From Dethiothermospora halolimnae (lineage in GTDB: Bacteria; Bacillota; Clostridia; Tissierellales; VENL01), in contig NZ_JBAKFX010000018.1 in the NCBI RefSeq assembly GCF_037577855.1, positions 32,211-64,210 of the forward strand: DNA of 32,000 nt, given 5' to 3'. The notes below the pieces were generated by a model. That model saw only the letters and a list, made by a program, of their open reading frames with translations. It was not told the origin of the DNA and did no database searches. Position numbers and translations under genes: made by a program. Positions 1 to 32,000 of the stretch are shown here, one piece after another; positions within the stretch are counted from its first letter, which is position 1, and every line of letters begins with the position of its first letter.

Positions 1-1
1 T

Positions 2-1420
2 GTTAGGATAGATTTACCACAGAAAAAGACTATTATAACTACACCTACTAGTGGAAAGTATGCTTATTTTAGTGGTAATGATAATAATTCAGAAAATTTT
101 ATGACCACAGATTTAGATTTAACAGGGAAAGAAAGTGCTAAGCTAACATTCAAAACTTGGTATGATATAGATCCAGGATTTGATTTTGCTTCTATTATGG
201 TCAAGGAAAAGGGAAAGGAAGATTGGACAGCCATAGAAGGTAATATAACTACAACAGAGGTTGATGATTGGGTTAAAGAAAATGAAACACCGAAAGAAAT
301 AGAAAAGAGGAATCCAGGACATGGTATAACAAATGACTCAGGAAATGAATGGGTAGATGCGGAGTTTGATTTAACTGGGTATGTTGGCAAAGAAATAGAT
401 CTTGCAGTGCGTTGGTATAGCGATGGTAATACACCAGAGAAAGGAATATATATTGACGATATAGAAGTTATAGGAGATGGAGATGTAATACTATCTGATA
501 ATGGAGAAAAAGAATCTGAATTTAAGCTGGAAGATTTTAGTAAGAATGATGGAATAGTTAAATCAGAACATTATTATATACTTGAATGGCGTAATAACAC
601 TGGAAAAATAGATAAGCTATATACTTCGTGGAGTGAAACTGCTTCATATGATCCAGGCCTTGTGGTATGGTATATAGATAAGATGTGGATCAATGATATG
701 GGAAGACCAGATCAAAATACAGAAGCCCACACAGGCTATGCCTTTGCTGGGGTAGTAGATGCAAGTCAAGAACCAGTTTTATATGAATATACTTCAGGGG
801 ATAAAAAAGGAGAAAATGGTATAGAAAGAGTTGGGTATCAAATGTATGATGCTGCATTTAGCTTAAGGGAGAACTCTGGATTTAATAAAAAGGGTGATAC
901 TTATAAAGTTTGGGATTCTGACATAACCCCAAGGTCAGTATTTGATGATTCTAGGGATTATACAAGTAAAAAGTCAGATCCTCAAGGAGGACTTAAGTTA
1001 CCTAAATATGGATTAAAGTTCCTAGTTACAGAGGAGAGTAGTGATAGAAGCACCGCTAAAATCCATATAATGAGAACCGATAGATTAAATAAAGAAATGG
1101 ACATAAGAGATATAGAGGTTAATGGCTCTAAAGTAACAGTGACAGTGGAAAAGGGTGAAAAAGAGTTATCTAGTAAAGCCACTTTATCTTATGTATTAGA
1201 TAGTGAAGAGGGGTTAGTAGAAAAAGTCATTACTTTGACAAAAGACACTAGTGGAAATTATACAGGTTCCATAGCTGAAATAAATAAAGTAAATAGAAAA
1301 GGCATTTGGAAGGTAAGTCACGTAATAATAGAAGATAAAGAGGGAAACGCAAAAGCATTCTATAATTCAGATGTACATTCAGGTTATGGAATAAATTTGT
1401 CAAGTGGAAACATAAAGTAA
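2..1420 (+). CDS. M6-family (immune inhibitor A-like) metallopeptidase, C-terminal portion; 5' end outside window
   Basis: The frame of the listed 101..1420 ORF stays open back to nt 2 (VRIDLPQKKTIITTPTSGKYAYFSG...), so the ATG at 101 is internal. Segments such as KLTFKTWYDIDPGFDFASIMV and VRWYSDGNTPEKGIYIDDIEV resemble the post-catalytic domains of InhA-type secreted proteases as I recall them. A strong terminator follows. Confidence 0.55.
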   Translation, partial: VRIDLPQKKTIITTPTSGKYAYFSGNDNNSENFMTTDLDLTGKESAKLTFKTWYDIDPGFDFASIMVKEKGKEDWTAIEGNITTTEVDDWVKENETPKEIEKRNPGHGITNDSGNEWVDAEFDLTGYVGKEIDLAVRWYSDGNTPEKGIYIDDIEVIGDGDVILSDNGEKESEFKLEDFSKNDGIVKSEHYYILEWRNNTGKIDKLYTSWSETASYDPGLVVWYIDKMWINDMGRPDQNTEAHTGYAFAGVVDASQEPVLYEYTSGDKKGENGIERVGYQMYDAAFSLRENSGFNKKGDTYKVWDSDITPRSVFDDSRDYTSKKSDPQGGLKLPKYGLKFLVTEESSDRSTAKIHIMRTDRLNKEMDIRDIEVNGSKVTVTVEKGEKELSSKATLSYVLDSEEGLVEKVITLTKDTSGNYTGSIAEINKVNRKGIWKVSHVIIEDKEGNAKAFYNSDVHSGYGINLSSGNIK

Positions 1421-1447
1421 AAAAATAAACCTTACTTTATCAATACT

Positions 1448-1476
1448 TTGGAGGATCTCTGATCCTCCAATTTTTT
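1448..1476 (+). terminator. Rho-independent terminator after the protease gene
   Basis: Perfect 10-bp stem ttggaggatc / gatcctccaa with loop tct, followed by tttttt. Confidence 0.8.
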
Positions 1477-1887
1477 AATGTTTAATAAACTTACTTTTTT
1501 TATAAAAAAAGTAACTGCCTATAATAAAGTGATATTAGGCTATATAGAAGTTGTGAAAAATTTTAATGTTTGCATAGTAATAACCACATATTTTTTATTT
1601 AGGTCTTGAATATATTCAGGACGACTTTGAAGCCATACATAAATTTATGGACTCCCCAGCTCCCTGCTCTCTGCACCTTGCACAGAACAAAGAAAGAACA
1701 AAGTCACCTTTGTTCTGAAACTTTTTTCGCTATAATTCGTCTAATGAATTAGTCTCCATTATACTTTAGAAAATAGCTATTATAATAGATAACAAATATT
1801 TGGAATATATATATTTTTATATTACATTGTACAAGCTATTGTAATATGATATTATTAAAAAGACTATATATGATTTAGGAGGTTATT

Positions 1888-3231
1888 ATGGGTAGTTTTT
1901 TTGGAACAGATGGAGTAAGGGGTATTGCAAATAAGGAATTAACCTGTGAACTTGCATATAAGCTAGGTAGAGCAGGAGCATATATTTTAACAGAGGGTAA
2001 AAAAAATGCTAAAATAGTTATAGGAATGGATACAAGAATATCGGGAGATATGTTAGAGTCTGCATTAGTGGCAGGTATATGCTCAGTAGGAGTAGATGCC
2101 CTATGTATTGGAGTTGTACCTACACCGGCAGTTGCCTATCTAACTAGAAAATATAAAGCAGATGCAGGCATAGTTATTTCAGCATCCCATAATCCTGTGG
2201 AATATAATGGAATTAAATTCTTTAATGATAATGGATATAAATTAACTGATGAAATAGAAGATAAAATAGAAGGTATAATCAAAAATGATGATAAAATAGA
2301 AAATCCAGTGGGAGAAAAGGTTGGTAAAAAGGAAGTTGTAGATAATGGAGTAAAAGAATATACTGATTACTTAAAAACAACTATAGATGTTGACTTTACA
2401 GGACTTAAAGTTGCGATGGACTGTGGTAATGGAGCCTGTTATGAAGCGGCTCCAATGTTACTTGAAGAATTAAATGCAGATATAAAAGTAATAAATGATG
2501 AGCCAAATGGCATAAATATTAATGTTGAATGTGGATCTACTTGCCCAGAAAAAACACAGGAACTGGTCAAAGAAATAGGGGCAGATATAGGAATAGCTTT
2601 TGACGGAGATGCCGATAGACTTATAGCAGTTGATGAAAATGGAGATATAGTAGATGGTGACTATATAATGGCCATATGTGGTGAGTACTTAAAATCTAAA
2701 GGGAAACTTCCCAAGGATACAGTAGTTGCCACTGTTATGAGTAATATGGGACTTGATATTTATCTTAAAGAAAATACTATGGATATAGTAAAAACTAAAG
2801 TGGGAGATAGATATGTTGTTAAAGAAATGCTAGATAAGGGATATTCTTTAGGTGGAGAACAATCGGGACATATAATATTTTTAGATTACAACACAACAGG
2901 AGATGGCTTATTAACAGCTATACAATTAATATCGGTATTAAAGGAAAGTAATAAAAAGATGTCTCAACTGGCTAAAGGTATGAAAAAATTACCTCAGATC
3001 CTTGTAAATGCTAAGGTATCTCAAGAAAAGAAAAAAAATTATTTAAATGATAAAATAATAAAAGAAGAAATAACTAAGGTAGAAGAAAGGTTTAAAGGAG
3101 AAGGTAGAGTCCTTATAAGACCTTCAGGTACAGAACCCCTAGTTAGAGTAATGATAGAGGGAAAAGACACAGATGAAATAAAAAAAATAGCAGAAAACTT
3201 AGCAGGAATTATAGAAAAAAGACTTAAGTAA
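1888..3231 (+). CDS. glmM: Phosphoglucosamine mutase
   Basis: N-terminal FGTDGVRG and the catalytic phosphoserine loop [16 protein letters not shown] are present, with a length of 447 aa. RBS aggagg lies upstream of the ATG, and the gene is linked to glmS. Confidence 0.93.
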
Positions 3232-3240
3232 GGAATAAGT

Positions 3241-3660
3241 TGATAATTGAGAATTGAGAGTGGAGAGTTAAGGTACAAATCAGCCTTGGCTGATATCAGA
3301 GTATTGACAAAGTAAGTAAAAATGTCCGCCAGTCCTCGGATTTGGAAAATATATAGAAACGGTCGAAAATAGAATTCCAAACTCGCTATGCTCAAACAGT
3401 GGAATTCAAGCGATTTTCTCCCTTATTCTATATTTTCACAAATCCTGCGGAATGGCTCCCATTTTTACTTACTTTGTCTAAAGAGGCTTTGTCAACAGAC
3501 TGAAATCAGCCTTGGCTGATATAACATATAATAAACAGCCATTAAACTTTGCATCAACAACGACCATTAACTATTAACTCTTAACTAGAAAAAGTAATAG
3601 CTTCGATTTTAATCGAAGGTCACCACAATTTTCAACTGTCAATTGTCAATTAATTAAAGG
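3241..3660. repeat. Composite palindromic intergenic element (MITE-like or structured RNA)
   Basis: Imperfect inverted ends: taattgagaattgagagtgga at 3244 versus the reverse complement of caactgtcaattgtcaatta at about 3633-3652. A 20-bp direct repeat aaatcagccttggctgatat (itself a hairpin) occurs at 3277-3296 and 3503-3522. These flank a long imperfect palindrome of about 175 nt (3304-3478; gacaaagtaagtaaaaatg / catttttacttactttgtc). No ORF on the + strand. Confidence 0.45.
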
Positions 3661-3733
3661 GGGGGATGAAAACAAAAAACAAGTAGATTCAAATTCATTC
3701 GAAGGTTTCCATTGGTAAATTAAATAATATTAA

Positions 3734-3900
3734 AGCGCCAGGACTTAGAGGGGACCCCTTTAAGTTGACGAGGACATGGTTTAGCGAAGGTCGGCGGATG
3801 CCATGCGGTGTTACTACCATCGATAGATGCCGGACAAAACACATAAGTGATTATGTGCACAAATAACGGTTGAGTAGTTAAAAAACCAACTTAGGGTGGG
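3734..3900 (+). ncRNA. glmS leader: glmS ribozyme (GlcN6P-dependent self-cleaving riboswitch)
   Basis: Hallmark core AGCGCCAGGACU...GUUGACGAGGA...GCGAAGGUCGGCGGAUGCC...GAUGCCGGACAAAACAC lies directly upstream of glmS. It matches the Bacillus glmS ribozyme core (AGCGCCAGAACU..GACGAGGAUGGAGG..CGGCGGAUGCC) from memory. Confidence 0.9.
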
Positions 3901-4024
3901 TTTTTTTGTGATACGCAAAAAGTTTTAATTCAAAGGTTTTGATGGATACGGAAGCCATCAACTAAGGTTTATATTAAGTAATCTGTAACTTGAAAAATAA
4001 ATATGGAAAGGTGGAATAAATTAA

Positions 4025-5851
4025 ATGTGTGGTATAGTTGGATATATAGGAGATAATAAAGCGGAGAATATTTTAATAGATGGATTAGCAAAGTTAGAAT
4101 ACAGGGGATATGACTCAGCAGGAATAGCTGTATTAAGGGATAGTAAACTAGTAATAAGAAAATATAAAGGTAGACTATCTGTACTAGAAGAAAAGCTTAA
4201 TAAAGAAAATCTAAGTTCTAATGTGGGAATAGGTCATACAAGATGGGCAACCCATGGAGAACCATCAGATGCAAACTCTCATCCCCATGCCAATGGGAAT
4301 GACACAATAGCAGTTGTGCACAACGGGATTATAGAAAACTTTATGGAACTAAGGGAACAACTAGAAGAGGAAGGTTATAAATTTAAATCGGAAACAGATA
4401 CAGAAGTAATATCCCATCTTATAGATTATTACTATAAGGGAGATATACTTGAGGCTGTAAGAAGGGCAATCAAAAGACTAGAAGGAGCTTATGCTATCGC
4501 AGTTACATCTAAGGATGAACCGGATAAATTAATAGCAGTAAGAAAAGACAGTCCATTAATTATAGGAATAGGAAATAATGAAAACTTTATAGCATCTGAT
4601 ATACCTGCCATATTAAAATATACAAGAAATGTATATATATTAGATGATGGAGAAATGGCAGTTATTAAAAAGAATGAAATAGAATTAATGAATATAGAGG
4701 GAGATAAAATAGATAAAGAAGTGTTTAATGTAACATGGGATGTGGAATCAGCAGAAAAAGGTGGATATGACCACTTTATGATAAAGGAAATATATGAGCA
4801 ACCAAAGGCCCTTAAAGAAACTCTATCTCCTAGGATAAATGATAAAAAGGAAATCAACTTAGACGGAATAAACTTAACGAAGGAAGAAATAGAGAAGTTT
4901 AGCAGAGTCTATATAATAGCTTGTGGTACTGCATACCATGCAGGGCTATTAGGAAAATCCTTAATTCAGAAGTATGTAAAGATACCCGTAATAACTGATG
5001 TTGCATCGGAATTTAGATATAGTGATCCATTTATAGATGAGAACACCCTTATGATAGTAGTAAGTCAATCAGGGGAAACGGCAGACACATTAGCGGCACT
5101 AAGGCTTGCTAAAGAAAATAAAGCAAGGGTTATGGCAGTTACCAATGTGGTAGGAAGTACTATTTCAAGGGAAGCGGATGATGTAATATATACTTGGGCA
5201 GGACCAGAAATAGCAGTTGCTTCAACAAAGGCATATACAACTCAAATGTTATCCTTTGGATTAATAGCCCTTGATATGGCAATAAAGAAAGGAACATTAT
5301 CAAAAGCGGAGGCAGATAAAGTAATAGATGAGCTAATTAGTGCATCAGATAAAGTAAAAAGTATACTAGAAGATGTTAAATTAACAGAGGAAGCAGCAGA
5401 AGAAATATATAACAAAGAAAATGTATTCTTTATAGGTAGGGGAATAGACTATGATGTTGCTAGAGAAGGATCATTAAAACTTAAAGAAATATCATATATT
5501 CACTCAGAAGCAATTCAAGCAGGGGAGTTAAAGCACGGAACATTGGCCCTTATAGAAAAAGGAACTCCAGTGATAGCCCTTGCTACTCAAGATAAATTAT
5601 ACGATAAAATGCTAAGTAATATGAAAGAAGTAAAAGCTAGAGGAGCCCATGTAATAGCAGTTGCTAAAAAAGGAAATAAAGAAGTAGAAAAATCAGCAGA
5701 TAAAGTAATATACATTCCAGATGTATTAGATGAATTAGCATCTATACTAAGTGTCATACCTTTACAATTATTATCATATTATGTAGCAGTAAAAAGAGGT
5801 TGTGATGTTGATAAACCAAGGAATCTCGCCAAAAGTGTTACTGTGGAGTAA
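4025..5851 (+). CDS. glmS: Glutamine--fructose-6-phosphate aminotransferase (isomerizing)
   Basis: Starts MCGIVGYIG (Ntn Cys nucleophile), has two SIS-type segments and the C-terminal KPRNLAKSVTVE typical of GlmS. Length 608 aa, preceded by the glmS ribozyme. Confidence 0.96.
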   Translation: MCGIVGYIGDNKAENILIDGLAKLEYRGYDSAGIAVLRDSKLVIRKYKGRLSVLEEKLNKENLSSNVGIGHTRWATHGEPSDANSHPHANGNDTIAVVHNGIIENFMELREQLEEEGYKFKSETDTEVISHLIDYYYKGDILEAVRRAIKRLEGAYAIAVTSKDEPDKLIAVRKDSPLIIGIGNNENFIASDIPAILKYTRNVYILDDGEMAVIKKNEIELMNIEGDKIDKEVFNVTWDVESAEKGGYDHFMIKEIYEQPKALKETLSPRINDKKEINLDGINLTKEEIEKFSRVYIIACGTAYHAGLLGKSLIQKYVKIPVITDVASEFRYSDPFIDENTLMIVVSQSGETADTLAALRLAKENKARVMAVTNVVGSTISREADDVIYTWAGPEIAVASTKAYTTQMLSFGLIALDMAIKKGTLSKAEADKVIDELISASDKVKSILEDVKLTEEAAEEIYNKENVFFIGRGIDYDVAREGSLKLKEISYIHSEAIQAGELKHGTLALIEKGTPVIALATQDKLYDKMLSNMKEVKARGAHVIAVAKKGNKEVEKSADKVIYIPDVLDELASILSVIPLQLLSYYVAVKRGCDVDKPRNLAKSVTVE

Positions 5852-5913
5852 GTATTTCCTGGGAAATTTGTCGGTTGGGAAATATAAAAATATAAGATAA
5901 TATCATAATTAAA

Positions 5914-5960
5914 GTCATATAAATTTAGACTAAAAAGATCTAAGTTTATATGGCTTTTTT
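5914..5960 (+). terminator. Rho-independent terminator after glmS
   Basis: 15-bp stem gtcatataaatttag / ctaagtttatatggc (two G-U pairs) followed by tttttt. Confidence 0.7.
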
Positions 5961-6130
5961 GTATAATAATTAATTATTTATAAAAATAAAGGATCATATA
6001 TGGACTTTGTCATATGTGTTTTTGAGTTAATTTCCATAATTTAAAATATAACTTAATGCTTTATTAGCCTAAAATAGGGTAAATAAAAAGTAAATTATAT
6101 TCAACTAGAAAAGGGGGAGGTGGGGATGGC

Positions 6131-7339
6131 ATGAACATAATATCTTTTTTCGGTCTAATAAGGGAAATATTTAAAAAAGGAAAGCCTGACTTGGAAAAAA
6201 TCGAAGAGAAGGGGCTGTTAGCAGTAAAGATAGGTCAAGTGTTTGCCCTTAGGATTGACTTTTTATCTCCTGAAAAGTGTACTTATCTTTCTAAATTATA
6301 TCAAGATAATAGTTTTTTACCTAAGGAAGACTACGAAGTATTAATAAAAAGATATACAGGACCCTATTGGAGAGACAGATTTTTAAGTATAGAGGAAAAG
6401 CCCCTTGCCAGTGCATCAATAGCCCAAGTTCATAGGGGGAAATTGCATACAGGAGAAGATATTGTAATTAAACTTGTTAAGAAGGATTTTGTTAGTGATT
6501 TTAAGCAAGATGTTAATAAAGTGACCTCATTATTTAAATTTATAACTTTTTTCTATCCAAAGTTAAGAAGAGTAGCTAATCCTGTGGAATTACTTAAAAT
6601 GATTAAAGATGATACTTTATCAGAGCTAGATTTAAACAATGAAATTAAAAATCAAAATATTCTTAAAAAAATTTATAATAATAATAAAGCTAAGTTTGAT
6701 TTGAGTGATTTAAAGTTTCCAAAAGCTTATAAAAACTTATCCAATGAAAGGGTTTTAGTGACAGAGGAAATAAAGGGAGAGACATTTGAGAAATTATTAC
6801 AAAGAAATGAACTGCCCTATGAACAACTATTAAAGTTGTTTCATATACATGGATTTTATATGTTTGTTATAGGAACTTTCCATGGTGATCTTCATCCAGG
6901 AAATATTATGCTTAAAGATGACAAAATATATTTTATAGATTGCGGAGCCATAGGACAAGTATCTAAAAACTTAAGGGTAGGTCTCTTTAGATTTATGAAA
7001 CATTTAAGCTACTATGAGTTTGAAAGCTGTGCTAAAAGTTTAAATGACATGTCAGATGTTAAGTTAAAAAAAGATGACTTTAAAAAGTTCCAAAAAGATT
7101 TTTTAAAGTTATATAAAGACTTTCCTAATAAAACAGTGTCGGAGGTAAGTCTGACAAAACAGATGATGGCAACAATAAAGCTTGGAGTTAATCATGGTAT
7201 GGATTTTAATAAAAATATATTTTCCATAATAAAAAGTCTAATGTATTTAGATGGTATGGTTATAAGGTGCAATCCAGATGCAGTATTGATGAAAGATATG
7301 AGGGCTAATGTAGAAGAGTTAGAGAAAACAATAGACTAA
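6131..7339 (+). CDS. ABC1/UbiB (AarF)-family atypical protein kinase
   Basis: ABC1 signature-like ASASIAQVHRGKL, catalytic-loop-like FHGDLHPGNIM and FIDCG. RBS gggggaggtgggg lies upstream. Confidence 0.75.
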   Translation: MNIISFFGLIREIFKKGKPDLEKIEEKGLLAVKIGQVFALRIDFLSPEKCTYLSKLYQDNSFLPKEDYEVLIKRYTGPYWRDRFLSIEEKPLASASIAQVHRGKLHTGEDIVIKLVKKDFVSDFKQDVNKVTSLFKFITFFYPKLRRVANPVELLKMIKDDTLSELDLNNEIKNQNILKKIYNNNKAKFDLSDLKFPKAYKNLSNERVLVTEEIKGETFEKLLQRNELPYEQLLKLFHIHGFYMFVIGTFHGDLHPGNIMLKDDKIYFIDCGAIGQVSKNLRVGLFRFMKHLSYYEFESCAKSLNDMSDVKLKKDDFKKFQKDFLKLYKDFPNKTVSEVSLTKQMMATIKLGVNHGMDFNKNIFSIIKSLMYLDGMVIRCNPDAVLMKDMRANVEELEKTID

Positions 7340-7349
7340 AGTTAGGGGG

Positions 7350-8870
7350 ATGATTATGACAAAAAAAGTATCTATTATAGGAGCTGGACCAGGAGGTTTA
7401 ACATCGGCAATGATTTTAGCTAATCAAGGCTATGATGTAACAGTATTTGAAAAACAGGATTATATAGGTGGACGAACATCATCTTTTACTCTAAATAACT
7501 ATACCTTTGATTTAGGGCCTACATTTTTAATGATGGATTATATTTTAAAAGAGATATTTGAAAATACAGGTAGAGATTTAGAGGATTATATCGATATAAA
7601 AGAAATTGATCCCCTTTATAGACTAGTATTTAAAGGAAAAAGGGAGTTTTACCCAACTAGGGACCAACAGGTTATGGTTAAGGAAATAGAAGAGATGTTT
7701 CCTGGTAATGGAGAAGGTTATAAAAAATTCATGAAAAAGGAAAAAGAGAAATTTGAAAAGTTAATTCCATGCTTACAAGTGCCATATGGAAGAAGAAGAG
7801 ATTTTCTTACTAAAAGATTCCTTAGATCCATTGGCTATTTAGATGCCCATATAAGCCTTTATGATAAGTTAGGAGAGTATTTTAATGATGATGATCTTAA
7901 AATAGCTTTTACATTTCAGTCTAAATATTTAGGTATGTCTCCATGGGAATGTCCAGGAACCTTTAGTATTTTGTCATATATAGAACATGGAGGGGGAATA
8001 TATCATGTAATGGGGGGACTTAATCAGATTACAAAGGCTATGGCGAAAGTGGTTGAAGAAGAAGGTGGAGAGATTAAATTATCCACTGCTGTAGATAAAG
8101 TTATTATAGAAAATGGAAAGGCAATAGGGGTGAAGCTAGAAAATGGAGACATAGAGTATAGTGACCATGTTGTATTAAATGCTGATTTTGCCCATGCAAT
8201 GAATAATTTAGTAGAGGATAAACATAAGAAGAAATATACTAATAAGAAACTAGAAGAAAAGAAATATTCTTGCTCTACATTTATGCTGTATTTAGGTGTG
8301 GATAAGATATATGATATTCCCCATCATAATATAATTTTTTCTGATGACTATAAAAAGAACGTAGACGAAATAACAAAATATAAAATATTATCTGAGGATC
8401 CGTCTATATATATTCAAAATGCAAGTGTTAGTGACTCTAGCCTGGCACCGGAAGGGAAGTCCACCATTTATGTCCTAGTACCTGTGGCTAATAATAGTGG
8501 CAATATTAACTGGAAAGAAGAAAAATCAAAATTAAGGGAAAAAGTTCTAGATATTATGGAAAATAAAGCAGGATTAAAGGATATAAGGGAGCATATAGAA
8601 GTGGAAAGGATAATAACTCCCATAGAATGGGAAGAAGAAAAAGACGTATATAGGGGAGCAGTTTTCAATCTAGCCCATAATGTTGGTCAAATGTTATACT
8701 TTAGGCCCCATAATGAATTTGAAGAATTTGAGAATTGTTATTTAGTAGGAGGAGGAACCCATCCCGGCAGCGGGTTGCCAACTATATTTGAATCGGGAAA
8801 AATATCATCTAAATTAATAATGAAAAAGGATGGTATTAAGGTTAAAGAAAAAGTAACAAGTAAAGCTTAA
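7350..8870 (+). CDS. Phytoene desaturase (CrtI)-family FAD-dependent oxidoreductase
   Basis: N-terminal Rossmann motif VSIIGAGPGGLTSAMILANQGYDVTVFEK and the C-terminal GGGTHPGSGLP motif typical of the CrtI family. The start could be ATG 7350 or 7356. It lies 10 nt after the kinase gene. Confidence 0.75.
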   Translation: MIMTKKVSIIGAGPGGLTSAMILANQGYDVTVFEKQDYIGGRTSSFTLNNYTFDLGPTFLMMDYILKEIFENTGRDLEDYIDIKEIDPLYRLVFKGKREFYPTRDQQVMVKEIEEMFPGNGEGYKKFMKKEKEKFEKLIPCLQVPYGRRRDFLTKRFLRSIGYLDAHISLYDKLGEYFNDDDLKIAFTFQSKYLGMSPWECPGTFSILSYIEHGGGIYHVMGGLNQITKAMAKVVEEEGGEIKLSTAVDKVIIENGKAIGVKLENGDIEYSDHVVLNADFAHAMNNLVEDKHKKKYTNKKLEEKKYSCSTFMLYLGVDKIYDIPHHNIIFSDDYKKNVDEITKYKILSEDPSIYIQNASVSDSSLAPEGKSTIYVLVPVANNSGNINWKEEKSKLREKVLDIMENKAGLKDIREHIEVERIITPIEWEEEKDVYRGAVFNLAHNVGQMLYFRPHNEFEEFENCYLVGGGTHPGSGLPTIFESGKISSKLIMKKDGIKVKEKVTSKA

Positions 8871-8992
8871 AATAATCTATCATAGTAATATTTAGTAAAA
8901 GGTATACTAGAATAATTGTAACAACTATTATGTCTATGGTCCTAATTTTTATAGGGATAGTTATTAGATTTAAAAATAAATATATAGCTAAA

Positions 8993-9027
8993 AAGTAGGG
9001 TTAAACTAAAACTAACCTTACTTTTAT
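8993..9027 (+). terminator. Probable terminator after the CrtI-like gene
   Basis: 11-bp stem aagtagggtta / taaccttactt (one G-U pair), 9-nt loop, followed by a T-rich tail. Confidence 0.45.
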
Positions 9028-9160
9028 AATTTCCATAAAAACATAGATAGTTTTGAAAAGTGAATTAGATAAAAAATACAAATTGACAATATTCGACCAA
9101 TTAAATATAATCAAAGTTAGATATGAATTTTAAATATACTTAATTGGATGGGAGACTTTT

Positions 9161-11212
9161 ATGAAAAATATAATAGATATTATAAATTTGAATATAGAAG
9201 AAAACTCTATTAGCCCAAAGAGAATAGGAATGAAAATAGTAGGGATATATTTATTTGTTGGTGTGCTATGGGTTGGATTATCAGATAAAATTTTATCAAT
9301 GATCTTTAGTAATTTTAGTATATATGGTAAAGTACAATTATTCAAAGGGTGGCTCTTTGTTATATTAACAGCTATCTTATTATTTCAGTTGATTTATAAT
9401 AGCTTAAAAAAAATCAAGAAATTAATATATAAGGTGAATGAAAGTAATGAAGAGTTAAATACACTGAATGAAGAATTAATTGCTGTAGAAGATGAGCTGG
9501 AAGATAAAATATTAGCATTAGATGATATGAAAACTCAACTTAAAAATGAGAGGGATTTTGCCAATAACATACTAGATGGAGGTAATTTGTCCATTATCAT
9601 ATGGACCTTAGACGGAGTAGTTGTTGATATAAATCAATATACTTTGGAGTTATTAGGATACAATAGGGATGAAGTATTATACAAGAAGCTTTTTGATAGT
9701 ATTGTACCAAAGGAAGAGATGGATAGTATAAAGTATGTATTAGATAATATAGAAGAAAATAGATTTTTAAATGATTTTGAAAATAAAGTTATAGCAAAGG
9801 ATAAAACTGAATTTATATTTTTATGGAATAATAATATTATTAAAGGTACTGATAATAAAAAATATATAGCATCCTTTGGGGTAGATATAACAAAGCAAAG
9901 GCTTCAAGAAAGAAAGATATTTAATTTAGCCTATTATGACTCCTTGACAGGACTAAATAATAGGTCTAAATTAGAAAGAATGATTAATGAATATTTACAA
10001 GATGATGATATAGAAAATTTTGCAATAATATATTTTGACTTAGATAATTTCAAGAATATTAATGATACATATGGACATACTTATGGAGATAATTTATTAA
10101 AAAGTATATCACAAAAACTGCTGAAATTAACGAACGATAATATTATGTTATTTAGGTTAGGTGGAGATGAGTTTTTATATGTGTATAAAAACTATTCAAA
10201 CAAAAAAGAAGTAGATATTCTAAGAAAAAAAATAATGAATGTATTCAAAAATCAATGGAGCATAGAAAATTATGAATTTTATATAAGTATAAGTGTTGGT
10301 ATATGTTATTATCCTGAACATGGAAATACTTATACTGAGTTGTTACGTAATGCAGATACTGCGATGTATAATGCCAAAAGAAATGAAAAAGGTACCTTTA
10401 GGGTTTTTGATAAAAATATGTATTGTGAAATCAAAAATACTGTTGAACTTGAAAAGGATTTAAGAAAGGCCATATTAAATGAAGAATTTTATTTAAATTT
10501 TCAACCGATAGTAGATTTAAGTACAGGGAAAATAAGGTCATTTGAAACCTTAATTAGATGGCATCATCCCCATAAGGGATTTATACCTCCTAATAAATTT
10601 ATTGATTCAGCGGAAAAAAATGGACTTATATATATTATTGGAAATTGGGTTATAAGTGAAGTATTTAAGATTCAAAGACAGAGGAAAAAAGAGAATAAAA
10701 AGGATATTAAGATATCAATTAATCTTTCTCCAAATCAGTTGGACCATGAATCATTTATAGAATTTTTAGAAGATCAAGTAGAGGTATATGACATAGATAC
10801 AAGTTTAATTGAGTTTGAAATAACCGAGATGTCCCTTATAAAAGATTTCGATAAAGCGGTTATTAAACTTAATAAGATGAAAATTATGGGATTTAGTATA
10901 GCCCTTGATGATTTTGGAACTGGATTCTCTTCTATAAACTATTTAAGGAAGTTACCTATAGATTATATAAAAATAGATAAATCCTATATAGATAATATAC
11001 ATACTACTTTAAAGGATTTAAACTTGGTTAATATAATTATACAAATGAAAGAAATATTTAATTATAAGATTATAGCAGAGGGTATCGAATATGATAGACA
11101 GGAAACATTGTTAAAAAATCTTAGATGTGATTATGGACAAGGTTATTTGTTTTATAAGCCTATGGGGTATGACAAGCTCAATGAGATACCAGAGGAAAAT
11201 ATATGGGAATAG
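9161..11212 (+). CDS. Membrane-anchored PAS-GGDEF-EAL protein (c-di-GMP synthase/phosphodiesterase)
   Basis: Two N-terminal hydrophobic helices, a coiled-coil segment and a PAS-like region. An intact GGDEF site (RLGGDEFLYV) is present. The EAL domain has FETLIRW (EAL written as ETL), DDFGTGFSS, AEGIE and QGYLF. Confidence 0.88.
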   Translation: MKNIIDIINLNIEENSISPKRIGMKIVGIYLFVGVLWVGLSDKILSMIFSNFSIYGKVQLFKGWLFVILTAILLFQLIYNSLKKIKKLIYKVNESNEELNTLNEELIAVEDELEDKILALDDMKTQLKNERDFANNILDGGNLSIIIWTLDGVVVDINQYTLELLGYNRDEVLYKKLFDSIVPKEEMDSIKYVLDNIEENRFLNDFENKVIAKDKTEFIFLWNNNIIKGTDNKKYIASFGVDITKQRLQERKIFNLAYYDSLTGLNNRSKLERMINEYLQDDDIENFAIIYFDLDNFKNINDTYGHTYGDNLLKSISQKLLKLTNDNIMLFRLGGDEFLYVYKNYSNKKEVDILRKKIMNVFKNQWSIENYEFYISISVGICYYPEHGNTYTELLRNADTAMYNAKRNEKGTFRVFDKNMYCEIKNTVELEKDLRKAILNEEFYLNFQPIVDLSTGKIRSFETLIRWHHPHKGFIPPNKFIDSAEKNGLIYIIGNWVISEVFKIQRQRKKENKKDIKISINLSPNQLDHESFIEFLEDQVEVYDIDTSLIEFEITEMSLIKDFDKAVIKLNKMKIMGFSIALDDFGTGFSSINYLRKLPIDYIKIDKSYIDNIHTTLKDLNLVNIIIQMKEIFNYKIIAEGIEYDRQETLLKNLRCDYGQGYLFYKPMGYDKLNEIPEENIWE

Positions 11213-11662
11213 AAAGGAGATGAAAGTCTTCTTTTTTCTTGTTAATAGATATATGCTTCCTTGTATAAAGTTAATAATATATTAGCTATTTTATAGTATA
11301 AATCCAATATAAATTGTAGAAAGTTTAACAATTGTGAAAACGTTATTGTAAAACTTATTAACTAATGTTAAAATGATAATAAGAAAAATTGATACTTTCT
11401 TGGCAATGTTAACCTCTTTTATAGAATAGTTAACATTAATAAGTATCTATAAGATAACTAAATAGCTCAATATCGACCCGGCAATGGTTTATGAAAATAT
11501 GTTTATTTAGCATAAACAGGTCAAGGTATGGATGTAATTTTAAAGAAAACGTTTTTATTATAATGGTCTAATTCATTTCGTTTCCTAAAAGGATGTTTCT
11601 TTATTATGCAACCATAAATGACTTGAGTTTCTAGAAAACATTAAACTATTGGAGGGATTTTT

Positions 11663-13021
11663 TTGAGCAAAAAACAGAAAAGTAATTCGGTATTTGACTT
11701 GAATGGAAGACCGTCGGTTGGCAAAGCAATACCTTTATCAATTCAGCACGTTTTAGCTATGATAGTTGGTAACATAACCCCGGCCATTATAATTGCAGGG
11801 GTAGTTGGAATGGGGTCAGCAGATAAGACTTCCCTTGTACAGGCTGCAATGTTTGTTGCAGGAATCGCTACTTTAATTCAGTTGTATCCTATTTGGAAAG
11901 TAGGCTCAAGGTTACCTATTATTATGGGTGTAAGTTTTGCTTATGTGCCTACGTTAATTAGTTTAGGTAGTGAATATGGTATAGCAGGTATTTTTGGTGC
12001 TCAGTTAGTAGGGGGACTTGTTGGTGTTTTAGTTGGTATATTTATTAAACCTTTAAGAAAGTTTTTTCCACCTATTGTTGCAGGGACAGTTGTATTAACT
12101 ATAGGACTATCTTTATACCCAGTAGCTATTAATTATATCGGTGGTGGAGTAGGAGCTGAAAATTTTGGTTCCCTATTATATTTAGGAATAGCATTTATAA
12201 CACTGGCAGTTGTACTAGTCTGTAATCACTTTGCAAAAGGGTATTTTAAGCTAGCTTCAATATTGGTTGGTATAGTTGTTGGTTATATTATTTCTTTAAT
12301 AGCCGGTATAGTAGATTTTGCTCCAGTACGTGAAGCCGCTTGGTTTGAATTACCTAAATTTGGTCATTTCGGTATGGAATTTCATGGACCAGCTATTTTT
12401 TCTATGGTTCTTATATATATTGTTAATTCAGTTCAAGCAGTTGGAGACTTTTCAGCCACAACAGTTGGTGGTTTAGGAAGACAGGTTACAGATGATGAGT
12501 TATCAGGAGGTATAATAGGTAATGGTCTTACAAGTGTAGTTGCATCTTTCTTTGGAGGTTTACCAACAGCTACATTTAGTCAAAATGTTGGTATAGTTGC
12601 AATGACAAAGGTAGTAAGTAGATTTGTTTTAGCTTTAGGGGCAGGATTTATATTACTTGCAGGATTTATACCTAAGTTTGGAGCATTAATGACAACTATT
12701 CCCCAAAGTGTTCTTGGTGGAGCTACTATTACAGTATTTGCAATGATCACAATGACAGGGGTTAAACTTATTATTCAAGATGAATTATCGGGTAGAAATG
12801 TAACGGTTGTTGGATTAGCAGTGGCCCTTGGAATGGGAATAACTCAAGTTCCAGAAATACTATCTCAGTTTCCCCATGAAGTTACAGTTATATTTGGAAA
12901 CTCAGCGGTAGTTATAGCTACAATAGTGGCATTTGTATTAAATATAGTTTTACCTAAAAAGACTATAGCAGATGAAGAAAAAGAAAGAAAGGCAATGGAG
13001 GCAGAGCATGAAGTTGCTTAA
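11663..13021 (+). CDS. NCS2/NAT-family nucleobase permease (xanthine/uric acid type)
   Basis: About 12 hydrophobic segments. The NAT signature QNVGIVAMTK (Q-N-x-G-x4-T-K) has Q in the first position, which is associated with xanthine/urate specificity. TTG start with RBS ggaggg. Confidence 0.82.
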   Translation: MSKKQKSNSVFDLNGRPSVGKAIPLSIQHVLAMIVGNITPAIIIAGVVGMGSADKTSLVQAAMFVAGIATLIQLYPIWKVGSRLPIIMGVSFAYVPTLISLGSEYGIAGIFGAQLVGGLVGVLVGIFIKPLRKFFPPIVAGTVVLTIGLSLYPVAINYIGGGVGAENFGSLLYLGIAFITLAVVLVCNHFAKGYFKLASILVGIVVGYIISLIAGIVDFAPVREAAWFELPKFGHFGMEFHGPAIFSMVLIYIVNSVQAVGDFSATTVGGLGRQVTDDELSGGIIGNGLTSVVASFFGGLPTATFSQNVGIVAMTKVVSRFVLALGAGFILLAGFIPKFGALMTTIPQSVLGGATITVFAMITMTGVKLIIQDELSGRNVTVVGLAVALGMGITQVPEILSQFPHEVTVIFGNSAVVIATIVAFVLNIVLPKKTIADEEKERKAMEAEHEVA

Positions 13022-13024
13022 AAA

Positions 13025-13058
13025 ATGATACATGGCAAAAGCCATGTATCATTTTTTT
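13025..13058 (+). terminator. Rho-independent terminator after the permease gene
   Basis: Perfect 12-bp stem atgatacatggc / gccatgtatcat, loop aaaa, then ttttttt. Confidence 0.85.
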
Positions 13059-13072
13059 AAACTAAAAATATC

Positions 13073-13101
13073 TTGACATATTTATAACAGATTAATATAC
13101 T
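13073..13101 (+). promoter_or_regulatory. Sigma-A-type promoter of the feo operon
   Basis: TTGACA (13073-13078), 17-nt spacer, TATACT (13096-13101). Confidence 0.6.
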
Positions 13102-13139
13102 ATAGATAGTGATAACAGTTATCACTATCTATAGTATAT
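13095..13139. promoter_or_regulatory. 45-bp perfect palindrome; candidate Fur-type (iron-responsive) operator
   Basis: atatactatagatagtgataac-a-gttatcactatctatagtatat has 22-nt perfect arms. The core GTGATAAC.GTTATCAC resembles the 7-1-7 Fur box TGATAAT.ATTATCA. It overlaps the -10 element upstream of feoA. Confidence 0.55.
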
Positions 13140-13285
13140 GTGTAAGTGAAAATTTAATAAATTTACATATTGTATTTGTGATTTGAATCAATGAAATTAT
13201 TACAGATTTTTTTTAAACTAATAATGAAAATAGATTTCAAATAAAATATATTATTAATAATCAAAATGGTGAGGAGGCAAGTTTG

Positions 13286-13504
13286 ATGACATTAGGAGAT
13301 ATAAAAAATGGAGACCATATTCGCATATTAAATATACCCGATGAAAAGGTAAGAGCTCAAGCATTTAGGTTTGGGATATCGGAAGGTGCATCTGTAGTTT
13401 GTATTGAGAAAATACCCAAGGGACCAGTTATATTGAAAAAGAATCTACAGGAATTAGCTATAGGAAGAAGATTAGCCGAAAAAATAACAGTAGAAATGGT
13501 ATAG
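13286..13504 (+). CDS. feoA: Ferrous iron transport protein A
   Basis: Small SH3-like FeoA protein (MTLGDIKNGDHIRILNI...GISEGASV..) directly upstream of feoB. ATG 13286 sits 8 nt after GGAGG; the track start TTG 13283 is also possible. Confidence 0.85.
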   Translation: MTLGDIKNGDHIRILNIPDEKVRAQAFRFGISEGASVVCIEKIPKGPVILKKNLQELAIGRRLAEKITVEMV

Positions 13505-13524
13505 TTTTTTAAGGAGGTTTAAAA

Positions 13525-15378
13525 ATGGATTGTTGTAATATTAGTCATCAGATAGATATTCCAAAAGGAGCTAAAAAAATTGTTTTAACTGGAAATCCCA
13601 ATGTAGGGAAATCCATATTTTTCAATTCCTTTACGGGTGTTTACGTAGATGTTTCCAATTATCCTGGGACAACCCTTGATATAAGTTCAGGAAAATATAA
13701 TGATGATGTTGTCATTGATACTCCAGGAGTATATGGAGTTTCTTCATTTAATGATGAAGAAATAGTTGCTAGGGATGCTATTGCATCGGCTGACGTTGTA
13801 GTAAATGTTGTGGATGCAGTTCATCTAGAGCGGGATTTGTTTTTGACTCAGCAGGTTATTGATATGGGAATACCGGTTATAGTGGCATTAAATATGATGG
13901 ATGAGGCCCAGAAAAATGGATTGGATATCGACATAAAAAAATTAAGTAAAGAACTGGGAGTACCTATAATACCTACTATAGCTCCAAAGGGAGAAGGTTT
14001 AGAAGAAGTAAAGGAAAGTGTTAATAAAGCTAAAGTGGGAACCAGTAGTCTGAAGCTAGATAAGAAGATGGATGGATTAATAGCCCAAAACATAAGAAAA
14101 TCTGAAGCCATGTTAATTCTTGAGGGAGATCCCCATGTTGCGGAAAAGAACAACATTAGTCCAATGGACTTTAGGGAAGAAATTTATAAAGGCAGAAGAG
14201 AAAGAGTAAATGAAATTATAGATAAGGTTGTAAAGGAAACAAAATCAGGAAATAGCTTTAAAACTAAACTTGGAAGATTAATGGTAAAACCTATAACAGG
14301 TATACCAATGCTATTAATATCATTATATTTATTATATCAATTTGTTGGTGTGTTTATAGCCCAGACTGTAGTTGGCATAACTGAAGAAACATTTTTTATA
14401 GAAAAATATGAACCCTTTATAACAGGAATAGTTACTAAGTTTGTAGATGCAACTTCTTTAGTGGGAGAATTATTGGTAGGAGAGTTTGGTCTACTTACTA
14501 TGGCGGTTACTTATACATTTGGTTTATTACTACCCCTTGTTATAGGATTCTATTTTTTCTTAGGTTTATTAGAAGACTCGGGGTATATGCCTAGAATAGC
14601 AGCCTTAGTTGATAGAATGCTAACTAAACTTGGGTTAAATGGTAGGGCTATTATTCCTATGCTACTTGGTTTTGGCTGTGTAACTATGGCTACCATAACT
14701 ACTAGATTACTTGGTTCTAAAAGGGAAAGGATTATTGCAGTATTTTTATTAGGCCTTGCTATTCCATGTTCAGCCCAGTTAGGGGTAATAGCGGGACTTA
14801 TAGCACCTCTAGGAGCAAAATTCTTTATTATATATGTATTAGCTATATTTATTGTATATGTGTTAGCAGGTACCTTGTTAAACAAAGTTTTACCGGGAGA
14901 GTCAACTGATCTGTTAATAGATTTACCACCATTAAGATTACCTAGGTTAACCAATGTTCTTAAAAAGACATATATTAAATCTTTATCTTTTATAAAGGAA
15001 GCTGGTCCTATATTTGCAATTGGAGCTGTTGTAATAACACTAATGTCTAGATTTGGAATATTAGAAGCAATACAAGATGCTGTTGCTCCTATAACTACTG
15101 GATGGTTAGGTCTTCCTAAAGAAGCGGCAACCGCATTTATTATGGGTATAGTAAGACGTGACTTTGGTGCTGCAGGCTTAAGTGCTTTATCAATGAGTCC
15201 AGCTCAAACAGTTGTATCATTAATAACTATAACACTATTTGTACCTTGTATAGCTGCTATGATGATAATGATAAAGGAAAGAAGTTGGAAAGAATCATTA
15301 GTAATATGGTTTGGAAGTTGGATCACAGCATTTGTAACGGGAGGTATTGTAGCTAAGTTATTTCTTTTGATACCATAA
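13525..15378 (+). CDS. feoB: Ferrous iron transporter B (G-protein-coupled permease)
   Basis: N-terminal G domain with GNPNVGKS, DTPG and NMMD motifs, followed by a polytopic membrane domain. Length 617 aa. Confidence 0.93.
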   Translation: MDCCNISHQIDIPKGAKKIVLTGNPNVGKSIFFNSFTGVYVDVSNYPGTTLDISSGKYNDDVVIDTPGVYGVSSFNDEEIVARDAIASADVVVNVVDAVHLERDLFLTQQVIDMGIPVIVALNMMDEAQKNGLDIDIKKLSKELGVPIIPTIAPKGEGLEEVKESVNKAKVGTSSLKLDKKMDGLIAQNIRKSEAMLILEGDPHVAEKNNISPMDFREEIYKGRRERVNEIIDKVVKETKSGNSFKTKLGRLMVKPITGIPMLLISLYLLYQFVGVFIAQTVVGITEETFFIEKYEPFITGIVTKFVDATSLVGELLVGEFGLLTMAVTYTFGLLLPLVIGFYFFLGLLEDSGYMPRIAALVDRMLTKLGLNGRAIIPMLLGFGCVTMATITTRLLGSKRERIIAVFLLGLAIPCSAQLGVIAGLIAPLGAKFFIIYVLAIFIVYVLAGTLLNKVLPGESTDLLIDLPPLRLPRLTNVLKKTYIKSLSFIKEAGPIFAIGAVVITLMSRFGILEAIQDAVAPITTGWLGLPKEAATAFIMGIVRRDFGAAGLSALSMSPAQTVVSLITITLFVPCIAAMMIMIKERSWKESLVIWFGSWITAFVTGGIVAKLFLLIP

Positions 15379-15391
15379 AGGAGATGTTATT

Positions 15392-15532
15392 GTGGGTTGT
15401 AATACAGATAAAGGCATAAGAATATGTTCTCAATGTAAGTATGAAATAAAAGATCCTAAGGCTATAAGATGTCCAAGATGTTTTAAAATACTACTAAAAA
15501 AATGTTCGGAATGTAAAGGTTGTAGTTTTTAA
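15392..15532 (+). CDS. Small Cys-rich (zinc-ribbon-like) protein coupled to feoB
   Basis: GTG start 13 nt after the feoB stop, with aaggag upstream. The 46-aa product VGCNTDKGIRICSQCKYEIKDPKAIRCPRCFKILLKKCSECKGCSF has three CxxC pairs. It is below the ORF-track length cutoff and is followed by the operon terminator. Confidence 0.5.
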   Translation: MGCNTDKGIRICSQCKYEIKDPKAIRCPRCFKILLKKCSECKGCSF

Positions 15533-15564
15533 GAAATTTAATATAGTACGTTTTTCAATAACAT

Positions 15565-15597
15565 AAAAACATGGATATTAATATCCATGTTTTTTTA
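15565..15597 (+). terminator. Rho-independent terminator of the feo operon
   Basis: Palindrome aaaaacatggatat-ta-atatccatgttttt followed by a T-run. Confidence 0.85.
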
Positions 15598-16153
15598 TGT
15601 TATTTAATTCATAGATTTTAATCCTTTGCTGATGAACTTGAAACTAAAATACCATAATTTAAAAATTTTATGATTACAATTGTATAGAGTAAATATACAT
15701 AAGCTTAGTACGAAATTTTTACATCGTCAGGTGTAAATAACAAATGTTTTACTTTAAGTATGATATAATGACAAAATTATTCACTAAATAAAGGGTAAAT
15801 AGATATATTTGGTGAATATAATAAATAATAACAAAAAACAGTTGGATAAAGTTACTGATTAATATTTATAACTAAATATTAAAATATATAAATGAAAGGG
15901 GCGATTATAATGGGAATATTGTGAATATTGCAATAAGTTGATAAAAATACAGAGAATATAAAATGAAATTTAAAAATCCAGAAATAATTAAATGTACCAA
16001 TCGATGTAGTATTGATTATAAAGTAGGGCGACGAAGGGGGAATTCATGTTGATATGGATTTTGTCTTCGTTTGTTTTTTATTAGAATTATTATTTAGAAA
16101 ACCAGAAATATAAAAACAAATAGAAAAAATTTAAATAAGTATATGGTAATTAA

Positions 16154-16182
16154 TTGAATAATAAAATCATTAATGATATAAT
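16154..16182 (+). promoter_or_regulatory. Sigma-A promoter with extended -10 driving the tail-module regulator
   Basis: TTGAAT (16154-16159), 17-nt spacer, TG-n-TATAAT (TG 16174-16175, TATAAT 16177-16182). Confidence 0.6.
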
Positions 16183-16190
16183 ATTATTAC

Positions 16191-16204
16191 CGAACAAACG
16201 TTCG
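16191..16204. promoter_or_regulatory. LexA/DinR SOS box (Cheo box)
   Basis: CGAACAAACGTTCG matches the Firmicutes consensus CGAAC-N4-GTTCG exactly. It lies 9 nt downstream of the -10 and 160 nt upstream of the activator gene. Confidence 0.7.
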
Positions 16205-16363
16205 GAAAAAAGGAACATTTACTGAACACTTTTACTGAAGAATTAGATGTTAATATTGTATTATGAGTAAAGTATATAATTACATTTAAGTATTAATTTG
16301 AGGCTAATTATTATATATACAATTTTTATAAATAGGTTTTATTAAAAAAAGGGGGAAGTACTT

Positions 16364-16873
16364 ATGAATAAAAAGTTACTAAGGGAAGCAGACAAATGGT
16401 TAAAGGAATATAAAAAAAATAAAGAATTTTATAATTTACTGTGTGAAGATATAGAATTTGCTGAGAAAAATTTAATAGCAGAAGATAAATTAAAGGGGAT
16501 ATCCTATGATGGAATACGAGTTTCAAAGACCAATGTGGTAAGTAGACAAGTAGAAGAACAGGTTGTTAGGATATTTGAAAATTTAGAACAGAAAAAGATC
16601 TATAGAGATTCATTAGAATATGTTCTACATAGAACAGAAAAAGCTATTGAATGTCTTGGAGAAGAGGAGAGAAAGCTAATTAAATTAAGGTATTTAAATA
16701 GGGAAAGCCTTTCGTGGCAACAGGTAGCATTTAGGTTAAATAGGTCGGTTGATAATGTTAAGGGGAAACTTAAAAATAGGAGTCTAAGGGAATTTGTAAA
16801 TATATATTGGGGAAGATCTTATAAAGATTTTTTACAAGAGAACACAAGGGGGACACTTTTAAAGGAAAAATAA
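16364..16873 (+). CDS. Phage late-gene transcriptional activator, ArpU/RinA/Xpf-like (sigma-70 region-4-like HTH)
   Basis: 169 aa. The C-terminal LIKLRYLNRESLSWQQVAFRLNRSVDNVKGKLKNRSLREF resembles a sigma region 4 / ArpU-family HTH. It is the first gene of the tail module, the same position as xpf in PBSX. Confidence 0.6.
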   Translation: MNKKLLREADKWLKEYKKNKEFYNLLCEDIEFAEKNLIAEDKLKGISYDGIRVSKTNVVSRQVEEQVVRIFENLEQKKIYRDSLEYVLHRTEKAIECLGEEERKLIKLRYLNRESLSWQQVAFRLNRSVDNVKGKLKNRSLREFVNIYWGRSYKDFLQENTRGTLLKEK

Positions 16874-16930
16874 GTGTTAATATATTATTGTAAGAAGTTA
16901 TATATAAAACTTCGAGCACCCCTCCAAAGA

Positions 16931-16958
16931 GGCAGTCAGTTTATTGGCTGTCTTTTTT
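16931..16958 (+). terminator. Probable terminator/attenuator after the activator gene
   Basis: Stem ggcagtcag / ttggctgtc (with G-U pairs), loop ttta, followed by tttttt. Confidence 0.45.
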
Positions 16959-16991
16959 CTTTGGAAATTATTATTAAAAGAAGGTGTAACA

Positions 16992-17129
16992 ATGAGGAAA
17001 AAGACAAAAATCAGAAAAAGTATATTAGAAAAATCACAATGTAATAATTGTGTTTGGTTAAATCGTGTGGATGAAAAACATGTTTTATGTCCCTTTAATA
17101 ACTGTATTAAAAAATGGCTTGGTAAATAA
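16992..17129 (+). CDS. Small zinc-ribbon-like protein (45 aa)
   Basis: The internal ATG 16992 is preceded by aaggtg. The track start 16944 lies inside the terminator hairpin. The product MRKKTKIRKSILEKSQCNNCVWLNRVDEKHVLCPFNNCIKKWLGK has a CxxC...CxxxxC arrangement and a basic N-terminus. Confidence 0.4.
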   Translation: MRKKTKIRKSILEKSQCNNCVWLNRVDEKHVLCPFNNCIKKWLGK

Positions 17130-17177
17130 AAATTTTTAAAAATAAAGCTTAAACTCTGTAAAGGAGGTGACAGATCA

Positions 17178-17219
17178 ATGGATATTATAAACTTATTTTT
17201 TATTGATGAATATGGTTGA
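17178..17219 (+). CDS. 13-codon micro-ORF (MDIINLFFIDEYG) with strong SD
   Basis: aaaggaggtga lies 7 nt upstream of ATG 17178, and the stop is TGA 17217-17219. No other support. Confidence 0.2.
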   Translation: MDIINLFFIDEYG

Positions 17220-17261
17220 TTATAGCTTTTAGTAAAATATTGGCATATAGGAAGTGATTAT

Positions 17262-17720
17262 ATGATAACTGAAGAGTTAGAAAGCATAATAAGATTTATG
17301 TCTGATAGACATAAATTAAAGGTGTATAGAAACAGATTAGATAAAAAAATAATTAAGCCCTGTGTTTTTTATCCTATACCCAAAATAGAGAGTAAATACT
17401 TATCTTCATCGGAATATAGAAATGACTATATTTGGTGTATTAGGTTCTATGATGGTGTAGATAAAAAGGTGGATAAAAGCATCTATGATACTGTAATCTC
17501 TATTTACACTGATATTGTTGAAAATAAAAACTTAATACCAATTTACTATAAGGAAGAATTAACTGAAGATAGTATAACTATACAAAAGGTTGAAATTGAA
17601 GAGTTGAAAAATGAAGTTATAGTATTAAGGCTTCATTGGACTTCTTTTTATCAGTATGAAAGGGATACAGTTGATAAAATTGAGAAATTTAATTTTGATA
17701 GTGATATTAAAGATAATTGA
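17262..17720 (+). CDS. Hypothetical tail protein; possible tail terminator/completion protein (XkdJ position)
   Basis: 152 aa, immediately upstream of the sheath gene in the same orientation. The assignment rests on synteny with PBSX-like modules only. Confidence 0.4.
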   Translation: MITEELESIIRFMSDRHKLKVYRNRLDKKIIKPCVFYPIPKIESKYLSSSEYRNDYIWCIRFYDGVDKKVDKSIYDTVISIYTDIVENKNLIPIYYKEELTEDSITIQKVEIEELKNEVIVLRLHWTSFYQYERDTVDKIEKFNFDSDIKDN

Positions 17721-17766
17721 AAAAAACAAAAATAAAAGATTCATTCAAGAAAGGGGAAGATAGATA

Positions 17767-19134
17767 ATGCCAGGTGGTACATTTAATCCATTAGTAGGTA
17801 AAGTAAGACCAGGAATGTATATGAACTTTGAAGCTGTTACTCAAGATAGAATCAAGTCTCAAGAGAGGGGTACTGTTTTAATGCCACTACCCAATGCTAA
17901 ATGGGGACCAGCAAAAGAGTTTATAACCATAACAGACCCATCGGAAACATATGATTTACTAGGATATGATATAAATGATAAAGAAATGTTATTAATTAAA
18001 GAAGCATTTAAAAACTGTAAGAAGGTTATAGCTTATGTATTAGCAGAAGGAGAAAAGGCTAAAGCTAGGGTAGGAGATTTAGAGATTACAGCTAAACATG
18101 GTGGAGTAAGAGGTAATGATATAAAAATAGTCATAGCTAAAGACTCTAATGATAGTAAAAACGTTATAACATATTTAGGAGATAATATAGTAGATGAACA
18201 AAATGTTAATGGCATATCAGATCTAAAGGATAATAGATTTGTAGAATTTACTAAAGGAGAAGTTTTGCCAGCTAAAAATTCAGTAGAAAAAACTCTAATG
18301 GCTCCAGCAGAGGAGCTTGTGGAAACAGCGGGTACATCCCTTAAAGGGGGAAGTAATGGTGTTTATTCAAACATTGATATTACTGAATTTTTAAGTGAAA
18401 GTGAAACCCAATTCTTTGATTGTATAGCTTTTCCTATAGAAGATCCTTCGTATCAGTCAAGTTTTAAAACAAAATTAGAGTATTTTAGAGATGAAATAGG
18501 GAAAAAAGTTATGGGTGTTACTTCTAACTATGATGGAGACTTAGAGGGACTTATAAATGTTGTAAATGGAGTAGTTTTAAATGATGGAACTAAACTTTCT
18601 GCAAGAGAAGCCGTTGCATGGGTAGCAGGAGCAACATCAGGAGCCAACATAAATGAATCCTTAACCCATAAGGTATATCAAGATGCGGTGGATGTTAATC
18701 CAAGATTAAAACATGACCAAATAGTTGAAGGGCTACAAAAAGGTTATTTTATATTCACAAATACTGGAGATAAAGTGATTGTAGAGCAGGACAGAAATAG
18801 TTTAACTACATTAAGTGCTAAAAAGACTAAAAAGTGGACTAAGAATAGACCCCTTAGGGTTATGGATGCAATAAACAATGACTTATTAAAAAGTTTCAAT
18901 GGTACCTATGCAGGTAAATTGGATAATAATGATGATGGACATAGTATAGCTAAAGCTTTAATAACAAAATATTTAACAGCATTACAAGATGTTAATGCTA
19001 TTAGAAACTTAAATAAAGAGAATGATGTTATTATTGATAAAGAATTATCGGTAGGAGATGAGTTATATGCAGATATAGCTGTTCAACCTATGGATGCAGC
19101 AGAAAAATTCTATTTCACAGTGAAAGTTCGATAG
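17767..19134 (+). CDS. Contractile tail sheath protein (XkdK-like)
   Basis: The N-terminus MPGGTFNPLVGKVRPGMYMNF is typical of PBSX/SPbeta-type sheath proteins. Length 455 aa, followed by the tube gene. Confidence 0.85.
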   Translation: MPGGTFNPLVGKVRPGMYMNFEAVTQDRIKSQERGTVLMPLPNAKWGPAKEFITITDPSETYDLLGYDINDKEMLLIKEAFKNCKKVIAYVLAEGEKAKARVGDLEITAKHGGVRGNDIKIVIAKDSNDSKNVITYLGDNIVDEQNVNGISDLKDNRFVEFTKGEVLPAKNSVEKTLMAPAEELVETAGTSLKGGSNGVYSNIDITEFLSESETQFFDCIAFPIEDPSYQSSFKTKLEYFRDEIGKKVMGVTSNYDGDLEGLINVVNGVVLNDGTKLSAREAVAWVAGATSGANINESLTHKVYQDAVDVNPRLKHDQIVEGLQKGYFIFTNTGDKVIVEQDRNSLTTLSAKKTKKWTKNRPLRVMDAINNDLLKSFNGTYAGKLDNNDDGHSIAKALITKYLTALQDVNAIRNLNKENDVIIDKELSVGDELYADIAVQPMDAAEKFYFTVKVR

Positions 19135-19146
19135 GAGGTATAAATA

Positions 19147-19584
19147 ATGGGAATTTATTCAGGTAGACATACAATATCAGCAAGGGAAGGTAGAGCTTTT
19201 TCAGACGGTGAAGAAATCTTAAATATGATAAAATTTGAGATTAAAGCTGAAAAAATTAAGGTGGAATTACCTATAGTAGGTAGAAGAACTAAAAGTAACA
19301 AAACAGTTGGAATAAAATATACAGGAACAATAACACAGTATAAGAAAAGTAGTGCTTTTGCTAAGATGATTCAAGAGTTTAAAGAAACAGGAAAAGATGT
19401 ATATTTCGATATGCAAGGGGTATTAGAAGACCCATCAAGTGAACTAGGAGCAGAGCGTATAGTGGCTATAGGTTGTAATATAGATAGTGCAACTTTAATA
19501 AACATAGACATTGAAAGTGATGATGTTGTTAAGGAAGAAATACCTTTTACAATTGAAGATGTAGAGATACAACAGGCTATTTAA
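19147..19584 (+). CDS. Tail tube protein (XkdM-like)
   Basis: 145 aa directly after the sheath gene. The size and the sequence pattern (..REGRAFSDGEEILNMIKFEIKAEK..TGTITQYK..) fit the XkdM/DUF2001 tube family. Confidence 0.75.
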   Translation: MGIYSGRHTISAREGRAFSDGEEILNMIKFEIKAEKIKVELPIVGRRTKSNKTVGIKYTGTITQYKKSSAFAKMIQEFKETGKDVYFDMQGVLEDPSSELGAERIVAIGCNIDSATLINIDIESDDVVKEEIPFTIEDVEIQQAI

Positions 19585-19590
19585 GTGATA

Positions 19591-19625
19591 GTTGAGAATG
19601 GAGAATTGAGAGTGGAAAGTAAGTG
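19591..19625. repeat. Second copy of the gagaattgagagtgga repeat motif
   Basis: The 16-mer gagaattgagagtgga at 19601-19616 is identical to 3249-3264, with similar flanks (ttga.aat.gagaattgagagtgga.agt.aag). Both copies start within about 10 nt of a stop codon. Confidence 0.5.
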
Positions 19626-19626
19626 G

Positions 19627-19657
19627 GAGAAGTGGTTTATACCACTTTTCTTCATTT
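19627..19657 (+). terminator. Terminator-like hairpin after the tube gene (possible attenuator)
   Basis: Stem gagaagtggt / accacttttc (one mismatch), loop ttat, followed by ttcattt. A second strong hairpin gctgggggatt-cgt-aatcccccagc at 19730-19754 has no U-tract. Confidence 0.45.
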
Positions 19658-19795
19658 ATAAACTTAAACCCAATAAAATTTTAGTTTTTTCGGATTGATA
19701 ATCTCCATCTAATTTAAATAATTATTAGTTGCTGGGGGATTCGTAATCCCCCAGCTAATTTAAATTAAAAATGAAATTAAAAGAGGAGGATTAAA

Positions 19796-20233
19796 ATGAC
19801 AAATAAAAATACTAGAGATTTAAGTTTCTTTATGAAAGGTAAAGCAAATGAAGCGATGACCAGGGAAGTAATTATATCAAAAAGATATACTGATGAAAAT
19901 GGAAATCCTATTCCAGTTTTATTAAAACCAACTACAACAGAAAAGGTTGAAAGATTCCAGAAGGAATGTACCGTAATAAAAGGTAAGGGAAATGGTGCTA
20001 AAGAGGTCGTTGACAATATAAGATTTGCAGGAAAATTAGCAATAGAATGTTGTGTATATCCTGATTTTAAAGATAAAGAGCTTCTTAAGTCCTACGAATG
20101 TGTAGATCCAATTGATTTGATTAAAAAGATATTTAGCCTACCAGGGGAATATGCAGAGTTAATGAATCAAGTTCTTAGTATAAATGGATTTGATGAAGAC
20201 TATGAAAAGCTAGTAGAAGATGCAAAAAACTAA
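19796..20233 (+). CDS. Tail assembly chaperone (XkdN-like, gpG analogue)
   Basis: 145 aa between the tube and tape measure genes. It ends at a slippery heptamer. Confidence 0.7.
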   Translation: MTNKNTRDLSFFMKGKANEAMTREVIISKRYTDENGNPIPVLLKPTTTEKVERFQKECTVIKGKGNGAKEVVDNIRFAGKLAIECCVYPDFKDKELLKSYECVDPIDLIKKIFSLPGEYAELMNQVLSINGFDEDYEKLVEDAKN

Positions 20234-20394
20234 TTAAAAGCGGTGATTATATGGCTGTATATAGTCATCGTTTATTTCAGAGGCATCATATACTACCCCA
20301 AGATTTTTATGAAATGGATGATTGTAAAAAAGCTTTCATTATAGCCTCCGAGCAAATACAAATTGAAGAAGAGAAAAAATTAGATAGGAGGTGA
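19796..20394 (+). CDS. Frameshift-extended chaperone (gpGT analogue)
   Basis: The -1 frame downstream of 20230 (LIKSGDYMAVYSHRLFQRHHILPQDFYEMDDCKKAFIIASEQIQIEEEKKLDRR) ends 3 nt before the tape measure ATG. This is the conserved G/GT arrangement of long-tailed phages. Confidence 0.55.
20224..20230 (+). promoter_or_regulatory. Programmed -1 ribosomal frameshift site A_AAA_AAC
   Basis: Zero-frame codons are gcA AAA AAC TAA. After a -1 slip the next codon is CTA at 20230, and the frame is open to TGA 20392-20394. Confidence 0.65.
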
Positions 20395-20397
20395 CCT

Positions 20398-22812
20398 ATG
20401 GCAAGTTTAGCAAAGGTATTTAATATAAACGAAAGAATATCAGGCAACTTAGCAAAAACCACAGAGGTAATTTCAAAATTTCAAGGTAATTTAAAGAAGA
20501 TGGCCCAAGTTGGGGAGACCTCGGCAAACAAAGTTAATAAAAAAATAAAAAAGTTATCAACCGATAGTAGTAAGAGTTTTAATGAGTTAGAAAAAGCTGC
20601 AATAACTATAAAAAATCCTATAGAAGAAGTATTAAACAATAAAATAAATATAGAAGCCTTGGTTAAAACAGAAAACCTAGAAAAAATAAAGGATATAACG
20701 AAGGAAGTAACGGGAATAGACTTAGGAGAAATAAAGTTTAGTAAAGAGGGATTAACAAAGGTAATAGATCAAGTAAAAAATAGTAAGTTAAATATGAAGG
20801 CCTTAGTTGATACAAAGAACCTAGAGAAGATAAAAAATATAACAAAGGATGTAACAGGGATAGATTTAGGAGAAATAGAGGCAAGTAAGGAACAGATAAC
20901 AAAAACAATAGAGCAAATAAAAAATAGTAAAATAAATATGAAAGCCTTGGTTAAAACAGAGAACCTAGAAAAAATAAAGGATATAACGAAGGAAGTAACG
21001 GGAATAGACTTAGGAGAAATAAAGTTTAGTAAAAAGGGGTTAACAAAGGTAATAGACCAAGTAAAAAATAGCAAGTTAAATATGAAGGCCTTAGTTGATA
21101 CAAAGAACCTAGAGAAGATAAAAAATATAACGAAGAATGTAACAGGGATAGATCTAGGAGAAATAGAGGCAAGTAAGGAACAGATAACAAAAACAATAGA
21201 GCAGATAAAAAATAGCAAAATAAATATGAAAGCCCTGGTTAAAACAGAGAATCTAGAAAAAATAAAGGATATAACAAAGGAAGTAACGGGAATAGACTTA
21301 GGAGAAATAAAGTTTAGTAAAGAGAGATTAACAAAGGTAATAGATCAAGTAAAAAATAGTAAGTTAAATATGAAGGCATTAGTTGATACAGAGAACCTAG
21401 AGAAGATAAAAAATATAACAAAGGATGTAACAGGGATAGACTTAGGTGAAATAAAATTTAATAAAGAAGGACTAACTACCTTTATTAATCAAGTGAAAAA
21501 TTGCGAAATAAATATAGATGCTTTGGTAAATACAGAAAACTTAGGTAAGATGAATGATGTCTTAAAGGATGTAACAGGGATAGATTTAGGAGAAGTAGAG
21601 TTTAGCAAAGAAGGTTTAACCAACTTTATAGATCAAGTAAAAAATAGTAACTTTGATATAAAAGCTTTAGTAAATACAGAGAACTTAGGAAAAATCAATG
21701 ATGTTTTAAAGGATATGACAGGAATAGACTTAGGAGAGATAAAGTTTAATAAAGAAGGTATTAGTAGTTTTATGGAAAGTGTTAAAAATGCTAAGTTTGA
21801 CTTGGGAGCTTTAGTCAATACTGAAGGATTTAAAAATATAGCTGCTTCAGTAACAGAAATCTCTGGAATAGAACTTGGAAATATAAGTTCCTCTATAGAA
21901 GGATTGAAGGGATCTTTTTCAAATTTAGCTAGCCAAGGACTTGCTGGAGTCAAAGAAGGACTTGGAGGATTTCTTGATAAAATTGGATTAGCAAAAATAA
22001 AGACAGGGGCACTTATAGCTAAACAATACGCAATGGCAGGTATAACTAAGGCCGTAACAGTGGTTCAATGGCTGTGGAATGCAGCATTAAGTGCAAATCC
22101 CATAGGGTTGGTGATTATAGCAATCGCCGGTCTAATAGGGGGTCTAGTTCTTTTATATAAAAAGTGTACATTTGTAAGAAAGATAGTAGATGGATTCTGG
22201 AGTGGACTTAAAAGTGGTGCTGAGATGGCGGTAAACTTTGTTATAAAGATGATTAATAAGTTTATAGGATGCTTAAATAAAGGTATTAAGCTTATTAATA
22301 AAATTCCAGGAGTAGATATACCAGAGATTCCAGAAATTCCAGAGGTATCATTTACAGATAAAAATAAAGAAAATAAAGTAGAAAAGGGACAGGAAGCACC
22401 AGAGCTAGTTAAGGGAGTACAAATGGTTCCTGAAGGACCAAAAACTTTAGATGGTTCTGATATGAATTTTAATAATAATAAAATACCAACTGGAACAGAA
22501 ACATTACAAGAAAAAACCAGCTATACAAAGGATATAAATATAAACCACGATTTTAATAATATTCCCGATAGTAAGGGGAATATTGATTCTTCTAGTAACT
22601 TTAATAACATATCAAAAACAGAAACCAATGAAATAATATATGGCTCATCTAAACAAAGGGAAACTGTAAATAATGATAATAGAAATTATTCAGTGGTCTT
22701 TGGAGATAGGGTGATTGAAAAGAAAGCAAATGTGGATGAGATTTTAGATAGTATTAGAAAAGTATTAGAAGATGGTATGAATACAGGAGGTGAAGAGGTA
22801 TTTGAAATCTAA
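20398..22812 (+). CDS. Tail tape measure protein
   Basis: 804 aa in the canonical position after the chaperone pair. It has long helical repeats and a hydrophobic segment (ANPIGLVIIAIAGLIGGLVLLY). Confidence 0.8.
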   Translation: MASLAKVFNINERISGNLAKTTEVISKFQGNLKKMAQVGETSANKVNKKIKKLSTDSSKSFNELEKAAITIKNPIEEVLNNKINIEALVKTENLEKIKDITKEVTGIDLGEIKFSKEGLTKVIDQVKNSKLNMKALVDTKNLEKIKNITKDVTGIDLGEIEASKEQITKTIEQIKNSKINMKALVKTENLEKIKDITKEVTGIDLGEIKFSKKGLTKVIDQVKNSKLNMKALVDTKNLEKIKNITKNVTGIDLGEIEASKEQITKTIEQIKNSKINMKALVKTENLEKIKDITKEVTGIDLGEIKFSKERLTKVIDQVKNSKLNMKALVDTENLEKIKNITKDVTGIDLGEIKFNKEGLTTFINQVKNCEINIDALVNTENLGKMNDVLKDVTGIDLGEVEFSKEGLTNFIDQVKNSNFDIKALVNTENLGKINDVLKDMTGIDLGEIKFNKEGISSFMESVKNAKFDLGALVNTEGFKNIAASVTEISGIELGNISSSIEGLKGSFSNLASQGLAGVKEGLGGFLDKIGLAKIKTGALIAKQYAMAGITKAVTVVQWLWNAALSANPIGLVIIAIAGLIGGLVLLYKKCTFVRKIVDGFWSGLKSGAEMAVNFVIKMINKFIGCLNKGIKLINKIPGVDIPEIPEIPEVSFTDKNKENKVEKGQEAPELVKGVQMVPEGPKTLDGSDMNFNNNKIPTGTETLQEKTSYTKDININHDFNNIPDSKGNIDSSSNFNNISKTETNEIIYGSSKQRETVNNDNRNYSVVFGDRVIEKKANVDEILDSIRKVLEDGMNTGGEEVFEI
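20656..21951 (+). repeat. In-frame tandem repeat inside the tape measure gene: 9 x 144 nt (48 aa)
   Basis: Units ALV[KDN]T[EK]NLEKIK[DN]ITK[ED]VTGIDLGEI...VKNSK[LI]NMK. The first six alternate between two subtypes, giving three near-identical 288-nt super-repeats (20656, 20944, 21232). The last three units are diverged. Confidence 0.9.
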
Positions 22813-23452
22813 ATATCAATTTTGGCTTAGTTTTAATAATGGAGAACAAAGATTACAACTTCCGGTAAATCCTCCTAAAATAAAAATAGAAAATGGTATG
22901 AAAAATGAAACAATAGATGTATCTAATCTTGGAGAAATAACCGTTATTCAAAAGTCTACACCTAAAAAAATTTCAATAGAGAGTATTTTTCCAGCTAATG
23001 ATGGTCCCTACTGTGAGTATAAAGATATCCCAGAGCCCCAAGAAGCCGTTGACATAATAGAAAGTTGGCAAAATAGTGAAAAGCCCATAAGATTTTTAAT
23101 AACAAATACAAATATAAATTATCCTGTATCTATAGAAAAGTTTACCACCACAGAAAAGGCTGGGGATATTGGAACCATATCCTATAACTTAGAATTAAAA
23201 GAGTATAGATTTATAGAAGTAAAGGAAATGGAAGAAAAAAATGGGGAGATTAATATTGGTTCAAAGGAAGAAGAAAGAACCGATGAAAGAAGTATACCAA
23301 AACTTTATATAGTAAAGGCTGGAGATTGTCTTTATAAAATTGCAAAGTCCCAGTTAGGGGATGGATCAAGATATGGTGAAATAGCCAAATTAAATAATAT
23401 AAAGCCAGACTATACTATATACCCTAATCAAAAGTTAAAGCTTCCCAATTAA
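22790..23452 (+). CDS. LysM-domain tail protein (XkdP-like)
   Basis: C-terminal LysM motif YIVKAGDCLYKIAKSQLGDGSRYGEIAKLNNIKPDYTIYPNQKLKLP. The GTG start overlaps the tape measure end; TTG 22802 is an alternative. Confidence 0.75.
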   Translation: MKRYLKSKYQFWLSFNNGEQRLQLPVNPPKIKIENGMKNETIDVSNLGEITVIQKSTPKKISIESIFPANDGPYCEYKDIPEPQEAVDIIESWQNSEKPIRFLITNTNINYPVSIEKFTTTEKAGDIGTISYNLELKEYRFIEVKEMEEKNGEINIGSKEEERTDERSIPKLYIVKAGDCLYKIAKSQLGDGSRYGEIAKLNNIKPDYTIYPNQKLKLPN

Positions 23453-23455
23453 GAG

Positions 23456-24436
23456 GTGAGGAGTTTGTTACAGCTAATACTAGTTAAAAAGGATAAATCA
23501 GTGGATATTTCAAAGTTAGTAGAAAAGATAACTTGGAAAGGTAAAAAGCTAAGGGCTCCACGAAGTGTTGAAGTATCCTTTGTGGATACAGATAAGGGAT
23601 ATCATAAGAACGTAGGCATAAAAGAAGGGGACGGTTTAGTTTTTATTTGGAAAGAGAATGAATTGTTTAGAGGAAATGTATTTAGTATAAGTAGAGGCAA
23701 AAGCGCTAAATCAAAGATGGTTGCCCATGACAATCTCTTTTATTTAGTAAATAATAAGGACTCTTATGTTTTCACAGAGCAGTCCCTAGATAAAATAGTC
23801 AGCAGAATATGTAGTGATTTTCAAATACCAACAGGTGAATTGACATCATCAGACTATATTATCCCCTATCAAGTTAGTGATTCTAAAGTGTTATATGACA
23901 TAATACTAAAAGCTATGGACACCACATATAACCAGACTGGTAAAAGATATTATCTAAGGGCTAAAGAGGGGAAAATAGATTTATTACTAAGAAAAGAAAA
24001 TGTAAGAAAATGGATTTTAGAAGATGGTAAAAATTTAATAAATTATAACCATAACTCTTCTATAGAAAATACAATAACTAAGGTAAAAATGACAACAGGA
24101 GAAGGGGACGAAACTATAATAAAAACAGCAGAAGATGGAAGTCTGGTAGAGCAATTTGGAGTTTTACAATATTATAAAAAAGTAAATGACAAAATAAATG
24201 AAGGACAGCTACAAGAAAGGGTGGATAAAGCCTTAAAAGAAAAGGGAAAAGTCGAAAAACAAATATCCATTGAAGCTATAGGCATAGAAGATATAATAAG
24301 TGGATGTGGAGTAAATCTAGCTATACCAGAGCTTGAGATAGAAAAGGGATATTATGTAGATGAAGATACCCATACCTTTAAAGGAAATAAACATACAATG
24401 AAGCTTAAACTTACTGAAACCATGGAATTGGGGTGA
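23456..24436 (+). CDS. Baseplate hub-region protein (XkdQ-like)
   Basis: 326 aa. Its size and position match XkdQ in the PBSX order P-Q-R-S-T-U. Confidence 0.55.
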   Translation: MRSLLQLILVKKDKSVDISKLVEKITWKGKKLRAPRSVEVSFVDTDKGYHKNVGIKEGDGLVFIWKENELFRGNVFSISRGKSAKSKMVAHDNLFYLVNNKDSYVFTEQSLDKIVSRICSDFQIPTGELTSSDYIIPYQVSDSKVLYDIILKAMDTTYNQTGKRYYLRAKEGKIDLLLRKENVRKWILEDGKNLINYNHNSSIENTITKVKMTTGEGDETIIKTAEDGSLVEQFGVLQYYKKVNDKINEGQLQERVDKALKEKGKVEKQISIEAIGIEDIISGCGVNLAIPELEIEKGYYVDEDTHTFKGNKHTMKLKLTETMELG

Positions 24437-24440
24437 TAGT

Positions 24441-24911
24441 ATGATAGATATTATAAAAAAAGTATCAAGTCAAGTGGCAAAAACTTCTGGCATAAATATA
24501 ATGGAAGCCATAATAACAAAGGAACCACCGGAAATTGAAATAAAGATTAAAAATAACGATAAGCTAATAATCCCTAAGGACCTTATTATAGTATCGGAAC
24601 ATTTACTAGAACATACTAGAATAGCTACTATAAAAATGGTGGAGCATATAGATTCTGAAACTGATGAACAGTTAACATCGCCTATTAGTGGTACAAGTAA
24701 AACATGTCAAGGAGCAATGCCTCCTATAAACTTTACCTTTCAAGGGACTGGTACTAGCTTAGACCTTACCCATAAACACATATTAGAAACCTTTACAATG
24801 GAAGATGGAGAGATAACCTTTAGATGCTGTTTAAAAGAAGGGGATAAGGTTATGGTTATAGCTTTTGAAGAGGGACAAAAGTATTATATCATGGATAAGG
24901 TGGTGAGTTAG
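24441..24911 (+). CDS. Baseplate/spike-region protein (XkdR position)
   Basis: 156 aa, 4 nt after the previous stop. The assignment is by synteny only. Confidence 0.4.
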   Translation: MIDIIKKVSSQVAKTSGINIMEAIITKEPPEIEIKIKNNDKLIIPKDLIIVSEHLLEHTRIATIKMVEHIDSETDEQLTSPISGTSKTCQGAMPPINFTFQGTGTSLDLTHKHILETFTMEDGEITFRCCLKEGDKVMVIAFEEGQKYYIMDKVVS

Positions 24912-25313
24912 ATGCCCCTTACACCAAATATAAAGATTCCTAAGATAGTAAAATCCACAGTAGGTCCATCTAAAACCTATAGACTTGACACAAAAGCTAA
25001 GCGGATAGTAGGAAAGATTGATGAATTAGAAGCTATAAAGCAGTTTGTTATGAAGGCAATAAGAACCGTAAGATACTCAAACTTAATATATAGTCATAAG
25101 TTTGGATGCCAAATAAAAAACTTGCTGGGAAAGGGACTAACAGAAGAATATATCAAATCAGAAGTGCCTCGGTTAATAGCTGAGGCATTAATTTATGATG
25201 AAAGAATTATAAAGGTCCATAGCTTTGATATAGAGGTTAAAGAGGATAAAATGTTTGTTGAGTTTATAGTAGATAGCACTGAAGGAGAGTTAAATATAAG
25301 GGAGGTGATATGA
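24912..25313 (+). CDS. Baseplate wedge protein, gp25/W-like (XkdS-like)
   Basis: 133 aa, start abutting the previous stop, directly upstream of the baseplate J gene. N-terminal pattern PSKTYRLD..RI.G.IDELEAIKQ.V.K is as in DUF2634/XkdS proteins. Confidence 0.55.
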   Translation: MPLTPNIKIPKIVKSTVGPSKTYRLDTKAKRIVGKIDELEAIKQFVMKAIRTVRYSNLIYSHKFGCQIKNLLGKGLTEEYIKSEVPRLIAEALIYDERIIKVHSFDIEVKEDKMFVEFIVDSTEGELNIREVI

Positions 25314-26354
25314 TTGTTTGAAGATAGGACATATGAAAATATCTTAAATGAAATGCTTAATGAAGTTCCCCATGACTTAGATAAAAGAGAAGGTTCTATT
25401 ATATACGATGCATTGGCACCTGCCGCATTAAAAATGGCCCAAGTGTATGTGGATTTAAAAAGTGTTTTGGCCTTAGGATTTGCAGATACATCCAATGGAC
25501 AATGGCTTGATATGAGGGTAAATGAAAGGGGACTTAAAAGAAAGGAAGCAATAAAAACAATAAGGGAAGCTAAGTTTAAACCAGATATAGTTAAGGAAGG
25601 TACAAGATTTTTTATAGATGGTTTATATTTTAAGTTAAGCAAAGATGGAAATGTAGAGTGTGAGATATCAGGGGAGATAGGAAATGAACCTTTAGATGGT
25701 AGCAGTTTAGTTCCTGTAAATACCATACCTAACCTTGAAGAAGCAAAATTAGGTAAGATAATAAAATATGGTAGAGATAAAGAGAGTGATGAAGAACTAC
25801 TTGATAGGTATATAGAGGATTTACAAAGACCTGCGGAAAATGGAAATAAAGCCCACTATGAAAAGTGGGCAACAGAAGTAAATGGGGTAGGAGATGCAAA
25901 GGTTTTTCCACGGGAATATGGGCCAAATACTGTAAAAGTAGTTATAATAGATTCTTCTGGAAAACCTGCTTCCCAGGAATTAGTTAAAAAGGTTCAAAAC
26001 TATATTGATCCAGAAAGTTCAGGACTAGGGGAAGGAGTGGCTAACTTAGGAGCTAAATGCACTGTTAAAAGTGCAACTAAGAAGATAATTAATATATCTG
26101 TAAAACTAGAGCTAGGGGAAAATAAGACTATAGAACAGGCAAAAAAAGAGATAGGCTCACTATTAAATGACTACTTAGTAGAAGAAATAGCCTTTAAACA
26201 AAATACAGTTAGAATAACTAATATAGGGAATATAATACTATCAGCTAAAAGTGTAATAGATTATTCGGATCTTAAGTTAAATGGAGAAACTAAAAACATT
26301 GAATTAAAAGATGAAGAAGTACCGATATTGGGAGAGGTGAGCTTCAATGAATAA
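25314..26354 (+). CDS. Baseplate J-like protein (XkdT-like)
   Basis: 346 aa. The N-terminus FEDRTYENILNEMLNEVP..DKREGSIIYDALAPAALKMAQ is characteristic of baseplate J/gp47-family proteins. TTG start. Confidence 0.75.
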   Translation: MFEDRTYENILNEMLNEVPHDLDKREGSIIYDALAPAALKMAQVYVDLKSVLALGFADTSNGQWLDMRVNERGLKRKEAIKTIREAKFKPDIVKEGTRFFIDGLYFKLSKDGNVECEISGEIGNEPLDGSSLVPVNTIPNLEEAKLGKIIKYGRDKESDEELLDRYIEDLQRPAENGNKAHYEKWATEVNGVGDAKVFPREYGPNTVKVVIIDSSGKPASQELVKKVQNYIDPESSGLGEGVANLGAKCTVKSATKKIINISVKLELGENKTIEQAKKEIGSLLNDYLVEEIAFKQNTVRITNIGNIILSAKSVIDYSDLKLNGETKNIELKDEEVPILGEVSFNE

Positions 26355-27003
26355 TAAAAAAGAGTTAAAAAGCTATCTACCCCATATTTATGAAGATGTT
26401 TATGAAATGAATAGCATTATAGAAGTAGAGGGAAGTCAATTTGACAAAATAGATAAAGAAATTGGAAGAGTATTAGAACAGTTTTTTGTTGATAAGACTA
26501 CCTACGAAATTGAGCATTGGGAAAATATATATGGACTAACCCCAGACCCATCTAAAACCATAGAACAGAGAAGAAGTGCTATAAAGTCTAGAATAAGGGG
26601 TAGGGGAAAACTAAATAAACAATTAATAAAAAATGTAGTTGATGCATATACCGATGGTCAAGTAGATGTCTTACTTAGAAGGGACCTACTGATTATAAGA
26701 TTTAATAGTATATATGGAATCCCAGAAACCCTTGATATAGTCAAAAGAGAACTTGATAACATAAAGCCGGCCCATTTAGGAATAGAATATAGATTTGCAT
26801 ATCTACTTATAAAAGATGTTCATAAAAAAATGACCCTAGAGGAAATAGAAAATGTTACATTGGATAAATTTGCAGGTAAAAGTGGTATCAATAGTCAACT
26901 TGATTATTTAACAATAGGGGCTATTCATAATGTAATGACCCTGGAACAAATTGAGAAGTTAACTTTGTACGAGATTACCGGAGGTGAAATATATGGCAAG
27001 TAG
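26347..27003 (+). CDS. Baseplate/tail protein XkdU-like (DUF2313/YmfQ-like)
   Basis: 218 aa, overlapping the baseplate J stop by 8 nt. The N-terminal LPHIYEDVYEMNSIIEVEGSQFDKI pattern is typical of this family. Confidence 0.6.
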   Translation: MNNKKELKSYLPHIYEDVYEMNSIIEVEGSQFDKIDKEIGRVLEQFFVDKTTYEIEHWENIYGLTPDPSKTIEQRRSAIKSRIRGRGKLNKQLIKNVVDAYTDGQVDVLLRRDLLIIRFNSIYGIPETLDIVKRELDNIKPAHLGIEYRFAYLLIKDVHKKMTLEEIENVTLDKFAGKSGINSQLDYLTIGAIHNVMTLEQIEKLTLYEITGGEIYGK

Positions 27004-28045
27004 AACGCCAAAACTTAAATTATTAAAAAAAGATCCCATGGCCGATAAGAATGATACATTTAACATTGAAACTATGTTAAATGATAACTGGGATATAATA
27101 GATACGGAAGTAGCAGGAAGATATACTAAAAACGAGACCAATAAAAAAATTGAAGAAACAGCAGACTCAATATATGAAGAAGTTAATAGGGTGGAACAAG
27201 GGATAAAGGCATATGCAGATAGTAATAGACCAACAAAGGTATCGGAACTTGAAAATGATGCCCATTATGAAACCATTGAGAGAACCAATGAAAAGATAAA
27301 TCAAGCAGAAAGCAATGCAAGGGAATACACAAGACAATATGCAAACTCAATAAAACCAACAAAGGTATCGGAACTTGAAAATGATAAGGGTTATGAAACA
27401 GTAGAAGGGGCACAAAATAAAGTAAGCACAGCAGAACAAAGAGCAAAGGCATATGCAGATAGTAAGAGGCCCACAAAGGTATCACAACTAACAAATGATA
27501 CCAATTATGAAACAGTAACAGGAGCCCAACAGGGGATTAATGCCGCTGAGCAAAGGGCAAAGGACTATGCCGATAATAAAAGGCCTATAAAGGTATCGGA
27601 ATTAACCAATGATGCAGATTATGAAACGGAATCAGGAGCCCATCAAAAAGCTAAAGCAGCAGAGGAAAGGGCCAAAAATTATACAAATGTCAAAGTAGCC
27701 CATCTATTAAATTCTGCTCCAGGGACTTTAGATACCCTTAACGAATTGGCAAAGGCCCTTGGTAATGATCCTAACTTTGCAACTACGATACTAAACAAAT
27801 TATCTAAAAAATCCGATGAAGGGCATAAACATACAAAGAGTGGTATCAGTAATTTTTTAGGTAGCAATAAAGAAAAGAAAATAGCCCATGGTTTAGGGAA
27901 AACTCCATCGGGGGTTTATGTAACACCTATTGAAAAGACCAATGGTTATTTAGGGGAAGTTTGGGTTAGATATGATGCCAACTATATTTATGTAGGAAAT
28001 ACTGGAGAATATAAAGGGAAATTTAATTGGGTTACATTAAGATAA
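26993..28045 (+). CDS. Tail fibre protein with internal repeats
   Basis: ATG 26993 lies 6 nt after GGAGGTG; the track start 26984 is less likely. There are four repeats of about 38-42 aa of the form YA[DN]S.[RK]P[TI]KVS[EQ]L[ET]ND..YET...A.......AE.RAK. The segment APGTLDTLNELAKALGNDPNFATTI is common in phage fibres. A short C-terminal domain follows. Confidence 0.75.
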   Translation: MASRTPKLKLLKKDPMADKNDTFNIETMLNDNWDIIDTEVAGRYTKNETNKKIEETADSIYEEVNRVEQGIKAYADSNRPTKVSELENDAHYETIERTNEKINQAESNAREYTRQYANSIKPTKVSELENDKGYETVEGAQNKVSTAEQRAKAYADSKRPTKVSQLTNDTNYETVTGAQQGINAAEQRAKDYADNKRPIKVSELTNDADYETESGAHQKAKAAEERAKNYTNVKVAHLLNSAPGTLDTLNELAKALGNDPNFATTILNKLSKKSDEGHKHTKSGISNFLGSNKEKKIAHGLGKTPSGVYVTPIEKTNGYLGEVWVRYDANYIYVGNTGEYKGKFNWVTLR

Positions 28046-28066
28046 TATTTTTTAGGAGGGGTAAAA

Positions 28067-29458
28067 ATGAAAAATACTAGATATCCAGATAGTGCTAGTT
28101 TTTTAGTTACAGAAAACTGTAACTTAGCATGTAAATATTGTTTTGAGAAACATAATAAAAAAGTGATGAGTAAAGAGGTGATCCATAGAGGGCTGGAGCT
28201 TTTATGTGATGGAGCAAAGAGACAAGGGAGAGACTCCTTTCATGCTATGATTTTTGGAGGAGAGCCATTATTACATCCCCATTTAGTAGAGGAAATACTT
28301 AAGTATGGGTTGGAACTCCAAAGAAGGAATAATATAAACTTTACAGCTAGTCTTATAACAAATGCAACAATAATGAATGATGAGATATTTAGAATATTAC
28401 TTGAATATAGGGACAAGGTTGATTTAAGTACCCAACTATCAGTGGACGGTATAAAAAAGGTTCATGATATGTATAGGGTAACTAAAGATGGAAAAGGAAG
28501 TTTTCAGTTAATTGAAGATAATATAGAAAAATTCAAACAAATATATAAGAACAGATCTGGAATGTTAACGGTACACGGGGTAGTGAATAAAAAGGCACTG
28601 CCCTATTTATTTGAAAGTTATAGATACTTTAAAGAGGAATGGGGATTTAATGAAATATGGTTTATGCCCCTCCATGAAGATGATTGGACCATTGAAGATA
28701 TTGATATATACAGAAAAGAGTTAAATAAGATAGCAGATTATATAATAGAAGATGCTAAAAAGGGTAAGATGAAAACATTTAAAGGATACTCTCCAATAAA
28801 TAGATGTTTTGAAAAACAAAGACCTTCAGCTCCCTGTGGAGCAGGAAAGGGATTTATAAGTATTACAGCCGATGGCAGTATATATCCTTGTCATCATTTT
28901 TATTTTAATCATAAAGAACTTAAAATAGGGAATGTATGGAAAGGCATCGATGATAGTAAAAGAAGAATATATCTAGACTATGAGTCCAGTGATATGACAT
29001 GTCCTAATAATTGTGATCATGTAAATTGCTATAGATGTATTGCTGTTAACTACGATGTTAATGGTAGTATATTAAGCCAAGTTAGAGGAAATTATTGTAA
29101 ACTATCTCGGGTAGATAGAGAAGTACAATTAAGGGTAAAAAGAGAAATTGAAAAAATAGAAAAGAAGAATCCCAAAGAAAATAGGAAAGATCAGGGGACC
29201 TTTATTGAAAGCTGGACAGAGGATGGAATGTACTATGAAAGATATAGAAATTCCGATGGAAGCGAAAGTGTATATGATAGACAGTTAAGAAATCGAGATA
29301 AGGAAGTAAATAAAAACAGTGACGACAAAGAATGTGATCATAATAAAGGAGAATGTCAGTGTGGAAGCAAAGAAGAGGATATGGAAACATTGGCTATGGC
29401 TTTAAAAATGATAATTGAAAAGCTTAATACCTTGGAGAAAAATATACCAAAAAAGTAG
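28067..29458 (+). CDS. Radical SAM enzyme with SPASM-type auxiliary-cluster domain (anSME-like maturase)
   Basis: CxxxCxxC at C18/C22/C25 (TENCNLACKYCF) and FGGEPLL. SPASM-like Cys pattern: C257...G270-x4-C275, C312-x3-C316-x4-C321-x2-C324, C344. A charged C-terminal extension of about 110 aa follows. The gene starts 21 nt after the fibre gene, with RBS aggagggg. Confidence 0.8.
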   Translation: MKNTRYPDSASFLVTENCNLACKYCFEKHNKKVMSKEVIHRGLELLCDGAKRQGRDSFHAMIFGGEPLLHPHLVEEILKYGLELQRRNNINFTASLITNATIMNDEIFRILLEYRDKVDLSTQLSVDGIKKVHDMYRVTKDGKGSFQLIEDNIEKFKQIYKNRSGMLTVHGVVNKKALPYLFESYRYFKEEWGFNEIWFMPLHEDDWTIEDIDIYRKELNKIADYIIEDAKKGKMKTFKGYSPINRCFEKQRPSAPCGAGKGFISITADGSIYPCHHFYFNHKELKIGNVWKGIDDSKRRIYLDYESSDMTCPNNCDHVNCYRCIAVNYDVNGSILSQVRGNYCKLSRVDREVQLRVKREIEKIEKKNPKENRKDQGTFIESWTEDGMYYERYRNSDGSESVYDRQLRNRDKEVNKNSDDKECDHNKGECQCGSKEEDMETLAMALKMIIEKLNTLEKNIPKK

Positions 29459-29469
29459 GGTGATGCTAT

Positions 29470-30144
29470 ATGAGTTTAAGTTTAAAATGGTTGATGAACT
29501 ATGGAAAGTCCAAGGGAGGATATGATATAACCCCTAACAATAGGCATTTAGAAGATTTAAAAATATTATTAAAGGACATGCAAAAGGTTAGAAAAGTAGG
29601 ACAGTATAATGGGGAATTATCCCTAGGTGATTTATATGATGAATTCGAAAAGCTTCCCTCTTGTAGTTGTGATAGTAAACATAGTTATATCTGTAGCTGC
29701 GAAAGTAGATGCGCCTGTGATAATAACATAGGAGATTGTAATTGTGAAAGTAGATGTACTACCCATAAAGTACCGGGATGTGATTGTGATAATAGATGTG
29801 CCTGTGACTCAAATGTGGGTAATTGTAGTTGTGAGGGTAGATGTGCCTGTGATAATAATGTAGGAAATTGTAATTGTGAAAGTAGATGTACCACCCATAA
29901 AAAGACAGGATGTAGTTGTGATAATAGATGTGCCTGTAATAGAAATATAGGAAGTTGTGACTGTGAAAATAGATGCAACTGTGTAAGTGAATGTTCATGT
30001 AATAGTAGATGCTCTTGTGTTCTTGACCAGCCCATATGTGACCCCCATGCAGTATGTGATAGATATTTACCTCCTGTATGTGAGCATCATCTAAAACCTA
30101 TATGTGAAGTTGATGAGAGGCGATATTATGCTGATAAGCATTAA
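29470..30144 (+). CDS. Cys-rich repeat protein A (224 aa, about 36 Cys)
   Basis: A Cys-free 64-aa N-terminal region precedes eight tandem 12-15-aa units such as CDCDNRCACDSNVGN and CNCESRCTTHKVPG, followed by the C-terminal PICDPHAVCDRYLPPVCEHHLKPICEV. The gene starts 11 nt after the rSAM stop. I recognise no homologue. Confidence 0.7.
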   Translation: MSLSLKWLMNYGKSKGGYDITPNNRHLEDLKILLKDMQKVRKVGQYNGELSLGDLYDEFEKLPSCSCDSKHSYICSCESRCACDNNIGDCNCESRCTTHKVPGCDCDNRCACDSNVGNCSCEGRCACDNNVGNCNCESRCTTHKKTGCSCDNRCACNRNIGSCDCENRCNCVSECSCNSRCSCVLDQPICDPHAVCDRYLPPVCEHHLKPICEVDERRYYADKH

Positions 30145-30204
30145 ATATAAATCCATGGGGAATAAAGGATATTATTATAAAAATCAGGAGAGGAGGCATA
30201 TTAT

Positions 30205-30708
30205 ATGGCTATAATAAAGAGTCTTCAAATAGATAGGGGACCCGCTGAACCACCAATAGAAATTTGTAGTTCAGAACGTTGTGATAGGGTTATGATAGAT
30301 CCCATATGTGATAGCCATGCACCAGAACCTATTTGTGAACTTCATCTATGTGATAGAGTAAACATTTGTCCATCGAATTGTAATTGTGAGTCAAACAATC
30401 CAAGATGTAAGTGTGATAATAGATGTAGTTGTAATGCTGATAATAGATGCGATTGTGAAAGTAGATGTAGTTGCCATGTTCAGAGAACATGTAGCTGTGA
30501 TAATAGATGTATATGTAATGGTCAAAAAGGATGTACCTGTGACAATAGGTGCTCTTGTGATTCCAAAAGAGGATGTAGCTGTGATAGTAGATGTAATTGT
30601 AATGTAGATAGAACGTGTGAGTGTGACAATAGATGTGCATGTAATGGCCAAAAAGGATGCACCTGTGATAATAGATGTAGCTGTAATGCTAAGAGATACT
30701 TTGATTAA
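30205..30708 (+). CDS. Cys-rich repeat protein B (167 aa, about 36 Cys)
   Basis: Strong RBS ggagaggagg. The N-terminal module EICSSERCDRVMIDPICDSHAPEPICELHLCDRVNIC is followed by seven regular 14-aa units (CSCDNRCICNGQKG, CTCDNRCSCDSKRG, ...). Confidence 0.7.
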   Translation: MAIIKSLQIDRGPAEPPIEICSSERCDRVMIDPICDSHAPEPICELHLCDRVNICPSNCNCESNNPRCKCDNRCSCNADNRCDCESRCSCHVQRTCSCDNRCICNGQKGCTCDNRCSCDSKRGCSCDSRCNCNVDRTCECDNRCACNGQKGCTCDNRCSCNAKRYFD

Positions 30709-30719
30709 GGAGGGGTAGT

Positions 30720-31598
30720 ATGGAAAGGTACGTTATACATGTGACGAAAAAATGTAATATGGACTGTTTTTACTGTTATGAGGAGGATAAAAGCAGTGGA
30801 GATAGAAGTTGGGAAGATACTAAAAATTTGATAGATGATATATTGAAATATAATAATGAGTTTGAGGTGGAATTTTTAGGTGGAGAACCTATGATGAACT
30901 TTCCTCTTATAAAAAGATGCATTAATTATTTAAAAGACAAAGGGAATGTAAAGAAATATATAATAACTACCAATGGAACTATCATTAATGAAGAGATAGT
31001 AAAGTTTCTAATGGAAAATTCCAATGTATGCTTAGGTGTAAGTCTCGATGGTAATAGGTTTATGAACAGTATGAGGGTATTTAAAGATGTAGATGGTAAC
31101 AAAATAAATTCTTATGAAAAAGTGATAGAGAATTTAGAAAATCTAAAACAAAATAATCTCATTGATAGAGTGTTTATTCATATGGTGATACATCCATACA
31201 ATGTGGGCTACTTAAGTGATGCAGTTGATCACTTCTATAACAAGGGTTATAAAAATATAGACATAGGAATAGTTGAAAAAACTTTAGATATAACTGAAGA
31301 GTTTGAAAGGGCATTTATCAGAGAACATGATATCCTATCTAATAGAATAAGAGTTGGTATGTACCCCGAGTTAATAGTAACCACATTAGATTATAAGCCA
31401 GACATTAGTAGCGAAAGAACATATATAAAGAATAAAGATGGAATTACAGTGGCAGAAAGCTATGGAAGGGTTAAAGACTTTACAGATAATGATAACAATG
31501 AATATGAAATACTAAAGAATGATAGTAAAATCAATAGAATAAAACAACTGAAATTAGCTGTATATAATAATCATAAAAATGTTATCCAAAGTAGGTAG
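30720..31598 (+). CDS. Radical SAM enzyme, core domain only (no SPASM/auxiliary Cys)
   Basis: CxxxCxxC at C12/C16/C19 (TKKCNMDCFYCYEE) and LGGEPMM. Only two further Cys in 292 aa. The gene starts 11 nt after Cys-rich protein B, with RBS ggagggg. Confidence 0.75.
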   Translation: MERYVIHVTKKCNMDCFYCYEEDKSSGDRSWEDTKNLIDDILKYNNEFEVEFLGGEPMMNFPLIKRCINYLKDKGNVKKYIITTNGTIINEEIVKFLMENSNVCLGVSLDGNRFMNSMRVFKDVDGNKINSYEKVIENLENLKQNNLIDRVFIHMVIHPYNVGYLSDAVDHFYNKGYKNIDIGIVEKTLDITEEFERAFIREHDILSNRIRVGMYPELIVTTLDYKPDISSERTYIKNKDGITVAESYGRVKDFTDNDNNEYEILKNDSKINRIKQLKLAVYNNHKNVIQSR

Positions 31599-31644
31599 AA
31601 ATCTAGAGAAGTTTAGTTTTCTTTTTTATTATTAAAATATGCAG

Positions 31645-31670
31645 GGCCTGGGCATGCCTAGGCCTTTTTT
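31645..31670 (+). terminator. Strong Rho-independent terminator after the rSAM cassette
   Basis: GC-rich stem ggcctggg / cctaggcc, loop catg, followed by tttttt. Confidence 0.8.
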
Positions 31671-31697
31671 AAATCTGTAAAATATCGGAGGTGACCT

Positions 31698-31931
31698 ATG
31701 AATAATGAAGTTGTCAAATTAAAAATAACGGAACATGACAAAAAAATATCAGAACTGGATAGAAGAGTGGATAATAATGAAAGGGAAAATGCTGAGTTTA
31801 AAGTACAAATAGAAAATTTATGCAAAACTATCCAACAACTTACTGTCACTATGAAATGGTTTATAGGATTATTTTTAGGAGGATTTATATCCTTCTTTTT
31901 TTATGCAGTTCAAAAGGGGCTTATAGGATAG
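31698..31931 (+). CDS. xhlA: XhlA-like lysis-associated membrane protein
   Basis: 77 aa with an N-terminal coiled coil (HDKKISELDRRVDNNERENAEFKVQIENL) and a single C-terminal TM helix (WFIGLFLGGFISFFFYAV). The architecture matches PBSX XhlA. Confidence 0.65.
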   Translation: MNNEVVKLKITEHDKKISELDRRVDNNERENAEFKVQIENLCKTIQQLTVTMKWFIGLFLGGFISFFFYAVQKGLIG

Positions 31932-31941
31932 GAGGAGGGTC

Positions 31942-32000
31942 ATGTTATTTCCAGTTAGAAAAGAAGATTTATGTAAATGTAGATATACTTCTCCCTATGG
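31942..32000 (+). CDS. Start of next gene (truncated by window end); possibly a lysis-cassette component
   Basis: ATG lies 5 nt after GGAGGAGGG. The product starts MLFPVRKEDLCKCRYTSPYG... and is too short to assign. Confidence 0.35.
   Translation, partial: MLFPVRKEDLCKCRYTSPY

Follow-up and report, generated by a model that had tools for sequence, protein, structure and literature searches.

Two radical SAM enzymes and Cys-repeat proteins form a candidate tail-accessory module in a tailocin-like element of Dethiothermospora halolimnae

The contractile-tail element of Dethiothermospora halolimnae raises the question of what two radical SAM (rSAM) enzymes and two extremely Cys-rich proteins might be doing between a tail fibre gene and xhlA, where they form a tightly packed, four-gene cassette (28067-31598, forward strand) in the window, i.e., the whole 32,000-nucleotide stretch of DNA analysed. 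An ORF check returned the same four ORFs, coordinates and intergenic gaps as a preliminary description of the locus; from the fibre gene through rSAM2 these gaps are 21, 11, 60 and 11 nt. The features are as follows:

16364..26354, + strand: capsid-less contractile-tail module (PHROG and Pfam matches; precomputed Pfam matches in the longer contig L002)
16364-16873, + strand: sigma-like regulator of the tail module (PHROG/Pfam)
17767-19134, + strand: sheath (tail module, PHROG/Pfam)
20398-22812, + strand: tape measure (tail module, PHROG/Pfam)
25314-26354, + strand: baseplate J (tail module, PHROG/Pfam)
26347..27003, + strand: Mu Gp48-like baseplate/tail protein, 5' of the fibre gene (phrog_521, E=8e-48; PF10076 in L002)
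26984..28045, + strand: tail fibre, 353 aa (tail-fibre PHROGs match residues 134-303)
27848..28042 (approximate), + strand: CTD65, the conserved ~65-aa C-terminal domain of the fibre (...IAHGLGKTPSGVYVTP...GYLGEVWVRYDANYIYVGNTGEYKGKFNWVTLR; HMM built here)
28067..29458, + strand: rSAM1, radical SAM with a SPASM-type auxiliary-cluster domain, 463 aa (Pfam Radical_SAM, 58.1 bits)
29470..30144, + strand: Cys-repeat protein A, 224 aa, 36 Cys (ORF, tandem repeats, AF2)
30205..30708, + strand: Cys-repeat protein B, 167 aa, 36 Cys (ORF, tandem repeats)
30720..31598, + strand: rSAM2, core-only radical SAM, 292 aa (Pfam Radical_SAM, 67.6 bits)
31643..31666, + strand: terminator-like hairpin between rSAM2 and xhlA (10 pairs, 6 GC, then TTTT)
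31698..31931, + strand: XhlA, first gene of the lysis cassette (Pfam XhlA, 59.5 bits)

The element begins after the upstream host genes glmM, glmS and feoB, which extend to 15378, and additionally encodes tube, LysM and further baseplate proteins (PHROG/Pfam). In the longer contig (L002), genes for an M23 peptidase and a holin come after xhlA, with non-phage genes beyond them. No capsid genes were detected among the element's genes by PHROG or Pfam matches, and the tailocin-like setting previously proposed, a contractile tail without a capsid, holds. The lysis M23 is the sole peptidase of the element, which contains no transporter, exporter or immunity gene, in agreement with the earlier remark that none of these accompanies the cassette. 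The cassette groups with the tail operon rather than with the lysis genes on account of its 11-60 nt gaps and the position of the only strong terminator-like hairpin after rSAM2, nothing comparable being present from the fibre gene to rSAM2. Judging by this hairpin, the cassette appears to close the tail operon at its 3' end.

Both enzymes exceed the Pfam Radical_SAM cut-off of 29.5 bits, and their assignment as one rSAM/SPASM and one core-only enzyme is borne out by their cysteines. rSAM1 scores 20.1 bits against Pfam SPASM, slightly below the gathering score of 21.5; it is nonetheless assigned to the SPASM type because the corresponding C-terminal half has eight Cys kept in its orthologues (including C257-x12-G-x4-C275 and C312-x3-C-x4-C-x2-C324 ... 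C344) and because it aligns over its full length with SPASM-type peptide maturases. Beyond this lies a charged C-terminal tail of ~100 aa, within which rSAM1 orthologues carry a CxCxxR unit of their own. rSAM2 has a single CxxxCxxC cluster and lacks auxiliary-cluster Cys, and an RRE domain is absent both from the N-terminus of rSAM1 and from rSAM2. At least 159 clusters are related to rSAM2 at E<=1e-10; the best 120 lie at E<=7e-52 and are nearly all of ~285-300 aa. The nearest curated models for the enzymes are PapB, CXXX-repeat, QhpD, SCIFF and CcpM (NCBIfam), with rSAM1 matching PapB best (209.7 bits, cut-off 340) and, among PDB structures, CteB (5wgg, E=7e-29, the alignment starting at CteB residue 103). 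Similarly, the AF2 model of rSAM2 (pLDDT 87) has CteB, anSME, ChlB, TigE and SkfB as its nearest structures. By these sequence and model comparisons, both appear closest to peptide- or protein-modifying, or thioether-forming, rSAMs; rSAM1 is proposed as a candidate thioether-forming maturase and rSAM2 as a second putative modification enzyme.

The two proteins encoded between the enzymes consist of Cys to 16% (A) and 22% (B), and inspection by eye, as before, reveals no evident signal peptide in either. In A, a helical N-domain (residues 1-65) is followed by eight CxCxxRC units (75-183) and, C-terminally, by a PICDPHA/CDRY/CEHHL segment, while B comprises seven CxC(D/E)xRCxC units and the canonical family C-terminus (CTCDNRCSCNAKRYFD). 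B has no N-domain, and its N-terminal segment is related to the tail of A. The repetition extends to the DNA, with a 45-nt tandem repeat of 6.2 copies and a 132-nt higher-order repeat of 2.2 copies encoding A, and a 42-nt tandem repeat of 6.8 copies encoding B. The two share a reading frame and are taken as separate genes because four TAA stops lie between them and B has its own ribosome-binding site (GGAGAGGAGG). AF2 modelling of A returns three helices at pLDDT 66-85 in residues 1-65 and values below 50 in the repeats; these low values, obtained from a shallow alignment, would fit a structure that depends on cross-links.

Comparative analysis indicates that this is no chance assemblage, since about 20 further loci have homologues of these genes arranged in the same order. 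Four parts are present in each of ~20 distinct loci, namely a tail protein with CTD65 at its C-terminus, an rSAM/SPASM enzyme, a Cys-repeat protein and a small rSAM; the loci come from Clostridia, Desulfitobacterium, Tissierella, Thermoanaerobacterales, Izimaplasma and IMG/VR phage contigs. Searches anchored on rSAM2 and searches anchored on the Cys-rich protein agree in this respect: in all loci examined, the repeat protein is inherited together with the enzymes. Hence, the proposal of rSAM-based maturation of the Cys-repeat proteins gains comparative support, both from this co-inheritance and from the nearest relatives of the enzymes. Its corollary of two enzymes for two substrates does not survive: the norm is a single Cys-repeat protein with one enzyme on either side, and in most relatives this protein has CxCxxR(T) repeats after a helical N-domain and ends in ...GRCSCNxxKRF. 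The C-terminus of B (...CSCNAKRYFD) corresponds to the ...CxCNGRCSCNxxKRF of these single-gene homologues, and A, which has the N-domain and repeats, and B, which has repeats and the canonical C-terminus, look like halves of what is one protein elsewhere. An exception to the arrangement is L098, where the Cys-rich gene lies ~6 kb away from the enzymes. Nor is the cassette peculiar to this tailocin. It occurs with contractile tails (L005, L007, L008, L012, L014, L116), with non-contractile tails (L004, L115) and in what appear to be complete phage genomes. The window and L005, which have no capsid genes in the stretches seen, appear to be tail-only elements, whereas L116 is a phage contig of ~45 kb that also carries replication genes.

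Among 1.84 billion proteins, the Cys-rich family numbers 137 representatives. In a set of 93 representatives, 82% of Cys fall in CxC pairs and an R follows at +5 after 69% of the pairs; in 39-47% of units, the conserved Arg is succeeded by Thr. The family-wide invariant, judged from these sequences, is CxCxxR, the conserved unit being CxCxxR(T/C/S). Cys content across the substrates ranges from 12 to 22%, with up to 25 units per protein (median 8.5). An acidic residue next to Cys, earlier described as constant, is indeed near-universal in the window, where D or E follows the second Cys in 14 of the 15 CxCxxRC units of A and B together and the expression C.C[DE][NSG]RC.C matches five times in A and seven times in B. 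It does not extend to the family, position 4 of the unit in the 93 representatives being N in 39%, D in 16%, V in 12%, Q in 10% and E in 6%. The acidic residue being only local, the Cys-Asp/Glu cross-links once suggested receive no special support. Further, the Cys-rich protein is, by pairwise identity, the fastest-evolving part of the module, with a median of 29% versus 41-44% for the enzymes and CTD65, and 82% in the closest pair versus 91-98% for the other parts. Such fast evolution together with a variable number of units is the pattern usual for receptor-binding proteins.

The enzymes and Cys-rich proteins of the module had been recognised previously, but its link to the tail, the conserved C-terminal domain of the upstream tail protein, had been missed. 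The window fibre comprises an N-terminal baseplate-adaptor segment, about five coiled-coil-like repeats of ~37 aa and CTD65, and in all other loci the gene 5' of rSAM1 encodes a homologue of its C-terminus. The HMM of CTD65 gives 118 bits for the window fibre and 53-152 bits across the ~20 loci; the domain has no match in Pfam, PHROG or GenBank phages. It occurs fused to fibres, fused to tail proteins of ~880-1036 aa, or as free proteins of 94-120 aa. Examples of fusions are the window fibre, a Phage_tail_fib protein in L007 and a 1022-aa YOMG_N/Prophage_tail protein in L004, while the CTD65 protein has only 105-120 aa in L005, L008 and L013. In the rearranged L099 and in the second pair of L106, its gene lies immediately 5' of the Cys-rich gene. 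No other fibre-like gene is present in the stretch of L005 examined, where host genes directly follow rSAM2. L116 has other large fibre proteins alongside a free 94-aa CTD65 protein, indicating that the module is not always the sole fibre. On the strength of this sequence conservation, CTD65 is considered the fourth part of the module, linking it to the tail, and is proposed as a candidate docking site for the Cys-repeat protein. The cassette family is covered by none of the Pfam, NCBIfam and PHROG models, and neither a solved structure nor a GenBank phage or a paper was found for it, which agrees with the earlier impression that it had no prior description. Its recurrence in the tail modules of some twenty further phages and prophages from anaerobes points to what appears to be an undescribed, enzyme-modified tail component.

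These features can be brought together in a tentative proposal, to which we would give a little under an even chance, that the four parts form a tail-accessory module whose two enzymes cross-link the repeat protein, which then docks at the fibre tip as an adhesin. The module would be transcribed as the final part of the tail operon, and A and B would be synthesised in the cytoplasm. rSAM1, expected to bear three [4Fe-4S] clusters, would act along the 8 + 7 CxCxxR units, turning Cys thiols into intramolecular thioether cross-links of the sactionine or ranthionine type, and rSAM2, with its single cluster, would add a second radical modification. On this reading, both enzymes would cross-link the repeat protein, probably via thioethers. 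The product would be a knotted repeat domain, insensitive to redox state and resistant to heat and proteases, which could substitute for disulfides in the extracellular particle of an anaerobe. The three-helix N-domain of A would dock this domain onto the fibre-tip CTD65, with B joining via the segment it has in common with the C-terminus of A. The residues that vary between the fixed Cys and Arg positions could then, in the assembled virion, provide the tail with its distal adhesin or receptor-binding surface. On the other side, the N-domain could equally be a large RiPP leader, the enzymes lack an RRE, and B has no N-domain at all.

One alternative, in our estimation unlikely, is that A and B are oversized RiPP-like precursors, in which the N-domain is a leader and the multi-unit repeats a core modified by both rSAMs, yielding a bacteriocin, a signal or a metal-chelating factor freed by the element's lysis cassette; the position in the tail module would merely be the usual "moron" slot between fibre and lysis genes. 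The best matches of the enzymes are all RiPP maturases, the helical, ~65-aa N-domain ending near a conserved LSLGD resembles long leaders, and placement before the lysis genes would allow release without an exporter. Additionally, peptidases lie 3' of the cassette in three loci (S8 in L001 and L088/L115, C39-like in L004), which fits leader removal, and a GT2-like glycosyltransferase is inserted in L013, as in glycocin-type clusters. However, the peptidases are not conserved neighbours, being absent from most loci, the window included, and no immunity or exporter gene is present. Cores of 100-400 aa would far exceed known RiPPs in size, the terminator-like hairpin stands between the cassette and the lysis genes and not between the cassette and the tail genes, and in L005 the cassette is followed by host genes rather than a lysis gene. 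Moreover, a free-living toxin would have no need of co-inheritance with a specific fibre- or tail-fused domain. It is this linkage that favours a fibre accessory over a released factor, and the comparative evidence sides with the earlier view that the cassette belongs to the tail module rather than to a classical RiPP cluster.

The same linkage to a tail protein would be expected of a virion-associated protein that is not an adhesin, such as a rigid fibre extension, a tip-protecting cap, an element penetrating the cell wall or S-layer, or a metallothionein-like CxC metal binder. The density of CxC pairs, which bind metal in metallothioneins, recalls metal-thiolate proteins, and particle stability is relevant in hosts that are thermophilic or halophilic anaerobes. 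Yet the fast evolution and variable unit number better fit a specificity determinant, and simple metal binding needs no two dedicated rSAMs, making this reading improbable as well. The weakest alternative, that the rSAMs act on another target (whether CTD65 of the fibre, some other protein of the tail or, like viperin, a small molecule or nucleotide) while the Cys-rich proteins serve as Fe-S or sulfur donors or scaffolds, could draw on a weak viperin/pVip similarity (65.7 bits against a cut-off of 180, and 61-73 bits), on CTD65 matching the enzymes in its strict conservation within the module and on the CxCxxR unit of the rSAM1 orthologues themselves, but is very unlikely given that the viperin matches are limited to the generic rSAM core and far under cut-off, that Cys-peptide-modifying enzymes give the best matches in both sequence and fold and that a repeat protein of 8-25 identical units between the enzymes is a classic substrate arrangement.

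The fibre-accessory proposal may finally be compared with known systems. With R-type tailocins and PBSX (diffocin; xkdV-xkdW-xkdX-xepA-xhlA), the element shares sheath, tube, tape measure, baseplate J, fibre and XhlA-type lysis genes, the absence of capsid genes and host genes on both sides. We know of no described tailocin or PBSX-like element with rSAMs or Cys-repeat proteins in the fibre-xhlA slot, and literature searches found none with rSAM or Cys-repeat genes. In the T-even gp37-gp38 system (e.g., gp38 of Salmonella phage S16), a small protein docks N-terminally on the fibre tip, and its hypervariable segments alternate with conserved short motifs. The analogy would be functional only: the conserved motifs are glycine-rich in gp38 and CxCxxR in the cassette, the sequences are unrelated and gp38 needs no enzymatic cross-linking.

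Among rSAM systems, thuricin CD, with two rSAMs (TrnC/TrnD) and two Cys-containing peptides (Trn-alpha/Trn-beta), resembles the window in superficial layout; in the cassette relatives, however, a single substrate lies between two enzymes, one of them without SPASM, which argues against a pairing of one enzyme per substrate. The CXXX-repeat (TIGR04115/TIGR04119) and CcpM (TIGR04068) maturases likewise target tandem Cys-motif repeats, rSAM1 scoring 143, 85 and 128 bits against cut-offs of 350, 150 and 500; their motif is unlike CxCxxR, and to our knowledge they have no phage-tail association. CteB of the SCIFF peptide thermocellin (5wgg/5why), the nearest solved structure by sequence also for rSAM2 (E=6e-18) and its nearest fold (Foldseek E=7e-14), forms a Cys-to-Thr thioether, which may be set beside the frequent Thr after the conserved Arg. 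It differs in that the alignment begins only at about residue 100, so that the RRE leader-binding domain is missing from rSAM1, in the TIGR03974 score (141 bits, cut-off 425) and in the unrelated, 45-aa, six-Cys SCIFF peptides.

PapB of freyrasin (NF047865), a SPASM rSAM forming many Cys thioethers along six CxxxD units, is the top curated family for both enzymes (109 bits for rSAM2), and its model begins, like rSAM1, at the rSAM core. The scores lie far under its cut-off, its substrate is a ~50-aa peptide as against the 167-494-aa CxCxxR substrates, and the cassette differs in its obligatory second, SPASM-less rSAM, its adjacency to a fibre-tip domain in phage tail modules and its lack of a conserved protease or exporter. 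QhpD (TIGR03906; 141 bits, under the 453-bit cut-off) acts on QhpC with Asp and Glu as acceptors, which are not conserved in the cassette family, and no qhp genes accompany the cassette. However, this rSAM/SPASM enzyme forms several Cys thioethers within a protein subunit that is retained in a larger assembly, and it provides a precedent for cross-linking at the scale of a protein rather than a peptide.

The cassette between the tail fibre gene (26984-28045) and xhlA (31698-31931) consists of four genes, separated as the preliminary description had reported by gaps of 21, 11, 60 and 11 nt:

28067-29458, + strand: rSAM1, radical SAM enzyme with a putative SPASM-type half, 463 aa
29470-30144, + strand: CysA, Cys-repeat protein, 224 aa, 36 Cys
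30205-30708, + strand: CysB, Cys-repeat protein, 167 aa, 36 Cys
30720-31598, + strand: rSAM2, small core-only radical SAM enzyme, 292 aa

Together CysA and CysB contain 15 CxCxxRC units, with D or E following the second Cys in 14 of the 15, and the DNA encoding them is a diverged tandem array with periods of 45 nt and 132 nt in CysA and 42 nt in CysB. The ORFs on the reverse strand within these repeats are by-products of the repeat composition, the conserved ORFs being those of the + strand. The two Cys-rich genes share a common reading frame with four TAA codons between them, and CysB has its own Shine-Dalgarno sequence; the four stops and the separate ribosome-binding site rule out that the two are joined by readthrough, selenocysteine incorporation or frameshifting.

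The surrounding element begins after a run of host genes reaching up to 15378 (inhA-like, glmM, glmS, a GGDEF-EAL protein, a permease and feoB), and codes first for a sigma-like regulator and a 152-aa protein, then for the sheath, the tube, an assembly chaperone, the tape measure and a LysM protein, and finally for the baseplate proteins and baseplate J, a Gp48-like protein and the fibre. Tail genes occupy 16364-28045; XhlA, an M23 peptidase and a holin are the lysis genes 3' of the cassette, after which non-phage genes begin. No capsid genes were found in the element, and a further 7 kb downstream is also without head genes. An R-type tailocin can be recognized by genes for sheath, tube, tape measure, baseplate, fibre and lysis, with no capsid, portal or terminase and with host genes on both sides. 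The capsid-less contractile tail and host flanks seen here agree with this description, and hence "tailocin-like", as the element had been called, is a fair label for its gene content. Further, a strong terminator-like hairpin is present at 31643-31666, between rSAM2 and xhlA, and no comparable one between the fibre gene and rSAM2; accordingly, the cassette can be seen as closing the tail operon at its 3' side.

Several other features of the element may be recorded here. Directly 3' of feoB lies a 46-aa ORF (15392-15532), zinc-ribbon-like with four CxxC pairs, and after it comes a perfect bidirectional hairpin of 13 bp (15565-15594), at which the tail element has its left edge. The tape-measure ORF starts at 20398 and encodes 804 aa here as against 900 aa in the public gene call; identical promoter-like strings at 20752, 21040 and 21328 within it trace to a 288-nt tandem repeat (20752-21357). 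The fibre contains approximately five tandem repeats of ~37 aa, RPTKVSELENDxxYETxxGAQxKxxxAExRAKxYADxK, at 27200-27800.

With regard to the wider distribution of the cassette, a word-index protein search with CysA recovered only itself and one 43%-identical protein, which is encoded on a 5.6-kb metagenome contig beside a small rSAM, an S8 peptidase and an amidase, and a 10-sequence profile used in the same search found 7. The resulting impression of CysA as an almost unique protein was overturned by an exhaustive HMM scan of 1.84 billion representatives, in which 137 members of the family scored E<=1e-3 or better, 91 of them E<=1e-10 or better. The rSAM2 family comprises at least 159 clusters at E<=1e-10, nearly all of them ~285-300 aa in length. 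Three neighbourhoods of rSAM2 members from named organisms share one gene order, namely a ~455-aa rSAM, a Cys-rich protein with no Pfam match and a ~295-aa rSAM, in each case inside a tail module:

Tail modules around rSAM2 homologues in named organisms
Vallitalea okinawensis, locus L004: SPbeta-like non-contractile tail
Desulfitobacterium chlororespirans, locus L005: contractile tail, apparently tail-only
Tissierella sp., locus L007: contractile tail

An rSAM2-anchored genome scan with two exact peptide patterns yielded 7 true orthologous loci out of 80, the others being unrelated rSAMs. More loci were obtained from GTDB genomes and IMG/VR, in Thermoanaerobacterales, Izimaplasma, Peptostreptococcaceae, Clostridia MAGs and ~12 viral contigs; two additional ones are a locus whose tail is of the siphovirus type (TMP_3, Sipho_Gp37) and a phage contig of ~45 kb encoding a helicase and DnaB. 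Comparison of these loci defines a module made up of a tail protein ending in a conserved domain (CTD65, see below), an rSAM/SPASM enzyme, a repeat protein combining a helical N-terminal domain (residues 1-65 of CysA) with CxCxxR repeats, and a small rSAM, all within one tail-gene neighbourhood. Using HMMs built here, all the parts were detected in every locus with enough sequence, including the window (118 bits for CTD65, 722 for rSAM1, 92 for the N-terminal domain and 395 for rSAM2). The window departs from the norm in three respects: its repeat protein is split into CysA and CysB, the Arg is followed by Cys instead of Thr, and no CLCDxRG motif is present in the tail of rSAM1. This four-part module is strictly co-inherited and is situated at the fibre end of tail operons belonging to two tail architectures; as far as sampled, it is confined to strict anaerobes.

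Some loci at the margins of this set differ in composition. L117 and L118, which were anchored on distant Cys-rich homologues rather than on rSAM2, have the same enzyme sandwich and a third rSAM gene (331-346 aa) 3' of the small one (L117 9906-10946; L118 9877-10872), and L118 also has a Peptidase_U32-like gene. The IMG/VR contig L104 (4219-11768) contains a different cassette, in which two ~200-aa Cys-rich proteins with another repeat type (CTCNCNYACTCNGRCSCDCNY...) and a different N-terminal domain lie among ~5 rSAM genes; the two systems may be sisters. The Cys-rich gene and an rSAM2 orthologue 42% identical to that of the window also occur on a contig binned as "Candidatus Nanoarchaeia archaeon" (L010; JAQUVJ010000003.1), which is probably a misbinned bacterial phage or prophage contig.

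Inspection of the gene upstream of rSAM1 shows that it always ends in CTD65, a domain of ~65 aa with the pattern F(A/V)GNGxExTIAHGLGxxPxxV...GYLGEVWIRxDxTNIYVGNSGSFxGxxxW. The four-gene cassette of the preliminary description is accurate as to its genes, but this domain, the fourth conserved part, had escaped it. The fusion partner of CTD65 varies, being the 353-aa fibre in the window, a 255-aa Phage_tail_fib protein, or tail proteins of ~880-1036 aa in non-contractile tails. In minimal versions just 30-50 residues precede the domain, giving 94-120 aa in total; the ~37-aa repeat shaft of the window's fibre is entirely missing from these. The CTD65 gene lies directly 5' of a Cys-rich gene in L099, a rearranged locus, and in the second gene pair of L106. 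It is mainly because CTD65 is fused to bona fide tail proteins that the function of the module is placed on the tail.

A typical member of the Cys-repeat family has a conserved N-terminal domain (MSLSLRELK..GYDITP..L.DLK.LL..M..VR ... LSLGD), up to 25 CxCxxR units (median 8.5) and often a C-terminus of the form CxCNGRCSCNxxKRF. Among the 93 best members, 82% of the Cys are in CxC pairs, with Arg at +5 after 69% of the pairs; the residue after the Arg is most often Thr (39%), then Cys (10%) and Ser (9%), and that after the second Cys is N in 39%, D in 16%, V in 12%, Q in 10% and E in 6%. Hence, the acidic residue next to Cys, which the preliminary description had noted throughout these repeats, and the RC in place of RT are lineage-specific traits of the window's proteins, whose repeat units resemble the C-terminal unit of the family, as if amplified from it. 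CysA has the N-terminal domain without the canonical C-terminus; CysB lacks the N-terminal domain and ends in ...CSCNAKRYFD. Additionally, the tail of CysA (residues 186-224; window 30025-30141) and the head of CysB (residues 14-55; 30244-30369) share the elements PICDxHA, CDR(Y/V) and CE(H/L)HL, with a Cys every 5-9 residues, a motif not seen in the other aligned family members, which may be an interface holding the two halves together. A single 217-aa relative combines A-like and B-like halves in one chain. CysA and CysB are best read as two halves of one ancestral protein. Locus L106 likewise has two Cys-rich genes with one enzyme pair. The AF2 model of CysA, from a shallow alignment of 7 sequences, shows three helices in the N-terminal domain (pLDDT 66-85) but does not fold the repeats with confidence (<50), and the profile of the family finds no match among PDB sequences. 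Across 120 locus pairs, rSAM1, rSAM2 and CTD65 have median identities of 41%, 44% and 43%, and the Cys-rich protein one of 29%; the corresponding values for the closest pair are 91%, 93%, 98% and 82%. This fast evolution and variable length of the repeat protein would fit a specificity determinant, whether receptor-binding or toxic.

Both enzymes pass the Radical_SAM (PF04055) cut-off of 29.5 bits, with 58.1 for rSAM1 and 67.6 for rSAM2, and have the CxxxCxxC motif (C18-x3-C22-x2-C25 and C12-x3-C16-x2-C19, respectively). The SPASM type (PF13186/TIGR04085) is defined by a seven-Cys pattern, CX9-15GX4C ... CX2CX5CX3C ... C, which holds two auxiliary [4Fe-4S] clusters. In rSAM1, whose Pfam SPASM score of 20.1 bits is borderline, just under the cut-off of 21.5, C257-x12-G-x4-C275 is canonical, while the spacing of C312-x3-C-x4-C-x2-C324, followed by C344, is non-canonical; the eight Cys of this half are kept in 8 aligned orthologues and are predicted from the sequence to bind clusters. 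The first ~335-360 residues of rSAM1 (core plus SPASM half) align to SPASM-type Cys-peptide maturases. Its best solved relative is CteB, and as the alignment begins only at CteB residue 103, the RRE domain is absent. rSAM2 has no auxiliary-cluster Cys and thus only the radical SAM cluster, and its AF2 model (pLDDT 87) is closest to CteB, anSME, ChlB, TigE and SkfB, all of which modify peptides or proteins.

The C-terminal tail of rSAM1 has one substrate-like unit, usually GNNPNNPDCLC(D/N)xR(G/D/E) followed by an amphipathic helix, in 15 of 18 distinct orthologues (loci L004, L005, L007, L008, L012-L014, L088, L092, L095, L099, L101, L103, L106, L108 and L116). It is missing from the window (29100-29458), L091 and L098. 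This unit could act as a pseudo-substrate, be modified by the enzyme itself or serve in docking.

Taken together, rSAM1 and rSAM2 very likely modify the repeat protein, and the chemistry of rSAM1, judged from its relatives, is likely to be thioether cross-linking. A putative docking of the N-terminal domain on CTD65 would plausibly present the cross-linked repeats as a distal adhesin. This leads to a tentative proposal, which we hold as somewhat short of probable, that in phages and tailocins of strict anaerobes the receptor-binding tail tip consists in part of a repeat protein stapled by two phage-encoded radical SAM enzymes through dozens of thioether or other radical cross-links. It would then be the first virion protein known to be cross-linked by enzymes, and no larger substrate of rSAM modification would be known. 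In the same speculative spirit, and standing or falling with that proposal, such a tip could be a redox-proof substitute for disulfide-rich adhesins, the CxCxxR scaffold being a natural display platform for variable loops.

One alternative is that the Cys-repeat product is a RiPP-like factor released at lysis. The leader-like character of the N-terminal domain, the occasional S8 or C39-like peptidases and the GT2-like insertion in one locus are in its favour; however, it leaves unexplained both the linkage to the fibre domain and the missing exporter and immunity genes. A RiPP precursor would have a leader that an RRE binds and a dedicated protease cuts off, and its product would be exported; the window encodes no RRE, protease or exporter. 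With S8 peptidases in 2 loci and a C39-like one in 1 (3 of ~20), a peptidase is not a conserved partner and does not belong to the module. The S8 peptidases, which are 41% identical to each other, lie beside the endolysin (L001 1626-2732; L115 15968-17116), and the C39-like peptidase lies 3' of rSAM2 in the Vallitalea locus (L004 8896-9519). In L013, the Cys-rich gene and rSAM2 are separated by an inserted gene (3285-4178) whose 297-aa product has a GT2-type DDNSTDGT motif, recognized by eye, which suggests additional glycosylation of that element's repeat protein. A second alternative would retain the Cys-repeat protein on the tail as a structural or metal-binding element. A third, less likely one is that the enzymes act on a target other than the Cys-repeat protein.

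If the stapled-tip proposal is true, it would mean a class of post-translational modification new to phage structural biology and, for rSAM and RiPP enzymology, a new class of substrate. Such substrates are ~170-490 aa long (the representatives have a median of ~250 aa) and contain as many as 25 identical motif units, on which an RRE-less SPASM enzyme and a single-cluster partner would act. It would also identify a likely specificity determinant in phages and tailocins from anaerobic Firmicutes, with thermophiles and halophiles as well as gut Clostridia among them, and with it the part to engineer for retargeting these particles. Even if the product is a released RiPP-like factor, the module would provide a first functional context for a family of 137 cluster representatives and two enzyme families.

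Neither the Cys-rich proteins nor CTD65 belong to any family in Pfam, NCBIfam, PHROG or PADLOC, and GenBank phages have no match for CysB or CTD65 and no orthologues, their rSAMs being at most 36% identical. Full-text literature searches combining radical SAM, SPASM or ranthipeptide with phage, prophage, tail or tailocin turned up no account of the module. To our knowledge, virion proteins mature by proteolysis, autocatalytic isopeptide bonds and glycosylation, and not by dedicated radical SAM enzymes.

Both enzymes score under every curated NCBIfam cut-off. Two candidates are set aside: Cys-to-formylglycine chemistry of the anSME type (TIGR03942; 78.7 bits against 349), as neither CysA nor CysB contains [CS].P.R, and viperin-like antiviral defence (NF038283/PADLOC pVip), where 55-66 bits against 180 in NCBIfam and 51-73 in PADLOC reflect a generic likeness of the rSAM core. 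The closest profile is that of the PapB-family ranthipeptide maturases (NF047865), with 209.7 bits for rSAM1 and 109 for rSAM2 against an equivalog cut-off of 340, followed for rSAM1 by CXXX-repeat (143), QhpD (141), SCIFF (141) and CcpM (128). The SCIFF maturase profile (TIGR03974), to which CteB belongs, has a cut-off of 425 and is aligned only from position 102, without the RRE; further, SCIFF systems have an adjacent six-Cys precursor of ~45 aa, as opposed to the CxCxxR repeat proteins of 167-224 aa in the window. The cut-off for QhpD (TIGR03906) is 453, and the neighbours here are tail and lysis genes rather than qhpA/B/C. What is shared with these systems is the enzyme-substrate logic of an rSAM/SPASM enzyme acting on a Cys-rich substrate; what is new is how large the substrate is, that a second enzyme is obligatory, that a domain at the fibre tip is dedicated to the system, and that the genes lie in a tail module.

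Follow-up and report, generated by a model that had tools for sequence, protein, structure and literature searches.

The window analysed here is a 32,000-nucleotide stretch of a contig of Dethiothermospora halolimnae. Host genes (GlmM, GlmS, FeoAB and others) occupy the window up to 15.4 kb and are followed by a regulator at 16.4 kb and a sheath gene at 17.8 kb. The other tail genes extend from there to the lysis genes, beyond which host-type genes are again found. The FeoA/FeoB iron-uptake genes are host genes and lie about 1 kb 5' of the element. The genes of the element encode a regulator, sheath, tube, tape measure, LysM protein, baseplate proteins (XkdS/T/U-like), fibre, XhlA, peptidase and holin, the M23 peptidase and the holin being located 3' of xhlA and outside the window. 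No capsid, portal, terminase or other head or packaging gene was found in the element within the window. Judged by genes alone, this combination of a contractile-tail set and a lysis cassette lacking capsid, portal and terminase is that of an R-type tailocin, and the same headless tail and lysis gene set is seen in R-type tailocins and PBSX-like elements (diffocin and the xkd cluster of PBSX). As the cluster is a minimal headless tail, a particle is the only plausible product of the element. The fibre-accessory genes of PBSX are XkdW/XkdX/XepA; in the element of the window the fibre-accessory genes are replaced by rSAM1-A-B-rSAM2, in which two radical SAM (rSAM) genes enclose ORFs A and B (Table 1). 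From the fibre through rSAM1, A and B to rSAM2, successive genes are 21, 11, 60 and 11 nt apart. The tight packing of these genes with the tail genes and the terminator-like hairpin ahead of the lysis genes argue for a role in the particle.

Table 1. Positions of the genes and features within the window
Feature	Position	Strand	Description	Basis
Tail fibre gene	26984..28045	+	353 aa	PHROGs tail fibre/tail protein families, residues 134-303
fc domain	about 27818-28042	+	C-terminal domain of tail fibre, last ~75 residues	fc HMM
rSAM1	28067..29458	+	radical SAM/SPASM enzyme, 463 aa	Pfam Radical_SAM, Fer4_12, SPASM
ORF A	29470-30144	+	protein A, 224 aa	
Protein A N-terminal domain	29470..29673	+	residues 1-68	family conservation, AlphaFold2
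Isolated CxC	29662-29670	+	ahead of protein A array	motif scan
Protein A repeat array	29692..30018	+	residues 75-183, 8 units C-x-C-[DEN]-x-R-C-x-C	motif count
Protein A C-terminal tail	30019..30144	+	residues 184-224, module PICDPHAVCDRYLPPVCEHHL, then stop codon	
ORF B	30205-30708	+	protein B, 167 aa	
Protein B head	30205..30405	+	residues 1-67, module PICDSHAPEPICELHLCDR	
Protein B repeat array	30406..30708	+	7 units C-x-C-D/E-x-R-C-x-C	motif count
rSAM2	30720..31598	+	small radical SAM enzyme of 292 aa, lacking SPASM and twitch domains	Pfam Radical_SAM, Fer4_12
Terminator-like hairpin	31643..31666	+	between rSAM2 and xhlA; 10-bp stem, 6 GC pairs, T-run	
XhlA-family lysis protein	31698..31931	+	start of lysis module	Pfam XhlA, E 3.7e-16

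The repeats of proteins A and B were analysed. Re-translation of both frames reproduced the translations of the preliminary description exactly, and its count of 36 Cys in each protein, given as about 16% and 22% of residues, was recovered at 16.1% and 21.6%. The interval 29662-30684 extends from the first CxC of protein A (C65) to the last Cys of protein B (C160). The motif C.C..RC starts at residues 75, 90, 104, 119, 134, 148, 163 and 175 of protein A (n=8) and at residues 68, 82, 96, 110, 124, 138 and 152 of protein B (n=7), with start-to-start distances of 14 (eight times), 15 (four times) and 12 (once). Of the units, 53% have D, 40% E and 6% N at position 4, and 100% have Arg at position 6. 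The two units of protein A already reported to carry TTH for the fourth Cys were found at A90 and A134 as CNCESRCTTH. Among 5000 residue shuffles C.C..R occurred 0.37 times on average and at most 4 times for protein A, against 8 observed, and 0.68 times on average and at most 5 times for protein B, against 7 observed; the repeat lattice of eight and seven units described earlier is thus far above the shuffles. At the DNA level the period found by Tandem Repeats Finder was 45 nt in A (6.2 copies, 67% matches) and 42 nt in B (6.8 copies, 68% matches). The mean nucleotide identity of the 27-nt unit cores is 74%, and the longest exact stretch common to A and B is 18 nt. The earlier view that selection and not recent slippage shaped the repeats is correct for single units, but A contains a younger and fairly recent 132-nt duplication of three units (2.2 copies, 79% matches).

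The AlphaFold2 model of protein A showed three helices in the N-terminal domain with pLDDT of 83-93, whereas the repeats had a pLDDT of about 30 and no fold was predicted for them without modification or metal. A folded N-domain followed by unfolded repeats is what is expected if the structure requires cross-links. The Foldseek search of this model against the PDB gave nothing significant.

Proteins A and B are not orphans, as both are members of an unannotated protein family, named CRP here. In a CRP a conserved N-domain of three helices is followed by C-x-C-x-x-R units, which vary in number, and by CxCNxRCxCN..RF at the C-terminus. The members have 160-500 residues and 5-27 units, and most of them are terminated by CxCNGRCSCNxxKRF-x-stop. 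The 3' end of protein B is this canonical C-terminal motif, CTCDNRCSCNAKRYFD, followed by the stop, and the family N-domain is absent from protein B. As A has the N-domain and B has the C-terminal motif, A+B is one split member. The preliminary description had overlooked the N-domain, this split and the setting among tail-fibre and tailocin genes. BLASTP aligned the C-terminal tail of A with the N-terminal head of B at E 2e-4, and the boundary between them contains four in-frame TAA codons and a strong RBS (aggagaggagg) 5' of B. The N-domain of protein A is 47-57% identical to the N-termini of four aligned CRPs and its HMM (nd) finds matches in about 25 loci, the CRPs of L025/L027 having no N-domain. 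This domain of protein A may serve as a leader-like recognition element and/or as a fibre-docking domain.

The cassette, in the order fc tail fibre, rSAM1, CRP and rSAM2, was found in about 25 non-identical loci besides the window, in anaerobic Bacillota and relatives and in IMG/VR viral contigs. These loci were reached independently via rSAM2 (genomes, IMG/VR and contig look-ups) and via the fibre domain; those of IMG/VR were recovered with rSAM2 and fc alignments, whereas scans with A and with an N-domain alignment, limited by pattern and tblastn matching, found nothing. Every locus with a full-length rSAM2 homologue has an ORF rich in C.C..R, so the tie drawn earlier between the lattice and the flanking rSAM genes extends to the family. 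The HMM of the conserved fc domain of ~70 aa, built from 8 loci, gave 123 bits on the fibre of the window, and wherever a locus includes the region 5' of rSAM1 it matched the gene immediately 5' of rSAM1. The idea that the domain is confined to the cassette was rejected, as it also occurs without it in L050 (106 bits), in L054 (94 bits) and in some 15 fibres with weaker fc matches. In L029/L030 the gene order is r1-r2-fc-CRP and the four parts are still together. This strict linkage of fc fibre, rSAM1, CRP and rSAM2, kept through changes of order, counts in favour of a fibre module.

The wider family also altered the definition of the unit. In 344 units of 24 other members, position 4 is V in 25%, N in 23%, Q in 14%, D in 13% and E in 10%, T fills position 7 in 59% of them and C in just 7%, and the spacing of units is mostly 8 to 19 residues. 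The invariant D/E-x-R, the strict period of 14-15 residues and the four-Cys unit, which were noted in the preliminary description, therefore do not define the family, most units of which have two Cys only (CxCxxRT). An acidic residue, a period of 14-15 aa and a second CxC are features specific to this lineage. Only C1, C3 and R6 are universal, and these same three are the search pattern itself.

These data also bear on whether A and B are genes or merely frames left open by chance in tandem repeats rich in TGT. The repeats are overlapped by several long ORFs, both antisense and in alternative frames, the homologue of L006 was missed or overrun by gene callers, and the search of a protein database with B did not return B itself. 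Such a chance origin is nevertheless extremely improbable, as the frame, N-domain, motif and C-terminus are conserved at 35-55% identity in many genera, nonsynonymous differences are fewer than synonymous ones between the CRPs of close pairs, the RBSs are strong and the spacing is operon-like, and both A and B are contained in the ENA and Logan gene calls.

Searches for known families were negative. Neither A and B nor their homologues matched a family of Pfam, NCBIfam or PHROGs; 12 CRPs matched 0 Pfam families, 0 relevant NCBIfam families and no NCBIfam precursor model at E<=1, and the family profile matched 0 PDB sequences at E<=1. Among 50,697 GenBank phages, megablast found no match to positions 26000-32000 and tblastn found no match for A, rSAM2 or the fc domain, while rSAM1 had only distant matches (22-31% identity); the cassette is thus carried by no cultured phage of GenBank. 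No description of the cassette was found in the literature searched, which covered ranthipeptides and prophages, radical SAM thioethers and tail fibres, phage-encoded RiPPs, and Cys-rich proteins and maturases. phmmer with residues 1-104 of A returned only 12 CRPs among 1.84 billion representative proteins, and this search missed Vallitalea and Desulfitobacterium CRPs that gene callers had called.

The high Cys content and the CxC/CxxxC spacing are features which A and B have in common with metallothioneins. On this basis the proteins could bind metal or Fe-S, metallothionein-like or as a metal-stapled fibre folded by CxC-metal coordination, with the rSAM enzymes acting elsewhere or using A and B as an Fe-S reservoir. 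The HxH-iron needle of T4 gp37 is a possible analogue of such a metal-stapled fibre. The CxC...CxC spacing, the 16-22% Cys and the missing predicted fold of the apo repeats would agree with it, and so would the nearby FeoA/FeoB, though these belong to the host. Metal binding is nevertheless an improbable explanation. It leaves the invariant Arg and the two rSAMs in all loci examined unexplained, and the two Cys of most family units (CxCxxRT) are too few for one cluster per unit. The preliminary description had considered the pattern not metallothionein-like and had named a match to a known metal-binding or structural family independent of rSAM enzymes as the result that would overturn its view; no metallothionein, other curated metal-binding Cys-rich family or structural family was matched in Pfam or NCBIfam at E<=1 or among PDB sequences. 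A and B differ from metallothioneins also in the Arg of every unit, the obligate linkage to rSAM and tail-fibre genes and the folded N-domain.

The flanking enzymes were compared with curated models and solved structures. With its CX3CX2C motif and a C-terminal SPASM region that has the Cys expected for two auxiliary [4Fe-4S] clusters (7-8 in this superfamily), rSAM1 is assigned by sequence to the rSAM/SPASM peptide-maturase superfamily. Its Pfam scores are 58 bits for Radical_SAM and 20.1 bits for SPASM, the latter just below the 21.5 cut-off, and 11 Cys are invariant among 8 homologues (C18/22/25 and eight in the SPASM region, 247-344). The best of 68 models was the PapB ranthipeptide maturase NF047865 (209.7 bits, E 6.5e-62), followed by the CXXX-repeat maturase, QhpD and SCIFF maturase models. 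All of these matches are below cut-off, and rSAM1 reaches the cut-off of no curated family: the PapB model has a curated cut-off of 340 bits; the SCIFF system (TIGR03974) requires 425 bits, against 141 obtained, and a six-Cys precursor of ~45 aa, and no CRP matched an NCBIfam precursor; and the CXXX-repeat models (TIGR04115/TIGR04119) gave 143 and 85 bits against cut-offs of 350 and 150, the substrate motif being C-x-C-x-x-R at variable spacing and not a CXXX repeat. The closest PDB sequence is CteB 5WGG (E 7e-29), covering residues 14-319. rSAM1 further has a C-terminal tail of ~90 aa ending in an amphipathic helix. An RRE domain was undetectable in rSAM1 and rSAM2, for which the NCBIfam model matches begin at residue ~5-14; as the match of rSAM1 to the PapB/CteB/SCIFF-maturase models starts at about residue 10, there is no room for an N-terminal RRE, and rSAM1 differs from those maturases in this and in its tail.

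rSAM2 has a single CX3CX2C cluster motif, and C12/C16/C19 are its only invariant Cys. It has 159 homologues at E<=1e-10, and the 120 of them that were listed are mostly of ~290 aa and 37-52% identity. Its AlphaFold2 model (pLDDT 87) was matched best by Foldseek to CteB (E 4e-14), anSME (E about 1e-11) and ChlB, and then to viperin, TigE, SkfB and SuiB. All its NCBIfam matches are far below cut-off. Assignment as viperin/pVip was rejected (NF038283, 65.7 bits against a cut-off of 180); the pVip match found by PADLOC (73 bits) is limited to the generic rSAM core, and CteB and anSME are better structural matches than viperin. Among solved structures, CteB is closest to both enzymes. Taken together, the affinities of rSAM1 and rSAM2 point to Cys-directed modification of a peptide or protein.

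The place of anSME among the best structural matches of rSAM2 raises the question of other chemistry on the same substrates. The rSAMs could oxidise Cys to Calpha-formylglycine in an anSME-like manner, epimerise residues or otherwise modify them, yielding reactive aldehydes or D-residues and not thioether rings. anSME is a scoring NCBIfam model for both enzymes, and rSAM2 lacks the auxiliary clusters which normally hold the thiolate in thioether formation. The sulfatase motif recognised by anSME/FGE, C/S-x-P/A-x-R, pairs the target Cys with a downstream Arg, as do the present units; but here the Arg is at +3 or +5 from Cys, against +4 with Pro/Ala at +2 in sulfatases. The anSME model (TIGR03942) requires at least 349 bits and gave 79 for rSAM1 and 57.5 for rSAM2, the locus has no sulfatase, and the PapB (210), QhpD (141) and SCIFF (141 bits) scores of rSAM1 are well above its anSME score. 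We regard this chemistry as doubtful, with little chance of being correct.

Among known systems, PapA/PapB (freyrasin), CteA/CteB (SCIFF) and QhpC/QhpD resemble the cassette in having a two-auxiliary-cluster rSAM/SPASM enzyme beside a substrate in which Cys motifs are repeated many times. The target cross-linked by QhpD is a subunit of a protein and not a secreted peptide. Iterated short periodic Cys motifs with an adjacent dedicated rSAM/SPASM maturase are likewise seen in the Haft-type targets (CXXX-repeat peptides, CefA/CefB with Cys at every fifth residue, and CcpA/CcpM), whose maturase models are among the matches for rSAM1 and rSAM2, although far below cut-off (143 vs 350, 89 vs 600 and 128 vs 500). 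The CRPs differ from these targets in the C-x-C-x-x-R motif, the invariant Arg and the phage context. They differ from ranthipeptide and sactipeptide systems in the size and unit number of the substrates, in the folded N-domain of ~65 aa, in the second, SPASM-less rSAM that the cassette always has, and in the location in phage tail-fibre modules and not in biosynthetic clusters.

Alternatively, A and B could give rise to a RiPP-type product that is released, for example a bacteriocin, signal or adhesin. The N-domain would then be a long leader that is cleaved, the lysis genes of the element would free the product, and the cassette would be a cargo 'moron' at the junction of fibre and lysis genes, the lysis module indeed adjoining it. 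In line with such a product, the arrangement is RiPP-like: a conserved N-terminus precedes a repetitive, hypervariable core, and the rSAM/SPASM maturases are dedicated ones. Peptidase genes directly 3' of rSAM2 in L005 (C39_2) and L001 (S8), the only 2 loci with an adjacent protease gene, fit the removal of a leader as well, and additional tailoring genes are present in some loci (a GT2 between CRP and rSAM2 in L013, more rSAMs in L010 and L028). Against this, genes for a protease, a transporter or immunity are absent from most loci, and products of 100-400 residues are far above the size of known rSAM RiPPs. When the order changes the cassette follows the fibre gene and not the lysis genes; the cassette of L007 is followed by host genes with no lysis genes, a second fc-CRP pair occurs in L035/L066 without additional enzymes, and in the window a terminator-like site separates cassette and lysis genes. 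A released product is thus an unlikely explanation, though one that deserves consideration.

The rate of change of the cassette genes was compared between close relatives. L023 and L033 are 98.7% identical in fc, 93.5% in rSAM1, 94.3% in rSAM2 and 82.6% in the CRP, with every Cys and Arg of the CRP kept. The nonsynonymous/synonymous ratio of codon differences was 0.52 for the CRP and 0.19 for each enzyme; the CRP changes 2-3 times faster than its enzymes. Whole-unit indels separate the CRPs of L025 and L027. The variability of CRPs looks like ordinary substitution together with gain and loss of units.

The slot of the CRP is filled differently in fc fibres without the cassette. In L057, L058, L061 and L062 an ORF of 125-130 aa lies between the fibre and the next large gene, after which bAvd and a reverse transcriptase are found. 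A VR/TR repeat pair was confirmed in L057, indicating a DGR variable protein there. DGR-diversified receptor-binding proteins (Mtd-type, C-type-lectin-fold) occupy the same slot after fc-type short fibres, and in these proteins as in the CRPs the scaffold is fixed while exposed residues change rapidly. The fold and the source of variation are unrelated, and CRP loci, unlike DGR loci, have no reverse transcriptase or template repeat; the CRP scaffold presumably depends on enzymatic cross-linking. An N-terminal motif defined post hoc, [LI]S[LI]xxL[KR][ED]x[IL], is common to CRPs, the slot proteins of these four loci and the neighbour in L054, being present in only 14 of 1070 ORFs (9 CRPs and these 5). 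Homology of the CRP N-domain to the N-termini of DGR proteins was not detectable, as the HMM gave nothing significant and this motif of about ten residues is all they have in common.

From these results we propose, with moderate confidence, that A and B form a hypervariable distal tail-fibre or receptor-binding module of the tailocin-like element, cross-linked by radical SAM enzymes, probably through thioethers. We infer that the CRPs are the substrates of the rSAMs, that the chemistry is thioether formation and that the product is located on the particle. In the anoxic cytoplasm rSAM1, of the SPASM type with two auxiliary clusters, would build intramolecular S-C (thioether) bridges from the Cys thiols of the units, for which the invariant Arg would be the recognition handle. 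The likeliest acceptor in this lineage would be the Asp/Glu that follows the second Cys. PapB forms one Cys-Asp/Glu thioether per repeated CXnD motif with n = 0-6 (PMC9413430), which fits the C-x-C-[DE] units of A and B. Asp/Glu was rejected as the universal acceptor because position 4 of the family is mostly V/N/Q. rSAM2 would contribute a second radical modification. The product would be a redox-insensitive stapled array in which the Cys/Arg scaffold is fixed and the residues between evolve quickly, and, together with the tail fibre, it would serve the particle as a distal module for target recognition or adhesion.

For the family as a whole the CRP is probably an enzymatically cross-linked, fast-evolving tail-fibre tip. 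More tentatively, it is possible, at somewhat less than even odds, that phages and tailocins of strict anaerobes make the receptor-binding tip of the fibre from a ribosomal C-x-C-x-x-R repeat protein, stapled covalently by two particle-encoded rSAMs and functionally interchangeable with DGR-diversified lectin-fold proteins. The CRPs constitute a hidden family which is at present missed by gene callers and family databases, as 159 rSAM2 homologues stand against 12 CRPs detected. The four-gene system is directly testable, and with fixed staples and freely variable loops the CRP is a possible scaffold for engineering. As disulfides are unavailable in anoxic habitats, covalent stapling would be an alternative means of stabilising the fibre tip. 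If the proposal is true, RiPP-style radical chemistry makes a virion structural protein with a disulfide-free, hypervariable binding scaffold, on substrates much larger than any known rSAM-modified peptide, and radical-SAM peptide maturation would extend from small secreted natural products to the assembly of virus particles.

The genes of the tail fibre, rSAM1, A, B and rSAM2 were found packed tightly in that order, the two Cys-repeat proteins (A and B) being bracketed by the radical SAM enzymes (rSAM1 and rSAM2). The genes 5' of the fibre are Mu-gp48-like, baseplate-J, sheath-initiator, LysM, tape-measure, tube and sheath genes. The element spans about 16364-31931 and continues beyond the window end, and host metabolism genes (InhA-like, GlmM, GlmS, ABC1 kinase, amine oxidase, PAS-GGDEF-EAL, permease, FeoA/FeoB) extend up to ~15.4 kb. 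No capsid, portal or terminase gene was found in the contractile-tail cluster, and by gene content the element of this thermohalophilic Tissierellia species, Dethiothermospora halolimnae, therefore has the look of an R-type tailocin, not of a complete prophage. The window fibre carries four ~37-residue repeats (RPTKVSELENDxxYETxxGAxxKxxxAEQRAKxYAD) ahead of its conserved C-terminal domain.

Features of the window and of related loci (L numbers, other genome or IMG/VR contigs; fc, conserved C-terminal fibre domain)
Feature	Locus	Coordinates	Remark
Small regulator	window	16364-16873	DUF722/sigma-r4-like
Tail fibre	window	26984-28045	PHROGs tail fibre match
rSAM1	window	28067-29458	directly before A
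ORF A	window	29470-30144 (+)	224 aa, 36 Cys (16.1%)
ORF B	window	30205-30708 (+)	167 aa, 36 Cys (21.6%)
rSAM2	window	30720-31598	after B
Terminator-like hairpin	window	31643-31666	between rSAM2 and XhlA
XhlA gene	window		after hairpin; M23 peptidase and holin just past window end
P2-H-like region	L011		before fc
SPbeta-type tail protein	L005, L009		1000 aa, before fc
Bare fc protein	L007, L008, L012, L013		105-170 aa
Second fc-CRP pair	L035	9141-9395 and 9392-10417	85-aa fc-only protein and 342-aa Cys-repeat protein
GT2-like glycosyltransferase	L013	3285-4178	between Cys-repeat gene and rSAM2
Accessory region	L028	3852-4739 and 4690-5745	includes protein with N-terminus similar to L013 GT2, 5' of rSAM1
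Additional radical SAM genes	L010	1841-5624	
Four glycosyltransferases	L006	8712-11586	
C39_2-like peptidase	L005	6896-7519	
S8 peptidase	L001	1626-2732	

Both ORFs translated exactly as in the preliminary description, cysteine counts included. The C-x-C-[D/E/N]-x-R-C-x-[C/T] units numbered 8 in A and 7 in B at a spacing of 12-15 residues, with arginine in 15/15 and D or E at position 4 in 14/15; the two TTH units reported for A are present as CNCESRCTTH. The core pattern C.C..R, observed as often as the units (8 and 7), gave a mean of 0.4-0.7 and a maximum of 4-5 in 5000 sequence shuffles. The earlier view of diverged DNA units held for the arrays, which at 67-68% matches are old, but not for a 132-nt three-unit duplication within A, which at 79% matches is younger. 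A and B share a reading frame, and the four TAA codons and strong RBS between them indicate two genes, ruling out one gene broken by a nonsense mutation. Several ORFs of 44-116 aa overlap the arrays (29632-30035 and 30329-30662) on the minus strand and in other frames; these are by-products of TGT/AGA-rich periodic DNA and not independent genes.

Direct protein search returned one homologue among 5.8 billion proteins and 12 among 1.84 billion representatives, while rSAM2 had 159 homologues at E<=1e-10. The neighbourhoods of the latter were gathered by contig look-ups, a genome scan and an IMG/VR scan, and a Cys-rich ORF adjoined rSAM2 in all those retrieved. A and B are thus not orphans. These Cys-repeat proteins (CRPs; 163-514 aa, 8-19% Cys) have a conserved N-domain of ~65-85 aa, MSLSLRELKEYLIAKEGYDITP...LNDLK.LL.DM..VR...LSLGD, which is 47-57% identical to that of A in the four members aligned, then 5-27 copies of C-x-C-x-x-R and usually the C-terminus CxCNGRCSCNxxKRF-x. 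The N-domain lies in A and the C-terminal motif in B, and the sole close homologue, P0002, has both in one protein, which makes A and B a split CRP; the tail of A and the head of B also have a short module, PICDxHA...PxCExHL, in common. The hosts of the cassette (rSAM1, CRP and rSAM2 after a fibre) include Vallitalea, Desulfitobacterium, Tissierella, Peptostreptococcaceae, Thermoanaerobacterales and Izimaplasma, lineages which we take to be anaerobes. One typical cassette, comprising the Cys-repeat protein, rSAM2 and three further rSAM genes, is on a contig assigned to 'Candidatus Nanoarchaeia archaeon' (L010, JAQUVJ010000003.1); the likeliest reason is a binning error that misplaced bacterial or phage DNA. 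Coverage of the family in protein databases is probably very poor: its ORFs are sometimes overlooked by gene callers, B was not returned by its own search of the 5.8 billion proteins, and the Cys-repeat ORF at L006:5787-6278 is uncalled, the rSAM2 call being stretched 5' across it in another frame.

The unit profile was built from 344 units of the 24 CRPs other than A and B, with C-x-C-x-x-R itself as the search pattern; beyond this pattern nothing recurs across the family. Position 4 may be V, N, Q, D or E and thus need not be acidic; Thr makes up 59% of position 7 and Cys 7%, and units are mostly 8-19 residues apart. The D/E, second CxC and 14-15-residue period, described earlier as regular features, therefore stand for the lineage of A and B with its nearest relatives (L001, L006/P0124 and P0127) but not for the family. 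Between L023 and L033 identity was 98.7% for fc, 93.5% for rSAM1, 94.3% for rSAM2 and 82.6% for the CRP, and the nonsynonymous/synonymous ratio of codon differences was 0.52 in the CRP against 0.19 in each of the two enzymes, with all Cys and Arg kept. The enzymes of L025 and L027 are 88-90% identical and their CRPs 74%, whole units having been gained and lost. CRP evolution shows the pattern of a fixed scaffold with fast-changing exposed residues. AlphaFold2 modelling of A (12-sequence alignment) gave three helices for residues 1-68 (pLDDT 83-93) and a pLDDT of ~30 for residues 69-224; Foldseek returned no solved relative of the N-domain.

The rSAM1 enzyme has CX3CX2C and eight further invariant Cys in its SPASM region. 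Its best models were PapB (210 bits), CXXX-repeat maturase (143), QhpD (141) and SCIFF maturase (141), all Cys-directed cross-linkers and every score under its curated cut-off; the closest solved sequence is CteB. It is without an N-terminal RRE and has instead a ~90-residue C-terminal tail, in most homologues with one C-L-C-D-S-R-G motif and an amphipathic helix at the end. A copy of the substrate motif, NPDCLCDSRG, was seen in the last ~60 residues in L005, L007, L008, L011, L012 and L014, followed by the conserved amphipathic helix; the Izimaplasma tail has three copies and the window tail (29330-29458) a degenerate version, ECQCGSKEED. The motif may serve as a docking element, as a pseudo-substrate or as a site of self-modification. 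The 292-aa rSAM2 is single-cluster, with only three Cys invariant (23 homologues), and its AlphaFold2 model (pLDDT 87) best matched the cores of CteB, anSME and ChlB, with viperin behind. On the Izimaplasma HR2 contig (L009 / L017) both enzyme genes are broken, rSAM1 into two ORFs and rSAM2 between its start and the remainder, and the 494-aa Cys-repeat ORF is unbroken; the interruptions reflect either cassette decay or assembly/frameshift errors.

With good confidence, we infer that the CRPs are substrates of both enzymes; a metal-binding role of A and B is a possible alternative. For the chemistry, we give Cys-derived thioether bridging an even chance, formylglycine formation or epimerisation being other possibilities. 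PapB accepts CXnD with n = 0-6 (PMC9413430), and the C-x-C-[DE] of this lineage is therefore compatible with Cys-Asp/Glu links of the PapB/QhpD type. The family-wide acceptor must differ from Asp/Glu, e.g. backbone Calpha or Thr7. The arginine probably provides the handle for recognition, as in anSME substrates.

The gene directly 5' of rSAM1 always ends in fc, of ~70 aa (F.G.G.E..I.HGLG..P......P...P.GYLGE.W.......N.YVGNSG...G.F.W), and the part N-terminal to it varies between loci. The four parts stay together despite reordering (rSAM1-rSAM2-fc-CRP in L029/L030). Both fc and the CRP N-domain are absent from L025; the L027 CRP also is without the N-domain, its contig beginning at rSAM1 with the upstream fc position off the contig. 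A scan for fc gave about 17 fibres without cassette, ruling out that fc is exclusive to it. One fibre protein (L028:7916-10561) has three tandem fc copies and then ~250 further residues at its C-terminus, so that fc behaves as a repeatable module and not only as a terminal knob. The second fc-CRP pair of L035/L066 (one IMG/VR contig) lies ~2 kb 3' of a complete cassette, has no enzymes of its own and looks like an alternative set for the fibre tip, with shared maturases.

In the cassette-free phage loci L057, L058, L061 and L062 the short fc-type fibre is followed by a 125-130-aa ORF, a ~500-aa protein, bAvd and reverse transcriptase. In L057 (6782-10873; order variable protein, bAvd, TR, reverse transcriptase) VR (8964-9082) and TR (9514-9632) are 119 nt long and 89% identical, and the variable protein ends at 9087, which identifies a diversity-generating retroelement aimed at the ~500-aa protein. 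The ~500-aa proteins of these four loci and the gene after the L054 fc fibre begin with a CRP-like motif of ~10 residues (MSGLSLAQLRDQIL / MTLSIGELKEQI vs MSLSLRELKEYL of CRPs). Its regex, composed after the proteins had been seen, matched 14/1070 distinct ORFs of >=100 aa across all loci. Nine of the matches are CRPs and the remainder precisely these five, which lie out of reach of the N-domain HMM. The shared start may be taken as a lead, not proof.

Variable accessory genes, which in L010 and L028 include between one and three extra radical SAM genes, hint at more tailoring, perhaps by S-glycosylation or proteolysis. No entry for the substrate family was found in Pfam, NCBIfam, PHROGs or PDB, and no description of this cassette in the literature searched. 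The enzyme superfamily and the repeat-Cys substrate theme are already known; the substrate family, obligatory second rSAM, substrate size and constant tail-fibre embedding appear undescribed. The fc-fibre, rSAM1/SPASM, CRP and rSAM2 form a new, conserved four-part module in phage/tailocin tail regions from the anaerobic host lineages. The main rival for the fate of the mature product is release as a RiPP-like product; we tentatively infer, at slightly less than even likelihood, that it would be part of the particle, sitting on the fc fibre as a distal module for receptor binding or adhesion.
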